Source: Candidatus Woesearchaeota archaeon
GTDB taxonomy: Archaea; Nanobdellota; Nanobdellia; SCGC-AAA011-G17; GW2011-AR17
Length of the DNA stretch: 64,000 nucleotides
Assembly: GCA_964411565.1 (NCBI GenBank)
Contig: CAYPLB010000005.1
Location: forward strand, 24,536-88,535
Direction of reading: 5' to 3'
Numbering within the stretch: position 1 is the first letter of the stretch; each line of letters opens with the position of its first letter. Of this stretch, positions 1-64,000 are shown piece by piece. The notes beneath the pieces are model-generated. The model did not search any database. It saw only the letters and a list, made by a program, of their open reading frames with translations, and had not been told where the DNA came from. Both the position numbers and the translations under genes were made by a program.

Positions 1-885
1 ATCCTAAAGAAAAATACTTCTAAAGAGTTGCTAAAGAAAGATGAAGAAGGTAATTATTCTAATTTGGTAGCAGATAAATTAAATGACACACAATTAAAGA
101 TGCTAAAAGAATCTATCCATGGAACAGATTTTGATCCAGTAATGACGAGGGTTTCTTTAATGAATCTAATGATGCATGGGATTGATAACCCAGACATTGA
201 CCAAGTTAATTCTTTAACAAAATTATATGAACAAAGACCTATGTTCGATATAGTTCTAGCTAATCCACCTTTTAAAGGTAGTATAAATCAATCTGAGTTA
301 AACGACGACTTGACAATAAAGACAAAAAAAACAGAGTTGCTATACTTAGAGTTCATATACAATGTATTGAATGGTAATGGAAGATGTGCTGTAATTATTC
401 CTGATGGTGTATTATTCGGGAATTCAAAAGCTCATAGAGAAATTAGAAAGATTCTATTAGAAAAATGTAGAATTGATGCAATCATTTCAATGCCTTCAGG
501 TGTCTTTAAACCATATGCTGGTGTTTCTACAGGAATCATTATTTTTACGAAAGGAGAACCCACTAAAGAAGTTTGGTTCTATAACATGACTGAAGATGGA
601 TATACATTAGATGATAAAAGAAACAAAATAGATGGAAAAGGAGATATCCCTGACATCATAAAATCATTTAAAAATAGAAATAAAAGTAAACAAAATGATA
701 GAAAGAATAAACACTTTTTTATTCCAATCAAAGAAATCAAAGAAAGCAACTACGACTTAAGTATAAACAAGTATAAAGAGATAGTTTATGAAGAAGTAGA
801 ATATAAGCCAGCGAAAGAGATTAAAGCTAAAATAATTCGGCTTGAAGAAAATATTCTAAAAAGAATCAAAGAACTTGAATTTTAA
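1..885 (+). CDS. hsdM: Type I restriction-modification N6-adenine DNA methyltransferase subunit (HsdM), 5'-truncated by window edge
   Basis: The NPPF motif (VLANPPFKGS) of N6-adenine MTases and a C-terminal region typical of HsdM are present; the ORF runs from the window start. Confidence 0.75.
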   Translation: MLKKNTSKELLKKDEEGNYSNLVADKLNDTQLKMLKESIHGTDFDPVMTRVSLMNLMMHGIDNPDIDQVNSLTKLYEQRPMFDIVLANPPFKGSINQSELNDDLTIKTKKTELLYLEFIYNVLNGNGRCAVIIPDGVLFGNSKAHREIRKILLEKCRIDAIISMPSGVFKPYAGVSTGIIIFTKGEPTKEVWFYNMTEDGYTLDDKRNKIDGKGDIPDIIKSFKNRNKSKQNDRKNKHFFIPIKEIKESNYDLSINKYKEIVYEEVEYKPAKEIKAKIIRLEENILKRIKELEF

Positions 886-886
886 A

Positions 887-1306
887 TCACATTATTTTTT
901 TCTCTTTTTCAGTATAATAGAAATCTTTTCCTAAAACAACATGGTCCAAAACTTTTATATTTAATAACTCCCCACATTTGCTTAGAACCTTAATAGTTTG
1001 AATGTCCTCTTTACTAGGAGTAGGGTCACCGGAAGGATGATTGTGAGCGAGGATTATAGAATTTGTACTATTCATAATTGCTGTACGAAAAATTTCTCTC
1101 GGATGAATCACAGTTGAATTGAGAGTTCCTATATGTGCTATCTCTACTAGAGAGACTTTACCTTTAGTATCAAGATGGATTACAAAAAAATATTCCCTAT
1201 CAAGGCCAGAGGTTTTCTTACCCAGAAATTTAAAAACATCTTCAGAAGACTCAATATATACCTCTTCCTCTTCTCTAATAAATCTTATTTGAGACAAATC
1301 TTGCAT
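887..1306 (-). CDS. radC: RadC-like JAB/MPN domain protein
   Basis: The JAMM-like motif HNHPSGDPTPSKEDIQTIKVL is characteristic of the RadC/UPF0758 family. Confidence 0.75.
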   Translation of the reverse strand: MQDLSQIRFIREEEEVYIESSEDVFKFLGKKTSGLDREYFFVIHLDTKGKVSLVEIAHIGTLNSTVIHPREIFRTAIMNSTNSIILAHNHPSGDPTPSKEDIQTIKVLSKCGELLNIKVLDHVVLGKDFYYTEKEKKIM

Positions 1307-1616
1307 ATCTTAAGATTAGACAAATTAGTTTTAAAAAGCTTCACCAAAAAAATCGGGAAGATTTTCAGAAACACAAATCTATTTAAACTACCTCACCTTA
1401 TAACTCTATGTAAGATCTTGACCTGTTTAGGTTAAGGATTTCTAGCTCAGAAGGTCTCTCCGGCGGGGGCAGTCATTCTAACTTAGGTTCAAATTACTTT
1501 AAAATTTGAGCATCTGATTCAGGTTCAAAAAAGTAGGTTTGAATAATTCCCCTTACAAATTAAAAAATAGAGTGTAGGGGGAAACATTTAAATACTATTA
1601 ATACCTAAAGATTTCT

Positions 1617-2627
1617 ATGGTCTATATCCATGTTAAAAAAATTGGAAATAAGGAGTATTATACACTAAGGATGTCTGTTAGAAAGGACAATAAAGTAATA
1701 ACTAAAGATCTATGTAACCTTGGTTCTGACATCTCAAAGATAAGTATTGAAAGTTTAGAAAAGGAATACAAGAATGAAATAAGAAAATCTTACAAAACAA
1801 TAAAGAGGTTTTTAGAAAAGAATGTATATTTAGAAAAAGTAAAGAAATTAAAACCCAAGTCCTCCAAATATTTCAATAAAGAACAATTATTAAGCATATC
1901 AGCAATTAAATTACATTACAGTAAAAAGTTTTTAAAATTAGATAAATTAACAAAAAGAGACTTTTATGAAGGTTTTCTAATAAATTTTGCAGTTAATTCT
2001 ACATCAATAGAAGGGAACACAATTCCTTTGAAAGAAGCAAATAAGCTACTAACTGAAAATATTTTACCTAAAAATAGAACTATGAATGAAGTGTATGATT
2101 TATTAAATACAAAAACGGCCTTTAACTTTCTCCTAGAAAAAAAACCAAAACTGACTCTGGAATTAATAGAAGAAATTCATGGTATCTTACTTGATAAAAT
2201 TGATAGTAGAAAAGGCTTTAGAAACCATGATATTAGAATTTTTGGACAACCTTTTAAACCTAGTCCAGCAAGATATGTTAAAGCTGATTTAAAATTATTA
2301 TTAACTTGGTATGAAAAAAATGAAAAAAAGATTCACCCATTAGCATTAGCTACCTTTTTTCACCATAAGTTTGAGAAAATACACCCTTTTTCTGATGGCA
2401 ATGGTAGGACTGGAAGAATGTTAATGTGCTATATTCTTTTTTCATTAGAATATCCACCAATAGTTATCTCTAGAAGATTTAGAAAAAAATATTTAGATTC
2501 TATGAATAAAGCTGATAAGGCATTGGAAAAAAGTTTAACAAGTTTAGAAATAGATAATTATAAAAATTTGCTTAATTTTATTTATTTAGAATATAAGAAT
2601 TCTTATTGGGATCATTTTCTAGTCTGA
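1617..2627 (+). CDS. Fic family protein (paralog 1)
   Basis: Fic motif HPFSDGNGRTGR; N-terminus MVYIHVKK... is paralogous to the Fic gene at 4001. Confidence 0.8.
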   Translation: MVYIHVKKIGNKEYYTLRMSVRKDNKVITKDLCNLGSDISKISIESLEKEYKNEIRKSYKTIKRFLEKNVYLEKVKKLKPKSSKYFNKEQLLSISAIKLHYSKKFLKLDKLTKRDFYEGFLINFAVNSTSIEGNTIPLKEANKLLTENILPKNRTMNEVYDLLNTKTAFNFLLEKKPKLTLELIEEIHGILLDKIDSRKGFRNHDIRIFGQPFKPSPARYVKADLKLLLTWYEKNEKKIHPLALATFFHHKFEKIHPFSDGNGRTGRMLMCYILFSLEYPPIVISRRFRKKYLDSMNKADKALEKSLTSLEIDNYKNLLNFIYLEYKNSYWDHFLV

Positions 2628-2727
2628 GCAGAATAACTTAAATACCAATAAGACATATTATATTTAGCTTAATGGCATTACTCATATCTAAGTTTGAGCA
2701 ATGCATATGCAATGCATTCGGAGAGCC
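2606..2727. repeat. Intergenic repeat module R1, copy A (~121 bp; includes the last ~20 bp of the Fic CDS)
   Basis: Near-identical to 4988-5108 (2-3 mismatches); contains palindromes TGCATATGCA and AATGCATT. Confidence 0.8.
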
Positions 2728-2793
2728 TCAACAGAGACCTGCTACCTGGCGGGGGCATTATACTTCTTCTTTAGGTGACCACAAAATCTTAAA

Positions 2794-2839
2794 ATGTAGT
2801 CACCTCTAACCAAAAAGTTTAAATATGTAGTCACCTCTA
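2794..2839. promoter_or_regulatory. Two direct repeats ATGTAGTCACCTCTA (31 bp apart) plus inverted AGGTGAC/GTCACCT, just upstream of the Fic paralog 2 start
   Basis: Perfect 15-bp direct repeat at 2794-2808 and 2825-2839, ending 9 bp before the ATG at 2848. Confidence 0.3.
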
Positions 2840-2847
2840 TTATAACT

Positions 2848-3783
2848 ATGCATATTGAAAAAAGAAAAGAAAAAAATAAAATCAAATACTATTTATCTCA
2901 TTCTTATAGAGAAGGAAAAAAGGTTCATAAATTTAGGAAATATTTGGGTTTAGATTTAAAACAATCAAAACTAAAAGAAAGAAAAGAAATTGCTGAAAAA
3001 CTAATTCTAGAAGAAATTCATAAATATAACATCATAAAAGATCCTTTAGAGTTCGAACTTTCAGAAGAACAGATAAAAGAAATAGAAAAAATAGAAGCAA
3101 AAATACCTTTAAAAGTTAAACACCTTTCAAAAAAAGATTGGGAACTATTCTCTGAAATATTTACTTACAACACAAATGCTATTGAAGGTAGTCAATTGAA
3201 TCTTAAAGAAGTTAAAAATATTCTTGAAGAAGACAAATGGCCTGATAAATCTAAAGAAGACATTGCTGAAACTTATGGTGTCGAAGAGGCCTTAACTTAT
3301 ATTAGGGGAACTAAAGAACATATAAACCTAGATTTAATTAAGAAGATTCATAAAATTGTTTTTAAAAATTCAAAGAGTTTTGCTGGAAAACTAAGAAAAA
3401 AAGGGGAAGATGTTGTAGTTAAAGATAGTAAAGGAAATATTGTTCATGAGGGTGCACCTCAAGAAAGAATCAATCACTTATTAAAAGAATTAATTAATTG
3501 GTATAACAAAAATAAGAATAGATATCCTGCATTAGTTCTTGGAGCTGTTGTTCATAACCAATTTGAGAATATTCATCCATTTGGAGATGGGAATGGGAGA
3601 GTTGGAAGAATCTTATTAAATAATATTTTTTTAAAACAAGGATTACCACCAATTAATATTGATTTCAAAAATAAAGCTGAATATTATAGTTCTTTAAAGG
3701 CTTATGAAAATAAAGATCTGAAGCCTACTATTAAGCTTTTTATTAAGGAGTATAGTATTCTTAAGAAAAAATTGAAGAAGTAG
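2848..3783 (+). CDS. Fic family protein (paralog 2)
   Basis: Fic motif HPFGDGNGRVGR. Confidence 0.8.
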   Translation: MHIEKRKEKNKIKYYLSHSYREGKKVHKFRKYLGLDLKQSKLKERKEIAEKLILEEIHKYNIIKDPLEFELSEEQIKEIEKIEAKIPLKVKHLSKKDWELFSEIFTYNTNAIEGSQLNLKEVKNILEEDKWPDKSKEDIAETYGVEEALTYIRGTKEHINLDLIKKIHKIVFKNSKSFAGKLRKKGEDVVVKDSKGNIVHEGAPQERINHLLKELINWYNKNKNRYPALVLGAVVHNQFENIHPFGDGNGRVGRILLNNIFLKQGLPPINIDFKNKAEYYSSLKAYENKDLKPTIKLFIKEYSILKKKLKK

Positions 3784-3852
3784 AAAAGTACTTAAAGCTC
3801 GTCGACAACTACTATTTAAAGTTAGGGAATACCTAGATTTTCGGAGACTGTT
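3783..3852. repeat. Intergenic repeat module R2, copy A (~70 bp)
   Basis: Matches 5774-5843 with one mismatch. Confidence 0.8.
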
Positions 3853-3885
3853 CGTTGAAGGCTCACGACCGGCGGGGGCATTCTT

Positions 3886-3968
3886 ACCCTTTAATTATTG
3901 AGTTTATCTATTACAGGGTAAACTATTCTATTACCCTTCCTGAAAAGTTTTCAAAAAATAAAGGGTAA
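3886..3968. promoter_or_regulatory. Four alternating-orientation copies of the heptamer AGGGTAA/TTACCCT upstream of Fic paralog 3
   Basis: TTACCCT, AGGGTAA, TTACCCT, AGGGTAA lie within ~80 bp, ending ~35 bp before the ATG at 4001. Confidence 0.3.
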
Positions 3969-4000
3969 AATTTATAAATAGCAACTTCTTCTAAATATAT

Positions 4001-5008
4001 ATGGTATATATCTACAAAAAAGTCATCTCAGGCAAAGCCTACTACTACCTGAGAATGTCCCAAAAAACAAAAAGAAGAACTGTAACAAAAGATATTGCCT
4101 ATTTAGGAAATGATCCTTCAAAAATTGAAAAAAAATTAGATTCCCTACCTAAAATATATCAAAAAGATATTAGAAAATCTCATAGAAATATAAAAAAATT
4201 TATCACCTCAGAATATTTGGTTAAAAAAGTAAAAAAACAAAAGTTAAAAGAGATTAAACTTCTAAAAAAAGAATTACACGAAGAAGTTGAAGCAATTAGA
4301 TTACACTATAAAGATCATTTTCTTAAAGAAGATGAATTAAGTAAGGAAGAAATATACAAACACTTCTTAATCGATTTTGCTTACAATACAACTTCACTTG
4401 AAGGAAATACTATCACATTAAAAGAAACTGAAAAATTATTACAAGAAGAACTCACACCAAAGAATAGAACTTTGAGAGAAATATATGACTTACAAAATAC
4501 AGAGGCAGTTTTCTTTGAATTATTAAGTAAGAAAGAACCCATAAATGATAAATTAATAATTTGGATGCATGACGAATTAGTAAAAAATATCGATAAAAGA
4601 ATAGGATATAGGTTAGGAGATATAAGAGTTTTTAGATCGAGATTTAATGCTTCACCAGGGAAATATGTTAAGGTTGATATGAAAATACTGTTAGATTGGT
4701 ACAAGAAAAATAAGAAAAAATTACATCCAATTGTTTTAGCTAGTGTGTTTCATCAAAAGTTCGAAAAAATTCATCCTTTTTATGATGGCAATGGAAGAAC
4801 TGGAAGAATATTAATGAATTATATGTTAATGTTAGAAGGATATCCACCTCTTGCAATAAGTAAAAAAAACAGAACTGAATATTTAGATTGTTTAGCTGAA
4901 GCGAATGATGTTAATATTGATGATATAGATGAAAGAAAGTATAAAAAATTAGTTGAGTTTGTTTCTAAAGAAATGATAAGTAAATATTGGAATCATTTTC
5001 TAGTCTGA
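4001..5008 (+). CDS. Fic family protein (paralog 3)
   Basis: Fic motif HPFYDGNGRTGR; N-terminus and C-terminus (WNHFLV) match paralog 1. Confidence 0.8.
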   Translation: MVYIYKKVISGKAYYYLRMSQKTKRRTVTKDIAYLGNDPSKIEKKLDSLPKIYQKDIRKSHRNIKKFITSEYLVKKVKKQKLKEIKLLKKELHEEVEAIRLHYKDHFLKEDELSKEEIYKHFLIDFAYNTTSLEGNTITLKETEKLLQEELTPKNRTLREIYDLQNTEAVFFELLSKKEPINDKLIIWMHDELVKNIDKRIGYRLGDIRVFRSRFNASPGKYVKVDMKILLDWYKKNKKKLHPIVLASVFHQKFEKIHPFYDGNGRTGRILMNYMLMLEGYPPLAISKKNRTEYLDCLAEANDVNIDDIDERKYKKLVEFVSKEMISKYWNHFLV

Positions 5009-5108
5009 GCAGAATAACTTAAATACCAATAAGACATATTATATTTAGCTTAATGGCATTACTCATATCTAAATTTGAGCAATGCATATGCAATGCTTTC
5101 GGAGAGCC
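4988..5108. repeat. Intergenic repeat module R1, copy B
   Basis: Near-identical to 2606-2727. Confidence 0.8.
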
Positions 5109-5345
5109 TTTACCGACCAGCGGGGGCGTCCTTATTCTGATACGACTCTCCACCCATATTTTAGGTCAAAAAAAGAGGGGCATCATGTCTCCGATACGAC
5201 TCTCCATTTTAGAATTCTACAAAAAATAAGATAGAAAGGCTTAAAAATAACCTTGTTAAACTTTGAAGTAAATAAGAATTTATAAAGAAAAAAATTCTTT
5301 TAGTTTTATGAGGATTTCAATAGAAGAAAAGGAGAGTAATTTTAT

Positions 5346-5714
5346 ATGTGGATAGAAGAACAAGAACATGGGCAGACCCATTATGTAAAGGAAGTAGATA
5401 TTAATGGGATGGTAGAATTAAGAGTTGTAAGTCCAGATGGAAGAAGAGTAAGAACAATAGAGTTTACCTTGGAAGAAGATGTAAGAAGTACGAAAAAACC
5501 TTATGACTTACAGTACTTTTTTGATGATAGAGGGATGCCAAGTTCTTTTAATCATTGTGGTGCTGCAGTATTTGGTACAAACTGGCCACCAAGTAATCTA
5601 TTAAAGAGAGACACTGAAGGAAATTTAAGAAGGGAATATGTTTTGTTAGGCTCAGAATATCCTTCTATAAAAGTTTCTTTAGATCGTTGTGTTGAAATAA
5701 TGGAAAGATTTTAG
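5346..5714 (+). CDS. Hypothetical protein (GC content higher than surroundings)
   Basis: 122-aa ORF with no recognisable motif; composition differs from neighbouring genes. Confidence 0.5.
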   Translation: MWIEEQEHGQTHYVKEVDINGMVELRVVSPDGRRVRTIEFTLEEDVRSTKKPYDLQYFFDDRGMPSSFNHCGAAVFGTNWPPSNLLKRDTEGNLRREYVLLGSEYPSIKVSLDRCVEIMERF

Positions 5715-5773
5715 TTGTTTTTATTATTCTTTTTAGAAAAATAATCAAAAATTTTTTTTTATTCTAAAAAACA

Positions 5774-5843
5774 GAAAAGTACTTAAAGTTCGTCGACAAC
5801 TACTATTTAAAGTTAGGGAATACCTAGATTTTCGGAGACTGTT
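5774..5843. repeat. Intergenic repeat module R2, copy B
   Basis: Matches 3783-3852. Confidence 0.8.
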
Positions 5844-5845
5844 AG

Positions 5846-6061
5846 TTAAAAATATTTTCCAAAAAAAGGCAGTTTTCTTAGATAACTCTCATCAACTTTA
5901 GACTCTTTTTTAGATGGAAAAGCTTCTGATCTTAAAACCACTTGACCACTTGGAGTTAAATAATAAGTTCTAGCAAAATTTCTTGCTGATTCTTGAGTTT
6001 TTGTCCACATTGTATCTAAGTCCTTTTGTGTTATTTCTAGAAATTTATCTTCAATACTCAT
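5846..6061 (-). CDS. Hypothetical small protein
   Basis: 71-aa ORF with plausible coding composition; no recognised motif. Confidence 0.4.
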   Translation of the reverse strand: MSIEDKFLEITQKDLDTMWTKTQESARNFARTYYLTPSGQVVLRSEAFPSKKESKVDESYLRKLPFFGKYF

Positions 6062-6168
6062 AAATTAATAGAAGATTTATAATCTTTAAATATTTTTCTC
6101 TACTATTGAAAGTATTCTATTGACCAGAAAACTTAAATAATAAGCCAAAATTCTTTCAAATATAGAAA

Positions 6169-6846
6169 ATGACAAAAAACTTACCAGAACAGATAACTGA
6201 AATGTTTTCAAATATAGAAGGAAAAGTTACAAAAAATATTTCTTTAGATGAGTTAGAAAGAAGACTTCGACCTCAAAATCCAGTAGCAGGAGGAGAAACT
6301 TGGTCAGATTATTCTTCTGAAGGATTTCTTGCTCCAAATCAAAGACTTTTAGATGTTTTGGAATCAGACTATTTGGCTTTACAAACATTGGAAAGGACTT
6401 ATCCAGAAATGGCAGAATTAGCAGCAATAGTTTTAAAAGAAAAAACTAGATTTGGTCCAGCACAATTGAATCTTTTACAAAGATTTCTTAGATTTTTTGA
6501 GGATGTAAGTGAAAGAAAAAGGATTGATGATAAAGAATATTCTATATTGAATATTGGTTCAGGAGGGTTTCAAACTTGTCCTTGGGGATGTGAAGGTAAG
6601 GATAATTATGAGTATAAAACAACTGGGTGTGGAACTACTTATGTTATGCTTGAACAAGGTGAATTGCCAGATGATGAAGATTTTAGAATAGAAGACCTTA
6701 CAAGAACTCTTGCAGAATCATCATTCTTGGTTGTAACAGATTTAACACCACATTTAATTGCATCACATTACTTTTTTGAAGGTGAAACTCCTTACAGAAC
6801 AGATCCAGAAAGATTAGTTAGAGTGTTTGATGTTAAAGGAAGATAA
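6169..6846 (+). CDS. Hypothetical protein with a Cys-rich segment (CPWGCEGKD...TGCGTTY)
   Basis: 225-aa ORF with higher GC; no recognised family. Confidence 0.55.
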   Translation: MTKNLPEQITEMFSNIEGKVTKNISLDELERRLRPQNPVAGGETWSDYSSEGFLAPNQRLLDVLESDYLALQTLERTYPEMAELAAIVLKEKTRFGPAQLNLLQRFLRFFEDVSERKRIDDKEYSILNIGSGGFQTCPWGCEGKDNYEYKTTGCGTTYVMLEQGELPDDEDFRIEDLTRTLAESSFLVVTDLTPHLIASHYFFEGETPYRTDPERLVRVFDVKGR

Positions 6847-6941
6847 GTTGCCTGATTGGATTGAAATTCTGCAGAAGACTATGGAAGAGGAAGAAATTGT
6901 TGTTTTTGAGGACAAATTGTAGTTTTTTCTCAATTTTTTGT

Positions 6942-7393
6942 TTAATTAAAATACTTACTTGGAACAACTATAGCCGACTCTCCATTTGAAAATGTTCTTG
7001 CAGTCCTGAACTCTGAAAAGTTTGTATGGAAGTAATCTGAAAGCATATTCATTGGACAAAATTCAACTAGACTAATATAAGATTTTTTCATCTGTCTATA
7101 GTTCCCATGTACTAAAAAATGTATTGTTAAGTGAGGTGAGCAATAAACACCAACATTACCAAATCTTAAATCTAAAGGTGGAGAATTCCTAATTTTTGAG
7201 AAGGAAAACATTTTAAAAGGAAACTATCCACATAATCTCCATCTTCCCAATCATATTTCATATGACAAGACATATAAAGATCACTTTGAGTTTCTACAAA
7301 TTCTGGAGTAAAAACATGTTTTTGACAAACATTTTCTGAAGCACAACTTTCAACAAAACTTAATCCTTAAGCTAAAATAATATTTTTTTTCAT
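6942..7393 (-). pseudogene. Decayed gene for a putative secreted protein (in-frame stop plus frameshift)
   Basis: The minus strand reads MKKNIILA, then TAA, then continues in two other frames (GLSFVESCASENVCQKH... then MFSFSKIRNSPP...). Coding-like composition runs through a ~450-bp region that has no long ORF. Confidence 0.35.
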
Positions 7394-7489
7394 AAAACCT
7401 AAAATCTTTATGAATTATATAAACTTTGTTATATTTTATTGATATCAATACAATAATCCTTAAATATTAACTAATTTTACTTTCTTTTT

Positions 7490-8236
7490 ATGAGATCAGA
7501 AATTTTAACATTAATTTTAGCTTCTTGTGTTGATGGAGAATTTGACACAAAAGTAAATCAAGAATCAGAAGCACCAATAGAAAAAAAATGTAGAGACCAT
7601 TACCGACCTGAGGATAAAGAAAGAGTTTTTTGGACTAATCGTTGCAGAGAAGATGGAATTTATCGCTTAGAAAGTTGGGGTCATACTATTCAAGAAGGAA
7701 TGGCTCTTGCTCGAACAAAAAACATTGATGGAAAATTAATATTTGCAGATTGTTATGGACATCATTTAGGAGATGAAGTGCATGATTTTTATGAAGCAGG
7801 AGGAACAAACGAATTTTTATCAAGTTTAGTTAAAATTGAAAAAGCTGAAGGAGGAGCATTCTTTGTCCCTTTATGTCATCTAGGTTTTTTAGGAGAATAT
7901 CAAGCAGCAGGTGGGACTATTGAAGAGATGAAAGCTTATGCTACTTTGACAGACACAAAAGGAAATTCTATTTTCTCAGGTCATAAAGCAGTTCGTTTTG
8001 AATTAGTAGGAGGTTCATTAGAAAAAGCACAAGAATTATCTAATTTAAGAAATTCTGAAGGAGATCCTGCATTCCAGATGGATTTATTATTTCCTGTACA
8101 TTATAGTGGTACACGAATTGGTAGTGAGATCTTTGAGTATCAGAAAAAAGGCGGGACTGTTGATTGTGCTAAGGAAGCAGTAACTGGTGATAGAATTTAT
8201 CTATCACAAGTTAATAATGCTTGTATAAAAAAATAA
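7490..8236 (+). CDS. Putative lipoprotein/secreted hypothetical protein
   Basis: N-terminal MRSEILTLILASC is lipobox-like; higher GC. Confidence 0.6.
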   Translation: MRSEILTLILASCVDGEFDTKVNQESEAPIEKKCRDHYRPEDKERVFWTNRCREDGIYRLESWGHTIQEGMALARTKNIDGKLIFADCYGHHLGDEVHDFYEAGGTNEFLSSLVKIEKAEGGAFFVPLCHLGFLGEYQAAGGTIEEMKAYATLTDTKGNSIFSGHKAVRFELVGGSLEKAQELSNLRNSEGDPAFQMDLLFPVHYSGTRIGSEIFEYQKKGGTVDCAKEAVTGDRIYLSQVNNACIKK

Positions 8237-8288
8237 TTTCTTTTGAAATATAGAAATTTATTTATAGTAGAGGATAAATATTTGAATT

Positions 8289-8861
8289 ATGAAATCTATA
8301 AATACACTAACTTTAGTCACATTATTGGGTTGTGGTTCAAATAGGTCTATTCCAGAACCAAAAAAGGGAAGCTTTAGAGAATATGGAATTTTTAAAACCA
8401 GTGACTCTCCTGTAACTGATCCTCTTTCATTAGCAGATTTTTTATTCACTAGTCCAAGTCAAAGAATTTGTGGTTGTCCTTATGGAGATTTTACACCTGA
8501 TAATGTAATTCCTAATGAATATTATGATATAGGACAAGTTCCTTTTGAAGTACTAATAGATGATTCTGATTATGTTGCAAATGGTGTTGGACAGAATATG
8601 TATCATGCATTTTCTGGAGAACCAACTGAAGATGGAAGAAAATCTTTTTTTAGAGTTGGAATAGTTTTCACAGGAGCTGAGTTTAGTGAAGATTTTAATG
8701 TACTAAGAGAAAATTGGCCTAATAAAGAATTTGAATTGAATAGACATAAAATGAAAGGCTGGAAATTTAACCAGAGCCAGGTTTATGAAATTGATTTAAA
8801 AAATGGTGAAGCACCAATAGATGTTTATGTTTGGAACTGTTGTCATCCAAATCAATTATAA
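8289..8861 (+). CDS. Putative lipoprotein, hypothetical
   Basis: N-terminal MKSINTLTLVTLLGCGSN carries a lipobox. Confidence 0.6.
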   Translation: MKSINTLTLVTLLGCGSNRSIPEPKKGSFREYGIFKTSDSPVTDPLSLADFLFTSPSQRICGCPYGDFTPDNVIPNEYYDIGQVPFEVLIDDSDYVANGVGQNMYHAFSGEPTEDGRKSFFRVGIVFTGAEFSEDFNVLRENWPNKEFELNRHKMKGWKFNQSQVYEIDLKNGEAPIDVYVWNCCHPNQL

Positions 8862-8883
8862 TTTCATGAAATTTTATAGAAGA

Positions 8884-9291
8884 CTAAAGTTTAGTTTCTA
8901 AATCTGTAGTTTTCCCTGACCGAAATCTTTCATAACCCTCACTCATTGTATTTGTAATTACTGGAATAGTTAAGACCAAAGGATTGTCAACAACAAAATC
9001 AAGAATTTGGGAATTAAAAACTAGTAAGCTAGCTCCTGTAAACAAGGAACCAATTCCCATAACAGGAGATTTTGTCCAATAGTTTGCAAAACTATCTAAT
9101 CCTAAATAATTTCTTCCTTCTTCTTGTGCTTTAGCATACTCTTCCTTTGTTCCTCTTACAAAAGTAGGAACAACTAAACAAGCAACAGGCAAGGCTAGTG
9201 CCCCTTCAAAAAAATCCTTAACAACTCCACCAGTTCCTCTAATAGTACCATACAAAGAACTAGAATTTAAATTATAATTTTGATTTTCCAT
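8884..9291 (-). CDS. Hypothetical protein
   Basis: 135-aa ORF with a hydrophobic segment. Confidence 0.45.
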   Translation of the reverse strand: MENQNYNLNSSSLYGTIRGTGGVVKDFFEGALALPVACLVVPTFVRGTKEEYAKAQEEGRNYLGLDSFANYWTKSPVMGIGSLFTGASLLVFNSQILDFVVDNPLVLTIPVITNTMSEGYERFRSGKTTDLETKL

Positions 9292-9422
9292 ATTATTTCA
9301 AGAAAAATTTATTAATAGACCTTTATAAAAATTTCCATTTACAGAACCTCTGTGTTCCTTAAATCTCATTTAAATTCAATTAACAATATATATAAACATC
9401 AAATAAAAAACTTTTTTATAAA

Positions 9423-9839
9423 ATGGTTTCAGCAAACTTATACATAGGAAATAATTTATCCCTTGAAAATTTTAATAAATATCTTCAAAGAGAATTTACA
9501 GAAAAGGGTATAACTGTAACAGATAAACTTTATTTAAGAAGAACTTCTGAATATCATTCTCTTCTTGTTTCAATTATTTGTGAAGAAAATTTAGGAGAAA
9601 CAGTTGATAGAGCTTTATCAAATGCTTCAAATAAATTAAAAGAAAAATCTTGGAGAAGAAACATACGTAAACAAATTTATGATGGCAGTAGTAATTTTAT
9701 AATAATTGGTGAATATCAAAATGACACTAGAGCTTCAGAATTATTCCTTACTATTGCAAAAAATGAACTTGAAAGAAGTATCAAACTTCAACTTCATGAT
9801 CAACAAGATATTGAAAGAAGAACAAGATCTTTGAGATAA
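9423..9839 (+). CDS. Hypothetical protein
   Basis: 138-aa ORF; no recognised motif. Confidence 0.45.
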   Translation: MVSANLYIGNNLSLENFNKYLQREFTEKGITVTDKLYLRRTSEYHSLLVSIICEENLGETVDRALSNASNKLKEKSWRRNIRKQIYDGSSNFIIIGEYQNDTRASELFLTIAKNELERSIKLQLHDQQDIERRTRSLR

Positions 9840-9909
9840 TCAACTAAATTTATAACTTCTCACAAAATAAAAACTCTTTTAAAACCTCAAAAATCTCTTT
9901 TTAAACAAT

Positions 9910-11952
9910 ATGTGTGGAATAATTGGTATATTTGGAGAGAATTCAAAGATTGAAGTAGAAAAATCTCTAGAATTATTAAAAAATCGAGGAAGAGACAATC
10001 AAGAGATTTATGAAGGAGAAAATTTTACTTTAGGTCACACATTACATTCTGTTGTTGGTTTTACAAAACAACCAATTATTGGAAAAGGAATTTTAACTGC
10101 AAACTGTGAGATTTATAATTGGAAAGAACTTGGAAAAGGAGATAGTGATTCAAAAATTTTATTCAATTTATTAGAAAATAATGATATTGAAGAAGTACTA
10201 AAAAAATTAGATGGTGTTTTTGCTTTCGCATATTATAAAGATAATAAAATCTACTTAGCAAGAGATATAATTGGAATCAAACCTCTTTGGTATACTCACA
10301 CTGACACTTTTGCTTTCGCATCAGAAAAAAAAGTTTTAGAAAATTTAGGCTACTTAAACATTCAAGAATTAAACCCTAGAGAAATATTAATTTATGACAA
10401 AGAAAAAGATAAAATAACTATAAAGAAAAGAAACTTTTTCACAATAAAACCAGAGATTCAAGATTCTAAAGAAATTATTTTAGAGAATTTAGAAAAATAT
10501 TTTATTAATGCTATCAAAAAAAGAATTCCAAGCAAAAAATTTGGAGTTTTATTCTCTGGAGGAATTGACAGCACTTTATTATCTTATGTAATCAAAAATT
10601 TGGGCAATAATTTCACATGTTACCTTTCAGTTTTTGACCATCCAGATTTAAAAGAACCTGAAGATTTAACTTATGCTCAAGAGATTGCAAAGGAATTAAA
10701 CTTTAATTTAGAAATTGTAAAAATAAGATTAGATGAAGTAGAACCATTACTAAAAACTATAGTCCCTTTAATTGAAGATTCAAATGTTGTTAAAGTTGGA
10801 GTAGCATTAACCTTCTTTGCAGCTTGTAAAAAAGCTAAGGAAGATGGATGTAAAGTTATTTTCTCAGGTTTAGGTTCAGAAGAAATATTTGCAGGTTATG
10901 AACGACACAAAAATTCTAGAAATGCTAACGAGGAATGTCTCTCAGGTTTACTAAAAATGTATGAAAGAGACACTTACAGGGACGATGTAATTACAATGTT
11001 TAATGAATTAGAATTAAGACTACCTTTCTTAGACAAAAAATTAGTAAATTTTGCATTGAGAATTCCAGAGAAATACAAAATTAATGAAGAACAATCAAAA
11101 ATAATTTTAAGAGACTTAGCAATCAAATTAAAACTTCCAGATAAATTCTCACAAAGAAAGAAAAAAGCAGCACAATATGGTTCAAACTTCCACAAAGCTC
11201 TAAAAAAATTATCAAAGAAAGATAATCATAAACTAATCTCTTCATACTTAAAACAATTTTATCCTCAAAAGAACATGAAGTTAGCAGCTTTAGTTAGTTC
11301 TGGCAAAGATGGCATTTATGCAATGTACACAATGATGAAACAAAATTATGAAATATCTTGCATGCTTACAATAAAAAGTAAAAATTTAGACTCATACATG
11401 TACCATACTCCAGCAGTTGATATTGTAAAACTTCAATCAGAATCAATAGGAATACCTTTAATGATTCAAGAAACTGAAGGAAAAAAAGAAGAAGAGTTAG
11501 AGGATTTAAAAAAAATCCTAAAAGAAGCAAAAGAGAAATATCAAATTGAAGGAATTATCACAGGAGCTTTATTTTCAAATTACCAAAGAGAGAGAATAGA
11601 AAAAGTTGCAGACTCATTATCATTAAAAATATTTTCACCTTTATGGCATATGAACCAAGAAACTGAGGTAAGAGAAATCATAAATAAAGATTTCAAATTT
11701 ATTATAACAAAAGTTGCTGCTGATGGTTTAGATAAATCTTGGTTAAACAAAGTAATTACTGAGGAAGATTTAAAGAAATTAGTAAATCTAAATGAAAAAA
11801 TGGGATTTAATATCGCTGGTGAGGGAGGAGAATTTGAAACACTAATGATTGACGGTCCAATTTTCAATAAAAAAATTCAAATTGAAGATTTTGAAATAGA
11901 AGAAGATGGTATTGTTGGTACATTAAAAATAAAAAAAGCTAAATTAATCTAA
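9910..11952 (+). CDS. Fusion protein: an asparagine synthetase (AsnB)-like glutamine amidotransferase joined to a C-terminal diphthine-ammonia ligase (Dph6/MJ0570-like) domain
   Basis: N-terminal MCGIIG (Ntn class-II GATase nucleophile Cys2) and PP-loop SGGIDST. From about residue 458: MKLAALVSSGKDG...DSYMYHT...GEGGEFET, matching the conserved Dph6/DUF71 ATP-pyrophosphatase motifs. A single continuous 680-aa ORF. Confidence 0.75.
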   Translation: MCGIIGIFGENSKIEVEKSLELLKNRGRDNQEIYEGENFTLGHTLHSVVGFTKQPIIGKGILTANCEIYNWKELGKGDSDSKILFNLLENNDIEEVLKKLDGVFAFAYYKDNKIYLARDIIGIKPLWYTHTDTFAFASEKKVLENLGYLNIQELNPREILIYDKEKDKITIKKRNFFTIKPEIQDSKEIILENLEKYFINAIKKRIPSKKFGVLFSGGIDSTLLSYVIKNLGNNFTCYLSVFDHPDLKEPEDLTYAQEIAKELNFNLEIVKIRLDEVEPLLKTIVPLIEDSNVVKVGVALTFFAACKKAKEDGCKVIFSGLGSEEIFAGYERHKNSRNANEECLSGLLKMYERDTYRDDVITMFNELELRLPFLDKKLVNFALRIPEKYKINEEQSKIILRDLAIKLKLPDKFSQRKKKAAQYGSNFHKALKKLSKKDNHKLISSYLKQFYPQKNMKLAALVSSGKDGIYAMYTMMKQNYEISCMLTIKSKNLDSYMYHTPAVDIVKLQSESIGIPLMIQETEGKKEEELEDLKKILKEAKEKYQIEGIITGALFSNYQRERIEKVADSLSLKIFSPLWHMNQETEVREIINKDFKFIITKVAADGLDKSWLNKVITEEDLKKLVNLNEKMGFNIAGEGGEFETLMIDGPIFNKKIQIEDFEIEEDGIVGTLKIKKAKLI

Positions 11953-12628
11953 GTATCCCTTCTCCAAATTCTGTAGCAGCTTCTGGTCCACTTCCTGTGA
12001 TAATATTATCATCTACAGTAACTCTTTCTCCAGTGAACTGTGCACCATTGCTTACTAAATTACTTTCTTCACTTGGATATGCTGTAGCTTGTTTTCCATC
12101 TAACAAACCTGCATTAGCTAATATAGAAGGTGCAATACAAATAGCTCCAACTAATTTATTCTTAGAGTGTGCTTCATTAGCTAAACTCCATGCTTTTTCA
12201 TCATTGAAAAACATAGTAGCACCAGTTCCACCTACAAAAATTAAACCTTCATAATCATCAACATTAATTTCTGAATAATCTAAATTTACTGAGACTGCTG
12301 CACCTAACATTCCAGTAGCCATATCTGTATCTTTTGAAGCCACAACAACTTCTATTCCATTATTTTCTAGAACATCCATAGGTTCTAATAATTCCTCATC
12401 TCTAAATTGATCAGGAGCCACAATCATAACAACTTTCTTTCCCATTTCATTTACCTCAACATTTTCTTCAAGAACTTCATCTACTGTTTCTTCAACATTA
12501 TCTTCTGTATCTATAACTTCCTCAACATTAATATCTTCTTCTACTATATTATTATCTATTGTATCAATATCATTACTCGCACATGATGCTAATATTAGCA
12601 ATAGAGATATTATCACGATCTTTTTCAT
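11939..12628 (-). CDS. DJ-1/PfpI family protein with N-terminal lipoprotein signal and acidic linker
   Basis: Lipobox-like MKKIVIISLLLILASCASN, then a D/E-rich low-complexity stretch. The DJ-1/PfpI core follows (AICIAPS nucleophile elbow Cys, FVGGTGA). Confidence 0.7.
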   Translation of the reverse strand: MKKIVIISLLLILASCASNDIDTIDNNIVEEDINVEEVIDTEDNVEETVDEVLEENVEVNEMGKKVVMIVAPDQFRDEELLEPMDVLENNGIEVVVASKDTDMATGMLGAAVSVNLDYSEINVDDYEGLIFVGGTGATMFFNDEKAWSLANEAHSKNKLVGAICIAPSILANAGLLDGKQATAYPSEESNLVSNGAQFTGERVTVDDNIITGSGPEAATEFGEGILRLI

Positions 12629-12707
12629 ATTTCATTTTAATCTTCTTTAATATTTAAAACTTTTCAAAACCATAAACCTTATAAAGGATATATGAAACAA
12701 GATTCAT

Positions 12708-13001
12708 ATGTTATGCAAATCATACAATACATTTTTTCAGAACTTCGCAAATAGAACTAATTTGGAAATCATTTTTTTATTACAAAAGGGCCAAATGAAT
12801 GTATCTAGTATTGTTGAAAAAACTGGAATTGAACAAAGTGCTGTCTCACACAACTTAAAGAAACTAACAGAATGTAACATCTTAACTGTTGAACAAAAAG
12901 GTAGAGAAAGACTTTATTCATTAAATAAAGAGACTGTTCAACCATTATTAAAATTAGTCCAAAATCATGTTGAAAAAAATTGTAAAGGTTGTGAAAAATG
13001 A
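12708..13001 (+). CDS. ArsR/SmtB family winged-helix transcriptional regulator
   Basis: HTH region SSIVEKTGIEQSAVSHNLKKL; ATGA overlap with the downstream iscS. Confidence 0.6.
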   Translation: MLCKSYNTFFQNFANRTNLEIIFLLQKGQMNVSSIVEKTGIEQSAVSHNLKKLTECNILTVEQKGRERLYSLNKETVQPLLKLVQNHVEKNCKGCEK

Positions 13002-14185
13002 TTCCTAAAGATATTTACTTAGATAATGGAGCTTCAACTAAGGTTGATGAGAAAGTATTAGAAGAAATGCTTCCATATTTTTCAAAACATTATGGTAATG
13101 CATCTTCAGCTCATTCATTTGGTTACGAAGCTAATCAAGCTTTAGATAAAGCAAGAAAAGTTATTGCAAAATCAATCAATGCAGAATTTGAAGAAATAGT
13201 TTTTACTTCTGGTGGAACTGAATCAAACAATGCAATAATCAAAGGTATTGCTTTCGCAAACAAAGACAAAGGAAATCACATTATCACTTCAAAAGTTGAG
13301 CACAAATGCATTGTAAAGGCTTGTGAATGGTTAGAAACTCAAGGTTTTGAAATAACGTATTTAGATGTAGATGAAGAAGGTTTTGTGAATCCTGAGGAAT
13401 TAGAGAAAGCAATCACAGAAAAAACTATATTATTTTCAGTAATTCATGCAAACAATGAGATTGGTACAATTCAAGACTTAGAAGCTTTAGGTAAAGTTTG
13501 TAAAAAACACAATGTATACTTTCACACCGATGCTTGTCAAAGTTATACAAAAGTTGACATTCATGTAAAGAAACAAAACTTAGATCTTTTAACAATAAAT
13601 TCTCACAAAATTAATGGACCAAAAGGTGTTGGTGTAATGTATGTTAAACAAGGAACAAAAATAACTCCTCTTTTACATGGTGGTGAACATGAATTCAAAA
13701 AAAGAGCTGGCACAGAAAACATTCCAGGTATTATTGGCTTTGCTTCTGCTGTAAAACATGCTCCAACAAAAAAAGAAATTGAAAAAATGTCAGAATTAAG
13801 AGACAAATTAATTGATGGAATTCTAAAAATTGAAGCAACAAAGTTAAATGGTTCAAAAGGAGAAAATAGATTATGTAATAACATTAATGTTTCATTTGCT
13901 GGTATCGAAGGTGAAGCAATTGGTGGATATTTAGATCAAAAATTTATTTGTTCATCTACAGGCTCTGCATGTTCAGAAGCATTATTAGAACCTAGTCATG
14001 TTTTAATGGCTATAGGCCTATCACATGAAGCTGCAAATGGAAGTTTAAGATTAACATTAAGTAAATATTCTACAGAAGAAGACATAAACAAAACTTTAGA
14101 AGTTATTCCTAAAGTTGTAAAAAAGCTAAGGAAAATATCTCCTTTTGGGAAGGTAGTAGACTATGTATTCGGAAAAAACAATTAA
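12998..14185 (+). CDS. iscS: Cysteine desulfurase IscS/NifS
   Basis: SGGTESNN, the PLP-lysine context SHKINGPKGVG, and a C-terminal catalytic Cys loop (SSTGSACS). Confidence 0.85.
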   Translation: MIPKDIYLDNGASTKVDEKVLEEMLPYFSKHYGNASSAHSFGYEANQALDKARKVIAKSINAEFEEIVFTSGGTESNNAIIKGIAFANKDKGNHIITSKVEHKCIVKACEWLETQGFEITYLDVDEEGFVNPEELEKAITEKTILFSVIHANNEIGTIQDLEALGKVCKKHNVYFHTDACQSYTKVDIHVKKQNLDLLTINSHKINGPKGVGVMYVKQGTKITPLLHGGEHEFKKRAGTENIPGIIGFASAVKHAPTKKEIEKMSELRDKLIDGILKIEATKLNGSKGENRLCNNINVSFAGIEGEAIGGYLDQKFICSSTGSACSEALLEPSHVLMAIGLSHEAANGSLRLTLSKYSTEEDINKTLEVIPKVVKKLRKISPFGKVVDYVFGKNN

Positions 14186-14534
14186 ACATTTTAAAGAACC
14201 AAAAAATGCAGGAGAAATGCAAAATCCTGATGGTGTTGGTGAAGAAGGAGGTTTCAAGTGTGGTGATGCGATGAAGATTTTCATTAAAGTAAAGGATAAT
14301 ATAATCACAGAAATTAAATTCTTAACATATGGATGTATTGCAGCAATAGCTTCAACAGACATACTTTGTGAAATGGCAAAAGATAAAACATTAGAAGAAG
14401 CAGAAAATATTTCAGCTAAAGAGATTGCAGAAGAATTAGGAAAACTTCCAGATATAAAATTCCATTGTTCAATTATGGGACAAAAAGCATTAAAAAGAGC
14501 TATAGAAGATTACAAAAATAAAAATGATAACTAA
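14163..14534 (+). CDS. iscU: Fe-S cluster scaffold IscU/NifU
   Basis: MYSEKTIKHFKEPKNAG...GCGDAMK, LTYGC and HCS motifs with three conserved Cys. Confidence 0.85.
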   Translation: MYSEKTIKHFKEPKNAGEMQNPDGVGEEGGFKCGDAMKIFIKVKDNIITEIKFLTYGCIAAIASTDILCEMAKDKTLEEAENISAKEIAEELGKLPDIKFHCSIMGQKALKRAIEDYKNKNDN

Positions 14535-15606
14535 AGAAGTAAAAGAATTAATGGAAAAACAGCAATACAGAATTGTTGGCTCACATAGTGCTGTAAAAGT
14601 TTGTGGCTGGGCTAAAAAAATGATTCGTGGTGAAGGAGGCTGTTATAAATTAAAGTTCTATGGTATTCGAAGCAACCAATGTTTACAAATGTCTACTAGT
14701 TTAAGTTGTGCAAACAGGTGTATTTTTTGTTGGAGAGATTACAAAGCTCCTGTATCAAAAGAATGGATTGGAGAAATTAATGATCCTCAAGAAATTATCG
14801 ATGGTGCAAAAGAAGCACAAAAAGAATTACTTTCAGGATTTGGCGGACATCCAAGTACAATTAAAGAATTAAAAGATGAATCAAAAACAGTAAAACATGT
14901 AGCTCTTTCATTAACTGGAGAAGCAATTAATTATCCCAAAATAAATGAGATCATAGAATTATTCCACAAAGAAAAAATTTCAACTTTCTTAGTTACTAAT
15001 GGTCAATATCCAGAAGAAATAAAAAATTTGCCAAGAATAACTCAATTATATATCAGCTTAGATGCACCAAACAAAGAAATTTTAAAAAAAGTTAGTCAAC
15101 CTTTATTTACAGATCATTGGGAGAGATTAAACAAAAGTTTAGAATATCTTTCACAGAAAAAAGAAAGAACTTGTTTAAGATTTACTTTAATGCGAGAGAT
15201 CAATATGTGTGACTTAGAAGGTTACTCTAAATTAATCAAAAAAGGAGATCCAGACTTCTTAGAAATAAAATCATACATGTTTGTAGGATCCTCTCGTCAA
15301 AGATTAGATTTAAAAAATATGCCTTTCCACGAGGACATGGTAAATTTTTCAAAAGCTTTAGTAAAATACCTTCCAGATTATGAAATTGTAGCAGAACATA
15401 TTCCTTCAAGAATTGTTTTACTTGCTAAAAAGAAATACAAACAAGATGGAAAATGGCATACATGGATTGATTTTGATAAATTTTTCAACAAAGAAGAAGA
15501 TTATTCTAGAGAAACACCTGACACAGGTATTAGTGGCAAAGGAACAAAAGATAGAATGAAAGTTGATGAAAAGACTGATGAGCTTGAATTCTGGCAAGAA
15601 GATTAA
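14524..15606 (+). CDS. taw1: Radical SAM tRNA 4-demethylwyosine synthase (TYW1/Taw1)
   Basis: Radical-SAM CANRCIFCW motif, with an upstream Cys cluster and a VKVCGWAKK region typical of the TYW1 family. Confidence 0.7.
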   Translation: MITKEVKELMEKQQYRIVGSHSAVKVCGWAKKMIRGEGGCYKLKFYGIRSNQCLQMSTSLSCANRCIFCWRDYKAPVSKEWIGEINDPQEIIDGAKEAQKELLSGFGGHPSTIKELKDESKTVKHVALSLTGEAINYPKINEIIELFHKEKISTFLVTNGQYPEEIKNLPRITQLYISLDAPNKEILKKVSQPLFTDHWERLNKSLEYLSQKKERTCLRFTLMREINMCDLEGYSKLIKKGDPDFLEIKSYMFVGSSRQRLDLKNMPFHEDMVNFSKALVKYLPDYEIVAEHIPSRIVLLAKKKYKQDGKWHTWIDFDKFFNKEEDYSRETPDTGISGKGTKDRMKVDEKTDELEFWQED

Positions 15607-15974
15607 GGAAAATCAATTGGAAATTTTTTTGTTTTATATACAGCAGGTAACACAACAAAGTGATGAAATAAATCTGATAATGCTATAGCAAATCCTATTT
15701 CAAATAAACTTACTGTTAAAGGAAAAATAAAAATAGAACTTTCAAGAGCAACAACTGGAGTAACATAAAATAAACCTACAATAGCTATCAAGATTCCAAA
15801 ATACATATGATGGATTCTAATTGGCAAATGTAATTTATGCTGAACTCTCTTACTATGTATTCCTGTACTAAACCTAAGAAATGCTGTAATAAATTCAATC
15901 AAAATTGCTAAACCAATTATAAAAGACCAATCCATAATTATATATAGTAAAAATAACTTTATATATTTTACCAA
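15603..15974 (-). CDS. Small integral membrane protein, hypothetical
   Basis: Three or four hydrophobic helices. Confidence 0.4.
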   Translation of the reverse strand: MVKYIKLFLLYIIMDWSFIIGLAILIEFITAFLRFSTGIHSKRVQHKLHLPIRIHHMYFGILIAIVGLFYVTPVVALESSIFIFPLTVSLFEIGFAIALSDLFHHFVVLPAVYKTKKFPIDFP

Positions 15975-15975
15975 A

Positions 15976-16476
15976 ATGATAAAATATTGCCCTGATTATA
16001 TATTCAATTCAGTAAAGGATATCGATGAAAAAATATTAGAAAATAAAAAATTAATAATTTTTGATATAGATAACACCTTATTTTATCCAGAAACTACAAA
16101 TATTGATAAATCTATTATAAATTGGTATAAAAAATTCTCAAAAAAACACAAATCTATTTGTATTTCAAACTCAAAAACAATAAAACAAAGAGAAGCTGCA
16201 ATAAAAAAAGCAATTAATTGTGAACTTTTCATTACTGGATTAAGAAAACCTTCTAAAGAATTATTCAATAAAGTTACAAAAAATTACAAAGTTGAATCAA
16301 AAGATATTGTGACTATAGGGGATTTTTACTTTACAGATGTATTATTTGCAAAAAAAAATAATGCCACAGGAATATTAGTTAGACCTTTTGCTCCAAATGA
16401 AAATTTTTGGGTAAGCATAGGTAGACTTATAGACAATACAATAATAAACTTTTTAACTATATTCATGAAAAGATAA
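15976..16476 (+). CDS. HAD-superfamily phosphatase (YqeG-like)
   Basis: HAD motif I LIIFDIDNTLF; small size. Confidence 0.5.
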   Translation: MIKYCPDYIFNSVKDIDEKILENKKLIIFDIDNTLFYPETTNIDKSIINWYKKFSKKHKSICISNSKTIKQREAAIKKAINCELFITGLRKPSKELFNKVTKNYKVESKDIVTIGDFYFTDVLFAKKNNATGILVRPFAPNENFWVSIGRLIDNTIINFLTIFMKR

Positions 16477-16480
16477 GACT

Positions 16481-17164
16481 ATGAAAAACTTTGAATCAGA
16501 AATATTGGAAAAAATAGAATACACAGAAGATGTAATTTTACTTAAATTATCAACTCCAGAAGACTTTACTTTTGAAGCTGGACAATATATTAGCATAGAG
16601 ATAGAAAAAGACAATAAAAAAGAGTTGAAATGTTATTCATTATTGAATCCACCTTCAGAAAAAGGAATAACTCTTTGTATTAGATTAATTCCTGGTGGTT
16701 TTGCATCAGAATTCTTTAAAGAGGTAAAATCAGGAGATAAACTTTACGTTAAAGGTCCCTTAGGTTTCTTCAAATTCCAGGATAAAGAAGATATTGATGA
16801 ATTTTGTTTCTTAGCTGTTGGTACTGGTGTTGTTCCAATGATTTCAATGATAAAAGAGAATATTACTGAATATCCAAATAAAAAATTCACATTAATTGTT
16901 TCATATAAACTAAGAAAAAACATGTTAAATCATGAAGAATTATTAGAATTAGAGAAAAATAATAAAAACTTTGAATATCATCCTACTATTACTAGAGAAG
17001 AATGGGATGGTAAAAAAGGTAGAGTAACTTTACATTTACCTGAAGTAATAAAGAAAAAAGTGTTTTATATTTGTGGTCTAAAAGAAATGGTTATTGATAC
17101 AAGAAAGACTCTTATTGAGAGAGGTGTTGACCCAAAAGATATTAAACAAGAAAGGTTTTCATAA
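16481..17164 (+). CDS. FAD/NAD(P)-binding oxidoreductase (ferredoxin-NADP reductase-like fold)
   Basis: FAD-binding GQYISIEI, NAD-binding FLAVGTGVVPM, and a C-terminal YICGLKEM. Confidence 0.55.
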   Translation: MKNFESEILEKIEYTEDVILLKLSTPEDFTFEAGQYISIEIEKDNKKELKCYSLLNPPSEKGITLCIRLIPGGFASEFFKEVKSGDKLYVKGPLGFFKFQDKEDIDEFCFLAVGTGVVPMISMIKENITEYPNKKFTLIVSYKLRKNMLNHEELLELEKNNKNFEYHPTITREEWDGKKGRVTLHLPEVIKKKVFYICGLKEMVIDTRKTLIERGVDPKDIKQERFS

Positions 17165-17182
17165 TACTAGGAGAGGGATAAA

Positions 17183-18649
17183 ATGAAACTAAACGTAGAA
17201 TCTAAATTAAAAGAGGCAGATTTAACTGTTCTTGGTCTTTTTGAAGAAGACAAACATAATTACAAAGACTTTAACAAAAAATTATCTGAGGAGATTTCAG
17301 ATGCAATTTCAAAGAAAATGTTTACAAAGAAATTTGGTCAAGCATATACAAGTAATATAAACAATTCTACAAAAAGAGTTCTAATATTAGGTTTAGGTAA
17401 GAAAAAAGAATTCACTTTAGAAAAATTTAGAAAATCTTTAAACAAATCCTTAAAATATGCAAGATCAAGAAAATCTAAATCTCTTTCAACAAATCTATTA
17501 AAAATTTCAAATTTCAACACTAATTTATTAGGTAGGGCTACAGCTGAAGCTTTTCTATTATCTGAATATCTTTTTGATAAATACATAACTCCAGATAAAG
17601 ATAATCCTAAAGTTAACTTAAAAGATATATATTTAGAATATTCAAACAGTAAGGATTTACTAAAGGGATTGAAAGAAGGTGAGATCATTGCTAATGCAAC
17701 AAACTTCGCAAGAGACTTAGTAAATGAACCTGCAATTGAAGTAACTCCTTCATACTTTGAAAAACTTGCAAAAAATATTTCCAAGAAAAACAAATTATCT
17801 TTAACTGTTCTTAACAAAAAAGATATGATTAAATTAGGGATGGGTGGACTTTTAGGTGTAACAGCTGGTTCAGACCAAGAACCTAAATTATTAATTTTAG
17901 AATATAAAGGCTCAAATGATAAACCTATTGCTTTAGTAGGTAAAGGTGTAACTTTCGACGCTGGTGGATATAATTTAAAACCTTCTGGTTACATGGAAAC
18001 AATGAAATGTGATATGGGTGGAGCTGCAGCTGTTTTTGGTGCTATAAAAGCTGCTTCAGAATTAAAAGTAAAAAAACATATTATTGCTTTAATGCCACTA
18101 TGTGAAAACTTAGTTAATGGTTCAGCTTACAAACCTGGTGACATTTTAACTGCTTACAATAAAAAAACAATTGAGATTGGCAACACAGATGCAGAGGGTA
18201 GATTAATTCTTGCAGATGCAATTAGTTATGCTGAAGAAAAATATAAACCTAAAATACTAATTGATTTAGCAACTTTAACTGGTGCATGTGTTGTAGCTTT
18301 AGGTGAACAAATCTCAGGTTTAATGTCTAAAGATGATAATTTATCTAAAGAACTTGAGGATGCAGGTTTAACAAGTCATGACAGAGTTTGGAGACTTCCT
18401 ATGTTAGAAGAATATCAAGATGCAATGAAAGGTTCAATTTCTGACATAAAAAATATTGCTCCAAGATCTCATGGTGCTGGTGCAATCACAGCTGCTGTTT
18501 TCTTAAGTCATTTTGTAGATACTGAGAAAACTCAATGGGCTCACATTGACATTGCAGGTCCTGCTTTCATAAGTGAAGATAGAGATTATTTAACAAAAGG
18601 TGGAACTGGTGCTGGAGTTAGGTTATTATCTTATTTTTTAAGTAAATAA
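17183..18649 (+). CDS. pepA: Leucyl aminopeptidase, M17 family
   Basis: M17 signature NTDAEGRLILADA, plus VGKGVTFDAGGYNLKP. Confidence 0.8.
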   Translation: MKLNVESKLKEADLTVLGLFEEDKHNYKDFNKKLSEEISDAISKKMFTKKFGQAYTSNINNSTKRVLILGLGKKKEFTLEKFRKSLNKSLKYARSRKSKSLSTNLLKISNFNTNLLGRATAEAFLLSEYLFDKYITPDKDNPKVNLKDIYLEYSNSKDLLKGLKEGEIIANATNFARDLVNEPAIEVTPSYFEKLAKNISKKNKLSLTVLNKKDMIKLGMGGLLGVTAGSDQEPKLLILEYKGSNDKPIALVGKGVTFDAGGYNLKPSGYMETMKCDMGGAAAVFGAIKAASELKVKKHIIALMPLCENLVNGSAYKPGDILTAYNKKTIEIGNTDAEGRLILADAISYAEEKYKPKILIDLATLTGACVVALGEQISGLMSKDDNLSKELEDAGLTSHDRVWRLPMLEEYQDAMKGSISDIKNIAPRSHGAGAITAAVFLSHFVDTEKTQWAHIDIAGPAFISEDRDYLTKGGTGAGVRLLSYFLSK

Positions 18650-18659
18650 AATAAAAAAA

Positions 18660-19103
18660 TTATTTCTTTTTCTTCTTCTTTGTTTTACTCTGAAAGTATG
18701 CTTTTCCTTCTTCATTAAATCCTAAATAGTAGACTATTCCACCATTAATTAATAACTTTATTGGCGAAAATATAAAATCTCCACTCGCAATCCCAGTTAA
18801 ACTACTTAGTAAACCTACTGATGAAAATACTAAAGCAACTATCCATGCCCAATATTTACCTTGTCTCAAAGCTTTTGCAACAACAAAGTACAATATTGAA
18901 AATACAGCAATAATAAGACCTAAAACAATTAATCCTGCAGTTCCAAGAATACTCATCCAAGCTTGTTCGAGTTCAATAATATTGACCACAATACTACCAC
19001 CAACAGCAAATGCTAAAGCCATTAACATTAAAACTGCTGCAATAATAAAGTAATACAAAGAAACTATTTTTACTCCTTTCGGAATAAGTTTTTTCTTTAC
19101 CAT
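18660..19103 (-). CDS. Membrane protein, hypothetical
   Basis: Four predicted TM helices and a poly-K C-terminus. Confidence 0.45.
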   Translation of the reverse strand: MVKKKLIPKGVKIVSLYYFIIAAVLMLMALAFAVGGSIVVNIIELEQAWMSILGTAGLIVLGLIIAVFSILYFVVAKALRQGKYWAWIVALVFSSVGLLSSLTGIASGDFIFSPIKLLINGGIVYYLGFNEEGKAYFQSKTKKKKKK

Positions 19104-19124
19104 TTAATAAAAAAAGTAAAAAAA

Positions 19125-19691
19125 CTATTTAAGTCTTTTCTCTATTTCTTCCCAATTAACATTTTTTAGAAAACTATCAAGATATGCTCTTTTTCCTAAA
19201 CCATAATCCTTAATGAAAGCATGTTCAAAAACATCCATAACTAACAAAGGAATTGCTCCAGCTAGATGTCCACCATCATGTTCATTTATCCAAGTATTAA
19301 ACAATTTTCCATTTACAGGATCATAAGCTAAAATTACCCATCCTATTCCTCTCATACTTGCACCAGCTCTAAAATCACATTCCCATTCACCAAAATTTCC
19401 AAAACTTTCAATAATTTTCTTTCCTATTTTTGAATCTTCATTTAATTTCTTTCCACCATTTACTAAATTACCAAAATATAACTCATGTAATCTCATTCCA
19501 TTAAATTCCCATCCAAATCTCCTTCTCAACTCCGAAAATTCTATACAATTATTAGTCATTACTTTCAAAGTTTTGATTAGTTCATTTGTATTTTTCACAT
19601 ATCCACTATACAACTTAAAGTGGTCTTTCAACATTTCATCTGAAAAACCTTCCATTCCCAATAAATGAGAAAAATCTTTTTCTTCATACAT
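19125..19691 (-). CDS. Fe/Mn superoxide dismutase-like protein (divergent N-terminal metal site)
   Basis: C-terminal DVFEHAFIKDYG corresponds to SOD DVWEHAYY; the N-terminal HH-x-KHH is degenerate (HFKLYSGYV). Confidence 0.6.
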   Translation of the reverse strand: MYEEKDFSHLLGMEGFSDEMLKDHFKLYSGYVKNTNELIKTLKVMTNNCIEFSELRRRFGWEFNGMRLHELYFGNLVNGGKKLNEDSKIGKKIIESFGNFGEWECDFRAGASMRGIGWVILAYDPVNGKLFNTWINEHDGGHLAGAIPLLVMDVFEHAFIKDYGLGKRAYLDSFLKNVNWEEIEKRLK

Positions 19692-19704
19692 TTTTTCTTC
19701 CTCC

Positions 19705-20262
19705 TTAAATTTTTCCTATTAAATCAACACCTGGACTTAATGTTTCCATTCCAGGCATCCAACTTGCAGGACATACTTTTCCATTACTATCTCTAACAAA
19801 TTGTGCAGCTTGTATTTTCCTAAGTAATTCTTTAGAATTTCTTCCTATACTATTATCATGAATCTCAGCAGCTTTAACATTACCATCTGGATCAATAATA
19901 AAAGTACCTCTCAATGAAACTCCTTCATCTTCTATATAAGTTCCATAAGCTTTTGCAACTCTTCCTGTAGGATCTGCTAACATTGGAAATTTTATTTTCT
20001 TTATTGTTTCAGAACTATCATGCCAAGCTTTATGTACAAATGCTGTATCTGTACTAACACTAATAATTTCGACATTAAGATTCTTAAAATGTTCATAATG
20101 ATCTGCCAATTCTCCTAATTCAGTTGGACAAATAAAAGTAAAATCTGCTGGATAGAAAAATAACACAACCCACTTTCCTTTATAATCTTCTAATTTTATT
20201 TTACTTATGTCTCCATTATAATATGCATCTTCTACAAAATTTACTGCTTTTTCATTTATCAT
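19705..20262 (-). CDS. Peroxiredoxin (AhpC/TSA 2-Cys family)
   Basis: Peroxidatic Cys context FTFICPTE; a C-terminal Cys is also present. Confidence 0.8.
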   Translation of the reverse strand: MINEKAVNFVEDAYYNGDISKIKLEDYKGKWVVLFFYPADFTFICPTELGELADHYEHFKNLNVEIISVSTDTAFVHKAWHDSSETIKKIKFPMLADPTGRVAKAYGTYIEDEGVSLRGTFIIDPDGNVKAAEIHDNSIGRNSKELLRKIQAAQFVRDSNGKVCPASWMPGMETLSPGVDLIGKI

Positions 20263-20265
20263 TTT

Positions 20266-20625
20266 TTACTCCTTTAACAAAGATTCAATCTTTGATTTTA
20301 ATGCTGGTTTAGGCAAAAAACCTGTGATTCTATTAATCTCTTTACCATCTTTTATCAAAACTAATGTTGGAATACTTCTAACTCCATATTCATTAGCAAT
20401 TGAATTATTCTCGTCTATATTTACCTTAGCAAATTTTAGTTTTCCTTCAAAATCTTCACTAAGTTCTTCAAAAACTGGTGCAATCATTCTACATGGTCCA
20501 CACCATTCTGCCCAGAAATCAATAATAACTGGTAACTTTGAATCTTTTACTTCTTTTTCATAATTATTTTCATTTACTTCATTTACTGTCATTTTAATTT
20601 CTCCCACAATCCTTACAGATTCCAT
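20266..20625 (-). CDS. trxA: Thioredoxin
   Basis: WAEWCGPC active site. Confidence 0.8.
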
Positions 20626-20986
20626 TGAATATTACATTTACACATTTTGCTTCAAATCCTTTTACATTAATTTTTTTTAATGCATACTTAGAAATTTCTT
20701 CTTGAAATACATCCATAATTTTTCCACATTCATTACAAACACAATGTTGATGTTTACATAGATCACCATCAAAGTGGAACTCATTATTAATTTCCAACTT
20801 AAGAATTTCACCATCTTCTGCTAAAATATTTAAGTTTCTATAGACAGTACCTAAACTAACATTAGGTATGTCATTTTTTACACCACTATAAACCATTTCA
20901 GCTGTTGGATGCGTCTTCACACTCTTTAGATAATTCAATATCTTTTGCCTTTGGAAACTTATCCTTCTTCGTCTATTAGGAATCAT
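20594..20986 (-). CDS. Fur family metalloregulator (PerR-like)
   Basis: N-terminal [14 protein letters not shown]; C-terminal [11 protein letters not shown] ... CKDCG metal sites; located in an operon with sod, prx and trx. Confidence 0.7.
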
Positions 20987-21060
20987 TACTAATTAAGAAT
21001 AATTACTACTTTATAAGTTTTTCGAATCTATAATATAATAAAAAAAGAATTATTCTAGTT

Positions 21061-21177
21061 TAAATGGTTTTATTTTACCAGCTTTTAAATCTTCTAAACC
21101 TTGTACTAATTGTTTAATTAACTCATTTTGTTCTTTTAATAATTTTAATTCATTACCATTCTTCTTCATATTAATAA
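21061..21177 (-). CDS. Small ORF (39 aa) downstream of the RelE-like gene, possibly its partner
   Basis: GGAGG lies 8 nt upstream of the ATG; product MKKNGNELKLLKEQNELIKQLVQGLEDLKAGKIKPFKLE; not in the ORF track. Confidence 0.3.
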
Positions 21178-21209
21178 ATACCTCCTTATTATATTTAAAT
21201 ATTTTGTTT

Positions 21210-21541
21210 TTAATCATTTTCGAAATTTTTTATATAATTTTTAAAATATCCTAATTTTTCTTTTATATCATTAATTATTTTATCTTGAATTTTTTTATTA
21301 CTTACAGAAACTAATAAAACAATAAGTTCATCTTCATATATTAAATAATATAGTCTAAAATTTTTAATTTTTAATTCTCTAAAAAATATATATCCTAAAG
21401 GCTTACCTCTACCATAAGGATTATCCTTTAATTTTAATATTTGTTTTTTAAAATATTTTTGTAAATTTTTTGGAAATTTTTTGGAATAATTTTTCTAAAA
21501 TTTTCATCAAAATCATTAGATTCAAAAATTTTATACTTCAT
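21210..21541 (-). pseudogene. RelE/ParE-family toxin gene carrying a frameshift in a poly-A tract
   Basis: Minus-strand frame 1 gives MKYKIFESNDFDENFRKIIPKNFQKIYKNILKNKY*. The adjacent frame continues KLKDNPYGRGKPLGYIFFRELKIKNFRLYYLIYEDELIVLLVSVSNKKIQDK..., the hallmark RelE/ParE core. The frames switch within the A6/T6 run near 21440-21450; absent from the ORF track. Confidence 0.55.
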
Positions 21542-21620
21542 ACACTCATTTGACTATGATAAATTAAAAAGAATTACTTTAAAAAAACTGAAAAATTTTC
21601 AACATTTATGAAAAAAAGAA

Positions 21621-21869
21621 TTATTCTTCACTTTCTTCAACTTTAATTGCCTGTCCTGGACAGATTTCTGAAGCTTCCTTAGCATTTTTTGGATCTTCAG
21701 TTTCTAAAACCCAAACTTCTTTCCCATCTTCATCCTTTTTTACAGATTCTTTTAACTTAGAGATATAAGTTTCTTCATCCATTTCAAATAATTCTGCTTC
21801 TACTCCAGCACATGCACCACATCCAATACATTTCTCTGGGTATAATTTTATAGTATACTTTTTTGCCAT
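21621..21869 (-). CDS. Ferredoxin (single 4Fe-4S cluster type)
   Basis: CIGCGAC...CP motif in an 82-aa acidic protein. Confidence 0.7.
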   Translation of the reverse strand: MAKKYTIKLYPEKCIGCGACAGVEAELFEMDEETYISKLKESVKKDEDGKEVWVLETEDPKNAKEASEICPGQAIKVEESEE

Positions 21870-22017
21870 AACACAATTTCATTTCTATAAGTATATAAAA
21901 TTAACTAAAAAAATGTTACTTTCTAACTTCTTATCATACTAAATCACTCCAATAGAAAGATTAATAAACACTCAATTTTCTAGCCAGTTGGCAATAAATA
22001 TAAAAAGGTTTTAAAAA

Positions 22018-22707
22018 ATGAATAAAATAATAAATAGAATATTTGTATTATTTATATTAATGCTGTTTGTTTTTAGTAATTTTGTAATGGCAGCAGAGAC
22101 AAATGATACATTTTTTGATGTAACTGCTTCAGAGGAGCAGAGAGAATATATTATGATAGATTTAATGGAACTTCAAGATAGTGATCTTTTTGTTGAATAT
22201 GTGTCAATGTTTGAAGGTCAATATGATGCACAGTTTGTTTATGATATTCCTAATTCTGTAATTAACTATGAGATTATTGATGAGAGTGATTTATTAATTA
22301 CTGTTGAGTTATTAGGAATTGATGCTATCATGCAGGATTGGCAAAATATTGTTGATTCTATGGTTATATATGGTGAAGTTAAGGGATATGTTACATCTAG
22401 ACCTCTTAAAATAGTAGGACATGTTACTTCAAGAGAGCTTACTCCTGATGAATTAGAAGATTTAGGTACAATATCACGTGATAAAAATGGTAAAATAATA
22501 ACTTCATCAGATGATGATGATGATGATTTTTGGCATGATCCTGAACTTCCAGATTATATACTTGTAAAGATAGTTAATGAAAATGATATTTATTATGTTT
22601 CATTAGATTTTTATCTTTATGTTTTAGAATCAAGTATAAATCAAAATTTGTCTTCAGAATATGAAAGTTTAGTTTCAGCTAATATTGTTGAAGTTTTTGT
22701 TTATTAA
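22018..22707 (+). CDS. Secreted hypothetical protein
   Basis: Signal peptide MNKIINRIFVLFILMLFVFSNFVMAA; poly-Asp tract. Confidence 0.5.
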   Translation: MNKIINRIFVLFILMLFVFSNFVMAAETNDTFFDVTASEEQREYIMIDLMELQDSDLFVEYVSMFEGQYDAQFVYDIPNSVINYEIIDESDLLITVELLGIDAIMQDWQNIVDSMVIYGEVKGYVTSRPLKIVGHVTSRELTPDELEDLGTISRDKNGKIITSSDDDDDDFWHDPELPDYILVKIVNENDIYYVSLDFYLYVLESSINQNLSSEYESLVSANIVEVFVY

Positions 22708-22778
22708 CTTTTTTCTTTTTTTCAGTTATGTTCAAAAAAGCAAAACCTTTTTTAATACTTAACACCCAAATATAGAAA

Positions 22779-23012
22779 ATGCAAGTAAAATTAAGTTTTG
22801 ACACTGAAAATGAAAGTTTGGACAATCTAAAAAAATTAGTTGAAGCATTACAAAAATTAATTTCTCATAGAGAAGGTAAACCCATTTCTCAAGAAATAAA
22901 AAAGGAAGAACCTAAAAAAGTAGCTTCAAAAACTGGTGGTGGATGTAGAGTTGTTCCATATGAAGATATGTCTGATAAAATGGCAAGTTTACTTTCTGGA
23001 AGAAGGTATTAA
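22779..23012 (+). CDS. Small hypothetical protein
   Basis: 77-aa ORF. Confidence 0.35.
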   Translation: MQVKLSFDTENESLDNLKKLVEALQKLISHREGKPISQEIKKEEPKKVASKTGGGCRVVPYEDMSDKMASLLSGRRY

Positions 23013-24109
23013 TTATCCAATTGAGCTGGCATTATACCAAATGGGTTATAAGTATGTTGTAAACCATGAACATTAGTTAACAAATCATAAGCTTCTAAAT
23101 CTTCTTTACTAAATTCTAATTCTGGATTACTAGAAAGATCATATTGCATTTCAGCATTTTGTAAGAAATCTACTGCATAAGCATCATCTACATTAGTAAA
23201 TTCCTTGCTAACATTTACCCAAAATTTAAAATTACCATCAATTGAATCAACATCATTTAAAATAATTCTTCCAATAGGAATTAATCTATTTCTTTCATTT
23301 TCATCAGTTTCTTGATTAGCTTTTCTTAATAAAAGTCTAGCACATTTTATACTTCCAAAAATAAACTCATTATTAGCTTTTATATTTAGTTCACTTCGAT
23401 CTAAAAAATTATCTAAATTAACATCTTCAATAATATTTATTAATGGATTTGTAACTTCTCTGTATAACTCAACAAATTCCTCAGCATAATTAAAATATTC
23501 TTTTTCATCCATATATGAAATAACTTTTCTTAAAGCAGTTAAATGTAACAAATAATTATTAACTTTTTCATCTTCGCTAAAAACTTCACTTTCATCATTT
23601 AATTTGAATCCTTCTCTAAAATAATATAAAGATTTCCTAAAATCATTAAATTTTTCTGCTGAAAAAACACCTAACATTCTATAAGTAAATTCTCTAGCAC
23701 CTAATAAAAAATCATTTTCTTCATATTCTTCAGAAGCAATTAATACTTTTTCAAGATCTGATAAACCTTCATTAGGCTTTTCTAATTGAAATTTAACATA
23801 TCCTCTCTCCATATAACTTTTTGCTAATAAAAACTTATCATCTGAACAAGTTTCTGAAATACTAATAGCTCCTGTTAATAAATTTTCAGATGCCCTTAAA
23901 GTTTTATTTTGATAAGCTTCAACTCCATTTTGAATTAAAAAAGCAATATATCCATTTATTTGATCTTCCTCAATTATTGATCTAAATGTATAAAATCTTC
24001 GATTTGCTTCTTCAAAATCTCCATTAGCATAATACTCACTACATTCCATTAATAGAAAATAACTAATATGAAATTGATCTAAGGTATATTGTTTAATTTC
24101 TTCAGACAT
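23009..24109 (-). CDS. Hypothetical protein (possibly alpha-helical repeat)
   Basis: 366-aa ORF; no motif recognised. Confidence 0.5.
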   Translation of the reverse strand: MSEEIKQYTLDQFHISYFLLMECSEYYANGDFEEANRRFYTFRSIIEEDQINGYIAFLIQNGVEAYQNKTLRASENLLTGAISISETCSDDKFLLAKSYMERGYVKFQLEKPNEGLSDLEKVLIASEEYEENDFLLGAREFTYRMLGVFSAEKFNDFRKSLYYFREGFKLNDESEVFSEDEKVNNYLLHLTALRKVISYMDEKEYFNYAEEFVELYREVTNPLINIIEDVNLDNFLDRSELNIKANNEFIFGSIKCARLLLRKANQETDENERNRLIPIGRIILNDVDSIDGNFKFWVNVSKEFTNVDDAYAVDFLQNAEMQYDLSSNPELEFSKEDLEAYDLLTNVHGLQHTYNPFGIMPAQLDN

Positions 24110-24140
24110 ATAAAAAAAAATTAACTATTAATTTATAAAT

Positions 24141-24734
24141 CTAACCATTAAAATCTTTTAAACTCTTTTGTTGCTTTTTTCTTCCTACTAAAGAGGCAAT
24201 TACTTCAAAATCTTTCTTCATTTCCTCTAACATTACAGGATTCCTTCCAGAATATAAAAAAGAAGCAGGATGTATCACAGGAACTACAGATCTTCCATTT
24301 AAATCAAATATTTTTCCTTTTATAGACTTTATTCCAGTTTTCTTAATAATTCTTTCAGTTGCAAAATTGCCTATTGTAACAATAACATCTGGATCCATTA
24401 CAGAAATTAATCTATCTAATCTATTTCTACAGTTCTCAACTTCTTCTTTCTTAGGATTTCTATTATTCTCAGGTCTACACAAAATTGTATTTGTAATAAA
24501 AATATCTTCTCTATCAAAACCAATATGGGATAATAATTGATTCAAAATCTGTCCAGACATCCCACAGAACGGAATTCCTTGCTTATCTTCATTTGCTCCT
24601 GGTGCTTCTCCAATAAATAAAATCTTAGCTTTCTTATTTCCTGAACCAAAAACCACTTGATTTCTACTATTAACTAAATCTCCACACTTCTCACATTTAG
24701 AATATTCACATTTTAATTCATCAAACATAAACAT
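24141..24734 (-). CDS. udg: Uracil-DNA glycosylase, family 4
   Basis: GEAPGANEDKQGIPFCGMSGQIL motif, with an N-terminal Cys pair for the Fe-S cluster. Confidence 0.75.
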   Translation of the reverse strand: MFMFDELKCEYSKCEKCGDLVNSRNQVVFGSGNKKAKILFIGEAPGANEDKQGIPFCGMSGQILNQLLSHIGFDREDIFITNTILCRPENNRNPKKEEVENCRNRLDRLISVMDPDVIVTIGNFATERIIKKTGIKSIKGKIFDLNGRSVVPVIHPASFLYSGRNPVMLEEMKKDFEVIASLVGRKKQQKSLKDFNG

Positions 24735-24824
24735 ATAATTTTTTATTCAATTAATAAACTTTCTCAAAAATATACAACCTAATACAACTTTCTTTAAAAA
24801 CTCTTTATTCTAGTAACTTTATAC

Positions 24825-26534
24825 ATGACTAAATTCATAGTTGTGGTTGGTGGTGTTATTAGTGGAGTAGGTAAAGGTGTCTCATCCGCTTCTATAGGTA
24901 AAATTCTCCAAAAATATGGTTTTTCTGTTACTGCAATAAAAATTGATCCATATATGAACTGTGATGCAGGAACTTTAAGACCAACAGAACATGGTGAAGT
25001 ATGGGTTACTGATGATGGTGGAGAAATAGATCAAGATTTAGGAAACTATGAAAGATTCTTAGATCAAAACATTCCTAAATTAAATAACATAACTACAGGT
25101 CAAGTTTACAGAACTGTAATAGAAAAAGAAAGAAAAGGTGAATATTTAGGAAAAACTGTACAAATTATTCCTCACATTCCAGAAGAAATAAAAAGAAGAG
25201 TATTAGAATCATCAAAAGGTTTTGATTTTGTTATTATAGAAATTGGTGGTACAATTGGTGACTACGAAAATGTTCCTTTCTTATTTACAATGAAAGCATT
25301 AGAAAGAGAATTTGGTAAAGAAAATGTTCTTTATGTTCTTGTTACATATCTTTTGGTTCCAAGGCACATGGAAGAAATGAAAACCAAACCAACTCAACAA
25401 GCTATAAAATTATTAAGTGAAGCTGCTGGTATTTTCCCTGATTTAATCTTTTGTAGAGGTCCATTCCCTTTAGATGATGTTCGGAGAAGAAAAATAGAAT
25501 CTTCTGCAAATATTCCTAAAGATTCAATTATTTCAGAACCTGACATTGACACAATTTACAGAGTTCCTTTAGACTTAGAAGAAGAAAATGTAGGTTTAAA
25601 GATATTAAAAAAATGTAATTTATATCCTAAGTCAAATCCAAATTGGGAACATTGGGAAAATTTAGTAAAAAATATTGTAGATCCTGCTAAAAAAATAAAA
25701 ATTGCTATTGTTGGAAAATATGTAGATGTTGGAAATTTTACTTTAACAGATTCTTATGTTTCAATTAATCAAGCACTAATCCATGCAGGTGCAAACTTAA
25801 ATGTAAAAGTAGAAATTATTTGGGTCAATTCTAAAGATTTAGAAAAAGATCTTTCTGAGTTAGAAAAATTAAAAGAATATCAAGGAATTTTAGTTCCAGG
25901 TGGTTTTGGTTCTTCAGGTATTGAAGGAAAAATTAAAGCTATTCAATTTGCAAGAGAAAATAATATTCCTTTCTTAGGTTTATGTTATGGGATGCAAATG
26001 GCTCTAGTTGAATTTGCAAGAAACATTTTAAATTTAGAAAATGCTAACACAACTGAAGTAAATCCTAATACTCCTCATCCTGTTGTAGATATTTTGCCTG
26101 CACAAAAAGAGTTAATGAAGAATAAGGATTATGGTGGAACAATGCGTCTTGGTGCATATGCAGCAATTCTAAAAAAGGATTCACAAACTTACAAACTTTA
26201 TGAAGAAACTCAAAGGTTAGAAAAAGATCAAGAACAAATAAATGAAATTTCTAGTGAAAGACTAGGTAAATTAGAATCTTCAGAAAATGTTATTCTTGAA
26301 AGGCACAGGCATAGATGGGAAGTTTCTCCTAAATATGTTGAAAAGTTTGAAGAAAAAGGTATGGTGTTCTCAGGGCATCATGTAAGAGAATCTGATAATA
26401 TGAAACTAATGGAATTCATAGAATTACCTTCACATAAATTCTTTTTAGCAACTCAAGGACATCCAGAATTCAAATCAAGATTAGACGATCCTTCTCCTAT
26501 GTTTTTAGGCTTTGTAAGGGCATGTATTAGTTAA
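24825..26534 (+). CDS. pyrG: CTP synthase
   Basis: N-terminal VVVGGVISGVGKG and GATase-I GLCYGMQMA. Confidence 0.85.
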   Translation: MTKFIVVVGGVISGVGKGVSSASIGKILQKYGFSVTAIKIDPYMNCDAGTLRPTEHGEVWVTDDGGEIDQDLGNYERFLDQNIPKLNNITTGQVYRTVIEKERKGEYLGKTVQIIPHIPEEIKRRVLESSKGFDFVIIEIGGTIGDYENVPFLFTMKALEREFGKENVLYVLVTYLLVPRHMEEMKTKPTQQAIKLLSEAAGIFPDLIFCRGPFPLDDVRRRKIESSANIPKDSIISEPDIDTIYRVPLDLEEENVGLKILKKCNLYPKSNPNWEHWENLVKNIVDPAKKIKIAIVGKYVDVGNFTLTDSYVSINQALIHAGANLNVKVEIIWVNSKDLEKDLSELEKLKEYQGILVPGGFGSSGIEGKIKAIQFARENNIPFLGLCYGMQMALVEFARNILNLENANTTEVNPNTPHPVVDILPAQKELMKNKDYGGTMRLGAYAAILKKDSQTYKLYEETQRLEKDQEQINEISSERLGKLESSENVILERHRHRWEVSPKYVEKFEEKGMVFSGHHVRESDNMKLMEFIELPSHKFFLATQGHPEFKSRLDDPSPMFLGFVRACIS

Positions 26535-27954
26535 CTTTTTTCAACACAGGTCCTTTATCTCCATCTTCTACTAAATAACCTTTTTTCTTAATTTTATCTC
26601 TTAACTCATCAGCATCATTCCAATGTTTATTTAGTCTAGCATGTTCTCTTTCTTCTAACAATCTTTGAACATCTTCTGGAATTTCTAAACTTTTTATATC
26701 TTCTAAACCTAGCCCTAGAACTCTATCAAATTCCATTAAAGAATCATATCTTTCCTTACTATTTACTTCTTCATCTTTAACCATATCCCAAACTGCAGCT
26801 AAAGCTTGAGGCATATTCAAATCATCATTGATAGCAGCTTGAAATCTTTCAATATATTCTTCAACAGCTCTTTCTCCTTCATCTTTTTGCATTAACTCTA
26901 AAACTTTATTTCTTAATTTGTTTAAAGAATTTTGTGCACCATCAAGACTTTCCAATGTAAAAATCATTTGTTTTCTATAAATACTTCCTAAACAAAGATA
27001 TCTAAAAGCTAAAGGATCATAACCTTTCTTAATCAGGTCATCTAACAAATAAACGTTACCTAAGGACTTACTCATTTTTTCCTTTGCTAAAGTTAAATGT
27101 TCTCCATGCATCCAATATTTTACCCAAGGTTTTTTTCCAGTAGAAGATTCAGTTTGTGCAATTTCATTTGTATGATGTACAGGAATATGTTCTACACCTC
27201 CTGTATGAATATCAAATTGTTCTCCTAAATATTTCACACTCATAGCTGAACACTCTACATGCCATCCAGGGAATCCATCAGACCAAGGAGACTTCCATTG
27301 CATGATATGATTTTTATGCTTACCTACAGCTTTAAACCAAAGTACAAAATCCTCAGGATTTTTCTTTTCTTTATCTACTTCAACTCTAGCTCCAGCTTCT
27401 AAACTTTCTAATTTTAATCTTGCTAATTTCCCATAATTCTTAAACTTTGAGATATCAAAATAAACACAAGAATCACTTTCATAAGTAAAACCATTTTTTT
27501 CAATTTTCTTAATCATTTCAATCATATCTTTTACATGTTCAGTAGCTTTACAATAAACTTCAGCAGGGAGAATATTTACTTTCACCATATCATCTTGCCA
27601 TTTCGCTTCATATTTTTTTGCTATAGTTAACAATGATTCCTCAGAAATATCTAGTTTCTCTCTTTTCAGAGCCTTTATCATTTTATCTTCACCAGAATCT
27701 GCATCAGAAGTTAAATGTCCAACATCAGTAATATTAATTACTTGTTTAACTTTATATTTGTTAAATAATAAAACTCTTTTTAATATATCATTAAATATAT
27801 AATTCCTTAAATTTCCTATGTGTTGATAATGGTATACGGTCGGGCCACAAGCATAAATTCTAGCTTCACTTTTATTCAAAGGACTAAATATCTCTTTTTC
27901 CTTAGACATTGTATTATATAGTCTTAATTGCATATCCAATATAATAAAATTCAA
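26527..27954 (-). CDS. cysS: Cysteinyl-tRNA synthetase
   Basis: HIGN (HIGH) and KMSKSLGN motifs. Confidence 0.85.
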   Translation of the reverse strand: MNFIILDMQLRLYNTMSKEKEIFSPLNKSEARIYACGPTVYHYQHIGNLRNYIFNDILKRVLLFNKYKVKQVINITDVGHLTSDADSGEDKMIKALKREKLDISEESLLTIAKKYEAKWQDDMVKVNILPAEVYCKATEHVKDMIEMIKKIEKNGFTYESDSCVYFDISKFKNYGKLARLKLESLEAGARVEVDKEKKNPEDFVLWFKAVGKHKNHIMQWKSPWSDGFPGWHVECSAMSVKYLGEQFDIHTGGVEHIPVHHTNEIAQTESSTGKKPWVKYWMHGEHLTLAKEKMSKSLGNVYLLDDLIKKGYDPLAFRYLCLGSIYRKQMIFTLESLDGAQNSLNKLRNKVLELMQKDEGERAVEEYIERFQAAINDDLNMPQALAAVWDMVKDEEVNSKERYDSLMEFDRVLGLGLEDIKSLEIPEDVQRLLEEREHARLNKHWNDADELRDKIKKKGYLVEDGDKGPVLKKVN

Positions 27955-27975
27955 TCTTATAAAAGTTTGGTATAA

Positions 27976-28413
27976 TTATTTATCTCTTTTCAAGAAAATT
28001 CCTCGATCCATTCTATGTTTCATAACTTGGATCTTACCTTCTTCACCAACATATTTCCCATATCCTAAGTTTTCATCATGCTCATTCTGTACTAATTTCA
28101 AGAAACCTATTTTCTTTTCACCTTCAATTCTTAAAACATGTCTAACTCGTAAATGCTTTCCATACAAAAAATCCATTTCTCCAATATCTTTAACAAAAAT
28201 CTTTTCATTTGACATTTTTGAAATTAAATCTAACAATCCAAATGAAGGAACAAATTTATCATTTTCTTCATGACCTAATAATAAACCAAAAAATTTCTCT
28301 TTTACATTCAATCTATTTTCTTCCAGTTTTTTATTCTCTAAAAAATACTTTTTACCAATTTTCACAAATTTAATTTCTTTATCTGTAAATTTTTTAACAA
28401 AAGTATCTAACAT
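27976..28413 (-). CDS. Hypothetical protein
   Basis: 145-aa ORF. Confidence 0.45.
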   Translation of the reverse strand: MLDTFVKKFTDKEIKFVKIGKKYFLENKKLEENRLNVKEKFFGLLLGHEENDKFVPSFGLLDLISKMSNEKIFVKDIGEMDFLYGKHLRVRHVLRIEGEKKIGFLKLVQNEHDENLGYGKYVGEEGKIQVMKHRMDRGIFLKRDK

Positions 28414-29249
28414 TTTCTCAACCTCGCAATAAAAAATCCTATAGTATTTGTTTTATGTGGCCACAATCTTTTACAAAACTTCATATTTTTATCTAATTTC
28501 TTTCCAAATATATTAATCAGGCCATTATCTCCAATACAATCAATTTTCTCTAATTTAACATCAAAATTATCTAAAGCATATTGTATAACAAACTCATCTT
28601 CTTCTGGTTCTAAGGAACAAGTACTATAAACTAAAACTCCATCTTTATTCAACAAAGAAATAGCATGTCCAATAAATTCTTTTTGCAATTCACTTCTTTC
28701 TTCTACTCTTTTCAAATTATTCTTTCTCAACCAATTATTTTCCAGCATAAAATTACCAGAACATGGAGCATCTAATAAAATATAATCAAACTTTTTCTTC
28801 ACAGCTCTAAAATCCATCAAATAAGCAATACAATTATCAACTCCCAACCTTTCTAAGTTATTTTCTAAAACACTTAATCTTTCTGCTTTATTTTCTACAG
28901 CAACAACATCACAATACTCTGATAACTGACTTGTTTTACCTCCTGGAGCAGCACAAGCATCTAAAACCAAACCTTTAGGTTTCATAACTTCTACAGGGAT
29001 TTGTGTTGCTGCTTCTTGGATATAGAATAAACCTAACAAATACTCAGGACAACTCACTAAATTGAATCTAGAACTTTTTACATAAAATGCATTTTTCAAA
29101 AAAGGAACTTTTTCTAAAACAACCTTTCTCTTTTCTAACCTTTCTTTCAATTCATTGGGACTAATTTTCTTAGTATTAACTCTTATACATCTATCTAGCT
29201 TAACTACCTTCAAATCTCCGTCCATTTGCTTATATCTTTCCTTAAACAT
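28407..29249 (-). CDS. NOL1/NOP2/Sun family RNA cytosine-C5 methyltransferase
   Basis: SAM-binding DACAAPGGKT; catalytic VYSTCS. Confidence 0.75.
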   Translation of the reverse strand: MFKERYKQMDGDLKVVKLDRCIRVNTKKISPNELKERLEKRKVVLEKVPFLKNAFYVKSSRFNLVSCPEYLLGLFYIQEAATQIPVEVMKPKGLVLDACAAPGGKTSQLSEYCDVVAVENKAERLSVLENNLERLGVDNCIAYLMDFRAVKKKFDYILLDAPCSGNFMLENNWLRKNNLKRVEERSELQKEFIGHAISLLNKDGVLVYSTCSLEPEEDEFVIQYALDNFDVKLEKIDCIGDNGLINIFGKKLDKNMKFCKRLWPHKTNTIGFFIARLRKC

Positions 29250-30297
29250 CTTTTATCTCTATTTTTTGATCTTTTATACTATAACCTTTCTCAACGATCT
29301 CTTTATATTTCTTTTCTTTATACAAATCAAACAATTCTTGTATTATAATATAATTTTCATAGATCCAATCCCCAATTTTCCTTCCATCAACTATTTCTTT
29401 TTCGAATTCTACTAACTGTTTTTTTTGTTCTTCTAAGATAATATTTTGTTTATCGACTTTAGTTAATCTTTCACTATCTTCTCCTTCATCTAAATCTTCA
29501 ATAAAAGGAGTATAATAAACATCTAATGCTTCACTAAAACTATCAAATCTTTCACCTTTTCCTAAAGATTTCATTTCAAAAGGAACAGGTTCATTATTAA
29601 CAATATTTGCATTTTTCTTTTCACTCAAAATTTCATTTAATTTAACAAATAACTTTTTCAATTCTCTTGCCTCAACATTTTCTTGATTTTTATCTACTTT
29701 AGCTCTAAAACAAATTTCTTCAGCAAACATTCCACCTAAATTCAATGTTGCTAACTTTCTAACAATATCTTTTTTATCACTTTTTTCAATAAACAATGCA
29801 AACTCTTCAAAATCATTAAAATTAATTGGCTTTGATGGTGGATATAAATACTCAACTCTAGCCTTTATCTTTCTATCCTTCCATAATTGAACTTGTAAAG
29901 CAGAAATAATAGTATAATTTTCATCACAAAGAATAACATTCCCTTTAGAAAAAAATTCACAGACCATAATGAACTTATTTTCTTTTCCTTCAAAATGAAT
30001 TTCAATAATTCTTTCAAAATCTTTTTGTATAATCTTCCTAATTCTATTTCCACCAATTCTTTTCCTCAAAAACCTACAAAAGTTTATTATTAAATTTGGA
30101 CTCTTCCTTTTCTTCTTAGCAACATACAATCCAACTCCAGGAATAATTCTAATATGTTTTCTTCCAATTCCAGTTTTGTGAACAGTTAAAATAATTTCAG
30201 AATTATCTGGCTGATAAATTTTATCAACTCTTCCATCTATAAAAACCTGCAACTCATCTACAACAGCCTTTATCTCTAAAGAACTTAAAATTTTCAT
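29242..30297 (-). CDS. NFACT-N domain protein (truncated Rqc2/FbpA-like)
   Basis: N-terminal MKILSSLEIKAVVDELQ...GRVDKIYQP and FSKGNVILCDEN fit the NFACT-N pattern; only 351 aa against ~650 for full-length archaeal homologs. Confidence 0.5.
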   Translation of the reverse strand: MKILSSLEIKAVVDELQVFIDGRVDKIYQPDNSEIILTVHKTGIGRKHIRIIPGVGLYVAKKKRKSPNLIINFCRFLRKRIGGNRIRKIIQKDFERIIEIHFEGKENKFIMVCEFFSKGNVILCDENYTIISALQVQLWKDRKIKARVEYLYPPSKPINFNDFEEFALFIEKSDKKDIVRKLATLNLGGMFAEEICFRAKVDKNQENVEARELKKLFVKLNEILSEKKNANIVNNEPVPFEMKSLGKGERFDSFSEALDVYYTPFIEDLDEGEDSERLTKVDKQNIILEEQKKQLVEFEKEIVDGRKIGDWIYENYIIIQELFDLYKEKKYKEIVEKGYSIKDQKIEIKDV

Positions 30298-30327
30298 AAT
30301 AAAATAAAAGAAAAAGTAGGTTTAAAA
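30294..30327. repeat. 34-bp direct repeat copy A (TCATAATAAAATAAAAGAAAAAGTAGGTTTAAAAA)
   Basis: Perfect match to 31124-31157; the two copies bracket the gene at 30500-31129. Confidence 0.8.
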
Positions 30328-30421
30328 ATTTTTCTTATAATTCATACAATTCGTCAACAATATTAAATAGAATCTAGAAATGTTTAAATTCATCTTAATT
30401 TAATGTAAAAAAAATCAATTT

Positions 30422-30483
30422 TTCTTAATTATTAAGAAAATTCTATAAAAAAGCTTATAAATAAGCTATTACTAATTAGTAAT
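30422..30483. promoter_or_regulatory. Three consecutive inverted repeats upstream of ORF 30500 (candidate operator)
   Basis: TTCTTAAT-t-ATTAAGAA, AGCTTAT-aa-ATAAGCT and ATTACTAATTAGTAAT, all within the 60 bp before the GGAAG/ATG. Confidence 0.35.
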
Positions 30484-30499
30484 AACTAAAGGAAGAAAA

Positions 30500-31129
30500 A
30501 TGAAAACCGAAGAAAATACTAAAAGAGTAACAAGTTTTGTAGAACTTTGTGAAGAAATGATGGATATTGTTAAAGGCAAAGATAAATATAAATCTAGACT
30601 AGAAGAGATTTATTCTATTGATTTTTACTGGAAAAGTGAGTCTCTAAATAGAGAGATCAGAGAAATTAAAGAGAAATCTAGAGCAGAGAATACTTATAAT
30701 TTTGAATTAGGCTTTATTACTGAAGTTGTTTATGAAGGAAATAATACAGAATCAGTATTATGTCAACCAGATACAATTTTGCAGCTTAGAACTGAAAGAG
30801 AATCATCAGGATTAATTGGAAGAATAAGAATAAAACCACACAATGAAGAGTGCCTTTGGATAGGAATAGAAAAATTTCCACCAACATTATTTTCTAAAAG
30901 TGTTGAAAATATAAAAACTTTACATGGGTATAATTTTGATTTAACCTTAATTTCTAAAAATTATCCTATTACATTATATAAAGGTCTTAATCATTTAAAA
31001 GATACAACTATTGCTTCATTAGCACCTCATAGTTATATTATTGGCTATGATTCTGAAGAAGCAAGATTATCTCTTAGAAAAAGATTAGAGACAATTCCAA
31101 ATGATATTATTGAAAATTATTTGTCATAA
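30500..31129 (+). CDS. Hypothetical protein
   Basis: 209-aa ORF with an SD-like ggaag upstream. Confidence 0.5.
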   Translation: MKTEENTKRVTSFVELCEEMMDIVKGKDKYKSRLEEIYSIDFYWKSESLNREIREIKEKSRAENTYNFELGFITEVVYEGNNTESVLCQPDTILQLRTERESSGLIGRIRIKPHNEECLWIGIEKFPPTLFSKSVENIKTLHGYNFDLTLISKNYPITLYKGLNHLKDTTIASLAPHSYIIGYDSEEARLSLRKRLETIPNDIIENYLS

Positions 31130-31157
31130 TAAAATAAAAGAAAAAGTAGGTTTAAAA
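31124..31157. repeat. 34-bp direct repeat copy B
   Basis: Identical to 30294-30327. Confidence 0.8.
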
Positions 31158-31160
31158 ACC

Positions 31161-31685
31161 TTACTCAACATTCACAACTAAACTTGTGGTCTTTTCACCA
31201 TCAGCTAATCCTGTTACAGTAACTGAACAGATATAAGTTCCAATAGCTAGTCCATCATCCTTTGCAATCAAACCTCTACTCAAAGATTCACCTGAACTCA
31301 GAGTATATTCATTTGTATTACCAACACCGGTATCATCAAATCCACAGATTAAACCATCAGCTGTTCCACCACCAAATGCAATTGCTTCTACTGTTGCAGA
31401 TACTGTTATTACACCTGATTCTTGATTACGTATGGCTAATGTGGCTGTTTCTTGTTCACCTTGAGTCATTGTAACTTCAGAAGGAGATAAAGCCACTTCT
31501 TCATTAGATTGTCCAAAAATTTCAGCAATTTGCGACTCACCCTGTTCAAATGATCCAGATGTTAACTCTCCAACATCAGTAAACACAGATCTTATCCAAA
31601 CTAAACCTAAACTTAGAATAGTAATTCCCATAACAATAATAATAATCGTTGTCATAGAAAGTTCTACTGCACCTTTTTTATTCAT
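31161..31685 (-). CDS. Archaeal type IV pilin-like protein (class III signal peptide)
   Basis: N-terminal MNKKGAVELSMTTIIIIVMGITIL matches the KKG|A prepilin peptidase site followed by a hydrophobic helix. Confidence 0.65.
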   Translation of the reverse strand: MNKKGAVELSMTTIIIIVMGITILSLGLVWIRSVFTDVGELTSGSFEQGESQIAEIFGQSNEEVALSPSEVTMTQGEQETATLAIRNQESGVITVSATVEAIAFGGGTADGLICGFDDTGVGNTNEYTLSSGESLSRGLIAKDDGLAIGTYICSVTVTGLADGEKTTSLVVNVE

Positions 31686-31849
31686 CTTTTCACCTCATAA
31701 TTATTATACTTATAACTTAGGATTTTAACTTTAAAAAAGTTTCTAAAAAACAATAATTTTTTTCCCTGAAAAAAAGTTGTTTTTTTCTTCAACCAAACCT
31801 TTATAAAAGGACACTGACCCCAACTCCTTGAAATTTAGAGGCTAAAAAA

Positions 31850-32239
31850 ATGGGAAGAATAGACACAAGCAATCACAAAATATTAATAGTAGATGACGAA
31901 GGTTCAATTAGAGAATTATTAGGCGAATTTATAGAATCATTTTGCCCAGATGCATACATTGATTTTGCAAATTCAAGAAGAGAAGCAGAACAAAAGCTTG
32001 AAGTTAATCCATACACACATGTTTTAACAGATATGTCAATGGAAGGTCCATATTCTGGAGTTTATGTTGCAAGGTCTGCAAAAAAAGTTAATCCAAAAAT
32101 AAGAGTTTTTTTACATACTGGATCTAACGATAGAACTATGGAAAATAAAATTGCAAGAGAACCTTCAATTGATGAATATGCATTTAAACCAAATTCATTA
32201 ATGCAAGCAGCAAATTTTGCTTACAGAGAATTATTTTAA
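31850..32239 (+). CDS. Stand-alone response-regulator receiver domain protein
   Basis: ILIVDDEGSIREL...HVLTDMSMEG, a CheY-like fold with acidic pocket and phospho-Asp. Confidence 0.65.
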   Translation: MGRIDTSNHKILIVDDEGSIRELLGEFIESFCPDAYIDFANSRREAEQKLEVNPYTHVLTDMSMEGPYSGVYVARSAKKVNPKIRVFLHTGSNDRTMENKIAREPSIDEYAFKPNSLMQAANFAYRELF

Positions 32240-33163
32240 ACTTTTCATATATTTTACTAATTTTTCTTCAGAATTTATTTTATTTAATTCTTTTCTAATA
32301 CTTGTTGATCCTCTCAGACCTTTAGTAAATTCTTGAGATCTTTGTTTTAAAGTATGCACATTTACTAAATCATATTTTTTAGCCATCTTATAATATTCTA
32401 AAAATAAATCTACTTTTTCTTTTAGACTTGGCATTCTAACAACTTCATTTGTTTCTAAAAAAGTATTTATCCTAGAAAAGATCATAGGATCTCCAATTGC
32501 TCCTCTACCAATCATAATTGCATCACATTTCTCTAATAATTTCTTTGCATGCATTCCATTTACAACATCACCATTTCCAATAACAGGAATATTTATTTCT
32601 TCTTTTACTTTAGCAATAGAATTCCAATTTGCTTTCCCTGAAAAACCTTGTCTATATGTTCTTCCATGAATAGCAATAGCTGAAGCACCATTTTCTTCAA
32701 TTATCTTAGCTAATTTCACAGCAACATCTTTATCATAACCCAATCTTATCTTAGCTGTAACAGGCTTTGAAGAATGTTTTACTAAAGTTGAAATAATTTT
32801 TCCAATCTTCTCAGGCCTCCTCAATAATGCAGAACCAGATCCAGCTCCTACAATTTGATGTGCAGGACAACCAAAATTAAAATCAATAATATCAGCTTTA
32901 TCTTCAATTTTCTCAACAGATTTTTTAATAGGATCTTCTCTCAATCCAAACAATTGAAAGGCAACAGGTTTTTCTTCTTTACAAGTCAAACATAATTTCT
33001 CTGTAGCTTTATTATTTCTTGCTAAAGCATTCAGATTAATCATTTCAGAATATACTAATGAAGCTCCATATTTCTTACATAATAATCTAAATGGTAAATT
33101 TGTAATTCCAGCCATTGGAGCAAGAATTAAATTACCTTTTATTTTTACGTTTCCTATTTTCAT
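32231..33163 (-). CDS. dus: tRNA-dihydrouridine synthase
   Basis: APMAGITNLPFR and DFNFGCP motifs. Confidence 0.8.
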   Translation of the reverse strand: MKIGNVKIKGNLILAPMAGITNLPFRLLCKKYGASLVYSEMINLNALARNNKATEKLCLTCKEEKPVAFQLFGLREDPIKKSVEKIEDKADIIDFNFGCPAHQIVGAGSGSALLRRPEKIGKIISTLVKHSSKPVTAKIRLGYDKDVAVKLAKIIEENGASAIAIHGRTYRQGFSGKANWNSIAKVKEEINIPVIGNGDVVNGMHAKKLLEKCDAIMIGRGAIGDPMIFSRINTFLETNEVVRMPSLKEKVDLFLEYYKMAKKYDLVNVHTLKQRSQEFTKGLRGSTSIRKELNKINSEEKLVKYMKSLK

Positions 33164-33500
33164 TTTTCATCCAATAATTAATTAAAAACAATACTCCTAT
33201 AAAAAATATTGGTCCTTGGATTAATATATGTTCAAAATATTCACCAGGATTATAGTTAAAGAAGAAAATTGTAAATATTCCTAATCCAATAATTAACAAA
33301 CCTCCAATTAATTCTTTTTTCCATGCTAAAACTGTTAATCCAATAAGAATAAATGTTGGTATTAAATGCATAAACAAGGCTATAAAAACTTCTGGAAATC
33401 CATAACCCTCAAAAAACACATCAACAGCTAATATACTAATTAGTACTGTAAATAAAATCAACAAAACTCTTGGCAACCAATATAAAACTTTTCTTAACAT
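33132..33500 (-). CDS. Small membrane protein, hypothetical
   Basis: Three or four TM helices. Confidence 0.4.
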   Translation of the reverse strand: MLRKVLYWLPRVLLILFTVLISILAVDVFFEGYGFPEVFIALFMHLIPTFILIGLTVLAWKKELIGGLLIIGLGIFTIFFFNYNPGEYFEHILIQGPIFFIGVLFLINYWMKNENRKRKNKR

Positions 33501-33531
33501 TAATTATAATAAAAAAAAGAAATTTATAAGT

Positions 33532-35037
33532 TTAATCCCAAAAGATTAACTTATCCCAAAAACTTTCTTCTTCTGGAGCATAACTAACTCCTGAACCTGA
33601 AACAGCACCACAATCTATTCCTGGAGCCCAATCACCAGAAAACTGACAATCTTCCATAGTGTAATCAGAATCACTTGTACTAAAACAAGCAAAGCCACCA
33701 CTATACTCACCTTCCTTCCAATTACTTAACATTTGAACAAGATAATCTATCTCAAAGCTACAATAATAATATGTACCTTCAAGTTCATCTAATTCTGCAT
33801 TTGAAAGGTCTTCAGCTTCTCTAATATCATCCTCACTTATTCCACTATCAATTAATTCTTGGATAAATTCCTCAGAAAAAGTTACTTCAAGACTATCACT
33901 TCTTGAATACAATCTACAAAGATCATCTGCTTCTTCTAACCAAATTGTTCCTGTTCCAGAGTTAATTGCTCCAGCAAATTCAAGTGTTTTAGTTTGTTCA
34001 AAACTTTTTTCATTACAGGTCTCAGCTGCATCAATAAAACAATCCCAATCTTCACATTCTGTACTTTCACTAATATCAGTACTTTCATCACAAAGAATTC
34101 TAATCATAATTGAATCTTCATCAAACCACTGAACATCAATATTAATTCCCTGAAATTCTTGATTATAATCTTCATTAATCTTCCCAGAATATCCATCTAC
34201 ATCAATCATAGCTAAACTAGAGTCATCAGGATCAAAGTTATAAAATGTTAAAGTTTTTCCTTCATACTCTAAAGAATCTCCTTCTAAAAAATGTAAATTT
34301 AAATCATTATCACATTCTACACAAGGAAAAGTTATATCTATTTCATTATTATCAATATCAAAATTTGCATCTATTCTTACTCCACCAAAAACACCTTGAT
34401 AATCATCTTCTATTTTAGCATTATAATCATCAACTCTTAGAGAAGCTAAATTATTTTCATAATTATAAAATGTCAGAATTTCTCCATAAATTTCAACAGA
34501 TTCAGCCTCAAATAAACTTACAACCTCATCACCACATTCACTTATTGTAGATATTATATCAAATTCCTCAGTCTCTTCCTCTTCACTTTCTTCTTCTACT
34601 TCTTCCTCAGTCTCTTCCTCTTCGATTTCATCTTCTACTTCTTCCTCAATCTCTTCCTCTTCGATTTCTTCTTCTACCTCTTCTTCAATAGATTCTTCTA
34701 CTTCTTCCTCAATCTCTTCCTCTTCTACTTCAATCTCTACAATTTCACAAACATTATTTACACATACAGGATCACTTGTAAATTCTACAGTTGATTCAAT
34801 ACAAACAACCTCATCTTCACATTCCCCTAAAGAATTATAATATTCTCGAAAATCAGAATTGATCACAACAATATCATTCCAATCTGTAAAAGGACAACAA
34901 GAATTGTCTACATAATCACAATCTTCATCAAATTCACACATTTGCATTTCTTCCATTGAATAAGGAATATCTTCTGTCTGACAACCTACTAATAATATAG
35001 AAATTATTATTAAAATTAATATTTTACCTCTTTTCAT
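33532..35037 (-). CDS. Lipoprotein with extended Glu-rich repeat region
   Basis: Lipobox LLVGC, many Cys, and (E/I/V)EEE repeats with DNA-level tandem repetition around 34540-34720. Confidence 0.55.
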   Translation of the reverse strand: MKRGKILILIIISILLVGCQTEDIPYSMEEMQMCEFDEDCDYVDNSCCPFTDWNDIVVINSDFREYYNSLGECEDEVVCIESTVEFTSDPVCVNNVCEIVEIEVEEEEIEEEVEESIEEEVEEEIEEEEIEEEVEDEIEEEETEEEVEEESEEEETEEFDIISTISECGDEVVSLFEAESVEIYGEILTFYNYENNLASLRVDDYNAKIEDDYQGVFGGVRIDANFDIDNNEIDITFPCVECDNDLNLHFLEGDSLEYEGKTLTFYNFDPDDSSLAMIDVDGYSGKINEDYNQEFQGINIDVQWFDEDSIMIRILCDESTDISESTECEDWDCFIDAAETCNEKSFEQTKTLEFAGAINSGTGTIWLEEADDLCRLYSRSDSLEVTFSEEFIQELIDSGISEDDIREAEDLSNAELDELEGTYYYCSFEIDYLVQMLSNWKEGEYSGGFACFSTSDSDYTMEDCQFSGDWAPGIDCGAVSGSGVSYAPEEESFWDKLIFWD

Positions 35038-35071
35038 AAAAATAATAAAAGTAAAAAGAATTTAAAAAACT

Positions 35072-36721
35072 TTATCTTCTTCCATATTGAGATCTATTTC
35101 CAAATCCACTAGATTTTTTATTAGATCTTCCACTAAAATTTGATCTTCCACTATTGCTTCTTGACCTATTTCCACTATTACTAAATCTTCCTTTAGGTCT
35201 ATTTCTAAATCCTTCACCAGAGTTTGAATTTCTGTTTCCGAATCCATTAGATCTATTATTATCTCTATTTCCATAGTTTGAATTTCTGTTTCCGAATCCA
35301 TTAGATCTATTACTATCCCTATTTCCATAGTTTGAATTTCTATTTCCAAATCCATTAGATCTATTATTATCTCTATTTCCAAAATTTGAATTTCTATTTC
35401 CACTATTACTAAATCTTCCTTTTGGTCTATTTCTAAATCCTTCACCAGAGTTTGAATTTCTGTTTCCAAATCCATTTGATCTTCCACTAAATCCTCTATT
35501 TCCAAAACCTCTTGCATTAGATCTTCCTCTACTTCCAAATCCAGAACTTCTTCCTCTTGATCTTCCACCGCCAGATCTTCTTCCATCATATCTCTGACCA
35601 GCATCAAACTGTACTTTAGGGAAACTTTCTAAATCTAATCTTTCAATCTTGATTCTATACCTTCTCTTAATTTCTCCAAAAGCATCATGATCTCTTCTAC
35701 TCAATAATGAAATAGCTTTTCCATATTCACCAGCCCTAGCAGTTCTTCCAATCCTATGAATATATTCTTCAGGATTTCTAGGCAAATCATAATTAAAAAC
35801 ATGACTAACATTTTTAATATCTAAACCTCTAGCTGCTACAGCAGATGCAACTAAAACTTCTTGCCTTCCATTATTAAAAGCTTCAATAACTTTCATTCTT
35901 CTATTTTGAGTTAAATCTCCATGGATCATATCTGCATCAATACCTTGTCTTCTCAAATTCTTAGTCAAAACATTTACAGTAGCTTTTGTTGAACAGAAAA
36001 TAATAACTCTATTTGTTTGTTCTTTACTTAACAAATGCATAAGATATGAAAATTTCTCATTTTGATTAATATCATAGTAAAATTGTTCTAACAAGTCTTC
36101 ATGAACTTGAGATTCTGCTTTTACAGTAACAGGTTTATTCATATGTCTTTGTTTGATATATTTAACTTCATTTGAAATTGTTGCTCCAAATAACAAAATT
36201 TGTCTATCTCTATTTGTACATTCTAAAATTCTATTAATATCATCAATAAAACCCATATCTACCATTTTATCTGCTTCATCAAGAACAAAGGTTTTCAATT
36301 TATTTAATTTTAAAGTACCTCTACCTAAGTGATCCAAAATTCTTCCTGGTGTACCAACTACAATTTCTGACCTAGCAATTTTATCCATTTGAGGTCCTAT
36401 AGCTACACCACCAAAAACAGTTGCAATTGAAAAATTAACATATTTTCCAAATTTACTCATTTCTTTTGAAATCTGAGAAGCTAATTCTCTTGTAGGAGCC
36501 ATAACTAAAACTTGTACTCCTTGCTTTTTAACAACATTCTCTAAAACAGGTACTCCAAATGCTAATGTTTTACCTGATCCAGTCTTTGAAATACCAATTA
36601 AATCTTTTCCTTCTTTTATTGTTGGTATAGATTTTTCTTGAATACCAGTTGGTTCTTTTATGTCTATTTCATCTAAAGCCCTTACTATATTAGGACTTAT
36701 ATTTAGTTCGCTAAATTTCAT
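35072..36721 (-). CDS. DEAD-box ATP-dependent RNA helicase with repetitive Gly/Arg/Asn-rich C-terminal tail
   Basis: Motifs GSGKTLAF, PTRELA, DEAD and HRIGRTARAG; C-terminal GFGNRNSN(Y/S)GNRD(N/S)NRSN repeats. Confidence 0.85.
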   Translation of the reverse strand: MKFSELNISPNIVRALDEIDIKEPTGIQEKSIPTIKEGKDLIGISKTGSGKTLAFGVPVLENVVKKQGVQVLVMAPTRELASQISKEMSKFGKYVNFSIATVFGGVAIGPQMDKIARSEIVVGTPGRILDHLGRGTLKLNKLKTFVLDEADKMVDMGFIDDINRILECTNRDRQILLFGATISNEVKYIKQRHMNKPVTVKAESQVHEDLLEQFYYDINQNEKFSYLMHLLSKEQTNRVIIFCSTKATVNVLTKNLRRQGIDADMIHGDLTQNRRMKVIEAFNNGRQEVLVASAVAARGLDIKNVSHVFNYDLPRNPEEYIHRIGRTARAGEYGKAISLLSRRDHDAFGEIKRRYRIKIERLDLESFPKVQFDAGQRYDGRRSGGGRSRGRSSGFGSRGRSNARGFGNRGFSGRSNGFGNRNSNSGEGFRNRPKGRFSNSGNRNSNFGNRDNNRSNGFGNRNSNYGNRDSNRSNGFGNRNSNYGNRDNNRSNGFGNRNSNSGEGFRNRPKGRFSNSGNRSRSNSGRSNFSGRSNKKSSGFGNRSQYGRR

Positions 36722-36865
36722 ATTTCCATCTCCTTGGAATAACTTTCAATACTAAATTTTCTAAAGTAATGTGAAACAGAATGAGTATAAATTTGGGCTA
36801 TAAACCTCTGTCTCGGCCTTCCAATCTATATTAACTGCCACATCAATCCTTTATAAATCTTTTGG

Positions 36866-37333
36866 TTACTTATTCTTATTCAATTCACTCAATAAAGACA
36901 TATGATATCGACTATTAACTAACTCTAATTCTTTTTCATTAAAACCATTGACTGGAAAAGTACCATCAAAAGAGCTGTGATTTACATAATCCATCACTCT
37001 TCTAGTCAAATCCTCACCATAAACCTCAGCACAAGCATCAAAACTCCCATCTAAAGAGAGAGAATCATAATATGGATCCATATCACCATTAAAATTATTA
37101 TCATAAAAACTCTCAAAACATTGTCCTTTCCCATCAATCATTCCTTCAGTATCACTATAAATAAATTTTCCATTAATAAGACTGAATTCAGCACTAGTTC
37201 CTTCATAATGATTATTTCCGACAGTCTCAGCTAATTCTCTAGCTAAATTTCTATTAGGTCTTTCTATTTGAACTTCAGGACTAACTACTTTTGCAGAACA
37301 TGCAACTAAAAACAGTGGAATAATTCTTTTCAT
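36866..37333 (-). CDS. Putative lipoprotein, hypothetical
   Basis: MKRIIPLFLVACSAKV lipobox. Confidence 0.5.
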   Translation of the reverse strand: MKRIIPLFLVACSAKVVSPEVQIERPNRNLARELAETVGNNHYEGTSAEFSLINGKFIYSDTEGMIDGKGQCFESFYDNNFNGDMDPYYDSLSLDGSFDACAEVYGEDLTRRVMDYVNHSSFDGTFPVNGFNEKELELVNSRYHMSLLSELNKNK

Positions 37334-37390
37334 CTTAATTCCAGTTTTCTATGCTTAATTTATATTCTTTATGTATTTAGAAAATAAAAA

Positions 37391-37540
37391 TGGGACCGCA
37401 GGGATTCGAACCCTGGACACCTAGATATCTGAGAACAGTTCAAATAAACAAATTCATTTGATCTTCAGTTTCACTATGCTATTTTAAGCAAACTAGTGCT
37501 CTCCCAGACTGAGCTACGGTTTAATGCTCTTTTAAGACCC
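37391..37540 (-). tRNA. Intron-containing tRNA (anticodon unresolved); a ~60-nt intron in the anticodon region and a probable second small intron after acceptor nt 3
   Basis: Minus strand reads ACCG-TA-GCTC-AGTCTGGGA-GAGC ... GTGTC-CAGGG-TTCGAAT-CCCTG-CGGTCCC-A. The 5' acceptor strand continues only as ACCG. The GGG needed to pair with the 3' CCC lies 17 nt upstream (GGG|tcttaaaagagcattaa|ACCG). Confidence 0.55.
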
Positions 37541-37580
37541 ATCCCGCATCAGCCTATTTATTAAAAATAAAAGTTTCTAT

Positions 37581-38331
37581 TTAAAAGTTTCGTATATGAG
37601 AATTATATAAATCTATCTTATTATAATTTGAAAAACCAATTTCTTTAAACCATTTATTTACCATCTTTTCACCATAAACTGCAATTCTATATGCATCAAA
37701 ATATTTCTTTCTTGGTTCTCTTCTATAAGAAACTCTAAATCCAAAAGACAATAAAACTGTTTTAATTTGTTTTGATAAAACTTCACTAGTTGTTGTTATT
37801 TCTATACAAGGATAAGATAAATTATTACCTTTTTTAGCATAAAATAAAGATCCATCTGTATCAACAATTCCTCTTAAACAAGCAATTAGTAATTTTTTAT
37901 TAGCGAGCGTAGCGAGTCTTTGGGTTTAATACCTCGACCTTTAGGTCGTTTTGTTTTATTGCGCTAGCCTAACTTGATAGGATACCCCATCCCTTTAGGG
38001 TGGGGAGGATGTCATTTTTTAGAATTTTTTCAGGGATTTTAATTCTAGCATGTTTACCTTTGCCATGCTCAAGATTAATATTATTTATTAAATATAACAC
38101 TGCATCTTTTGAATAAAATTTTAATCTTAAACCTCTTTCCCTTATACTTAGTGAAGGATTTTTATTAAAACAAATACTTATTAAATTTGACAAATGATTG
38201 TAATATCTTTTTTCACAATGAGGATTTCCAACAATCTCAATAGAATAATGATTATTTTTACAATAAATACAACCATCACCAATAATAACACCTATTATTT
38301 CTGCCATAGATTCATTCAAAATATACCCCAT
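37581..38331 (-). pseudogene. Two-domain LAGLIDADG homing endonuclease gene interrupted by an in-frame stop, a frame change and a ~70-bp GC-rich insertion
   Basis: The N-domain ORF (38331-37969) has LAGLIDADG motif 1 (IIGVIIGDGCIY). The C-domain continues in another frame (about 37905-37581) with motif 2 (LLIACLRGIVDTDGSL). The intervening 37905-37975 is GC-rich, with a CGACCT-tt-AGGTCG hairpin and a CGAGCG-TAGCGAG repeat. Confidence 0.6.
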
Positions 38332-38436
38332 ATAACAATAAAATTAAAATAATTATATAAACTTCACGCGCACCCATGCCTTGTCCACACTAGAAATAAA
38401 AAAAACTTATAAACAAAAACATCCTTATAATCTAAC

Positions 38437-38904
38437 ATGAAATTAAAAAGAGTTAATTTCCCAAGAAAATATTTGTCTCCTTTATGGGAAATTTCTCTTG
38501 CATTAAAATCAAAAGTTTCTAAAAAATTAAAAATAGATCTTGATATAGAATATAAAGAATTAAGAACTGGTGATATAGTAGAATTAAAATCTGGAGATTT
38601 ATCAATTACAATAAAAACAATTAAACTTGGCATTTTTAGTGATACTAGATCTGTAGCTAGAATTAGACCAACAATTTTATGGAGAATAAGAATTACTGTT
38701 AAAAATTTAGATCAAATACAATTTGAAGAAGAAATTAGAGCTCCAATTAGCATTTCTAATCCAGATAATAAACAAGTTAGGGAAGCTGTTTTAAATGGTT
38801 TAAGGCCAAGAGGATTATCTACCTTTAGAGCTGCAAATACAGAGAAAAATATATTAAAAAATATCTTATCCGCAATTGCATCTGTTTCTAGACAAGCTGC
38901 ATAA
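38437..38904 (+). CDS. Hypothetical protein
   Basis: 155-aa ORF. Confidence 0.45.
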   Translation: MKLKRVNFPRKYLSPLWEISLALKSKVSKKLKIDLDIEYKELRTGDIVELKSGDLSITIKTIKLGIFSDTRSVARIRPTILWRIRITVKNLDQIQFEEEIRAPISISNPDNKQVREAVLNGLRPRGLSTFRAANTEKNILKNILSAIASVSRQAA

Positions 38905-38943
38905 AGCGAAACTCTTTTTAATACCTTATTTCCCATTCTATCC

Positions 38944-39819
38944 ATGCAAAAAATGTCAAATACCAAATTCAAAGAATATGTAGAAAAAAAGGTAAGATCT
39001 ACAATTAGAAAGTACTCTCTTTTCAATCAAAAGGACAAAATTCTTGTTGCTGTTTCAGGAGGAAAAGATTCTACTGTTTGCCTTTATATTCTAAAAAAAT
39101 TAGGTTATGATGTTGAGGCTATTACAATTGATGCACAAATTGGTAACTATACAAAACAAAATTTAGAAAACATAAAATCTGTTTGTAAACAATATGAAGT
39201 TCCATTACATGTAATTTCTTTTAGAGAAGAATTTGGTTTCTCATTATGTTACATCAGATCACACTTAAAGTCCAAAGGTTACAATTATTCATCTTGTATG
39301 ATTTGTGGAATTCTAAAAAGATATTTACTAAACAAATATGCTAAAGAATTAAAAGCAAATTGTTTAGCAACGGGTCATAATTTAGATGATGAAGCTCAAA
39401 CAACATTAATGAATATTTTCCGAAATGATTTCCAAAGGTCAGAGAGACAAGGTGCAAAACCAGGTTTAATAAAAACAGAACAATTTGTACAAAGAGTAAA
39501 ACCTTTATACTTAATCTCAGAAGAAGAAGCAAAAAAATATTCACAATTAATGGAGTTCCCTGTTAATTACGATATTTGTCCATGTTCTGTTTCAGCTTAC
39601 AGACGACAATTCATAAAAATATTAAATACTTTCGAAGAAAAACATCCTTCTGTAAAATACAACATTGTAAAATTCAATGAATCAATGAAATCAAATTTAA
39701 AAGAAAAAGAAGAACAAGTTATTGAAACCTGTGAATCTTGTGGAGAACCTTCTAGTAACAAATTATGTAAAGCTTGTATTATAATTAACGAAATGAAAAA
39801 AGAAAAAACTAAAGATTAA
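38944..39819 (+). CDS. PP-loop ATPase of the TtcA/TtuA/Ncs6 tRNA-thiolation family
   Basis: PP-loop VAVSGGKDSTV; C-terminal CESCGE...CKAC zinc ribbon; internal CMICG. Confidence 0.65.
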   Translation: MQKMSNTKFKEYVEKKVRSTIRKYSLFNQKDKILVAVSGGKDSTVCLYILKKLGYDVEAITIDAQIGNYTKQNLENIKSVCKQYEVPLHVISFREEFGFSLCYIRSHLKSKGYNYSSCMICGILKRYLLNKYAKELKANCLATGHNLDDEAQTTLMNIFRNDFQRSERQGAKPGLIKTEQFVQRVKPLYLISEEEAKKYSQLMEFPVNYDICPCSVSAYRRQFIKILNTFEEKHPSVKYNIVKFNESMKSNLKEKEEQVIETCESCGEPSSNKLCKACIIINEMKKEKTKD

Positions 39820-40120
39820 TTCCTTTCAATTTATGTATTAATAAACTTTTATAGACTGTTCTTAAAGGTACTTCAGATTCATTTATTTCATCATTACTTG
39901 GAAAAACAAATTCTCTATTTCTATTAATCTCAATTAATTCTGATGTAACTGAACCAATCATTGGTGCACCTGCTCCTGTGCTATAAATTTCTCCAGTATA
40001 ATTGTCATACCATAATGTAATAGTAGATTTACCATCATCAACTACAGTATTTTCTGTCATATTTCTTAAAATTTCTGGCAAATTTTCAACATTTCTTTGA
40101 ATTATATTCCAATATTCCAT
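39809..40120 (-). CDS. Hypothetical protein
   Basis: 103-aa ORF. Confidence 0.35.
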   Translation of the reverse strand: MEYWNIIQRNVENLPEILRNMTENTVVDDGKSTITLWYDNYTGEIYSTGAGAPMIGSVTSELIEINRNREFVFPSNDEINESEVPLRTVYKSLLIHKLKGINL

Positions 40121-40146
40121 CTTAAGAAAACAAAAAAAACAATTGT

Positions 40147-40416
40147 TTATAAAATTTTTGAATTTCTAATAAGATCAATAAATCTTCTTAAAAAAGTATT
40201 TCCTTCATTAACTTTAGCAGATAACTCTTCCCTAATAACTTCACTTCTTTCAAAAATAACTCCAATATCACTTGGATTAATATACCAAACACTATAACAT
40301 CCTTTAGAACCAACTAACAATAGACCATCATTAATATAAGCTTTATCTCCAGCAACTAAACTGGCATAATAATCAATATCTTTTTTCTTTTCAGGACTAA
40401 ATTCTTCATATCTCAT
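40147..40416 (-). CDS. Hypothetical protein
   Basis: 89-aa ORF. Confidence 0.35.
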   Translation of the reverse strand: MRYEEFSPEKKKDIDYYASLVAGDKAYINDGLLLVGSKGCYSVWYINPSDIGVIFERSEVIREELSAKVNEGNTFLRRFIDLIRNSKIL

Positions 40417-41918
40417 TTAACAAGTTTCCCAGCATCTTCAAACTTAATTCTACCTTTCATCAACTTATCAAGAACTTCTAATAATTCATTTTCTTTAACT
40501 CTTATTTGTTTTGTAGAATCTCTATCTCTAATTGTAACACCTTCATCAAAATCCACTGTAACACAATAAGGAACACCTTGTTCATCTGCTCTTGCATACC
40601 TTCTTCCTACAGAACCTGACTTATCATAAAAAGAAACAAAATCTTTCCTCAAAGAATCATATACTTTCATTCCTTTCTCATTAACTTTATTTACTAAAGG
40701 AAGCACAGCAACTTTTATTGGAGCTAAATCTTTATTTAACTTCAAAACGACATTTCCTCTTTTCTTATCATCAGTATAAGCATCAAATAACAAAGCTAAA
40801 AATACTCTTTCCATTCCAAATGTTGGCTCAATAACTCTAGGAATAACTTTCTTTTTACTTGCTTCATCAAACAACTCCATCCTCTGTTTAGAAAACTTAG
40901 CATGTTGATTTAAATCATACTGTCCTCTATTTGCATTACCAGCAATTTCTTTACTTCCAAAAGGAAAACTATAATCAAAATCTAAAGTTGCAGACGAATA
41001 ATGTGACAATTCTGTATTAACATGTTCTCTAACCTTCAGATTCTTTCCTGACAATCCAATACTCATGAACCAGAAATATTGTTCAGCTAACCAATAAGCA
41101 TGCCACTCTCCCAACATTTTCTTCTTAATCATATCTTTAATTGTCATTTCAGTTAAATCTTTTTTACCTTTATCCTGAGTTTTTGCAGTTAAAACATTTA
41201 ATTTTAAATTCAAATGCTCTTTTGTTAACCAACTACATTTTTTTTCATCAGGATGTATAAAATACTCAAATTCTCCAATATGAAACTCTCTACATCTAAA
41301 CAAAAAATCTCTTGCAGAAATTTCATTTCTAAAACATCTACCAACTTGTGCAATACCAAATGGCAATTTTACTCTAGAGGTTTCAACAATTTGCTTATAA
41401 TCCATAAAAATTCCTTGAGCAGTTTCTCCTCTCAAATAAGCTTCAGCACTTGTATCTTCACTAGCACCAACTTTTGTAGGAAATAACAAATTAAAATCTT
41501 TCATTTCTTTAAATTTACCTTTACATGAAGGACAAACTAAATTATGTTTTTTTATCAAATCGTTAATTGCAGGAATATCTAAACCATCTGCAACAGTATC
41601 TAATTGTTCTTCAATAAAATGATCAGCTCTATGTTTTGTTTTACACTTTGCACAAACTAACAATAAATCTCCAAATGAATCTAAGTGTCCTGAAGCTTTC
41701 CATGTATCAGGATGTGAAATAATACTTGCATCAATTCCAACCATATCCATTCTATCTTGTACAAAATATTTCCAAAAATTTGCTTTCAAAGCATTAAACA
41801 TCTCAATACCTAATGGACCAAAATCAAAGAACCCAGAATATCCACCATAAATATCAGAACTTCTATAAACAAAACCTTTCTTCTTACAAAAAGCAGCCAT
41901 TTCTTCTATCTTTAACAT
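40413..41918 (-). CDS. glyS: Glycyl-tRNA synthetase (archaeal/eukaryotic alpha2 type)
   Basis: N-terminal KKGFVYRSSDIYGGYSGFFDFGPLG is typical of class II GlyRS. Confidence 0.85.
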   Translation of the reverse strand: MLKIEEMAAFCKKKGFVYRSSDIYGGYSGFFDFGPLGIEMFNALKANFWKYFVQDRMDMVGIDASIISHPDTWKASGHLDSFGDLLLVCAKCKTKHRADHFIEEQLDTVADGLDIPAINDLIKKHNLVCPSCKGKFKEMKDFNLLFPTKVGASEDTSAEAYLRGETAQGIFMDYKQIVETSRVKLPFGIAQVGRCFRNEISARDFLFRCREFHIGEFEYFIHPDEKKCSWLTKEHLNLKLNVLTAKTQDKGKKDLTEMTIKDMIKKKMLGEWHAYWLAEQYFWFMSIGLSGKNLKVREHVNTELSHYSSATLDFDYSFPFGSKEIAGNANRGQYDLNQHAKFSKQRMELFDEASKKKVIPRVIEPTFGMERVFLALLFDAYTDDKKRGNVVLKLNKDLAPIKVAVLPLVNKVNEKGMKVYDSLRKDFVSFYDKSGSVGRRYARADEQGVPYCVTVDFDEGVTIRDRDSTKQIRVKENELLEVLDKLMKGRIKFEDAGKLVK

Positions 41919-41929
41919 TACTATAATTA

Positions 41930-41965
41930 TTATCCTAACATTTTTATACTTTTCTACAATTCTTA
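41930..41965. repeat. 36-bp direct repeat copy A flanking the vapBC cassette
   Basis: ATTATCCTAACATTTTTATACTTTTCTACAATTCTT is identical to 42644-42679 (coordinates +/-1). Confidence 0.8.
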
Positions 41966-42376
41966 CAATATAAATTCTATAATTTCTCTAGTGTTTAGAA
42001 CTTTAATTTCACCTTGATTTTTAAGATTTTTATCATCTGACCAAATAATACTATCTGTATAAGCTAAGGCACAAGCAAAAAATATAACATCATTTTTGTC
42101 AATATCCTTGACAATTTTTAAGGCATTATTTTTATAAGGATAAAGAACCTCATTTGGAATGATTAAAACTTTATTTAATATTATTTTCAAAAGTTCATTA
42201 AAATCTTTCTCTGACATTTTTGATTTCTTCAAGATTAGGTTTTTATGTTTTTCCATTTCCTCAAAAATAAATTCAGGAAAAAGAAAATAATCTTCATATT
42301 CTAAAATAAGTTGCCTAGTTATTGAATCTTTAATTAATGCTGAAAATAAAATATTTGAATCAATAATTATCTTCAT
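41963..42376 (-). CDS. vapC: PIN-domain toxin VapC
   Basis: MKIIIDSNILFSAL with the N-terminal PIN acidic residue; 4-bp overlap with the upstream antitoxin gene. Confidence 0.75.
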   Translation of the reverse strand: MKIIIDSNILFSALIKDSITRQLILEYEDYFLFPEFIFEEMEKHKNLILKKSKMSEKDFNELLKIILNKVLIIPNEVLYPYKNNALKIVKDIDKNDVIFFACALAYTDSIIWSDDKNLKNQGEIKVLNTREIIEFIL

Positions 42377-42594
42377 GCAAGAAACCTCTTATTTGCTTCT
42401 AACTTTATTATTTTATTAAATTCCTCCACATCTTTTTTAGTAAGTTTACTTTTACTTGCTAATTTTTCAGCTAAACGCAAAGTTTCAAGTTTTTGTATAA
42501 TAGCTTTTCTTGCAACTTTACTCCATCTTATTTCTGAAAAATGTTTCATTTCTTCATGTACTTCCTTTGGTATTGATAATGTCATGTTTCCCAT
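42373..42594 (-). CDS. vapB: VapB-family antitoxin (small DNA-binding protein)
   Basis: 73-aa ORF translationally coupled to vapC; N-terminal MTLSIPKEVHEEMK is strand-helix-like. Confidence 0.55.
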   Translation of the reverse strand: MGNMTLSIPKEVHEEMKHFSEIRWSKVARKAIIQKLETLRLAEKLASKSKLTKKDVEEFNKIIKLEANKRFLA

Positions 42595-42643
42595 TTTATT
42601 TCACCTTACTTAAATATGTGGTTACACATATATAAAGTTTTCT

Positions 42644-42679
42644 ATTATCCTAACATTTTTATACTTTTCTACAATTCTT
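42644..42679. repeat. 36-bp direct repeat copy B
   Basis: Identical to 41930-41965; ends 6 bp before the ATG of the deaminase gene. Confidence 0.8.
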
Positions 42680-42685
42680 TTATTC

Positions 42686-43150
42686 ATGAGAACTCTTCCA
42701 ATTGAAGAAAACCAAGAATATATTCAAGAAGCTATTGAGGAAGCAAAGAAATCTCCTTGTTTAAGATCAAAATGTGGTTCTATAATTGTTAAAGATGGAG
42801 CAATCATTGGCAGAGGATTTAATTCTCCTCCAAATAATAAAGATTTAGAAACTTGCAGAAAGGATTCACTTCCAAAAGATTTCAAATCAGATAAAACTTG
42901 TTGCCTCCATGCAGAGCAGAGAGCTATCTTAGATGCATTAAAAAATAATTCAAATAAACTCAAAGGTTCCACTTTATTCTTCATTAGATTGGATTTAAAC
43001 AACAATATACTTTATGCTGGAGAACCTTATTGTACAATTTGCAGCAAAATGGCTTTAGATGTAAAAATTAAAGAATTTGTTTTATACCACAAAGATAATT
43101 TAACAGCTTATGACACAGAAGAATACAACGAACTTTCTTTCAAACATTAA
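42686..43150 (+). CDS. CMP/dCMP (cytidine/deoxycytidylate) deaminase family protein
   Basis: Zinc-binding CLHAEQRAI and PYCTICSKM motifs. Confidence 0.7.
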   Translation: MRTLPIEENQEYIQEAIEEAKKSPCLRSKCGSIIVKDGAIIGRGFNSPPNNKDLETCRKDSLPKDFKSDKTCCLHAEQRAILDALKNNSNKLKGSTLFFIRLDLNNNILYAGEPYCTICSKMALDVKIKEFVLYHKDNLTAYDTEEYNELSFKH

Positions 43151-43739
43151 AGTTTTCATATTTCAATTCAAACCCATAAATTTCTTCAAAATTTTTCTCA
43201 AATTCTTCTTTATTATCTCCTAAATTCCTAATTAGTTTCAACAATTTATCCTTACCATATTTATCGACTAAAAATTCAACAGCAAAACCAGATTCTCTAT
43301 AAACATACTTACTTTTTTCCCCATAAAACTCTAAAAAATCTTCAAACTTCAAAGGTCTCTCTCTTGTTTTAATTTGATCAGAAACAAATAATGCTGTACC
43401 TTCCCATAACCAATCTGGCTCAGACCTATATTTAGATAACTTTAAAAAATAACAATGAGATAATTCATGTTTAATTAATTTCTTATACTCATCCTCAGAA
43501 TATCTATGACAACTTTCCTTCTCGTAATTTTTAGAATCTAAGGCATAAATTTTATTTTTACTTATCCATCCTACCATCCAATCTTCAGTTTTTTTACCTA
43601 TTAACTCGTCTATAGTCTTTCTATCAGGTACAATAACTAACTCAGGTAAATTTTCAACCCAATTAATTTCAAAAAATTTATTTAGTTCATTTATTGATTT
43701 CCTAAAAACCTCATTAACATCCATAAAAATAAATAACAA
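43140..43739 (-). CDS. Hypothetical protein with HExxH motif (possible zinc metallopeptidase)
   Basis: LIKHELSHCYF. Confidence 0.4.
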   Translation of the reverse strand: MLFIFMDVNEVFRKSINELNKFFEINWVENLPELVIVPDRKTIDELIGKKTEDWMVGWISKNKIYALDSKNYEKESCHRYSEDEYKKLIKHELSHCYFLKLSKYRSEPDWLWEGTALFVSDQIKTRERPLKFEDFLEFYGEKSKYVYRESGFAVEFLVDKYGKDKLLKLIRNLGDNKEEFEKNFEEIYGFELKYENFNV

Positions 43740-43757
43740 AGAATAATATAAAAAGCT

Positions 43758-44432
43758 TTATGAAAGCCAACTTACAACTTTCAAACCTACTTTACTAACT
43801 CCTACTTTAACTTTATTAAAAAACCCAACTCCTTCATAACTTAAATCTTCAGTTTCCAAAGCTTTCAAAAGATCTAACTCTTCTTTACTCATATCCAAAA
43901 GAACTTTATCTTCAATTTTTACTATTATACTAGGATTTTCTAATTCACTATCAACAAGACTTAAAATTTCCCCATCTCCAAATTCAATTCCAACAACATA
44001 ATCTCCTTCAAAATACATATTTATTCTTTCATTTTTTAACAAATATAGAACTAAAGCAGGATAATTTCCAAGATCCTTATTGATACTCTCTTTAATAATA
44101 TCTAACTGCTGAACTATTGCTTGTTTTTCTAATTCTACTAGATCTTCATCACTAATATCATCAAGATCTACACCATATTCACTTAAATCTCCTTCAAATT
44201 CTAAAACAAATCCACTATTTTTTTGATTAATATAATCTGTAAATTCATCATCTTCTAAAACAGAATTAATTTCATCTTCAGTCACTACAACTTCTTCTCC
44301 ATTAACCTCAACAACCATATCATCAGCTACAACTATAGATAATGAAAGGATCAACACCAATAGAATAAATATTATTTTTTTCATCTTATTAATAAAAATA
44401 TAAAAAGAATATATAAACTTATCTACCTTCAA
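43758..44432 (-). CDS. Secreted acidic hypothetical protein
   Basis: Signal peptide MKKIIFILLVLILSLSIVVA. Confidence 0.5.
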   Translation of the reverse strand: MKVDKFIYSFYIFINKMKKIIFILLVLILSLSIVVADDMVVEVNGEEVVVTEDEINSVLEDDEFTDYINQKNSGFVLEFEGDLSEYGVDLDDISDEDLVELEKQAIVQQLDIIKESINKDLGNYPALVLYLLKNERINMYFEGDYVVGIEFGDGEILSLVDSELENPSIIVKIEDKVLLDMSKEELDLLKALETEDLSYEGVGFFNKVKVGVSKVGLKVVSWLS

Positions 44433-44472
44433 CAGATATATTTAAAAACTTTCAAATAACTTAATTCATCAA

Positions 44473-44661
44473 ATGGCAGAAGATAAACTTTTCATGGTAA
44501 AATTTGTAGTTAAAGAGGGGAAAATGGCTACTAAAATGACTTCTAAGAACTTATCACCACAAGAAACAATTGGACTTTTAGAAGTAGCAAAACAACAAAT
44601 TCTAGATGGGCTTAAAACTCAAAAGAAAGAAGTATTCAGAGGTTCACGAGATGACGAATGA
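44473..44661 (+). CDS. Small hypothetical protein
   Basis: 62-aa ORF. Confidence 0.3.
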   Translation: MAEDKLFMVKFVVKEGKMATKMTSKNLSPQETIGLLEVAKQQILDGLKTQKKEVFRGSRDDE

Positions 44662-45061
44662 TTGTATATTTTGTAAAATAATTAAAGGAGAGATTCCTTC
44701 AAACAAAGTCTATGAAGATGACCATGCATTTGCATTTTTAGATATTAATCCTTCAACAGAAGGCCACACATTAGTAATCCCAAAAAAACACTACAAAAAT
44801 ATTACTGACATACCAGCTGAAGATCTTTCTAATTTCATGCAATCCTTACAAAAAGTTGCAAAAGGCTTATTAAAATTTGGAAATGGATTAAATATAATTC
44901 AAAACAATGGAGAAACTGCTGGACAACTTGTATTTCATTTACATTTTCACTTAATTCCTCGAAGAGAAGATGATGGAGTTAGTATAGGTCATTGGGAATC
45001 TAAGAAGAATTTAGACATGGAAAAGATAGAAGAGAATATAAAAAGTCTTTTAAATCAATAA
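44651..45061 (+). CDS. HIT family hydrolase (start moved to internal Met)
   Basis: Histidine triad HLHFHLIP; N-terminal MTNDCIFCKII is the usual HIT start; the track ORF starts 45 nt earlier. Confidence 0.75.
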   Translation: MTNDCIFCKIIKGEIPSNKVYEDDHAFAFLDINPSTEGHTLVIPKKHYKNITDIPAEDLSNFMQSLQKVAKGLLKFGNGLNIIQNNGETAGQLVFHLHFHLIPRREDDGVSIGHWESKKNLDMEKIEENIKSLLNQ

Positions 45062-45078
45062 TTTTTCTTATCTTACAA

Positions 45079-45152
45079 GGCACCGTAGTTTAGTCTGGTA
45101 GAACCCCAGTCTCATGAGCTGGTGATCCCCGGTTCAAATCCGGGCGGTGCCA
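45079..45152 (+). tRNA. tRNA with CAT anticodon (elongator Met or Ile2)
   Basis: GGCACCG/CGGTGCC acceptor, CCAGT-CTCATGA-GCTGG anticodon arm, CCCGG-TTCAAAT-CCGGG T-arm, discriminator A, no encoded CCA. Confidence 0.85.
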
Positions 45153-45155
45153 TAT

Positions 45156-45527
45156 TTATTTCAAAACATTTTCTAACAAATATCTCATAGTATATGTCTT
45201 ACCAACTTCTAAACCTAAATCTTCTAAGAATTCATTATCACATTTACTATAATTACAAAATTCATCTCTTTGGTTACAATGAACTCCATTATTACCTAAA
45301 CAGATACTATCTAATCCATCCACAATTAAAATATCTTGATCTAAATTATTAAATAGATCTTCACAGAATTCATTTACCCATTTTTTAAAATCTGAACCAT
45401 ATTTTTTTGACATTAATCTTACATATAGATTAAATTCTATATCTTCTCTACTCGCTTTAAACACAGATCCTAAATATGGAATATGATGTCCTCTTAACTT
45501 TAAAACCATTAGACTTAATTTTTTCAA
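45156..45527 (-). CDS. Cys-rich hypothetical protein
   Basis: 123-aa ORF. Confidence 0.4.
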   Translation of the reverse strand: MKKLSLMVLKLRGHHIPYLGSVFKASREDIEFNLYVRLMSKKYGSDFKKWVNEFCEDLFNNLDQDILIVDGLDSICLGNNGVHCNQRDEFCNYSKCDNEFLEDLGLEVGKTYTMRYLLENVLK

Positions 45528-45544
45528 CTGATTTATAAATTTTA

Positions 45545-47254
45545 TTACTTCTCAGAATTCATTTCCAACAAATGTTTCAAATGCTTCTTTTTTATTTTTC
45601 TCAAAGCCTTAGGATCATCCATAAATTTCTCTAACAACTGTGCAACACTCTCTCCAGACATAATTGCTGGAATAATAACATAATCAGCACCTGCATCATA
45701 TAGATCTAATGCTTCTTCCATTGTAATTGCAGTAACAAATGTTAAAGCCCTTGATTTAACTTGTCTCAAATATAATAACAATCTAAGATTATCTTGTGCA
45801 TTAGGTATTGCAGAAATTATAAACTTAGCATGATCAAAATTAATATGTTTTAAAATTTCATGATTAGTCATATCTCCATAAAATGAAGGTATCTTTCTCT
45901 TCCTTAAATCCTCAATTACTTCTGGATCAAAATCAACAACTAAAAGATGTCTTTTTACTCTTTTCAAAGATCTCAAAAACATTTCCCCCATTTTACCTGA
46001 ACCAAAAAGTAATACTTTTTTCTTACTTCTAGTATGAGCAAAATCTTTATCTCTTTTTGTCAATGAAAGCTTTTCTAAATAAGCTAATATAGGGATTAAT
46101 TTATTATAGAAAAACATTTCATATTTCATAATATAAGATGTCCCTACTATTGTAATAATTGCCAATAGAATTGTAATTGTAAATAATTCTTGTGAGATAT
46201 TACTTACACCCATTACTAAAATAAGACTAAATTCACTAATTTGACTTAGGGATACAGCAGAAGCAAAACTATTTCTTTTATCATATCCCATTATACTCAA
46301 AATTATCAAAATAATCAAAGGTTTTATTATCAAAACAACTCCTAACAAAATTAACAAAGGTTGAATTATTGCTAAAATATCAGTAAGAACTAACTGTAAT
46401 CCTAAAGATACAAAAAATATCGTTGCAAAAAAATCTTTTAGCGACATCATACTTCCAATTATATTAGTACTATAAGGTAAATTCGCTAAAGTAATTCCTC
46501 CAAAGAAAGCACCCATTGCAATAGAATAACCAAATAGATATACTAACAATGCAAACAAGAAACAAAATGCTACTGCCATTAACAACAATAACTCATTTGA
46601 CTTTGCTGCAGATCTAAACATTCTAAAAGCCAGAAACCTATTGAAAAGATAAGCAATTACTGCTAATATTAAAAATTTACCTAGAAGAGGTAAAATATTT
46701 ACAATTGTAAATTCACTTGTTCCCATAAAAATTGTCAAAGCTAAAACAACTAAAACATCTTGTACAAACAAAATACCTAAAATAATTCTTCCGTGCAATG
46801 TATTCAACTCATTTTCATCAAATAACAGCTTAATTACAACCATAGTACTACTAAATGCTACTATTAGCCCTGCATAAATAGAATTTAATTGAGAGAATCC
46901 CAACCAATTAGCGATAAAAAATCCTGAAAGAAAAGTTAATCCAACCTGTAGAGTACCAGTAATAATTGTTGCCCACCCTACACTTTTTAATTTTCTTAGA
47001 TCTAATTCTAAACCTACAATAAACAATAAAAACATAATTCCCAATTCAGAAATAATATTTATAATTTCAACATCATGAATTAATCCAAAACCTACAGGAC
47101 CAAGTATTAAACCTGCAATAATATAAGCAGGAATTAATGGCTGTCTAAATAATCTAATAACATAAGCAGCAAAAGCTGCAACTATCAAAATTAAACCTAA
47201 GTCTATTAACAAACCTTCCGGAGTTGTTAGAAGACCTTGTATCACCTCTAACAT
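45545..47254 (-). CDS. kefB: CPA2-family K+/H+ antiporter with C-terminal TrkA-N (RCK) domain
   Basis: About 12 TM helices, then Rossmann LLFGSGKMG. Confidence 0.75.
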   Translation of the reverse strand: MLEVIQGLLTTPEGLLIDLGLILIVAAFAAYVIRLFRQPLIPAYIIAGLILGPVGFGLIHDVEIINIISELGIMFLLFIVGLELDLRKLKSVGWATIITGTLQVGLTFLSGFFIANWLGFSQLNSIYAGLIVAFSSTMVVIKLLFDENELNTLHGRIILGILFVQDVLVVLALTIFMGTSEFTIVNILPLLGKFLILAVIAYLFNRFLAFRMFRSAAKSNELLLLMAVAFCFLFALLVYLFGYSIAMGAFFGGITLANLPYSTNIIGSMMSLKDFFATIFFVSLGLQLVLTDILAIIQPLLILLGVVLIIKPLIILIILSIMGYDKRNSFASAVSLSQISEFSLILVMGVSNISQELFTITILLAIITIVGTSYIMKYEMFFYNKLIPILAYLEKLSLTKRDKDFAHTRSKKKVLLFGSGKMGEMFLRSLKRVKRHLLVVDFDPEVIEDLRKRKIPSFYGDMTNHEILKHINFDHAKFIISAIPNAQDNLRLLLYLRQVKSRALTFVTAITMEEALDLYDAGADYVIIPAIMSGESVAQLLEKFMDDPKALRKIKKKHLKHLLEMNSEK

Positions 47255-47321
47255 TAATTATATACTTAGCAATTAACTTTATAAAACTTTTCTATTAGAT
47301 AATAAAAATAAATGGAAAAAA

Positions 47322-47636
47322 TTATTTTTTCCCTAAGTAAATTTCAATTGTAGAAACTCTAACTAGTCTACCTTCTTTATTTGTAAACTCTTCACTTCCA
47401 ATTTCAGTTTTATCAACAGTTACATTTTCTCCTGTCAATAATTTTTTTACAGCTACCTGAGAAATATCTACAGCTTTAGTAATAAATTTACCTCTAGCTT
47501 TTACTATTACTTCTGGTCTGTTTAGAGTTGTGAATTGCATAACAACACCTGTTACATAATTCATTAGGGGTTTACTTCCCACAAAAATGGTTTTGTCGTT
47601 TTCGTCATTTGAATTCTCTCTTGCTTTCTCTTCCAT
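47322..47636 (-). CDS. albA: Alba DNA/RNA-binding protein
   Basis: PEVIVKARGKFITKAVDISQV...IEIYL matches the Alba core. Confidence 0.75.
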   Translation of the reverse strand: MEEKARENSNDENDKTIFVGSKPLMNYVTGVVMQFTTLNRPEVIVKARGKFITKAVDISQVAVKKLLTGENVTVDKTEIGSEEFTNKEGRLVRVSTIEIYLGKK

Positions 47637-47668
47637 TTTTTACCTCCCAAGTTTTAACTTGAGCATGA

Positions 47669-47857
47669 TTATTCTTCAACTTTCATTAAACGAGCAATAT
47701 AACCTGCAAGAATATTTCTTAATTTTTTAGAACCAACATTAACATATTCTGGCAAAACTTTTTTATTAGTATCAAAATCCTTACTAAACTTATCTCTATG
47801 TTGCCTTACTAACTTATTTCCTACTCTTTTGATCTGTGTAGTCTTAATTCTTCCCAT
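47669..47857 (-). CDS. rps17e: Ribosomal protein S17e (start at internal MGRIKT)
   Basis: MGRIKTTQIKR...KKLRNILAGYIARLMK resembles eS17. Confidence 0.7.
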   Translation of the reverse strand: MGRIKTTQIKRVGNKLVRQHRDKFSKDFDTNKKVLPEYVNVGSKKLRNILAGYIARLMKVEE

Positions 47858-47903
47858 AGCTCCAAATAATATATAAGGCATTTATAAAGCTTTCGGGACC
47901 TTA

Positions 47904-48977
47904 TTATTTACTTAATACCCAAATTTCCCTTAACATTTTAGACTTAGAAGCAGTATAAATAAATGGATCTTCAAATTTAAATCCGGCCTTTCTAAATTTC
48001 TTTTCAAGATTAATAATTGAATATTCTTTCTTAGATCTAGTTTTAAATCTTGGTGCAATTATTACTACTTTTTTCTTTACAGTTTTTCCTAAACCTTCAA
48101 TTAATTTTGAATAAATTGGCTCTAAAATATTCAAAGTATCCTTTGCTTGTTTTTCTGTAGGTATTTTTTTCAAAAATGGACCTAAATAAGGTTCAGAAAC
48201 AACACAATCAACTTCTTTCACATATTTATTTATTTCTTTTGCACTTCCATTAATAATTTTATAACTAACTTTTGTATTATATTCATTTTTTATCCAATCT
48301 AAATTTTTCTTTGAAGCCTCAACACACCACTTTTCATTATCAATTCCAACAACATTAACTCCCTTTAGCATAGCTTCCTGTAAAATAGTCCCAATACCAC
48401 AAAAAGGATCTAACAAAGTTTCTCCTTTTTTTACTTCAGAAAGATTCAACATAATTTTTGCTAACCTAATAGAAATTGTATGTAATGGTCTTTGTTCAGG
48501 TCGATGTAAATCTCTATGTTTATGTTCTTTAGGATTAAAAACAGCTATAGTTTTTCCAATATAATTATTATAAACAACAACCTCTAAAACATTTTGTGCT
48601 TCTGAAGGCATCAAATAATCAACTTTAAAATGTGATTTTTTAATTGTTGCTCTAAGTTTTTCTTTCTTAAAATAATCTCTTAAATTATCTTTTAATTCTG
48701 AAACATCTTCTCCAGTATAATTAGAAACAGCATACCTAATTTTATTTTCTTTACCAAAATATAAATTATCAATACCATCAATAACTTTAACAATCTTCTG
48801 TATACCACCTAATTCTTTAATAACTTCTTTTGCTTTTAATGAACTCAATTCTAATATAATCACAACATCTGTTACATCAATTATCTTAAATTCTATATTT
48901 TTACTATTAAAATAACAATAGAGTTCACTCTTTGATAATTCAGGATCTCTTCCTAACACAAAAATATACTTTTCCAT
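47904..48977 (-). CDS. THUMP-domain tRNA N2-guanine methyltransferase (Trm14-like)
   Basis: MTase motif DPFCGIGTILQEA, with an N-terminal THUMP-like region. Confidence 0.6.
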   Translation of the reverse strand: MEKYIFVLGRDPELSKSELYCYFNSKNIEFKIIDVTDVVIILELSSLKAKEVIKELGGIQKIVKVIDGIDNLYFGKENKIRYAVSNYTGEDVSELKDNLRDYFKKEKLRATIKKSHFKVDYLMPSEAQNVLEVVVYNNYIGKTIAVFNPKEHKHRDLHRPEQRPLHTISIRLAKIMLNLSEVKKGETLLDPFCGIGTILQEAMLKGVNVVGIDNEKWCVEASKKNLDWIKNEYNTKVSYKIINGSAKEINKYVKEVDCVVSEPYLGPFLKKIPTEKQAKDTLNILEPIYSKLIEGLGKTVKKKVVIIAPRFKTRSKKEYSIINLEKKFRKAGFKFEDPFIYTASKSKMLREIWVLSK

Positions 48978-49008
48978 AAAAAATTAGAAATAAACATAGT
49001 TTATAAGA

Positions 49009-50136
49009 TTATTCTTCATCAATTCTATCACTTGCTAGATCTGTTGAACCTGCATTAACAACATTTCTATTCAAAGCACCTCTTATCTTACACATACCAG
49101 CTGCTGCCTCTCTAGCTAATCTATGAGCATCTTGAACAGCACCAATTCTTTTTCTCTTTTTTGCATTTGAAATAATTCTTTTATTATCCATAATAGATCT
49201 AATTAAAACACCAGAATAAGCATCACCTGCTCCTTGAGGAGTAGCAAAACTTTCGACATCAGAACCTTCTATTGAAAGAGCTGATAAACAATGTTCTTCA
49301 ATACTTCTTGTAACTTTATCAATCCAAAATAATTTAGATCCCTTTGAACCTAAAGTTAAAGCCAAATATTCTAATCTTGGAGCAACTTTTTTCTGATCTT
49401 CTTCTAATATAAATAAATCACTTAAGTTATCAACATTTCCAATACTTAATTGATTAACAATAACTTCAGCTTCAGCTTCATTTAATTGTAACAAGTTAGA
49501 TAATTTTAAAACTTCTCTAAAATATGTTCTTGAAAAATCAACACTTCCATCAGTAAGATAAGGTCCAGGAATATAAGCTAAAAATCCATCACCTCTCTCC
49601 TGAACATAAGTTTCAGCTGCTTTTTTCCCAGCTAAAGGTTCAGTAATTGGTAAAACTAAAACATTATGTCTTGCTAAAAAATCTCTTAAACTTGTAGAAA
49701 AAGGTAATCTTTTAAATTTATCAGTAACATCATCTTCCCATAAAGGTGGATCCATAGTATCATCATTTTCATTGTGAACATAAAGACATTGAGCAAGATT
49801 AACATCATCAAATCTTCTAATTTTATCAGTATTTATTCCAGCTTTTTTTAGACAACTAACATATTTATCAGATATTTGATCCTTTCCAACAATTGTAACT
49901 GCAGAAACAATATCTCCTCTCTGTGCAAGCCACTGACCTACAGTTAAAATTGGTCCTCCAAAATTAGCATCATAAAAGTCACAAATACTATCAAAATTAT
50001 CAGGTGTTGTAGAATATTCTAAAGCTTCTTTAATTGACATATCTGGACTATATTTAGAAAACCTATTAATATCAAATTCAAACAAATTATGGTCATAAGC
50101 GCCATGTCCTACTATACAATATCTTACCATTAACAT
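49009..50136 (-). CDS. PfkB-family carbohydrate/nucleoside kinase (GC-richer than surroundings)
   Basis: N-terminal ANFGGP...G motif, TLGSKGS, and a C-terminal GAGDAYSG. Confidence 0.6.
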   Translation of the reverse strand: MLMVRYCIVGHGAYDHNLFEFDINRFSKYSPDMSIKEALEYSTTPDNFDSICDFYDANFGGPILTVGQWLAQRGDIVSAVTIVGKDQISDKYVSCLKKAGINTDKIRRFDDVNLAQCLYVHNENDDTMDPPLWEDDVTDKFKRLPFSTSLRDFLARHNVLVLPITEPLAGKKAAETYVQERGDGFLAYIPGPYLTDGSVDFSRTYFREVLKLSNLLQLNEAEAEVIVNQLSIGNVDNLSDLFILEEDQKKVAPRLEYLALTLGSKGSKLFWIDKVTRSIEEHCLSALSIEGSDVESFATPQGAGDAYSGVLIRSIMDNKRIISNAKKRKRIGAVQDAHRLAREAAAGMCKIRGALNRNVVNAGSTDLASDRIDEE

Positions 50137-50190
50137 CGAGAAATATACAATTCCTTTAAAAAACCTTCGATTTCTAAATAAATTTCAATT

Positions 50191-51036
50191 CTAAAATAAT
50201 TTGGTTTCTTCTAACACTTTTCTAGCATAAATTGAATCTTTCAAAACAACAACTCTAAATAAACCTTTTTTCTCTAACAAATTTGTTAACTGATCTAAAT
50301 CCAAAGACTTCAAATCTTTAAACTTCTTAAAAAAATCATGAATTTCCTTATTTATTTCATCATCTCCATAAAAACTAAAAATTAAATCTCCCATTACATT
50401 AACATTCCAATGTAAACCAGGATCTTTTGATTGTAAGACATTTACCCCAATCTTTTTCTCATAATCACAACAAAATTTATCAATTTCTGAATCTGCACCA
50501 CAAATACAATAAAATCCTGATTTTAATTTTCTTACTACTTGTTTTTCTTTCATAGGATATACTAAAGGCCACCAATTGTGTGTATAATGCATTAGTATAT
50601 TTTTATCTTCTTCAAAAAACTCATTAAAATAATCTAAAAGCTCTAAAAAATAAACATCTAATTGTGCATAAGATTCAAATTCAAATGACATAGAATCCCC
50701 ATCATTCTTTAATTCTAATAATTTATTTATTGAATGTTTCTTCTGAGTTGTGTAATTTGATACAATTAAATCAGAAAATAAGCCTACTTGCCTTATCCAT
50801 TCAAGATTCAAAAGAAATTTTTTATTCTTAGAAATAATTACTTTCTCTTTCATCAACTGATTTAGTTCCTTATGAACAGATTGATATGAAACTGTTTGGT
50901 TAAATAATTGCTTAATTTTAGTTTTCAATTCTTTAACTGTTAGTGGAAACTCAGTCGATAAAATTACAATAATCTTCTCCTTCACAGTTTTAGGAGTAAG
51001 CTTCGGAAGTAATGCTCTAATAATCATTTTCAACAA
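50191..51036 (-). CDS. Hypothetical protein
   Basis: 281-aa ORF with a Cys cluster. Confidence 0.45.
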   Translation of the reverse strand: MLKMIIRALLPKLTPKTVKEKIIVILSTEFPLTVKELKTKIKQLFNQTVSYQSVHKELNQLMKEKVIISKNKKFLLNLEWIRQVGLFSDLIVSNYTTQKKHSINKLLELKNDGDSMSFEFESYAQLDVYFLELLDYFNEFFEEDKNILMHYTHNWWPLVYPMKEKQVVRKLKSGFYCICGADSEIDKFCCDYEKKIGVNVLQSKDPGLHWNVNVMGDLIFSFYGDDEINKEIHDFFKKFKDLKSLDLDQLTNLLEKKGLFRVVVLKDSIYARKVLEETKLF

Positions 51037-51147
51037 TAATTATTTATTTCCTATATTTAAATGTTTTCATTTTTAAACTTTATGGTTTAAAAATCTTTTA
51101 ACTGGCTCTTAATAAAGGAATTTGCTATTATAATTTTATATTTTAAG

Positions 51148-51477
51148 ATGAATATACAAATAAAAGAAAACGGGTGCAAGGATCCAGAGGTCTTGGTTTT
51201 AGATACTAGATTACCTTATTTTTATTCTCATATTAAAAAAGTTTTTGATAAAGAACCAAAAAATATCAAAGTTCACATTGTAGATTGTAAGGAAAAATTT
51301 AAATCTTATGGTGGAAATGGTGAACCAGTTTATTCAAATGAAAATAACATATATATTTGTGACCCAAGCTTATTAGAATCTTCACATATGATTTGTAGAT
51401 CTAATTTTTATAAAATTTTATGTCAAGAAATACTATTTTTATTTTACCAAACAAATAAACAAGCAACTCTTAACTAA
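51148..51477 (+). CDS. Hypothetical protein
   Basis: 109-aa ORF. Confidence 0.35.
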   Translation: MNIQIKENGCKDPEVLVLDTRLPYFYSHIKKVFDKEPKNIKVHIVDCKEKFKSYGGNGEPVYSNENNIYICDPSLLESSHMICRSNFYKILCQEILFLFYQTNKQATLN

Positions 51478-52538
51478 TCTAAATTTTCAAATTTTATATA
51501 ATTCATTCCAGGAATATTCTTTTTAATATAATCTTTTGTTTTCTTACTTAATTCAGCATTAGAAAAATATAATATAGGTAACTTTAAAGTTTGACTTTCA
51601 GTAAATGCTAATAATAAATCTCCTTCATTTAATCTTTTCCTTCTTCTTGCCTTAACAAAATATTTTAAATCACCTGCTTGAGAAGGAACTTTCACAATCA
51701 TATTAATTTCTCTATTCTTTTTTACAATTAAAGTTCTAATTATTTCAATACCATTATCTTCCATATAAACATTTAGCATATTAAGTAAATCTTTTTCTTT
51801 TACAACTTCCTCAACATCTTTTTTCAATTTTTTTTGTTTTACAACTTCAACTTTTTTCTTCTTTATTATCTTCTTTTTCAAAACTTTCTTTTTAACTTTC
51901 TTTACTTTGACTTCTTCTATCTTAGGTTTTTCTTTAACTTCAACTTTTATTTCTTCTTCATGTTCTTCAACAACTTCAGGTTCTTTCTTCTCTATAACTT
52001 CTTCTTTTTCTTCTTCTTTAGGTGCAGGAGGCTCAGGAACTTCTATTTCAACCTTTTCTTCCTTTTTCAAACCATAAATATCTTCTAAAATAATCTCAAT
52101 TAAATCCTTTGCATCATCATCCTTCAACATATACCATCTCCAGAATAATTCTTCAGTTTCATTAATCACTAACCTAACTGGTCTAGCAAAATCTGACATT
52201 TCTCTCAAGGCAACCCTTTCAAAAGGCAAACAATCTCTATCTCTTAGAACTTTTTTTTCAAACAAAATATCTAAAGCTTCTTTTTGTTTCTTACCTATAT
52301 AATCTTTCAACATAGAATACAATCTATCTTTTTGATGATCACAATAATATAATGGTGAACCTCCTATTTTTGCCTTTGTTAGTTTTATTTTTTTATTTGT
52401 AACTAACTCTGACAACAAAGCAGATATAAATAAATTAGTTCCTTTGAATTCTTTAGCTACATTTGTAGGTAACAAAGGCCCCCTACTAGAAACATAACTA
52501 AGTATTTCCTCTTTTAATTGAACAATCCTATTGCTCAT
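51474..52538 (-). CDS. Winged-helix N-terminal domain protein with long Lys/Glu-rich central region
   Basis: N-terminus resembles a wHTH; ~90-aa K/E low-complexity stretch; folded C-terminal domain. Confidence 0.45.
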   Translation of the reverse strand: MSNRIVQLKEEILSYVSSRGPLLPTNVAKEFKGTNLFISALLSELVTNKKIKLTKAKIGGSPLYYCDHQKDRLYSMLKDYIGKKQKEALDILFEKKVLRDRDCLPFERVALREMSDFARPVRLVINETEELFWRWYMLKDDDAKDLIEIILEDIYGLKKEEKVEIEVPEPPAPKEEEKEEVIEKKEPEVVEEHEEEIKVEVKEKPKIEEVKVKKVKKKVLKKKIIKKKKVEVVKQKKLKKDVEEVVKEKDLLNMLNVYMEDNGIEIIRTLIVKKNREINMIVKVPSQAGDLKYFVKARRRKRLNEGDLLLAFTESQTLKLPILYFSNAELSKKTKDYIKKNIPGMNYIKFENLD

Positions 52539-52595
52539 AATGAACCTTATATAAAAGAGTGTTTAAATATATTTATATTCTATCAAGTAGAAATT

Positions 52596-53138
52596 TCAAG
52601 GCCTAGTCCAAGCAATAGAATAATAAGTACAATCACCTTCATCATCTACTATAGCAATTAATAATCTTTTCCTTGTTGAATGTGCTACTCTATTTTTTGC
52701 TGCAAACTCATGCCAGCTACAAGAATCTGCTTCAGAAATAGGATACATAATCCATTTTGCATGATCTTCTCCAGGTTTAACACCTCTATCATAAACTCTA
52801 AAATCTGCACCAAATTTCAAAGCTGTCTTAACAATATAACCTCTATTCCGCATATCCTTATAACCCATATATTTAATCCAAAAATTTTTATTTTTCTTTC
52901 TTGCAAATTTTAAAAAAGTATCATAATCTAATTCTTTTTTACCTTTCATAATCTTCATTTTTTTTCTTTCTAAGAGATAAAGTGCTTCAACTTGAGAATA
53001 TTGATATTTTTTCTTTAGAGGTTCACCATATCTATTTTTATCATAAAACTCTCTAGCAATATCTGAATTTTCAGCAATAACTTGTCCTTCAACATATTCA
53101 GCTACAATAATTTCATCATTTTTACTAGACATAAGCAT
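52596..53138 (-). CDS. endA: tRNA-splicing endonuclease
   Basis: Catalytic C-terminal YKDMRNRGYIVKTALKFGADFRVYDRG...HAKWIM. Confidence 0.75.
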   Translation of the reverse strand: MLMSSKNDEIIVAEYVEGQVIAENSDIAREFYDKNRYGEPLKKKYQYSQVEALYLLERKKMKIMKGKKELDYDTFLKFARKKNKNFWIKYMGYKDMRNRGYIVKTALKFGADFRVYDRGVKPGEDHAKWIMYPISEADSCSWHEFAAKNRVAHSTRKRLLIAIVDDEGDCTYYSIAWTRP

Positions 53139-53184
53139 AATGGGGAAAGAAAACTATTTAAAAGCTTTTCTTTTTAAATAGTTC

Positions 53185-54075
53185 ATGGAAATTACAATAT
53201 TAGGAACTAGTTCAATGGTACCAACAAAAGATAGGAATCATTCAGCTACATTTCTATCCTACAAAAGTGAAAAAATCTTAATAGACTGCGGAGAAGGAAC
53301 TCAAAGACAAATTAGAAAAGCAAAATTGAGCCCTGTAAAGATCACAAAAATATTAATTACTCATTGGCATGGTGACCATGTTTTAGGATTACCAGGTTTA
53401 ATGCTAACATTAGGACATTCAGGATATAATAAGACATTAGATATTTATGGTCCAGTTGGAACAAAAAAATTTATGTCTTACATTTACAAATTCTTTGACA
53501 CTAGATTTAAAATTGATTACAAAGTTCACGAAGTAAAAAGTGGAACCTTTTTTGAAAATGATGATTTTAAACTTGAATCCAAAGAATTAGATCATGGAGA
53601 AATTTGTTTAGCCTATTCATTCATTGAAAAAGATAAAAGAAAAATTGATAAAAAATATTTAGAAAAAAATAAGATAAAAACAAATCCTAAATTGAAATTA
53701 TTGAAAGAAGGTAAAAATATAGTTTACAAAGATAAAAAAATTCTAGCATCAAAAGCAACATTTATAGTTCCAGGTAAAAAAATAACTTTTGTAGCAGATA
53801 CAAAAGCTTGTAAAAATGCAATAAAAATTGCAAAAAAATCAGATTTATTATTTTGTGAATCAACTTTCTTAACAGAATTACAAGAAAAAGCAAAAGAAAC
53901 TAGTCATTTAACTGTAAAGGATGCAACAGATATAGCAAAAAAATCAAAATCAAAAAAATTAATTTTAACACATTTTTCTCAAAGGTATAAAGATCTTAAA
54001 GTAATAGAAAAAGAGGCAAAAAAATACTTCAAAAATACTGAAATTGCTGAAGACTTCAAAAAAATTAAACTTTAA
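53185..54075 (+). CDS. rnz: Ribonuclease Z (tRNase Z)
   Basis: Metallo-beta-lactamase motif ITHWHGDHVLG and overall length. Confidence 0.8.
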   Translation: MEITILGTSSMVPTKDRNHSATFLSYKSEKILIDCGEGTQRQIRKAKLSPVKITKILITHWHGDHVLGLPGLMLTLGHSGYNKTLDIYGPVGTKKFMSYIYKFFDTRFKIDYKVHEVKSGTFFENDDFKLESKELDHGEICLAYSFIEKDKRKIDKKYLEKNKIKTNPKLKLLKEGKNIVYKDKKILASKATFIVPGKKITFVADTKACKNAIKIAKKSDLLFCESTFLTELQEKAKETSHLTVKDATDIAKKSKSKKLILTHFSQRYKDLKVIEKEAKKYFKNTEIAEDFKKIKL

Positions 54076-54929
54076 TTTTTATATCTATCAAAAAGAATAA
54101 AAGTTCCCCAAATCTCTGCAACTAAATTTAATAGTACTCCAAATAAACTTATTAATATTAAGGTAACCAAAACAAAAATAGTATTTGAACTTAATCCTTG
54201 AATTAAACTAAGAATATAGTTTACTATTCCCGTAAAAATCCAAATTACAATACTTAATAATATAATAAACAACCAAGTAACAAAAACATATACTGGATCT
54301 TTTCTAAAATAATTAATTGATTTTAACAAGGCAGACCAAGCCTTTATTTTTTTGGATAAAAATAAAACAGGATATCTAAATAATATTCCTAATTTCAAAA
54401 CAAATATTGATAATAAAATTAAAATTACTGAAATTAATAATGTTAAGAACTTAGCCAATTCAACATTAAACTGACTCACTATAAAATATACTAATCCACT
54501 GACAAGAGTTATAAAAATTACAATAACTAAACTTAAAAAAAACACAAAAAGTTTCATTAATACTATTTGCCAGAAATTTTTATGACTTACCTTATAAGAT
54601 TTTATCAATGATGCTTTTTTACCTCTGATTACATTTTTTATCATTTCAAATTTTAAAGCAAGTACACTAACCCCAAAGAAAAAAGTAGTTACTACAAAAA
54701 CAACAACAGAAGTTAAAATACTAACAACATTATCTGAAAAATATTCTTTTAATATTTCTAATGATCCACCTCCACTTTGCATTAGACTAAAAATTTCACC
54801 AATCCCTGTATAAGCATTTATAACATAAAGCAAAAGATAAGTAAATGCTATGAATGCTAAATCAGGAACAAAAACAATTAAATTTTTTGTCCATTGGTTA
54901 AAACTTTTCTTAAAAACATCAACATTCAT
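54072..54929 (-). CDS. Polytopic membrane protein, hypothetical
   Basis: Six or more TM helices. Confidence 0.5.
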   Translation of the reverse strand: MNVDVFKKSFNQWTKNLIVFVPDLAFIAFTYLLLYVINAYTGIGEIFSLMQSGGGSLEILKEYFSDNVVSILTSVVVFVVTTFFFGVSVLALKFEMIKNVIRGKKASLIKSYKVSHKNFWQIVLMKLFVFFLSLVIVIFITLVSGLVYFIVSQFNVELAKFLTLLISVILILLSIFVLKLGILFRYPVLFLSKKIKAWSALLKSINYFRKDPVYVFVTWLFIILLSIVIWIFTGIVNYILSLIQGLSSNTIFVLVTLILISLFGVLLNLVAEIWGTFILFDRYKN

Positions 54930-54973
54930 ATTACAATCTCAGATTAAATAACTTAAAAAGTTTTCGTAAAAAA

Positions 54974-55204
54974 TTATCCAAGAAGTGTAACTAAACCTAA
55001 GTCTTCAATTTCTCCACATTCTTCAACAAATCTTTCTTTCTTTTCAAAAGATAACTTTTTATCAAATACTATTTTTACTGCATCCACTTGAAAAAAATCA
55101 TAAATATCACTTACTTTAGAATTATATTTTTTAGCTAATTCATACAATGCATCAGGTACATCATATTCTTTTAATAATATTCTTACATATTGACTCATAC
55201 TCAA
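54974..55204 (-). CDS. Small hypothetical protein
   Basis: 76-aa ORF. Confidence 0.35.
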   Translation of the reverse strand: MSMSQYVRILLKEYDVPDALYELAKKYNSKVSDIYDFFQVDAVKIVFDKKLSFEKKERFVEECGEIEDLGLVTLLG

Positions 55205-55237
55205 AAAAACAAAAAACAGAGTATATAAAATTTATTA

Positions 55238-56233
55238 TTATTCTACACTTATTTTGTTCCCTTCAACTAAAAATTTTACATCCAAGAATTTTTCAATAAC
55301 TTCTATATTTCTTTTAACATGATTTGTAAATTCAGGGACTATATAAGAACCTCCAGCTATAGCAATATAAGGTAACAACATATCTCCTGTATGTACATCT
55401 ACAGTACCATTTTCATAAGATTTTATCAAAGATCTAGCAGCCTCTTCCCCTACTAATTCAGCTCTTTTACCTCTTTCACCAACACAATCTCCTCCAAAAA
55501 AACTATTTTCAGTTTCAATTGTAATTTGTATTCCTGAACCAACACATAAAGCATCAGCATATTTCACCTTTACATCAACGGGTAAAGAAAATTTTTCTTC
55601 TAAGATTTTCTTAGCAGCATCTGCTTGCCTATCTGCAACCTTAGGGCTTTCTAATTGGCGACTTGCAACAGAAACAATTTCAATGTTCTTTATAGGTCCC
55701 TTTTCTAAAAGATCTAATCTCTTCAAATCAGCTTTTTTTGAATTTACCTCAACTCTTGCACCACCTTTTGGAAAAAAACCATGATGATCAACTTTTGAAC
55801 TTACTTCATATCCCATTTTTTTCAACAAAGGAAATAAAACATTATCAAAATAATAAATTGGAGGAGCAAATAATCCAAAAGTTGCACCTCCCTTTACTCT
55901 TATTAACAAATCTGTTTTTATTGTTGGTATCAATAAAGATTGTAATAACAAACCTATAGAACCTGCTGTATTAATCTCAACTTCCAATTCTCCACTTTTT
56001 ATTGTTTCAGGTTTAAACACAATTTTTTCAGAACCTAATTCTGCACCTGCAACTTCACCTTCACATAACTCTAAAGCTGCTAAAACTCCTTTCAAGTGTT
56101 GCTCTTTCAAACCTTTTTGTGGCCTTATTGCTCTAATATTATCCATAGAAAAATCTTTTCCTATTAATACAGATAATCCTAAAGCAGATCTAAGAATTTG
56201 TCCTCCACCTTCACTTCCATCAATTTCTATCAT
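55238..56233 (-). CDS. rtcA: RNA 3'-terminal phosphate cyclase
   Basis: N-terminal IDGSEGGGQILRSALGLSVL. Confidence 0.8.
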   Translation of the reverse strand: MIEIDGSEGGGQILRSALGLSVLIGKDFSMDNIRAIRPQKGLKEQHLKGVLAALELCEGEVAGAELGSEKIVFKPETIKSGELEVEINTAGSIGLLLQSLLIPTIKTDLLIRVKGGATFGLFAPPIYYFDNVLFPLLKKMGYEVSSKVDHHGFFPKGGARVEVNSKKADLKRLDLLEKGPIKNIEIVSVASRQLESPKVADRQADAAKKILEEKFSLPVDVKVKYADALCVGSGIQITIETENSFFGGDCVGERGKRAELVGEEAARSLIKSYENGTVDVHTGDMLLPYIAIAGGSYIVPEFTNHVKRNIEVIEKFLDVKFLVEGNKISVE

Positions 56234-56271
56234 AGGAAAATAAATACAAAAGAAATATTTAAGCTTTTAGA

Positions 56272-57063
56272 TTAAATTCCCAAATTTGGAAATTTAAAAT
56301 CACCTTGATAAGATCTAAAATTTACAGGTTGAACTTCACCAGTATAAAGTTTAATTCCTCTTTCAACAAGTTGTAGCCCAATAGTCCTTCCTTGATTTTT
56401 TTCACAAGGACTACAAAGAAAATTCTTAACTCCTGTATAAGTTGAATCTCTTTTAGCAGCTTCTTCATCAATTGTTGTACTTAATGGTATTACTCCATCC
56501 AAATATCTAAAAAGATATTTTTCTAATCCTTTCAATCTATATTCAAAATGTAATCTTTCATCCTTAAAACCTAAGAAAAAATCACCATCATCAAAGAATT
56601 CTAAACTTTCAAGTTCACTCTTTACTTCTTCATATTCCCTTTTTCTAGAACCTTTTAATTTATCCATTAGATCAAACATATCTCTTCCATCATGTCCTGA
56701 ACCACCATAAGAATTCAAGAACATTAAATCTAAACCTAAAACTGAAAAAACACCTTCTTTATCAAATGTACCTTCCTCTTCTTCTTCTCTATACATTTCC
56801 TCAATAACTCTTGGATCATCTCCAACTGATACAAGTAATTTAAAACTTTCATTTCCAAAAAGTTCAGTTAAAGCAAAATTTACAATTCCTGAAGCATATT
56901 CTGTTGTACTTGTAACAACATCTTGATCATCAACATGCATAATAAGAAGTTCTTTAAGTCCACTATTATTAATAGCCTTTAATCTATTAATTATTCTTTC
57001 ATCTGGTTCCCCTGGAAAGATTCTATTCATTTGGCCTATAGCACTCATTGTACTTAAAAACAA
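56272..57063 (-). CDS. Hypothetical protein
   Basis: 263-aa ORF. Confidence 0.45.
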   Translation of the reverse strand: MFLSTMSAIGQMNRIFPGEPDERIINRLKAINNSGLKELLIMHVDDQDVVTSTTEYASGIVNFALTELFGNESFKLLVSVGDDPRVIEEMYREEEEEGTFDKEGVFSVLGLDLMFLNSYGGSGHDGRDMFDLMDKLKGSRKREYEEVKSELESLEFFDDGDFFLGFKDERLHFEYRLKGLEKYLFRYLDGVIPLSTTIDEEAAKRDSTYTGVKNFLCSPCEKNQGRTIGLQLVERGIKLYTGEVQPVNFRSYQGDFKFPNLGI

Positions 57064-57126
57064 ACATTTAGAAATATATAACTATTACTAGACTTTAACA
57101 ATATTGTTAAAAAATAAATAAAAAAA

Positions 57127-59223
57127 TTAAAGAAAGTTTAGAAGTAAACCACCATATTTGATAAACAGTGGTACAAAGACTAAACTGATAATAGCCATTA
57201 GCTTCATCAAAATATTTAATCCTGGACCAGATGTATCTTTACATGGATCTCCTACTGTATCACCAATAACAGCTGCAGCATGACAGTGACTTCCTTTACC
57301 ACCATGAGCACCACTTTCAATATACTTCTTTGCATTGTCCCAAGCTCCACCAGCATTTGCTTTTGCAATAGCTAACACAACTCCAGCTGATAAAGCACCA
57401 GCAAGCACACCTGCTAAAGTTTCAACACCAAATAACAATCCTACTAATATTGGAGTTAAAACCACTAACAAACCAGGAGCTATCATTTCTCTCAATGCAG
57501 AAGCTGTTGCAATATCTACACACTTTGTAGAATCTGGTTTTGCTTTACCTTCCATTAGGCCTTCTATTTCTTTAAACTGTCTTCTAACTTCAACTATGAT
57601 AGCCTGAGCAGCTTTTCCTACAGACTTCATAGTCATAGCTGAAAACAAGAAAGGCAACATTGCTCCAAAAAACAATCCAGCAATCACTTTACTATCCAAT
57701 AGATTCACAGCATCAATTCCAGAAGCTAAGATAAAAGCACTAAACAAAGCTAATCCAGTTAAAGCAGCAGAACCAATTGCAAAACCTTTTCCTATAGCAG
57801 CAGTTGTATTTCCAGCAGCATCTAAAATATCTGTTTTGTTTCTAACTTCAGAAGGTAGACCAGCCATTTCTGCAATTCCACCAGCATTATCAGCAACTGG
57901 TCCATAAGCATCAATAGCTAAACCAATAACTAAAGTTGACAACATACCTAAAGCAGCAATAGCAATTCCATACATACCAGCACTTTGATATCCTACAAAA
58001 ATTACAATAGCTAACAATATAACAGGAATAACTGCACTTTCATACCCAAGAGCAATTCCTTGAATAATATTTGTAGCAGCTCCAGTTTCAGTAGACTTTG
58101 CAACTTTCTTTACAGGATTATAAGCATGTGAAGTAAAATATTCTGTTACTAAACCTATCAATAAACCTGCAATTAAACCAACTGCAAACGAAACAAAAAC
58201 TCCAGTAGCTCCATAAGTTACTTCATTGATATCAAAACTTGAAGGCAACCATATCTTTGTTAAAAAATACATTGATACTAACATTAGAGCTGATGAAATA
58301 ATTAATCCTCTCTTTAAAACTCTCTCAACATCACCACTAGTCTTTTTATTCAAACCTAATTTCATAAACCAGATTGTAATAAAAGCTGCTAGGATTCCAA
58401 TTGCTGAAATTGCTAAAGGATATAACAAAGCTGTTTCCATATTTATTCCACCAAAAGCTACAGCTCCAATAACTAAAGCAGCAGCAGTACTTTCAGCACA
58501 ACTTCCAAAAAGATCAGCTCCCATACCTGCAGTATCTCCAACATTATCTCCTACATTATCTGCAATAACAGCAGGATTTCTTGGATCATCTTCAGGAATT
58601 CCAGCTTCCAGTTTACCAACTAAATCTGCACCAACATCAGCAGCTTTTGTATAAATACCACCACCAACTCTTGCAAATAAAGCAATTGAGCTTCCACCAA
58701 GAGCAAATCCAGTAATAATTTCCATAGTAGTAATTGCTTCTAATCCCATTTGACTAAACAATAAATACAAACCACCTAAACCAATAACAGCAATACCTAC
58801 TAAAGCAAAACCTAATACAGCTCCAGACTTAAATGAAATATTAAAAGCTTTTTCAAGACTAGATCTTGCAGCATGTGTAGTTCTTACATTTGCTCTTGTA
58901 GCAATTTTCATACCTATATAACCAGCTACCATAGAAAGAACACAACCTAAAACAAATGCTAAAGCAGTCCAAGGAGCTTCATTAAAACTTGTTGAAGGGT
59001 GATCTAAAAAAATTGCAATAATCACACCCATTACGACTATAAACCAGGCCATAACTTTATACTCTCTCTTCAAGAAAGCCATTGAACCTTCATGAATAGC
59101 ATCAGAGAGTTCTTTCATCTTATCTGTTCCTGCAGGCTGTTTATTTACAACTTCAGCCAAATACTTTGCAAAAACTAAAGACAGAACTCCTACGACCAGA
59201 ATGAATAATATAAATCCTATCAT
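57127..59223 (-). CDS. hppA: Membrane-bound H+-translocating pyrophosphatase
   Basis: [16 protein letters not shown] and GDTVGDP signatures; about 16 TM helices. Confidence 0.85.
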
Positions 59224-59277
59224 TTATTTTTACCTCATAATTATACTCCCAAAAAAATAGAAAGGAATATTTAAAAG

Positions 59278-59661
59278 TTATGGTAAGGGGAAAAATTTTT
59301 CAGATACTGGTAAATCATAAATTACACAATTATCTAACCTAACTAGATTACGCTTTGCTAACATAATAGATCCCTTAAAATTTCTTGGGCTTTCAGAAGA
59401 AGAATTTCCTTGAAGAATTCCAATTCCCATTTGATTAAACAAATCCTCATCATCAAAAAATACATCAGCATATTTTAATTCCCATAATTTTTTATCAAAA
59501 TATATATCATATTCACTTGTTCTTGTTGTTAAACAATAATCACAAACAGAAATAACTCCCATACCAATTTGAGCTAAACCCAAGATTCTATAATCACTAC
59601 CAATTGTCAAAGTATATGCAGAAACAACATTACTTATTAACCCACTATTATCATATAACAT
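59278..59661 (-). CDS. Hypothetical protein
   Basis: 127-aa ORF. Confidence 0.4.
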   Translation of the reverse strand: MLYDNSGLISNVVSAYTLTIGSDYRILGLAQIGMGVISVCDYCLTTRTSEYDIYFDKKLWELKYADVFFDDEDLFNQMGIGILQGNSSSESPRNFKGSIMLAKRNLVRLDNCVIYDLPVSEKFFPLP

Positions 59662-59898
59662 AATTCAAAAAAGAAATTCCTTATTATTAAAGATTACTAA
59701 CTTTTTTCTCTAATTTCTTCAAATCTTGCAATCATTCTTCAAACTATTAATTTAAGTAAATAAACCCAAAAAACAAAACATTTATAAACTCCTATTTTTT
59801 TCGTGGAGTACATGGACAGATTCTTCTATGCTACATGGAAAAATGTAAATTTATTCATTCAGTTATTCAAATTAACTCATAGAAGATATTATGTCAAT

Positions 59899-59973
59899 GC
59901 CCTGATAGTGTAGTCCGGTCTATCATGAAGCCCTGTCGAGGCTTCGACCCGGGTTCGAATCCCGGTCAGGGCG
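59899..59973 (+). tRNA. tRNA-Asp (GTC)
   Basis: GCCCTGA/TCAGGGC acceptor, AAGCC-CTGTCGA-GGCTT anticodon arm, CCGGG-TTCGAAT-CCCGG T-arm, discriminator G. Confidence 0.85.
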
Positions 59974-59976
59974 TAC

Positions 59977-60111
59977 GGACCGGTAGCTCAGTTTGGTGGA
60001 GCACCTGGGGAGGGGAGTGAAGACAAATCATTATCATGAACCTCTTGGTGAAACTTTTACCAAGCTTTGGAAGATATCAGGTGGTCGCGGGTTCAAATCC
60101 CGTCCGGTCCA
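59977..60111 (+). tRNA. Intron-containing tRNA (anticodon unresolved), 3 nt downstream of tRNA-Asp
   Basis: GGACCGG/CCGGTCC acceptor, GCTC...GAGC D-arm, GCGGG-TTCAAAT-CCCGT T-arm; about 65 nt inserted between the anticodon-stem halves (CCTGG ... TCAGG) with an internal CTTGG/CCAAG hairpin. Confidence 0.6.
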
Positions 60112-60138
60112 CTATTAAAAATAGGAGAAAAAAACAAT

Positions 60139-60384
60139 ATGACTGAACTTGACATTGATGTTACAAAACATATCCTTGTGCCCAAACACGAAAAACTCTC
60201 TGAAGAGGAAGCTGAAGAAATTCTAAAAAATCTTAATACAAACACAAAAAGACTTCCTAGAATTGTATTATCAGATCCAGCAATTAAAGGATTAGATGCG
60301 GAAAGAGGCGATATAATCAGAATTACAAGAAAAAGTGAAACAGTCGGAAAAACATATTATTATAGGGTGGTTGTAGATGGATAA
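60139..60384 (+). CDS. rpoH: DNA-directed RNA polymerase subunit H (start moved to MTELDID)
   Basis: HILVPKHEKLSEEE...GDIIRITRKSETVG...YRVV resembles RpoH/Rpb5; the track ORF start at 60067 overlaps the tRNA. Confidence 0.8.
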   Translation: MTELDIDVTKHILVPKHEKLSEEEAEEILKNLNTNTKRLPRIVLSDPAIKGLDAERGDIIRITRKSETVGKTYYYRVVVDG

Positions 60385-61864
60385 TAAAAAATTACTAATT
60401 CAAAAATACTTTGAAGAACATTCTTTCATTGAGTCTAGCTTAGCTTCATTTAACAAATTTGTAGAAGTTGAAATGCAAAAAACTATTACTGAAATTGGAG
60501 ATATTATTCCAACAATTCTTCCTCCAGATGTTCAAGAATTTAGAATCAAATTAGATAAAATTTGGATTGAAAAACCACAAATTACTGAGGCTGATGGATC
60601 AAAAAGACCAATCTATCCAATTGAAGCAAGATTAAGAAAATTAACTTATGCTGCTCCAATATTCCTAGAAGTATCTGCTTATGTCGATGGGATCCAAAGA
60701 GAATCATTTGTAGCACAAATTGGAAAAATCCCTATTATGTTAAAATCAAAAAATTGTCATTTATACAAATTAAATGAGGAAGAATTAATTGATCATGGTG
60801 AAGATCCAAATAACTTAGGTGGATATTTTATTATAAATGGAAATGAGAGAGTAATTATTACAGTTGAAGATTTATTACCTAACAAAATTTTCTTCCAACA
60901 AAATAAAATTGGACCAAGTAAATATACTGCTAGAATTTTTTCTCAGAGAGGACCTTATAGTATTCCTCATGTAATAGAACAAATGAAAGATGGTATTTTC
61001 TACATTTCATTTACAAAGTTCAAAAGAATACCTTTATTTGCTGTAATAAAAGCATTGGGTATGACTAGAGATCAAGATATTATGCAGGCAATTTGTGACG
61101 AGAAAGAGTATGATGACATTTACATTAATTTATACAACTCTGTAGAATTACAAAATGTTGAAGATTCAACTGAATTTATTGCAAAAAAAGTTGGACTAAC
61201 TCAACCAAGAGAAGTAAGAATAGAAAGAACAACAGAACAACTTTATCATTACCTACTTCCTCATATAGGAATTACACAAAAAGAAAATAATCTAAAAGCT
61301 CATCATTTATGTAAATTAGTAAAAAGATTCTTACAAGTTTCAAAAGATGAAAAAACAATTACTGATAAAGATCATTATAAAAACAAAAAATTAAAACTTG
61401 CTGGAGAACTTATCTCAGATTTATTCAGAGTAAACATGAGAGTTTTAGTAAACGATATTCTTTACAACTTCCAAAGGCTTGTAAAGAGAGGAAAATTCCA
61501 ATCAGTAAAAATTATTATTAGGGACAAACTTTTAACTTCAAGACTAAATAGTGCAATTGCTACTGGTCAATGGGTTGGAGGACGAAGAGGAATAAGTCAA
61601 AACATTGCAAAAGTTAACTACTTAGATACTCTTTCACACTTAAGCAGAGTTGTTTCTTTACTTTCAGCTACACAAGAAAATTTTGAAGCTAGAGAAATTC
61701 ACTCTACTCACTGGGGAAGACTTTGTCCAATTGAAACTCCAGAAGGGACACCAATTGGTTTAAGAAAAAATTTAGCAATGCTTTCACAAATTACACAAAA
61801 GAATATTCCAGAAGAGAAAACAAAGAAAAATTTAGAAAATTTAGGAGTTAAACTGATAAAATGA
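60377..61864 (+). CDS. rpoB2: DNA-directed RNA polymerase subunit B'' (N-terminal portion of split B)
   Basis: Conserved RNAP beta-like N-terminal blocks; 4-bp overlaps with rpoH and rpoB1. Confidence 0.85.
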   Translation: MDNKKLLIQKYFEEHSFIESSLASFNKFVEVEMQKTITEIGDIIPTILPPDVQEFRIKLDKIWIEKPQITEADGSKRPIYPIEARLRKLTYAAPIFLEVSAYVDGIQRESFVAQIGKIPIMLKSKNCHLYKLNEEELIDHGEDPNNLGGYFIINGNERVIITVEDLLPNKIFFQQNKIGPSKYTARIFSQRGPYSIPHVIEQMKDGIFYISFTKFKRIPLFAVIKALGMTRDQDIMQAICDEKEYDDIYINLYNSVELQNVEDSTEFIAKKVGLTQPREVRIERTTEQLYHYLLPHIGITQKENNLKAHHLCKLVKRFLQVSKDEKTITDKDHYKNKKLKLAGELISDLFRVNMRVLVNDILYNFQRLVKRGKFQSVKIIIRDKLLTSRLNSAIATGQWVGGRRGISQNIAKVNYLDTLSHLSRVVSLLSATQENFEAREIHSTHWGRLCPIETPEGTPIGLRKNLAMLSQITQKNIPEEKTKKNLENLGVKLIK

Positions 61865-63663
61865 CTGATGTATACTTAGATGAAAAATATATAGGAACTT
61901 GTGATAATCCAAAACAATTATCTACTACAATAATTGAAGAAAGAAGGAAACAAAAAATTCCTGTAGAAATTAATATTAACTATAATCCAGAGTATAATGA
62001 ACTTTCAATTCATACTTGTCCAGGTAGAGTTAGAAGACCTTTAATTATCGTAGAGAAGGGTGAACCTTTACTAACTGAAGAACACATACAAAAATTAAGA
62101 TCAAATGAAATTAAGTGGAGTGACTTATTAGATCAAGGTGTAATTGAATATTTAGATGCAAATGAAGAAGAAAATGCATTTGTAGCTTTAAGACCTAAGG
62201 ATGTTACAAAAGAACACACACACTTAGAAGTTAACCCTATTAGTATTTTAGGTTTCATTACTTCTTTAGTACCTTATGCAAATTTTGGTCAGAGTTCAAG
62301 ACTTAACAGAGGTTCCAAAACTCAAAAGCAAGGTTTAGGTTTATACACAAGTAACTATTTACTAAGAATGGATACTGATATTAACATCTTACAATATCCA
62401 CAAATCCCAATTGTAAAATCATTTATGCACGACATTGTAAAATACGAAAAACATCCATCTGGACAAAATGTTACAATTGCATTACTAAGTTATGATGGAT
62501 TTAACATGGAAGATGCTTTAATTGTTAATCAAGGTTCTATTCAAAGAGGTTTTGCAAGATCTTATTACTTCAGACCATATAATGCACAAGAGATTAGATA
62601 CCAAGGAGGATTAGTTGATGAAGTTGGTATTCCTGATAAAGAAGTTAAAGCTTACAGATCTGAAGAGGATTATAAATTATTAGAAGATGATGGTATTGTT
62701 TATCCAGAAGCTAAAATTAAAGAAGATGATGTAATAATTGGAAAAAGTTCACCTCCAAGATTCTTAGGAGAAATGGAAGAATTTAGTATTGCTGCTAACA
62801 CAAGAAGAGAAAGTTCAGTAGCTATCAAGCGAGGAGAAAAAGGAGTTGTTGATTTTGTTGTTATAACAGAAAATGCTGAAGGAAATAAACTTATTCAAGT
62901 TAGACTAAGAGATTTAAGAATTCCAGAACCAGGTGATAAATTTGCATCTCGTTATGGACAGAAAGGAGTTATAGGAAGAATTATACCACAGGCAGATATG
63001 CCTTTCACAGCATCAGGAATTGTTCCAGATTTAATATTTTCACCTCACTCTATTCCATCTAGAATGACAATTTCTCACTTAATAGAAGTTATTGGTGGAA
63101 AAGTTGGAGCATTAGAAGGTAGACATATTGATGGAACAACATTCTCAGCAGAATCAGAACCAGACCTAAGAAAGAATCTAAAAAAACTAGGATTCAGAGA
63201 AGATGGTACTGAAAAAATGTATAATGGAATTACAGGTGAAGAATTTGAAGCAAAGATTTTCGTCGGTAACATGTACTACTTAAAATTAAAATATATGGTT
63301 GCAAACAAAATGCATGCAAGAGCAACTGGTAAAATTCAATTATTAACCAGACAACCTATTGAAGGTAGAGCTATGGGTGGAGGTCTTAGATTAGGAGAGA
63401 TGGAGAAAGATTGTTTAGTAGCACACGGTGCATCTCTATTACTAAAAGAAAGATTTGATTCTGACACTGTAAAAGTACCTATCTGTCAAAAATCTGGTTT
63501 AATCAGTTTCTATGATGCTAGAAAAAATAAATTAATGTCTCCTATTCATGGAGAAGACTCAGACATATCATATGTAGAAATGAGTTACGCATTCAAATTA
63601 TTACTTGATGAATTAAAATCATTAGGTATATACCCAAAACTACAACTGGAGGATAAGTTTTAA
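61861..63663 (+). CDS. rpoB1: DNA-directed RNA polymerase subunit B'
   Basis: GDKFASRYGQKGV, NPxxxPSRMTI and a C-terminal zinc region. Confidence 0.9.
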   Translation: MTDVYLDEKYIGTCDNPKQLSTTIIEERRKQKIPVEININYNPEYNELSIHTCPGRVRRPLIIVEKGEPLLTEEHIQKLRSNEIKWSDLLDQGVIEYLDANEEENAFVALRPKDVTKEHTHLEVNPISILGFITSLVPYANFGQSSRLNRGSKTQKQGLGLYTSNYLLRMDTDINILQYPQIPIVKSFMHDIVKYEKHPSGQNVTIALLSYDGFNMEDALIVNQGSIQRGFARSYYFRPYNAQEIRYQGGLVDEVGIPDKEVKAYRSEEDYKLLEDDGIVYPEAKIKEDDVIIGKSSPPRFLGEMEEFSIAANTRRESSVAIKRGEKGVVDFVVITENAEGNKLIQVRLRDLRIPEPGDKFASRYGQKGVIGRIIPQADMPFTASGIVPDLIFSPHSIPSRMTISHLIEVIGGKVGALEGRHIDGTTFSAESEPDLRKNLKKLGFREDGTEKMYNGITGEEFEAKIFVGNMYYLKLKYMVANKMHARATGKIQLLTRQPIEGRAMGGGLRLGEMEKDCLVAHGASLLLKERFDSDTVKVPICQKSGLISFYDARKNKLMSPIHGEDSDISYVEMSYAFKLLLDELKSLGIYPKLQLEDKF

Positions 63664-64000
63664 TGAGACCTAATCATGTACATAAAAAAGTAAGATCTAT
63701 CCAATTTGGATTAATTTCACCAAAGATGATAAAAAAGATAGCAACAGCAAAAGTAGTTACTCCAGAACTTTATGATAGAGAAGGTTATCCTGTAGAAGGT
63801 GGTTTAATGGATACAAGATTAGGTGTTATCGACCCTGGTTTAGTTTGTAAAACTGATGGATTAAAATTAAAAGAAACTTTAGGTCACTTTGGTTACATTG
63901 AACTTGGAAGACCAGTTATTCATATTAGTTATGTAAAAGCTGTTCATGCATTCTTACAAACAACATGTTCAGATTGTAGTAGAATTTTACTTGATGAAGA
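63663..64000 (+). CDS. rpoA1: DNA-directed RNA polymerase subunit A' (3'-truncated by window edge)
   Basis: MRPNHVHKKVRSIQFGLISPKMI...GHFGYIELGRPV, with a Cys cluster. Confidence 0.85.
   Translation, partial: MRPNHVHKKVRSIQFGLISPKMIKKIATAKVVTPELYDREGYPVEGGLMDTRLGVIDPGLVCKTDGLKLKETLGHFGYIELGRPVIHISYVKAVHAFLQTTCSDCSRILLDE

What the first reader, a model, noticed from the sequence alone, without database searches (positions are those of the whole stretch)
37581..38331. Interrupted free-standing LAGLIDADG homing endonuclease immediately upstream of the intron-containing tRNA
The first domain (ORF 38331-37969) has LAGLIDADG motif IIGVIIGDGCIY. After a TAG stop and a frame change the second domain continues with LIACLRGIVDTDGSL and runs to about 37581. 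This stretch has no ORF in the track. Between the domains lies a ~70-bp segment that is much more GC-rich than its context. It carries a perfect CGACCT/AGGTCG hairpin and a CGAGCG...TAGCGAG repeat. It looks like a small insertion, such as a mini mobile element or a degenerate intron, rather than simple point decay. Archaeal LAGLIDADG enzymes are usually encoded in rRNA introns or inteins. A free-standing, split copy next to a tRNA is unusual.
Basis: seen in the sequence. Interest (0 to 1): 0.6.

Follow-up and report, generated by a model that had tools for sequence, protein, structure and literature searches.

The report
Mini-transposon splits tRNA-linked homing endonuclease gene
A 115-base miniature transposon of the IS200/IS605 family has recently landed between the two halves of a LAGLIDADG homing-endonuclease gene in a tiny (DPANN) archaeon; the disruption itself is ordinary, but this gene family always sits beside, or once inside an intron of, the phenylalanine tRNA gene, which hints at how archaeal tRNA introns move.

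Summary
On the minus strand, 38331-38014 and 37898-37581 are the two halves of one 211-codon double-LAGLIDADG gene. They are separated by a G+C-rich insert of 115 bp (not ~70 bp) that brings a stop codon and a frame shift.

A syntenic Nanoarchaeota orthologue (L138) has the uninterrupted site, CTAAAAAAT|AAAAAATTA. Five separate metagenome assemblies carry the identical interrupted allele.

The insert is a non-autonomous IS200/IS605-type element (MITE/PATE), antisense to the gene.
- Its last 31 nt (CCCCATCCC-TTTA-GGGTGGGG-AGGATGTCAT) match the conserved right end that closes tnpB and tnpA genes in more than 100 bacterial and archaeal genomes. Rfam's HgcC and sotRNA families share this motif.
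- Its left double hairpin recurs in a stand-alone element of a Methanosarcinales genome.
- It is not a BHB intron. Apart from the insert the gene is intact (dN/dS 0.11), so the knockout is recent.

The tRNA link is the unexpected result.
- In 11 of 11 genomic contexts this LAGLIDADG family abuts tRNA-Phe(GAA).
- In one genome the ORF lies inside a BHB intron at position 30/31 of that tRNA.
- The window's tRNA-Phe and a tRNA-Lys carry ORF-less introns at the same position.

The MITE insertion is ordinary. The tRNA link deserves follow-up.

The parts
38014..38331 (-). LAGLIDADG gene, codons 1-106 (first domain, motif IIGVIIGDG). In the interrupted allele the reading frame runs 14 codons further into the insert, to the TAG at 37969-37971.
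37581..37898 (-). LAGLIDADG gene, codons 107-211 plus the stop codon (second domain, motif LRGIVDTDGS). It is shifted into another frame and has no ATG/GTG/TTG start before 37751, so it cannot be translated on its own.
37901..38015 (+). 115-bp insert: a non-autonomous IS200/IS605-type element antisense to the gene. ATT occurs at both junctions, so the true limits could be 37899-38013, 37900-38014, 37901-38015 or 37902-38016. The range 37901-38015 (TAGCG...GTCAT) is preferred by analogy with related right ends.
   Evidence: Empty site in L138/L139; right ends of relatives stop at GTCAN; composition.
37901..37916 (+). Tandem direct repeat TAGCGAG-CG-TAGCGAG at the left terminus of the insert.
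   Evidence: Read directly from the sequence.
37922..37948 (+). Left-end double hairpin GGGTTTAATACCT + CGACC-TTTA-GGTCG. It is 23/28 identical to the left module of a stand-alone element in a Methanosarcinales MAG (L044).
37985..38015 (+). Right-end module: hairpin CCCCATCCC-TTTA-GGGTGGGG followed by AGGATGTCAT. This is the conserved right end / omega-RNA 3' motif of IS200/IS605/IS1341 elements.
38353..38361 (-). TTTATATAA box, centred about 26 nt upstream of the ATG. It is the probable archaeal promoter of the LAGLIDADG gene (inferred from position only).
37391..37540 (-). tRNA-Phe(GAA) gene with three BHB introns: 37521-37537 (position 3/4, 17 nt), 37470-37492 (30/31, 23 nt) and 37427-37462 (37/38, 36 nt).
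   Evidence: Rfam tRNA hit; fold; the in-silico spliced 74-mer is called tRNA-Phe(gaa) by ARAGORN.
37470..37492 (-). ORF-less mini-intron at tRNA position 30/31. It has the same position, the same BHB register (CACY / bulge / inner helix / RGUG / AAA) and the same 3' end (GTGAA|ACTGAAGA) as the intron that contains the LAGLIDADG ORF in L144.

Best explanation
The locus is one gene for a 211-aa single-chain LAGLIDADG endonuclease. It belongs to a DPANN-archaeal family that always accompanies the tRNA-Phe(GAA) gene.

In this population the gene has been knocked out by the precise insertion of a 115-bp non-autonomous IS200/IS605-family element (a MITE, called PATE in haloarchaea). The insert lies in the linker between the two domains, antisense to the gene.

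Shown:
- The insertion is exact relative to an empty orthologous site.
- Its right 31 nt are the conserved right-end hairpin and tail found at the 3' ends of tnpB and tnpA genes.
- It encodes nothing.
- It brings a stop codon after 14 foreign codons and a +1 shift, so the second domain is not translated.

Inferred:
- It was mobilised in trans, as single-stranded DNA, by a Y1 (HUH) TnpA transposase that binds the subterminal hairpins ('peel and paste').
- It inserted 3' of a short T-rich target (TTTAT|T) without target duplication, and it could be excised seamlessly.
- A transcript of its right end could serve a TnpB nuclease as a guide (omega) RNA whose guide is the adjacent LAGLIDADG sequence.
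- The insertion is recent, because the rest of the gene shows no decay.
For: (1) Empty site. The orthologue P0079 (211 aa, Nanoarchaeota MAG GCA_016784245.1) lies in the same gene order. At the site it reads ...CTAAAAAAT|AAAAAATTA..., and the window has 115 extra bases exactly there.

(2) Intact apart from the insert. With the insert removed, the window gene is an open 211-codon frame, 88.8% identical in DNA to the orthologue, with dS 0.475 and dN/dS 0.11.

(3) Conserved right-end motif. The 23-nt motif CCCTTYAGGGNGGGGAGGANGTC taken from the insert occurs in at least 119 stretches of the genome collection. My own arithmetic gives about 0.5 expected by chance.
- Of 80 occurrences with at least 1.5 kb of upstream DNA, 29 close a tnpB ORF on the same strand and 8 follow an IS200-type tnpA.
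- Five of five tested ORFs hit Pfam OrfB_IS605 plus Cas12f1-like_TNB.
- Copies diverge immediately after GTCAN, which marks an element end.

(4) Annotated records agree. BLAST of the insert hits the 3' end of an annotated transposase gene (Methylobacter plasmid), and also the sequence just downstream of an 'IS200/IS605 family transposase' gene on Halorhabdus pHTIA.

(5) RNA families. Rfam gives weak hits to HgcC (19.2 bits) and to the 3' hairpin of sot0042. Both are linked in the literature to the right end of IS1341/tnpB elements and to PATEs (PMC4615843).

(6) Left end. The left double hairpin recurs 140 nt upstream of a right-end motif in a stand-alone element of a Methanosarcinales MAG.

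(7) Not an artefact. The identical interrupted allele is present in five separately assembled metagenomes.
Against: - No second copy of the element was found: not in the 64-kb window, not in the metagenome or viral collections, and not through translated-peptide searching.
- No tnpA or tnpB lies in the window.
- The left hairpin shares only the CC-TTTA-GG core with the right hairpin. In full-length relatives the two hairpins are nearly identical.
- A 3-bp ATT at both junctions leaves open a 3-bp target duplication, which would be untypical of IS200/IS605.
- Predicted folding energy is not significantly better than shuffled sequence.
- The match to HgcC is far below Rfam's threshold.
Confidence: 0.85

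Rival explanations
1. The insert is what remains of a full-length IS200/IS605 element (with tnpB and/or tnpA) that inserted here and then lost its interior by deletion in place. On this reading it was never mobilised as a miniature element.
For: Only one copy is known. The left and right modules are separated by only about 36 nt here, against about 100 nt in the related L044 element.
Against: A stand-alone element with the same left and right modules exists in an unrelated archaeon, which suggests that short forms of this element circulate. 48 of 80 right-end motifs in other genomes are also stand-alone. The evidence cannot separate the two histories.
Confidence: 0.08
2. The 115 nt are an intron (archaeal BHB type or other) removed from the mRNA, so the gene is still functional.
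For: The genome is rich in BHB introns: three in the adjacent tRNA-Phe and two in tRNA-Lys. The rest of the gene is intact.
Against: Both junctions are A-rich on the mRNA strand (CUAAAAAAU|GACAUCC ... CGCUAAU|AAAAAAUUA). They therefore cannot form the 4-bp central helix with two 3-nt bulges. The minimum-energy fold pairs neither junction with the other. At 115 nt the insert is too short for a group I or group II ribozyme, and no Rfam intron family matches it. Its conserved motif reads on the opposite strand and is a transposon end.
Confidence: 0.03
3. The interruption is an assembly or chimera artefact.
For: None, beyond the abrupt change in composition.
Against: 1,400 nt around the insert are 100% identical in five contigs from five different metagenome assemblies (four JGI, one ENA).
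Confidence: 0.01
4. The split is tolerated or functional: the two halves are made as separate polypeptides that assemble, as homodimeric LAGLIDADG enzymes do.
For: The N-terminal ORF is intact and has a promoter-like TATA box.
Against: The second half has no ATG, GTG or TTG before codon 156 of the original gene. The LAGLIDADG helix and catalytic Asp of domain 2 therefore cannot be translated from a canonical start.
Confidence: 0.03

Closest known systems
PATEs / MITEs derived from IS200/IS605 (IS1341-type) elements, e.g. the fused left-end + right-end unit VNG_R0052 of Halobacterium salinarum (PMC4615843)
   Same: It is a short, non-coding unit carrying the transposon's subterminal hairpins. 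It has the same right-end hairpin with a UUYA loop and the GGAGGAKGUCA tail. It occurs without a transposase gene.
   Different: At 115 bp it is very short. It comes from a 28.5% G+C Nanoarchaeota-like genome. Only one copy is known so far. Its left hairpin differs in stem sequence from the right one.
HgcC RNA family (Rfam RF00062; high-GC RNAs of AT-rich hyperthermophiles)
   Same: It is a G+C-rich island in an AT-rich archaeal genome. It has a 5' hairpin, a 3' hairpin CCCCxCCC-UUUA-GGGxGGGG and the tail GAGGAKGUCA.
   Different: It scores 19.2 bits against a gathering score of 50, and the central ~30 nt of the model are missing. It is not a member by Rfam's criterion.
TnpB omega RNA / sotRNAs (transcripts covering the 3' end of tnpB and the transposon right end)
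   Same: The same terminal motif closes tnpB genes in 29 loci examined here.
   Different: No tnpB lies upstream here. Expression and guide function were not tested.
I-DmoI and I-Tsp061I: single-chain LAGLIDADG endonucleases encoded in BHB introns of archaeal rRNA genes
   Same: Same fold and size (Foldseek TM 0.65-0.77). In L144 the ORF likewise fills a BHB intron.
   Different: The host gene is a tRNA (tRNA-Phe, position 30/31), not an rRNA. In most genomes the ORF lies beside the tRNA gene rather than in the intron.
Homing-endonuclease genes in group I introns of bacterial tRNA genes (PMC13011429), and 'collaborative homing' of a free-standing endonuclease gene with an ORF-less intron in phage (recalled from memory, not checked here)
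   Same: An endonuclease gene is linked to a tRNA gene whose intron interrupts a conserved site. The free-standing gene plus ORF-less intron arrangement matches the phage case.
   Different: The introns here are protein-spliced BHB introns, not ribozymes. Cleavage of the intron-less tRNA-Phe gene has not been shown.

Membership tests
LAGLIDADG homing endonuclease (single-chain, two motifs) | Two LAGLIDADG helices, each ending in a conserved acidic residue | tested here: met
   IIGDG (D19) and GIVDTDG (D119, D121) are invariant across 46 family members.
LAGLIDADG homing endonuclease (single-chain, two motifs) | Profile similarity of both halves to known LAGLIDADG domains | tested here: met
   C-terminal half: Pfam LAGLIDADG_3 at 39.8 bits (cut-off 22.5). 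N-terminal half alone is below Pfam's cut-off (16.2 against 25). The family profile, however, hits the I-DmoI N-terminal domain at E = 1e-5 and an intein endonuclease over residues 3-188 at E = 1e-7.
LAGLIDADG homing endonuclease (single-chain, two motifs) | Pseudo-dimeric alpha-beta-beta-alpha-beta-beta-alpha fold | tested here: met
   AlphaFold2 model with pLDDT 95.8 and pTM 0.92. Top Foldseek matches are the TliVMA intein endonuclease, PI-PfuI, I-Tsp061I and I-DmoI, at E = 1e-8 to 1e-11.
LAGLIDADG homing endonuclease (single-chain, two motifs) | Site-specific DNA cleavage and homing | not testable with these tools
   Needs biochemistry. The only indirect evidence is the linkage to tRNA-Phe and the ORF-in-intron case in L144.
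IS200/IS605-family non-autonomous element (MITE/PATE) | Right end identical in type to that of autonomous elements carrying tnpA/tnpB | tested here: met
IS200/IS605-family non-autonomous element (MITE/PATE) | Subterminal hairpin at the left end resembling the right-end hairpin | tested here: inconclusive
   A TTTA-loop hairpin (CGACC/GGTCG) is present and is shared with the L044 element. Its stem differs from the right-end stem, whereas full-length relatives have near-identical left and right hairpins.
IS200/IS605-family non-autonomous element (MITE/PATE) | Insertion 3' of a short target with no target-site duplication; seamless empty site | tested here: inconclusive
   The empty site is seamless and no target base is lost. 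ATT at both junctions is compatible either with no duplication or with a 3-bp duplication.
IS200/IS605-family non-autonomous element (MITE/PATE) | Several copies per genome and a transposase source in the same genome | tested here: not met
   No second copy was found in the window or in any collection searched. No tnpA/tnpB lies in the window. The rest of the source genome could not be searched, so this is absence of evidence.
HgcC RNA (RF00062) | Score at or above Rfam's gathering threshold (50 bits) | tested here: not met
   19.2 bits for the window insert and 14.1 bits for the related L044 element. None of 18 other loci that carry the motif reach the threshold.
Archaeal BHB intron (as an explanation of the 115-nt insert) | 4-bp helix flanked by two 3-nt bulges that bring the two junctions together | tested here: not met
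   Both junctions are A-rich and cannot pair, and the fold shows no such motif.
BHB intron carrying a homing-endonuclease ORF (L144), and its ORF-less counterpart (window tRNA-Phe intron 2) | BHB motif at the exon-intron junctions, and a functional tRNA after removal | tested here: met
   L144 reads CACC[AGA]UAAGGUG...ORF...CACCUUA GGUG[AAA]CUGAAGA: a 4-bp helix, two 3-nt bulges and a 7-bp inner helix. The spliced products of both L144 and the window are called tRNA-Phe(gaa) by ARAGORN. The pairing was read by eye, and splicing itself was not tested.

The most novel reading that the evidence does not exclude
This LAGLIDADG family may be a homing system aimed at the anticodon arm of tRNA-Phe(GAA) genes in DPANN archaea. 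It would move BHB tRNA introns at the DNA level.

In some genomes the ORF sits inside the intron at position 30/31 (L144). In most it is free-standing, right next to a tRNA-Phe whose ORF-less mini-intron at the same position would protect the target. That would be an archaeal counterpart of 'collaborative homing'.

The same type of 30/31 intron in tRNA-Lys(UUU) of this window would then be a product of its spread. This would give the first concrete mechanism for archaeal tRNA-intron gain and transposition, which the 2014 review PMC4090602 calls unknown.

On this reading the copy in the window is such an element, freshly inactivated by a second selfish element: the IS200/IS605 MITE.
Probability: 0.4. 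Interest if true: 0.75.

Novelty: new variant of a known kind. Interest (0 to 1): 0.5.

Why it matters
The interruption itself is routine genome biology: a miniature transposon landing in another selfish gene. It is a clean natural case, with the filled and the empty site both available. It also extends the HgcC-like, TnpB-type right-end motif to an AT-rich DPANN genome.

The more valuable result is the strict linkage of this endonuclease family to tRNA-Phe genes, including one ORF inside a BHB tRNA intron. Archaeal tRNA introns are known to spread between tRNA genes, but no agent has been identified. A LAGLIDADG enzyme tied to one intron position makes that question testable with a simple cleavage assay.

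Tried and rejected
- **BHB or ribozyme intron as the nature of the insert.** Rejected. The junctions cannot pair, 115 nt is too short for a ribozyme, and the conserved motif lies on the other strand.
- **Assembly artefact.** Rejected by five identical assemblies.
- **Membership in Rfam HgcC.** Rejected on score.
- **More copies of the element.** None found in the window with up to 3 mismatches or short-word BLAST. The right-end variant searched in metagenome contigs gave 7 hits, all from unrelated organisms with an IS200 tnpA upstream. The right-end variant, the left-terminal repeat sequence and the left double-hairpin pattern gave 0 hits in viral contigs. A protein search with the element translated in several frames gave 0 hits.
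- **tnpB in the window.** A search with an HMM built from 21 tnpB ORFs found nothing.
- **The 19-nt and 14-nt matches to 60382-60400 and 60218-60231**. These fall in the rpoH/rpoB coding sequence (EILKN, NKKLLI). I treated them as coincidences of AT-rich codon usage.
- **Folding-energy z-scores of the insert.** Not significant, so not used as evidence.
- **Distant LAGLIDADG relatives on viral contigs, used as a control.** None has a tRNA nearby.

Full report
**What is in the sequence.**
On the minus strand an ORF runs from 38331 to a TAG at 37969 (120 aa, with IIGVIIGDGCIY). A second frame reads NKKLLIACLRGIVDTDGSL... down to the stop at 37581. Between them lies a G+C-rich stretch containing the hairpin CGACC-TTTA-GGTCG and the tandem repeat TAGCGAG-CG-TAGCGAG, both read on the + strand. 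The insert is 47% G+C. The two gene halves are 23-24% and the window 28.5%.

**Both halves belong to one LAGLIDADG gene.**
- The C-terminal half hits Pfam LAGLIDADG_3 (E = 5.6e-10). The N-terminal half alone gives only a weak LAGLIDADG_2 hit (E = 0.011).
- A search with the rejoined protein found 78 relatives, almost all uninterrupted proteins of 207-220 aa from DPANN metagenomes and MAGs labelled Nanoarchaeota or Diapherotrites.
- In the alignment the window's two halves abut without losing a residue...IPEKILKN|KKLLIACLRGIVDTDGS.
- A profile of 46 members hits the N-terminal domain of I-DmoI (E = 1e-5) and an intein endonuclease domain over residues 3-188 (E = 1e-7).
- The AlphaFold2 model of the rejoined protein has pLDDT 95.8. 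Its best Foldseek matches are the TliVMA intein endonuclease, PI-PfuI, the archaeal intron-encoded I-Tsp061I and I-DmoI.

**The interruption is a precise insertion, shown by an empty site.**
- The 90%-identity cluster of the truncated ORF also holds a 211-aa protein, MBL7051466.1, from a Nanoarchaeota MAG.
- Its gene (L138) lies in the same gene order: class II aminoacyl-tRNA synthetase, ThiI-like ATPase, a gene for a protein of about 160 aa, the LAGLIDADG gene, a tRNA, a gene for a protein of about 157 aa, then a DEAD-box helicase.
- At the site it reads CTAAAAAAT|AAAAAATTA. The window has exactly 115 additional bases there, with AAT (ATT on the + strand) at both junctions.
- With the insert removed, the window gene is an open 211-codon frame, 88.8% identical in DNA to the orthologue, with dS 0.475 and dN/dS 0.11. 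The gene was therefore under purifying selection for nearly all of that divergence, and the insertion is its only lesion.
- The interrupted allele is 100% identical over 1,400 nt in five contigs from five metagenome assemblies. It is not an assembly artefact.

**What the insert is.**
- Rfam gave weak + strand hits to HgcC (19.2 bits; gathering score 50) and to the terminal hairpin of sot0042. Gomes-Filho et al. (PMC4615843) tie both to the right end of IS1341-type tnpB elements and to the PATEs derived from them.
- I took the 23-nt motif CCCTTYAGGGNGGGGAGGANGTC from the insert and scanned one genome for each of 185,579 prokaryotic species. My arithmetic gives about 0.5 expected by chance. The hosts include haloarchaea, Thermoproteota, Archaeoglobales, Thermococcaceae, Micrarchaeota, actinobacteria and proteobacteria.
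- Sequences from different copies are conserved up to ...GGAGGAKGTCAN and diverge immediately afterwards, which is the signature of an element terminus.
- Of 80 occurrences with at least 1.5 kb of upstream DNA, 29 close a tnpB ORF on the same strand, 8 follow an IS200-type tnpA, and 48 stand alone. Five of five tested ORFs hit Pfam OrfB_IS605 and Cas12f1-like_TNB.
- BLAST of the insert against annotated plasmids hits the 3' end of a 'transposase' gene. It also hits the sequence just downstream of an 'IS200/IS605 family transposase' gene.
- The right 31 nt of the insert (37985-38015) are therefore the right end of an IS200/IS605-family element.

**The left end.**
- Full-length relatives have, upstream of tnpB, a hairpin almost identical to the right-end hairpin.
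- The insert instead has two adjacent hairpins, GGGTTTAATACCT and CGACC-TTTA-GGTCG, which share only the CC-TTTA-GG core with the right end.
- The same double hairpin, 23 of 28 positions identical, lies 140 nt upstream of a right-end motif in a stand-alone element of a Methanosarcinales MAG (L044). It occurs nowhere else among 139 loci.
- The window insert is thus a short member of a family of non-coding elements with this left module and the common right module.
- By analogy with the two Micrarchaeota copies, which diverge after GTCAT, I place the element at 37901-38015, inserted after TTTTTTAT. The ATT at both junctions makes any of four registers possible.

**How it most likely works.**
Shown: a non-coding 115-bp unit with a transposon right end has been inserted exactly between codons 106 and 107, antisense to the gene. 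Translation now ends after 14 foreign codons. The second domain is out of frame and has no start codon before the original codon 156.

Inferred from what is established for IS200/IS605 elements:
- The unit is moved in trans, as single-stranded DNA, by a Y1 HUH transposase that binds the subterminal hairpins.
- It inserts 3' of a short target without duplication and excises seamlessly, so the gene could in principle be restored.
- A transcript through the right end into the flank could act as an omega RNA for a TnpB supplied in trans.

None of these steps could be tested. There is no transposase gene in the window, and no second copy was found anywhere.

**Rivals.**
- An mRNA intron is excluded as far as sequence can exclude it. 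The two junctions are both A-rich on the mRNA strand and cannot form a bulge-helix-bulge. The fold does not bring them together. 115 nt cannot hold a ribozyme, and no intron family matches.
- A relic of a full-length element that was deleted in place cannot be separated from a MITE proper with one copy.
- A functional split enzyme is unlikely, for lack of a start codon for domain 2.

**The tRNA link.**
This goes beyond the finding as given.
- The neighbouring tRNA, once three BHB introns are removed (3/4, 17 nt; 30/31, 23 nt; 37/38, 36 nt), is a canonical 74-nt tRNA-Phe(GAA).
- I examined every family member for which DNA could be fetched. In all 11 distinct contexts a tRNA-Phe(GAA) gene touches the 3' side of the LAGLIDADG gene, although the other neighbours differ.
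- The tRNA lies on the same strand 27-60 nt downstream in the window, L138, L142, L146, L148 and L009.
- It is convergent and abutting or overlapping in L006, L010, L149 and L150.
- In L144 the gene lies inside the tRNA.
- In L144 the 5' half of tRNA-Phe ends at ...GAGCACCAG. The 207-codon ORF follows at once, and the 3' half resumes at ACTGAAGATCTGG.... The junctions form CACC[AGA]UAAGGUG...CACCUUA GGUG[AAA]: a 4-bp helix, two 3-nt bulges and a 7-bp inner helix. The spliced product is tRNA-Phe(GAA).
- ORF-less introns at the same 30/31 position, ending RGTGA(A/T)|ACTGAAGA, are present in the window, L138, L006, L148 and L149.
- In the window a tRNA-Lys(UUU) at 59977-60110 also carries such an intron.
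- As a control, 21 distant LAGLIDADG relatives on viral contigs have no tRNA nearby.

In the paper library I found endonuclease ORFs described in archaeal rRNA BHB introns and in bacterial group I tRNA introns. I found none in archaeal tRNA BHB introns. A 2014 review states that the mechanism of archaeal tRNA-intron transposition is unknown. The library is incomplete, so the novelty is provisional.

**Verdict.**
The finding as given is real and is explained: a recent knockout of a LAGLIDADG gene by an IS200/IS605-type miniature element. It is a new member of a known kind and is ordinary in itself. The gene's constant partnership with tRNA-Phe, and its intron-encoded form in one genome, make the locus more interesting than the interruption does. 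That link is shown as an association only; endonuclease activity and homing remain to be tested.

Noticed in passing
L144 1966-2668 (GCA_964574035.1, CAZNLD010000011.1): A 207-aa member of the same LAGLIDADG family fills a ~630-nt BHB intron at position 30/31 of tRNA-Phe(GAA). The spliced product is a canonical tRNA-Phe.
   Followed up: partly
window 37391-37540 (-): tRNA-Phe(GAA) has three introns (positions 3/4, 30/31 and 37/38). ARAGORN misses it, and Rfam matches only model positions 4-67.
   Followed up: yes
window 59977-60110 (+): An unannotated tRNA-Lys(UUU) lies directly after tRNA-Asp. It has a 45-nt intron at 30/31 with the same BHB context as the tRNA-Phe intron (GAGCACC...GGTGAA|A), plus a 16-nt intron at 37/38. 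The same intron type therefore sits in two different tRNAs of one genome.
   Followed up: partly
loci L006, L010, L138, L142, L144, L146/147; P0052 context: Aminoacyl-tRNA synthetase genes (class I Ile/Val/Leu type, SerRS, PheRS-beta, Pro/ThrRS type) lie within one to four genes of the LAGLIDADG gene in most contexts. This may be chance in small, translation-heavy genomes.
   Followed up: no
window 38362-38392 (-); same position in L138, L009, L146, L006: A G+C-richer box with repeated GACA-like words (tGGACAaGgCATG...) lies just upstream of the TATA box of the LAGLIDADG gene in several family members. It could be an operator.
   Followed up: no
window 1414-1502, 2690-2790, 3820-3910, 5072-5193 (and repeats 2556-2735/4937-5116, 3775-3859/5766-5850): Repeated G+C-rich intergenic units share the cores TTCGGAGA and GGCGGGGGCA. 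They lie between ORFs of 311-336 aa (1617-2627, 2848-3783, 4001-5008) and ahead of a 122-aa ORF at 5346. No Rfam family matches. They could be a leader or a small RNA family.
   Followed up: no
window 37884-37902 vs 60382-60400, and 38014-38027 vs 60218-60231: The two flanks of the insertion site have exact 19-nt and 14-nt matches, in the same order and orientation, at the rpoH end and the rpoB start (peptides EILKN and NKKLLI). This is probably coincidence of AT-rich codon usage, but the pairing is odd.
   Followed up: partly
L045, L072, L078, L087, L096, L111, L121, L129 (Thermoproteota genomes): Many stand-alone copies consist of only about 45 nt of the right end (TTACAACTGAAAGCCTCGCCCTTYAGGGCGGGGAGGAGGTCAG) in otherwise unrelated sequence. 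This is a very small right-end-only repeat family.
   Followed up: no
L131-L137 (metagenome contigs): The same right-end motif directly follows IS200-type tnpA genes, whose C-terminal coding sequence runs into the hairpin. The motif is thus shared by elements that carry only tnpA and by elements that carry tnpB.
   Followed up: partly

Follow-up and report, generated by a model that had tools for sequence, protein, structure and literature searches.

A vapBC toxin-antitoxin unit in the genome of a Candidatus Woesearchaeota archaeon is bracketed by two perfect 37-nt direct repeats, and each repeat copy carries a TATA box suitably placed for a neighboring gene, glyS on one side and a dCMP-deaminase-family gene on the other. 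The best explanation, which we regard as probable, is that insertion of vapBC into a 52-nt spacer duplicated the 37-nt target promoter and left glyS and the deaminase gene with one copy each. As part of the same explanation, the 37-mer, comprising BRE, TATA box, and flanks, would be the core promoter from which a leaderless glyS mRNA was first transcribed. Coordinates of the features are collected in Table 1, where the window is the whole 64-kb stretch of DNA that was analyzed. The host is a tiny marine archaeon for which oxygen-minimum-zone metagenomes and metatranscriptomes exist.

Table 1. Positions of the insertions, repeats, and neighboring genes in the window
Feature	Positions	Strand	Description
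Second case, repeat copy A	30294..30328		TATA box (TTTTTAAA on the minus strand) through ATGA of the NFACT_N gene (29242-30297, minus strand)
Second case, insert	30329..31123	+	795 bp; orphan ORF 30500-31129, 209 aa
Second case, repeat copy B	31124..31158		Last sense codon and stop of ORF 30500; no downstream gene served
glyS	40413..41918	-	Glycine-tRNA ligase, 501 aa, essential; NCBIfam PRK04173 at 1e-162
Repeat copy 1	41928..41964		37 nt; core promoter, now that of glyS; TATA box 41941-41948
vapC	41963..42376	-	PIN_2-domain predicted toxin, 137 aa; Pfam PF10130 at 5.6e-27
Inserted vapBC segment	41965..42642	-	678 bp between the repeats; absent from sister species
vapB	42373..42594	-	Ribbon-helix-helix antitoxin, 73 aa; 4-nt overlap with vapC
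vapBC control region	42595..42642	-	48 nt upstream of vapB; own BRE/TATA, palindrome, GGTGA ribosome-binding site
Repeat copy 2	42643..42679		Identical to copy 1; TATA box 42656-42663
Deaminase insert	42680..43145	+	Lineage-specific; carries dCMP-deaminase-family ORF 42686-43150
Peptidase_MA_2 gene	43140..43724	-	Stop here replaced by insert-derived GTT TGA
Third case, empty site	45534..45571		Single copy in the window; sister species has an HD-domain gene there

The first-pass annotation had described a perfect 36-bp repeat; the exact pair is confirmed, but the repeat extends one T further 5', to 37 nt, and its start coordinate had been off by one. The 36-mer occurs exactly twice in the 64-kb window (41929-41964 and 42644-42679), where no third copy is found with up to three mismatches, and it has no match in 100 dinucleotide-preserving shuffles. 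The glyS ATG (41918, minus strand) is 10 nt away from the start of copy 1, whose other end takes in the final two bases of the vapC stop codon (41963-41965). Copy 2 stops 6 nt short of the deaminase ATG (42686), and both placements agree with those originally given. The TATA box of copy 1 (TTTTTATA on the plus strand, TATAAAAA on the minus strand) lies 22 nt from the glyS ATG, and that of copy 2 lies 22 nt from the deaminase ATG on the plus strand and faces into vapBC on the minus strand. Upstream of the 68 long ORFs in the window, TATA hexamers are most frequent at offsets of -30 to -28 relative to the ATG, these three positions accounting for 40 matches, and the spacing of the repeat's TATA box to glyS and to the deaminase gene, on opposite strands, is that typical of the window's genes. 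The vapBC segment is 100% identical in eight independently assembled full-span contigs from different samples, which speaks against an assembly artefact; two further, shorter contigs cover the segment only in part and were left out of the eight.

Everything needed for a transcription unit lies within the inserted segment, which begins with the BRE and closes on the first base of the vapC stop, a codon (T/AA) that spans the junction with copy 1. Its GC content is 0.24, versus 0.285 for the window. The copies had been said to enclose only vapB and vapC, and these do form an overlapping pair, but a control region with its own promoter is enclosed as well. This promoter consists of a BRE-like GAAAAC and TTTATATA (42629-42636), and an inverted-repeat search finds the palindrome ATATGTG-N4-CACATAT (42614-42631) between the TATA box and the ribosome-binding site, a candidate VapB operator. 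The control module of BRE/TATA, palindrome, and ribosome-binding site is kept upstream of homologous vapB genes in three unrelated contigs (L098, L101, and L095).

The gene identities proposed at first pass stand: PIN_2 for VapC (5.6e-27), RHH_12/VapB for the antitoxin, glycine-tRNA ligase for glyS (1e-162), and dCMP_cyt_deam_1 for the deaminase ORF (6e-15). VapC is full length, and when it is aligned with nine homologues, the acidic residues D6, E40, D93, D96, and D115 are present in all 10 sequences; its family is very common in DPANN archaea, with 502 relatives below 1e-10. VapB is assigned to RHH_12 (PF26688) by precomputed annotation on identical products; it matches the NCBIfam VapB model weakly, at 9e-6 and below the cut-off, and has no match in the local Pfam copy. 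With a ribbon-helix-helix antitoxin preceding a PIN toxin, the 4-nt overlap, and a candidate operator palindrome overlapping the promoter, the module itself differs, in its sequence features, in nothing from type II VapBC and looks like an ordinary family member. We rejected long flanking repeats as a trait of the vapBC family: around homologous cassettes (L095, L098, L101, and L107) the best repeat is a 15-nt consensus promoter match, with nothing longer, and the repeat is therefore not a property of the family.

In two sister species (L012, and the species of L011 and L109-L116), the peptidase stop, one promoter copy, and glyS follow each other with nothing between. Their glyS is about 91% identical in nucleotide sequence, with GlyRS orthologues 93 to 94% identical in amino acids in L011 and L012, and both vapBC and the deaminase gene are absent. 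There, the peptidase_MA stop TAG is followed directly by TAGAAAAGTATAAAAATGTTAG(G/A)ATAAT, 10 nt, and the glyS ATG. The glyS promoter is the target of the proposed insertion, and homology with the sister species breaks at 43146 and 41956. The ancestral portion of the 37-mer amounts to 28/37 nt, and another 8 nt (AAGAATTG) come from the deaminase side. Because these 8 nt, which adjoin the deaminase gene and are absent from the relatives, occur in both copies, the deaminase probably arrived first and vapBC second; arrival of vapBC first, with later gene conversion of the 8 flanking nt, is a possible alternative order. The upstream DNA brought by the deaminase insert comes to 14 nt, the 8 within copy 2 and 6 outside the repeat. 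At its far end, the last deaminase codon and stop fall in the antisense of the peptidase gene's end, and the deaminase C terminus is the shortest among its homologues.

The idea of an insertion that duplicated a shared promoter is thereby supported, but with the qualification that the promoter was shared only after the earlier deaminase insertion, since the sister species lack both inserts. For the same reason the empty site that had been expected, with one 37-mer between glyS and the deaminase gene, does not appear in them. No collection searched contains this intermediate, whose junction on the plus strand would read AACATTACTATAAT-TATTATCCTAACATTTTTATACTTTTCTACAATTCTT-TTATTCATGAGAAC, and a metagenome scan with the deaminase returned relatives of at most 66% identity in unrelated contexts, with no intermediate state. 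The presence of vapBC with both repeat copies in all relatives had been named as the mark of an ancient arrangement; the sister species are without vapBC. Exact-protein look-ups with GlyRS, VapC, and NFACT_N recover only the same near-clonal population, at least 99.75% identical, in which the vapBC and ORF-30500 inserts are fixed, so that an empty site within the species does not exist.

No outgroup sharing synteny was found, as two distant glyS loci, L013 and L014, lack synteny and are hence unusable as such, and the three lineages stand at almost equal distances from each other. We therefore infer a gain here, not a loss in the relatives, by parsimony and junction anatomy only. The glyS promoter is under strong purifying selection, with 27 to 28 of 28 nt kept between species, so the perfect identity of the copies alone gives no date for the event. 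The flanking genes have orthologues of 85 to 94%, whereas, among 5.8 billion proteins, the nearest relative of VapC outside its own population reaches 72% and the next-best protein to the deaminase 69%. No donor was found for either protein, both being singletons in protein searches, and scans of the inserted genes for defense-system and phage families give only generic dCMP-deaminase and HD-domain matches.

The same pattern recurs in this lineage. A 34-bp repeat had been pointed out around ORF 30500; the pattern is indeed the same, with an empty site in relatives, but the repeat, which is perfect, measures 35 nt. ORF 30500 is antisense to the duplicated NFACT_N promoter and has no homologue among 1.84 billion representatives. 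Five contigs of the relatives (L109-L113) have the exact empty site, with a single repeat copy and no insert. As one of the 35-nt copies serves no gene, the duplication is a by-product of insertion, not a product of selection only. The third case is an HD-domain gene of a sister species, whose product matches PF01966 and which lies between 40-nt perfect repeats (L109, 5984-6023 and 6589-6628); L012 holds an eroded remnant of this cassette. Together, the exact empty site of ORF 30500 and this third case bear out the earlier suggestion of a common mechanism. The three repeat sequences are unrelated, being respectively the glyS promoter, the NFACT promoter plus start codon, and the end of a Na+/H+ exchanger gene plus TATA, and each of the three duplications, of 37, 35, and 40 nt, contains a TATA box.

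Other gene-sized differences, in the window (39801-40414 and 38408-38902) and in L109 (3823-4259, 6989-7751, and 8477-9286), have no long repeat and 0 to 12 nt of ambiguous overlap. Since most other gene-sized indels are thus without a long repeat, repeat-flanked insertion is one route among several. Repeats flanking deaminase homologues (L064/L065, L088, and L092) were set aside as a different phenomenon, comprising a multi-copy element, terminator hairpins, and a contig-end repeat.

The arrangement had also been called a textbook insertion, a description that does not fit: a 37-bp duplication exceeds by far what ordinary transposons leave, and inverted ends and a mobility gene are missing. 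In end-to-end alignments for terminal inverted repeats, the vapBC, deaminase, and ORF-30500 inserts score no differently from shuffled sequence. The score of 18 for the HD insert is also unconvincing, since shuffles have a 95th percentile of 17 and a maximum of 22. No insert contains an integrase or transposase ORF, and no integrase or recombinase lies beside one. The only family-matching ORFs of the vapBC insert are vapB and vapC, and the other inserts carry one gene each, with no mobility domain. On these grounds we rejected a transposon, insertion sequence, or MITE (no transposase, no terminal inverted repeats, an insert that is single copy in the window), an integrase-type element (no tyrosine or serine recombinase in or beside the inserts, and promoters, not tRNA genes, as targets), and an integron cassette (no inverted repeat near the vapC 3' end, and cassettes isolated between housekeeping genes). 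Viral contigs contain no relative of ORF 30500 or VapC.

The course of events that follows is built on what was observed: the repeat, the promoter geometry, relatives with one copy and no insert, further cases of the same kind, and inserts free of transposon features. The deaminase gene would first have entered between the peptidase stop and the glyS promoter, so placed that the TATA box of glyS, read on the opposite strand, also lay 22 nt from the deaminase ATG and the promoter became bidirectional. The vapBC transcription unit would then have entered the 52-nt spacer and duplicated 37 nt of target, so that glyS and the deaminase gene would each retain an intact promoter copy. In insertions of this kind the two joints would lie 35 to 40 bp apart on the target, the interval being present at both sides of the insert. 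The mechanism we prefer is illegitimate or short-microhomology end joining. The joining may have taken place at a break whose long staggered ends were then filled in, or the two joints may have formed on different sister copies of the chromosome, one on each. Because spacers in this genome are 30 to 50 nt long, selection would retain only events that spare the neighboring promoters and reading frames.

The same event may instead have come about by replicative template switching (microhomology-mediated break-induced replication), to which we grant a minor but real chance. A fork stalled at the promoter would copy foreign vapBC, return 37 nt behind its point of departure, and copy the promoter again. 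An insert with a flanking duplication of variable length follows naturally from such a process, and the junctions permit short ambiguous overlaps: the AA of the vapC stop codon, ATAATA before GAAAC (which the homologous cassette of L098 has upstream as well), TCATAA where ORF 30500 ends, and ATTAA where the deaminase ends. However, these putative microhomologies are short and lie in 72% A+T sequence, and several junctions have no clear microhomology. Return points chosen at random should also scatter more widely than the lengths of 35, 37, and 40 nt, unless selection narrowed the range.

More speculatively, and with a rather low probability, gene capture in DPANN archaea whose intergenic spacers are very short may follow a dedicated route tied to promoters. 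Incoming DNA would join at two nicks flanking the promoter-bound initiation complex, or through an unrecognised integrase, and about 35 to 40 bp with the TATA box would always be duplicated, so that the new gene acquires a promoter at no cost to the resident genes. The TATA box is the element on which all three duplications overlap, and the fact that one duplication has no gene to serve suggests that mechanism, and not selection alone, is at work.

We consider it unlikely that the present arrangement is ancestral, in the sense that an ancestor had the deaminase gene, a promoter, vapBC, and a second promoter copy, and that the sister species lost vapBC and then the deaminase gene. In its favor, recombination between the 37-nt repeats would cut out the insert precisely, the HD-domain remnant of L012 shows that deletions erode such cassettes, there is no outgroup to polarise the change, and the promoter is conserved enough for identical copies to be old. 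Loss of the deaminase gene, however, would have to restore a peptidase stop abutting the promoter exactly, in two lineages, and the deaminase borrows C-terminal residues and its stop from the peptidase antisense strand, which has the look of an insertion joint. With lineages nearly equidistant, a single gain is no less parsimonious than one loss or two, and the repeat would still need an insertion-coupled duplication, merely at an earlier time.

Archaeal integrases leave identical direct repeats of 35 to 45 bp at attL and attR, a range into which the repeat length falls. A circular vapBC element that already carried the 37-mer, entering by attP x attB recombination with an integrase acting in trans or by a single homologous crossover, would account for such a repeat, and re-entry by this path would be open to a circle that had been excised at this locus in a different strain. 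We think this very improbable: none of the three inserts has an integrase within or beside it, three unrelated repeats would need three att specificities, and viral contigs are without a related vapC or ORF-30500 locus. Moreover, 28 of the 37 nt belong to the resident chromosome and 8 come from the deaminase insert, which is unexpected on incoming DNA. That there was no insertion-coupled duplication, the 37-mers being maintained independently (as a co-regulation motif or by gene conversion) or assembled in error, is scarcely credible, for although a strong BRE/TATA consensus is common to the genome's promoters, the 37/37 identity includes non-consensus flanks, the sequence has no further copy in 64 kb at three mismatches and one copy in relatives, and the eight assemblies agree over a repeat shorter than the usual assembly k-mers that cause collapse or chimera.

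Our preferred reading, insertion with duplication of the target promoter, is closest among known kinds of event to the insertion with long target duplication of bacterial restriction-modification genes (Nobusato et al. 2000, Gene 259:99; Furuta et al. 2010, NAR, PMC2853133). Those bacterial cases have repeats of >30 bp, an empty site in a relative, and no mobility genes, and the repeat is unique in the genome. Their duplications, which measure 46 to about 420 bp, frequently include the start or stop of translation of a neighboring gene, so that the neighbors are left intact (PMC2853133). The authors tied these insertions to DNA breakage by the restriction-modification enzymes, and no archaeal case passed their screen (PMC2853133). 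The present cases share the repeats of >30 bp at start and stop sites, the empty site in relatives, and the lack of integrase, transposase, and inverted ends; in the 64-kb window, the vapBC-flanking repeat has its two copies and no other at up to three mismatches. The empty site is exact for the ORF-30500 and HD-domain cases, and for vapBC the relatives hold a single copy of 28/37 nt. They differ in their DPANN host, in their cargo (vapBC with its predicted RNase-type toxin, an orphan gene, and an HD-domain gene), and in that all duplications are of 35 to 40 nt and each contains a TATA box. Literature searches found no archaeal or DPANN precedent for insertion with long target duplication.

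Transposons and insertion sequences likewise leave the target sequence directly duplicated on both sides of the insert, with ordinary transposon duplications far shorter than 37 bp. IS1634 makes longer target duplications than IS1630. Those of IS1630, from Mycoplasma, are of 19 to 26 bp (PMC2853133). In contrast to such elements, the inserts described here are unrelated to each other, carry single-copy cargo, and have neither transposase nor terminal inverted repeats. The attL and attR sites of integrase-mediated integration are also perfect direct repeats of a few tens of base pairs around acquired DNA, but here there is no integrase and no tRNA target, the three repeats are unrelated, and the inserts are of only 0.57 to 0.8 kb. 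PeSL cassettes of T4-type phages reportedly share a consensus motif at many sites and act through homologous recombination. Like these cassettes and phage "morons," the inserts are single genes with their own expression signals between conserved genes, and in PeSL systems variable genes are bordered by recurring promoter sequences through which they can be gained and lost; here, however, each repeat is a local, unique target duplication. In CRISPR spacer integration, an integrase reaction, Cas1-Cas2 makes two attacks about 30 to 37 bp apart and the interval is duplicated (PMC4872114). The resemblance is in geometry only, as no CRISPR array, leader, or cas genes are seen here, the inserts are of hundreds of base pairs, and the target sequences differ.

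The spacers of streamlined archaeal genomes are almost only promoter, and how such genomes take up single genes without wrecking essential neighbors was unclear. The three events offer one answer, namely that the promoter is copied in the course of the insertion. With them, the range of insertion with long target duplication grows to include Archaea, cargo that does not cut DNA, and addiction-type toxin-antitoxin modules, and the nature of this cargo weakens the idea that its own nuclease causes the event. The duplicated promoters predict that one copy would fire antisense into vapC. They also predict precise excision by recombination between the repeats, which would give the circular junction ATATATAAAGTTTTC-37-mer-ACAATATAAATTCTATAA and which the toxin-antitoxin pair would resist.

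The 36-bp direct repeat that the first-pass annotation placed around a vapBC cassette, between glyS and a dCMP-deaminase gene, occurs exactly twice in the window (41929-41964 and 42644-42679). One extra T lengthens the match to a perfect 37-nt repeat with a spacing of 715 nt, and no third copy of the 36-mer is found in the window at up to 3 mismatches (0 in 100 shuffles). As that annotation described, the glyS-side copy (copy 1) reaches the vapC stop codon, whose last two bases it contains, and the deaminase-side copy (copy 2) ends 6 bp before the deaminase ATG. The arrangement is real, as 8 contigs from independent assemblies of different samples span the whole repeat-vapBC segment and are 100% identical there; two further, shorter contigs cover it only in part and were left out of the 8.

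Positions of repeats, inserts and associated signals (window coordinates unless a locus of another genome, L109 or L011, is named)
Feature	Coordinates	Strand	Remarks
Direct repeat copy 1	41928-41964		starts 10 nt from glyS start codon (41918, minus strand)
TATA box, copy 1	41941-41948
vapC	41963-42376	minus	PIN_2 protein (5.6e-27), full length
vapB	42373-42594		RHH_12/VapB-like antitoxin; 4-nt overlap with vapC
Direct repeat copy 2	42643-42679		ends ahead of deaminase ATG at 42686
TATA box, copy 2	42656-42663
35-nt repeat, copies A and B	30294-30328, 31124-31158		perfect
Second insert	30329-31123 (ORF 30500-31129)		795 bp; orphan gene, 209 aa, antisense to duplicated promoter
HD-domain insert with repeats	L109 5984-6628; L011 367-1011
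Empty site for HD-domain gene	45534-45571		single copy
Deaminase ORF, vapC stop codon, ends of ORF 30500 and HD-domain ORF	42686-43150, 41963-41965, 31124-31129; L109 6589-6615

The product of glyS is a glycine-tRNA ligase (1e-162), and the gene divergent from it encodes a protein of the dCMP-deaminase family whose zinc motifs are intact. The vapBC module is in itself ordinary, and alignment shows the acidic residues of VapC to be invariant among homologues. The 48-nt region 5' of vapB (GAAAAC-TTTATATA-TGTG-TAAC-CACATAT...GGTGA...ATG) comprises a BRE/TATA element, a palindrome and a ribosome-binding site. This module is also found ahead of homologous vapB genes on unrelated DPANN contigs, so the insert is a complete transcription unit, its first base lying exactly at its own BRE. 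The G+C content of the window is 28.5%, and among named genomes the nearest come from marine archaea of DPANN type, labelled Nanoarchaeota or 'archaeon'.

Ahead of the 68 long ORFs of the window, TATA-like hexamers cluster at positions -30 to -28 relative to the ATG, with 40 hits over the three offsets; such a peak is the signature of leaderless transcripts. Judged by its sequence, the 37-nt repeat is a core promoter. Its TATA box lies 22 nt from the ATG of both glyS (minus strand) and the deaminase gene (plus strand), and thus one TATA box served both genes before the duplication. The 22 nt between the deaminase start codon and the older glyS TATA box are made up of 14 insert-borne and 8 resident nucleotides; upon deaminase insertion, a unidirectional glyS promoter would have become a mirror-symmetric bidirectional one (window 41918-42686; compare L012, from one sister species, 4963-5003).

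Sister genomes were identified by a GlyRS scan of species-representative genomes, yielding L011 and L012 (93-94% amino acid identity), and a peptidase_MA search added numerous contigs from the same species as L011 (L109-L116). All sister loci share one order: the stop TAG of the peptidase gene that lies beyond the deaminase in the window, AAAAGTATAAAAATGTTAG(G/A)ATAAT, 10 nt, and the glyS ATG. Window positions 41957-43145 (1189 bp, comprising the deaminase gene, promoter copy 2 and vapBC) have no counterpart in L011, L012 or L109-L116. The ancestral glyS promoter accounts for 28 of the 37 repeat nucleotides, and one more is part of the 10-nt stretch ahead of the ATG. The other eight (AAGAATTG) are missing in relatives, adjoin the deaminase gene and are present in both copies. 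As both copies carry them, the simplest history would be that the deaminase gene inserted first and vapBC second, with the 37-nt duplication; insertion of vapBC first, followed by gene conversion, is a possible alternative for the same eight nucleotides. The single-copy site between glyS and the deaminase gene that the first-pass annotation anticipated was not found, all contigs with identical GlyRS, VapC or deaminase being filled, and no relatives of the deaminase or VapC at 72-100% identity occur among 5.8 billion proteins. The annotation's proposal of insertion with promoter duplication is supported, with a revised history whose intermediate was not observed.

The three lineages are nearly equidistant (glyS 90.7-92.2% nucleotide identity) and synteny at the locus is absent in the more distant genomes examined, so polarity derives from parsimony and the joints. 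The deaminase C-terminus is the shortest among homologues, its final codon and stop coming from the antisense of the end of the minus-strand peptidase_MA_2 gene, which has lost TAG and gained GTT TGA; both ends resemble joints left by an insertion and not the scars of a deletion. In either direction, a duplication of resident sequence that encloses foreign genes must have come about together with an insertion.

Homologous deaminase genes also lie between repeats in unrelated DPANN or CPR-like contigs, suggesting that this gene may often be mobile. Those repeats were rejected as the same phenomenon, being a three-copy ~100-nt element beside a transposase (L064/L065, 2372-4145), a 66-nt contig-end repeat (L092, 1827 and 3969) and identical 30-nt terminator hairpins (L088, 94 and 954).

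A similar pattern, noted earlier for a 34-bp repeat around ORF 30500, holds. The repeat is 35 nt long and runs from the TATA box through the ATGA of the NFACT_N gene, the minus-strand neighbour. The empty site in the sister species is exact (GAGTAAGG-[one copy]-AAATTTT, no intervening sequence), and both window copies carry an extra T compared with it. Apart from itself, ORF 30500 lacks homologues in a set of 1.84 billion protein representatives. Pfam, NCBIfam and PHROG gave no match to it and PADLOC only one hit below threshold (E 0.006), and the ORF is fixed across every contig of the population. As copy B has no gene to serve, this duplication arose as a by-product of insertion and was not required by selection.

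A third case runs in the opposite direction: L109 and L011 have 40-nt perfect repeats around a 0.57-kb insert (565 bp between copies) with an HD-domain gene, of which L012 retains only deletion remnants, and the window has the empty site. This repeat consists of the final 27 nt of a Na+/H+ exchanger gene and the TATA box of the next gene. Relative to the downstream start codon, the three duplications span -46 to -10, -31 to +4 and -62 to -23, and intersect at the TATA box. Each of the four inserted ORFs (deaminase, vapC, ORF 30500 and HD-domain) has its stop codon inside the adjoining target or repeat sequence or across its edge, up to nine final codons of the HD-domain ORF also falling within it, and insert boundaries lie at or just inside each gene's 3' end. 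The cause may be microhomology where A+T-rich sequence resembles stop codons, or donor fragments the size of a gene.

No long repeat accompanies most of the other gene-sized differences between these genomes, so promoter-duplicating insertion is one route among several. Directly after glyS lies a pair of small orphan ORFs (39801-40414; 89 and 103 aa), the first starting in an ATGA shared with the stop codon of glyS. The pair is absent in both sister species and has no flanking repeat, which indicates lineage-specific insertion by a different route. Segments at 33538-34746 (~1.2 kb) and 38408-38902 (~0.5 kb) are likewise lineage-specific, missing in the sister species and free of flanking long repeats, and, conversely, the L109 species has extra genes of 131, 192 and 262 aa (L109 3823-4259, 6989-7751 and 8477-9286). 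Single small genes between conserved neighbours thus show high turnover. In-frame long tandem repeats (window 34525-34743 and 35093-35583; L109 ~15900-16630; periods 12/15 nt and 54 nt) encode acidic and Gly/Asn/Arg/Ser-rich low-complexity sequence and vary in copy number among the window, L109, L110 and L012.

Three tandem Fic/DOC-domain genes (1617-2627, 2848-3783 and 4001-5008) occupy a region (1617-5850) with two further perfect repeats, R1 (81 nt, at 2611 and 4992, across the 3' ends of two paralogues) and R2 (54 nt, at 3799 and 5790). Repeats and genes interleave (R1, gene, R2, gene, R1, gene, R2), a pattern that suggests duplicated or converted toxin-like cassettes.

The inserts carry no terminal inverted repeats, recombinase or transposase, their sites lie outside tRNA genes, the three repeat sequences are mutually unrelated, no relatives were found in viral contigs, and homologous vapBC units elsewhere lack long flanking repeats. 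These features rule out an ordinary transposon, MITE, integrase element or integron cassette as a description. Separately, a 126-nt tRNA-model match (37395-37520, minus strand), just above the gathering score and not reported by ARAGORN, is probably an intron-containing archaeal tRNA.

The closest known kind is insertion with long target duplication, as defined by Furuta et al. 2010 (PMC2853133) and Nobusato et al. 2000. The repeats on either side of such units exceed 30 bp (46-47 bp to ~420 bp) and occur once at the empty site of a relative. Mobility genes are absent, and a start or stop site is often included in the repeat, which leaves neighbouring genes intact (PMC2853133). The mechanism is unknown and has been tentatively linked to DNA breakage by carried restriction enzymes, and no archaeal case passed that screen (PMC2853133). 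The present events fit this kind, yet they come from another domain of life, carry other cargo, have core promoters as their target and fall in a narrow size range. Full-text literature searches found no archaeal or toxin-antitoxin precedent.

We favor a mechanism in which a short foreign duplex would be joined without a transposase, the two joints lying 35-40 bp apart on the target. Joining could occur at a staggered break followed by fill-in, or, in a polyploid cell, with the joints on two sister copies, and selection would then purge events harming a promoter or reading frame. Replicative template switching deserves to be taken seriously as a less likely alternative; possible 2-6-nt overlaps at some joints fit it, but these are putative and confirmation would need donor sequences. 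A promoter-complex-guided or enzyme-measured reaction would be the most unusual route and has a low probability.

The repeats would permit precise excision, a loss that the toxin-antitoxin pair would counter-select, and copy 1 may drive antisense transcription of vapC and copy 2 read-through into vapBC. What stands out is the recurrence of insertions that duplicate a promoter; they are a variant of a kind that is known but still unexplained.

Follow-up and report, generated by a model that had tools for sequence, protein, structure and literature searches.

The element at positions 59,977-60,111 (+ strand) of the window, i.e., of the whole 64,000-nt stretch of DNA analyzed here, is most likely (probability about 90%), judging from its sequence, a functional tRNA-Lys(UUU) gene in which two introns enclose a micro-exon of only 7 nt. 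The introns, one at the non-canonical position 30/31 and the other at the canonical position 37/38, are both bounded by bulge-helix-bulge (BHB) motifs. The mature tRNA, its splice junctions, and the order in which the introns would be removed are predicted. A gene structure of this kind is already known in archaea; the present case comes from a DPANN/Woesearchaeota-like organism and involves no new mechanism.

Genomic Context

The gene is preceded by an intronless tRNA-Asp(GUC) gene without encoded CCA (59,899-59,973, + strand; Rfam tRNA 59.6 bits, ARAGORN tRNA-Asp(gtc)), and only the 3-nt spacer TAC (59,974-59,976, + strand) lies between the tRNA-Asp discriminator and nucleotide 1 of tRNA-Lys, which is the arrangement described in the initial annotation. 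Located 27 nt 3' of tRNA-Lys is rpoH, the gene for RNA polymerase subunit H (60,139-60,384, + strand; Pfam RNA_pol_Rpb5_C, E 3.2e-29). It is the first gene of an RNA polymerase cluster, and the ORFs downstream of it correspond to Rpb2 domains 1-3 and 4-7, that is, to a split rpoB; the tRNA pair is, indeed, situated directly upstream of RNA polymerase genes. Over the region 59,850-60,139, four independent metagenome assemblies have the same sequence, which shows that the locus did not arise through faulty assembly. The tRNA-Asp/tRNA-Lys locus occurs in the JGI metagenomes 3300009374, 3300009378, and 3300007504 as well as in ENA ERZ23498658. The GC content of the genome is ~29%.

Cotranscription of the two tRNAs, as proposed previously, is the only sensible reading of the 3-nt spacer, and a spacer of 2-3 nt recurs in five relatives (L001, L006, L007, L004, and L012). 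From this spacing, tRNA-Asp and tRNA-Lys would be transcribed jointly as a dimeric precursor, from which the individual tRNAs would be separated by 5'- and 3'-end processing.

Predicted Exons, Introns, and Spliced Product

In its unspliced form, the second tRNA gene matches the Rfam tRNA family with 49.0 bits (E 5.8e-9), leaving a 70-nt insert in the anticodon arm unaligned. The acceptor stem (GGACCGG/CCGGTCC), the D-arm (GCTC/GAGC), and the T-arm (GCGGG-TTCAAAT-CCCGT) are all intact, as had been recognized from the beginning. As also described there, GGAGGGG follows CCTGG, and AAGATA precedes TCAGG. Exon 1 (nt 1-30; 59,977-60,007, + strand) would comprise the 5' strand of the acceptor stem, the D-arm, A26, and the CCUG of the anticodon stem; its limits come from the solver, in-silico splicing, and alignment. 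It would be followed by intron 1 (45 nt; 60,008-60,052, + strand), the micro-exon ACTTTTA (nt 31-37; 60,053-60,059, + strand), intron 2 (16 nt; 60,060-60,075, + strand), and exon 3 (nt 38-73; 60,076-60,111, + strand). The latter, which is supported by the Rfam match and by in-silico splicing, includes A38, UCAGG, the variable loop UGGUC, the T-arm, the 3' strand of the acceptor stem, and the discriminator A, with no encoded CCA. The micro-exon contributes C32, U33, the anticodon UUU (60,056-60,058), and A37, while its A31 pairs with U39 and closes the anticodon stem. Besides the solver and in-silico splicing, covariation of pair 31-39 and the anticodon arm of the relative L020 argue for this assignment.

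What had been taken for a single intron of ~65 nt would be a composite insert of 68 nt separating nt 30 from nt 38 (45 + 7 + 16 nt), and the 5' half of the anticodon stem would be CCTG plus the A31 of the micro-exon instead of CCTGG. The initial annotation was right in suspecting a non-canonical intron position, which is that of intron 1, and exon boundaries unlike those of the simple 37/38 model. It had also considered that an ordinary 37/38 intron, and with it a recognizable anticodon, might have been overlooked; such an intron is found, but it is accompanied by the second one at 30/31.

The 74-nt product of in-silico splicing is identified by ARAGORN as tRNA-Lys(ttt) with an all-Watson-Crick 5-bp anticodon stem and the loop CUUUUAA, and it passes a custom cloverleaf check (7/4/5/5-bp stems, 7-nt loop, U33, purine 37, T-loop UUCAAAU). 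A split or permuted tRNA is excluded, the three exons being collinear within 135 nt.

BHB Motifs and Splicing Solutions

Exhaustive enumeration of single-intron excisions (18 one-excision registers) gave none with a 5-bp stem and a 7-nt loop containing Y32, U33, and R37, in agreement with the earlier remark that no canonical anticodon loop results from one intron. With two excisions, 18 solutions were obtained, and 4/4 central helices in both BHBs occur only in the combination of 30/31 with 37/38 and in a 38/39 register variant of it. The same two solutions, both tRNA-Lys(UUU), were the only ones returned when up to three BHB introns were allowed anywhere in the precursor. When the insert was dinucleotide-shuffled 2000 times, two 4/4 central helices arose in 105 cases, and none of the shuffles (0/2000) also reached the threshold set for the flanking helices (at least 2 bp each for the outer and inner helix of BHB1, at least 1 bp for the outer and at least 2 bp for the inner helix of BHB2), which is surpassed by the real sequence. 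Placement of intron 1 at 31/32, by which the CCTGG stem would be kept with a G31-U39 pair, was also considered; the BHB central helix is then only 2/4, and 30/31, with A31-U39, was preferred.

A BHB was defined by two 3-nt bulges on opposite strands, a 4-bp helix between them, and symmetric cuts in the bulges. Both introns conform to this 3-4-3 form with a complete 4-bp central helix. In BHB1, according to the BHB scan and to covariation in L002, CACC (nt 25-28; 60,002-60,005, + strand) pairs with GGTG inside intron 1 (60,047-60,050, + strand), 4/4 Watson-Crick, and the bulges are UG/G (60,006-60,008) and AA/A (60,051-60,053), the slash marking the cut. The outer helix is formed by 4 bp between nt 21-24 and nt 32-35, two G-U pairs among them; the inner helix consists of no more than two G-U pairs in the strict register, and a better one, GAGG/CCUC, requires a shift of 1 nt. 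In L007 and L009, the inner helix is perfect, with 6 and 9 bp, respectively. In BHB2, which was likewise found in the BHB scan and fits the canonical 37/38 form, CTTT (60,054-60,057) pairs with GAAG (60,070-60,073), 4/4 with one G-U, the inner helix is CAA/TTG, and the bulges are located at 60,058-60,060 and 60,074-60,076. Its outer helix is a single pair prior to removal of intron 1 and the anticodon stem afterwards.

In the register variant, intron 2 would extend from 60,061 to 60,076 (38/39), resulting in the loop CUUUUAC. It has a 4/4 central helix as well, but its outer and inner helices amount to 0 and 0 bp, versus 1 and 3 bp for 37/38; the orthologues devoid of an intron in the arm (L004, L020, and L015) have the loop CUUUUAA, and the 37/38 alternative is 100% paired across relatives. 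The 38/39 variant is, hence, quite improbable, and 37/38 is retained as the position of intron 2.

Predicted Order of Splicing

Nucleotides 32-35 of the micro-exon are common to BHB1 and BHB2. The two motifs can therefore not coexist, and splicing would have to be sequential. In the primary transcript, the base-pair probability of the BHB1 central helix is ~0.65 and that of BHB2 is 0.001, and enforcing the motifs costs 1.6 and 7.3 kcal/mol, respectively, over the MFE. The predicted folding favors removal of intron 1 before intron 2. In the intermediate lacking intron 1, the strict form of BHB2 lies 5.7 kcal/mol higher than the MFE predicted for it, so that the BHB2 register rests on comparison and not on thermodynamics.

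Stepwise splicing would engage nt 32-35 first in the BHB1 outer helix, together with nt 21-24, and later in the BHB2 central helix, together with GAAG of intron 2. In analogy to established archaeal tRNA splicing, EndA would cut each BHB in both of its 3-nt bulges, the exons would be joined by an RtcB-type ligase, and CCA would be added later. Upon removal of intron 1 and joining of exon 1 to the micro-exon, the CCUGA/UCAGG stem would form and present the canonical BHB2. As a consequence, the heptamer exon would never be freed as a fragment. It is a speculative and rather unlikely idea that the forced order of the mutually exclusive BHBs is a selected safeguard against release of the 7-nt anticodon exon. 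A regular-expression search for catalytic motifs of the splicing endonuclease EndA, which is a weak test, gave no match within the 64-kb window.

Comparison with Related Loci

The relatives identified through RpoH are Woesearchaeota/DPANN MAGs, on which ground a Methanobacteriales methanogen, initially suggested by the split rpoB and the low GC content, was rejected as the host. The gene order tRNA-Asp/tRNA-Lys(UUU)/rpoH recurs in many DPANN loci. Intron states across these loci are lineage-specific, including none, 37/38, 30/31, D-loop, and T-loop. L004 contains an intronless tRNA-Lys(UUU) at the syntenic site, which indirectly supports the tRNA-Lys identity. L012 and L013 have the 37/38 intron only, in L009 the 30/31 intron is present and the 37/38 intron absent, and L007, L002, and L063 possess both introns, with differing lengths and sequences. 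The gaps in the alignment of the relatives coincide exactly with the predicted junctions: intron 1 is missing at the same boundaries in L012 and L004, and intron 2 in L009 and L004. In L020, the arm reads CCTGA-CTTTTAA-TCAGG without any insert.

For BHB1, BHB2, and the spliced anticodon stem, 100% of the cells are paired in the relatives, with 32-64% in slid controls, the comparative set being small (7 sequences, with each intron represented in 5 of them) and the structures having been derived from this very set. The central helix of BHB1 changes from CACC/GGTG to CATC/GATG in L002 (C27-G to U-A; one compensatory change), and pair 31-39 covaries, being A-U in five sequences and C-G in two.

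These comparisons also bear on the view that an insertion wrecked the anticodon arm and left a tRNA pseudogene, or a remnant resembling a tRNA, that is in decay. Such decay would be in line with the failure of default tRNA finders and with the absence of tRNA-Lys from the hits obtained when the whole window was searched against Rfam at gathering cutoffs; the latter is a filter effect, given the 49 bits of the local Rfam search, and is no evidence against the gene. Against decay, every cloverleaf stem is intact, and the exons are 100% identical to those of L001 and L006, where RpoH identity is 76%, but intron 1 differs; between L001 and the window precursor, there are three substitutions in total, all of them in intron 1. 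L007 and L002 retain both BHBs despite different intron sequences, with compensatory changes, and the double BHB with its flanking helices was not reproduced in any of the shuffles. In addition, AAA would be expected to be heavily used at ~29% GC. Taken together, a degenerate remnant is highly unlikely, and the reading as a functional tRNA-Lys(UUU) gene is preferred.

C-Box-Like Motif and Hairpin

Intron 1 contains GTGAAGA at 60,017-60,023, which matches the C box RUGAUGA in 6 of 7 positions, and there is no CTGA in the insert; the presence of a C-box-like motif and the lack of a D box had both been noted correctly. Intron 1 could, on account of the heptamer, be thought to host a box C/D guide RNA directing 2'-O-methylation. 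Such a guide is carried by the euryarchaeal pre-tRNA-Trp intron, with which intron 1 shares a length of tens of nucleotides and the C-box-like heptamer. Unlike that intron, it has no CUGA D box, close relatives do not conserve its heptamer, and it interrupts a tRNA for Lys; it is not a member of this group. The heptamer is replaced by GTGCAAA in L001 and L006 despite identical exons, and the corresponding segment is absent from the 28-nt intron 1 of L007. Within 59,000-61,000, none of the snoRNA families of Rfam gives a match at E<=1, and the small internal intron-1 hairpin of the MFE structure is broken by an L001 substitution. The motif is attributed to chance, and a guide function has very little probability.

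The segments of the CTTGG/CCAAG hairpin described earlier do exist (60,044-60,048 and 60,060-60,064), but they do not constitute an intron feature, as they straddle the micro-exon and compete with both BHBs, which they overlap. With a base-pair probability of at most 0.35, versus 0.65 for the first BHB, and an energy 2.7 kcal/mol worse than the MFE, a functional role of the hairpin is unsupported; its partial retention in L007 is due solely to the BHBs constraining both halves. The long hairpin of L002 intron 1, which had been considered as its homologue, was dropped once the junctions were solved.

Automated Annotation

By default ARAGORN, the second tRNA is missed, and if introns are allowed, an implausible tRNA-Ile(GAU) is returned, with the loop GGGATAT and a 63-nt intron at 34/35. 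This output is what speaks for one intron of ~63-68 nt at an unusual site and a non-canonical mature loop, a reading with next to no probability: GGGAUAU has a G at position 32 and no U33, the stem is displaced by one position, no one-step excision yields a canonical arm, the ARAGORN cuts (after 60,010 and after 60,073) do not coincide with any excision that has a 4/4 BHB central helix, the syntenic orthologue is tRNA-Lys(UUU), and ARAGORN, which models only one anticodon-loop intron, gives inconsistent identities for the homologous genes of the relatives (Stop, Val, Gln, Glu, Arg, and Pro).

Relation to Known Systems

Multi-intron tRNA genes with non-canonical BHB introns occur in Thermoproteales, other Crenarchaeota, Thaumarchaeota, Korarchaeum, and ARMAN-2, and tools that find such archaeal genes are SPLITS/SPLITSX and tRNAscan-SE 2.0. 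The predicted tRNA-Lys(UUU) gene resembles them in its protein-spliced 3-4-3 BHB introns, in the occurrence of 30/31 and 37/38 in one gene, and in the mutual dependence of the BHBs; it differs from the crenarchaeal genes in that the host is a low-GC DPANN/Woesearchaeota-like organism. In the tri-split tRNAs of Caldivirga maquilingensis, a short anticodon-bearing middle piece is joined through BHB-like junctions, one of them at a canonical and the other at a non-canonical site. The short middle piece of the present gene bears the anticodon as well, but it is 7 nt long and contiguous with the other exons.

The positions 30/31 and 3/4 are known for archaeal tRNA introns, as are tRNAs with several introns and the combination of non-canonical with canonical ones (PMC4090602), the maximum being three introns in one tRNA gene (PMC3239211). 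Also described are introns so closely spaced that the second BHB can form only after one of them has been removed (PMC8450103). Another multi-intron gene of the window is that of tRNA-Phe(GAA) at 37,391-37,540 (- strand), with three introns; it combines the micro-exon layout of 30/31 and 37/38 with an additional 3/4 intron.

In Nanoarchaeum equitans and Staphylothermus, tRNA-Lys(CUU) is encoded by a gene split at 30/31 (PMC4090602). The disruption site and the Lys family are shared with the present gene, which, unlike the split gene, would have cis-introns in one contiguous transcript and represents the isoacceptor UUU. Disruption of tRNA genes is increased in DPANN lineages (Kaneta et al. 2018, PMC5829648), and gaps in a tRNA set point to disrupted genes that have escaped detection (Kaneta et al. 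2018, PMC5829648; Fujishima et al. 2011, PMC3239211); the tRNA-Lys of the window, which a default finder overlooks, belongs among these. In the open-access literature, no earlier description was found of a tRNA-Lys(UUU) with a 7-nt micro-exon of nt 31-37 in a tRNA-Asp/tRNA-Lys/rpoH cluster.

Implications

The 30/31 intron recurs in several Woesearchaeota-like lineages and in the tRNA-Phe of the window. That this position is an old, DPANN-wide disruption site is a speculative and rather unlikely reading; if true, the intron and the 30/31 split in the tRNA-Lys(CUU) of N. equitans would be homologous, and the cluster, with its lineage-specific intron states, would record a stepwise gain and loss of introns as well as the path from a cis-intron to a split gene. 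For work on tRNA intron gain and loss, the conserved tRNA-Asp/tRNA-Lys/rpoH locus might offer a small natural series.

The predicted gene is a comparatively supported DPANN case of a 7-nt anticodon micro-exon combined with obligatorily sequential BHB splicing. It would provide an essential tRNA, that for AAA codons, in a genome of ~29% GC, and default finders miss or mislabel it, the ARAGORN labels across gene and homologues ranging from Ile to those listed above. Annotations of such DPANN MAGs will, consequently, seem to be without tRNA-Lys(UUU) and tRNA-Phe unless multi-intron BHB models are applied.

Proposed Structure of the tRNA-Lys(UUU) Gene

The region upstream of the RNA polymerase genes reads as the initial annotation had stated, with a tRNA-Asp gene followed after 3 nt (TAC, 59974-59976) by a disrupted tRNA gene. 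The Rfam tRNA model matches 59899-59973 (59.6 bits) and 59977-60111 (49.0 bits, E 5.8e-9); the latter match covers the acceptor, D, and T arms in perfect alignment and leaves a 70-nt block in the anticodon arm unaligned. Default ARAGORN calls tRNA-Asp(GTC) and misses the downstream gene. rpoH (Rpb5_C domain, E 3e-29) begins 27 nt past the second tRNA and is followed by a split rpoB. The GC content of the window is ~29%. Four independent metagenome assemblies agree at every base of 59850-60139, so the locus cannot be put down to misassembly.

L004, one of the related rpoH loci (L001-L074) from other DPANN/Woesearchaeota-like MAGs and metagenomes, encodes an intronless 74-nt tRNA-Lys(UUU) 3 nt past tRNA-Asp and directly 5' of rpoH, and this gene pointed to CTTTTA within the insert of the window. 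With a probability of roughly 0.9, 59977-60111 is a tRNA-Lys(UUU) gene with two introns. Exon 1 (59977-60007, nt 1-30) would be followed by intron 1 (60008-60052; 45 nt, position 30/31), the micro-exon ACTTTTA (60053-60059, nt 31-37), intron 2 (60060-60075; 16 nt, position 37/38), and exon 3 (60076-60111). The noted lack of a canonical anticodon loop withstood an exhaustive test, in which 0 single excisions gave a 5-bp stem and a 7-nt loop with Y32, U33, and R37. The suspected non-canonical intron position is right insofar as one intron lies at 30/31, but a second intron sits at the canonical site, and a micro-exon separates the two. The 5' half of the anticodon stem had been misread as CCUGG with a G-U pair; A31 is supplied by the micro-exon, and the stem is therefore CCUGA/UCAGG, that is, five Watson-Crick pairs. 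The 74-mer spliced in silico is called tRNA-Lys(ttt) by ARAGORN; CCA is not encoded at its 3' end.

Each intron has a 3-4-3 bulge-helix-bulge (BHB) motif. BHB1 of intron 1 consists of the central helix CACC (nt 25-28)/GGTG, the bulges UG|G and AA|A, and a 4-bp outer helix of nt 21-24 with nt 32-35. BHB2 of intron 2 has the central helix CUUU (nt 32-35)/GAAG, the bulges UA|C and AU|A, the inner helix CAA/UUG, and the anticodon stem as outer helix.

Controls and Competing Readings

About a hundred BHB-like 4-bp helices were listed by a BHB scan; such helices are common in any sequence, so that the motif by itself is weak proof. A position-unbiased solver, which could excise as many as three BHB introns at any point of the precursor and required a full cloverleaf, arrived at the 30/31 + 37/38 solution and at one variant of it, in which intron 2 is read in the 38/39 register and is devoid of flanking helices, and at nothing else. 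Each of 2000 dinucleotide-preserving shuffles of the insert allowed excisions that led to some canonical arm, and 105 gave two 4/4 central helices. None of the 2000 combined these with flanking helices of 2 bp or more in BHB1 (outer and inner alike), 1 bp or more in the BHB2 outer helix, and 2 bp or more in the BHB2 inner helix, minima that the real sequence exceeds. As a third control, the recovered anticodon is that of the syntenic orthologue.

The sequence elements emphasized earlier, CTTGG (60044-60048), CCAAG (60060-60064), and the heptamer GTGAAGA (60017-60023), are all present. CTTGG/CCAAG is not the strong intron hairpin it was taken for. Its two strands lie on either side of the micro-exon and share bases with the BHB1 central helix and the BHB2 inner helix; the hairpin competes with these motifs, has a base-pair probability of ≤0.35, and when enforced lies 2.7 kcal/mol above the minimum free energy (MFE). 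A box C/D guide in the intron was rejected: the C-box-like heptamer exists but is not conserved (GTGCAAA in L001 and L006, deleted in L007), the insert is free of any CTGA, in line with the reported absence of a D box, and a search against Rfam gave no snoRNA family at E≤1. A sub-threshold Rfam match to YrlA (Y RNA-like) at 59922-60043 (30.8 bits versus a gathering score of 69) runs from the 3' part of tRNA-Asp into the 5' part of tRNA-Lys. That family contains a tRNA-like module, which accounts for the match, and the segment is no genuine Y RNA.

Comparison of Related Loci

Relatives were collected by an RpoH search of one-genome-per-species GTDB contigs, which yielded "Candidatus Woesearchaeota" and unclassified archaeal MAGs, and by an RpoH profile scan of metagenomes, which added 69 loci. 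These relatives mark the source of the window as a DPANN-type archaeon rather than a Methanobacteriales methanogen. The order tRNA-Asp/tRNA-Lys(UUU)/rpoH is kept in many DPANN loci that diverge to as little as ~50% RpoH identity, and the intron content of tRNA-Lys differs between them. L001 and L006 (76% RpoH identity) share both introns and identical exons with the window, the precursor differing by 3 substitutions only, all within intron 1. Introns at 30/31 and 37/38 are also found in L007 (28 nt with a perfect 6-bp inner helix, and 15 nt) and, with unrelated intron sequence, in L002 and L063 (49 and 21 nt). L009 combines a 30/31 intron (27 nt) with a T-loop intron and lacks the 37/38 intron; L026 and L027 have 37/38 and T-loop introns; the 37/38 intron stands alone in L010, L012, L013, and L022, as does the T-loop intron in L015 and L016; L024 has a D-loop intron.

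In a MAFFT alignment, the gaps of L012, L009, and L004 match the predicted junctions. Standard pairs amount to 100% in BHB1, BHB2, and the spliced anticodon stem versus 32-64% in slid controls, based on seven sequences from which the structures themselves were derived. BHB1 shows compensatory changes in its central helix (C27-G to U-A in L002) and in its inner helix. Another is found at pair 31-39, which is A-U in five sequences and C-G in two and so links the micro-exon's first base with exon 3.

The 2-3-nt spacing between the tRNAs recurs in L001, L006, L007, L004, and L012; across L001-L074 the spacer ranges up to >150 nt, and in L023 and L029 it holds tandem repeats of the tRNA-Asp 3' end. 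tRNA-Asp(GUC), intronless in the window, is interrupted at 37/38 or within the T-loop or D-loop in the copies 5' of tRNA-Lys in L004 (2285-2392; ~33 nt within the T-loop), L048 (D-loop and 37/38), L015, L020, L026, L027, L055, L019, and L002. ARAGORN mislabels several of these relatives' tRNA-Asp genes as Thr, Tyr, Ser, or Leu.

Proposed Transcription and Splicing

A promoter would not fit into the 3-nt spacer; thus, tRNA-Asp and tRNA-Lys would be made as a single transcript and separated by end-processing enzymes. A conserved AT-rich block, (G)CAGTTATT(C/T)AAA...TTAAC, lies ~20-40 nt 5' of tRNA-Asp (59860-59880 in the window, 2215-2235 in L001, 2233-2255 in L004) and may supply the BRE/TATA elements from which the tRNA dimer is transcribed. 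The gap between tRNA-Lys and the rpoH start codon (60112-60138) has no T-run and contains GGAG at 60125-60128; its AT-rich TATTAAAAATA (60113-60123) is too near the ATG for a TATA box. Therefore, transcription from the tRNA promoter may run on into the RNA polymerase operon, whose 5' end would then arise from tRNA 3' processing.

Both introns presumably follow the established route of archaeal BHB introns, with cleavage by the splicing endonuclease and exon joining by an RtcB-type ligase. Since nt 32-35 of the micro-exon are needed by both motifs, BHB1 and BHB2 cannot form together. In the primary transcript, the base-pair probability is ~0.65 for the BHB1 central helix and 0.001 for BHB2, the cost of enforcement versus the MFE being 1.6 and 7.3 kcal/mol, respectively; pairing of the D-loop/D-stem region with the micro-exon and the 5' end of intron 2 further stabilises BHB1. 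This exclusivity and folding preference argue for a likely order in which intron 1 would be excised first, exon 1 would be ligated to the micro-exon, the anticodon stem would form, and the canonical BHB2 would then be cut, so that the heptamer would never be a free fragment. A weak point is that, in the intermediate devoid of intron 1, the predicted MFE is 5.7 kcal/mol lower than the energy of strict BHB2; the predicted BHB2 register is based on comparison, not on thermodynamics.

RtcA, the RNA 3'-terminal phosphate cyclase, produces 2',3'-cyclic phosphate ends used in RtcB-type ligation. Its gene (55238-56233, reverse strand; Pfam RTC, E 3e-63) adjoins that of an H+-pyrophosphatase (57127-59223) and lies ~3.7 kb from the tRNA pair, a closeness that is probably coincidental.

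Relation to Known Disrupted tRNA Genes

Only four T-arm hairpins are present in the window, belonging to tRNA-Met, tRNA-Asp, tRNA-Lys, and tRNA-Phe. The tRNA-Phe gene (37391-37540, reverse strand), a weak Rfam match (31.9 bits) missed by default ARAGORN, contains three introns, at 3/4 (37537-37521; 17 nt, BHB with the 5' leader as 5-bp outer helix), 30/31 (37492-37470; 23 nt, central helix CACU/AGUG), and 37/38 (37462-37427; 36 nt, central helix CUGA/UCAG), the latter two flanking the 7-nt micro-exon ACTGAAG (37469-37463). Splicing in silico yields a canonical 74-nt tRNA-Phe(gaa). Thus, two of the four tRNA genes in the 64-kb window are multi-intron genes with the 30/31 + 37/38 layout.

Archaeal tRNA genes have up to three introns (PMC3239211, PMC8450103), and reviews count 30/31 and 3/4 among the non-canonical positions and mention tRNAs in which a non-canonical intron occurs along with a canonical one (PMC4090602). 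For DPANN lineages, including a Woesearchaeota genome, tRNA genes have been reported to be disrupted more often and the predicted tRNA sets to be incomplete (PMC5829648). In N. equitans and Staphylothermus, tRNA-Lys(CUU) is split at 30/31 (PMC4090602), the same site and the same amino-acid family as in the tRNA-Lys(UUU) of the window. The two-intron gene is therefore of a known kind and lies within documented archaeal tRNA biology, with no new mechanism. It is of use in annotating DPANN genomes and neatly illustrates the predicted sequential BHB splicing.
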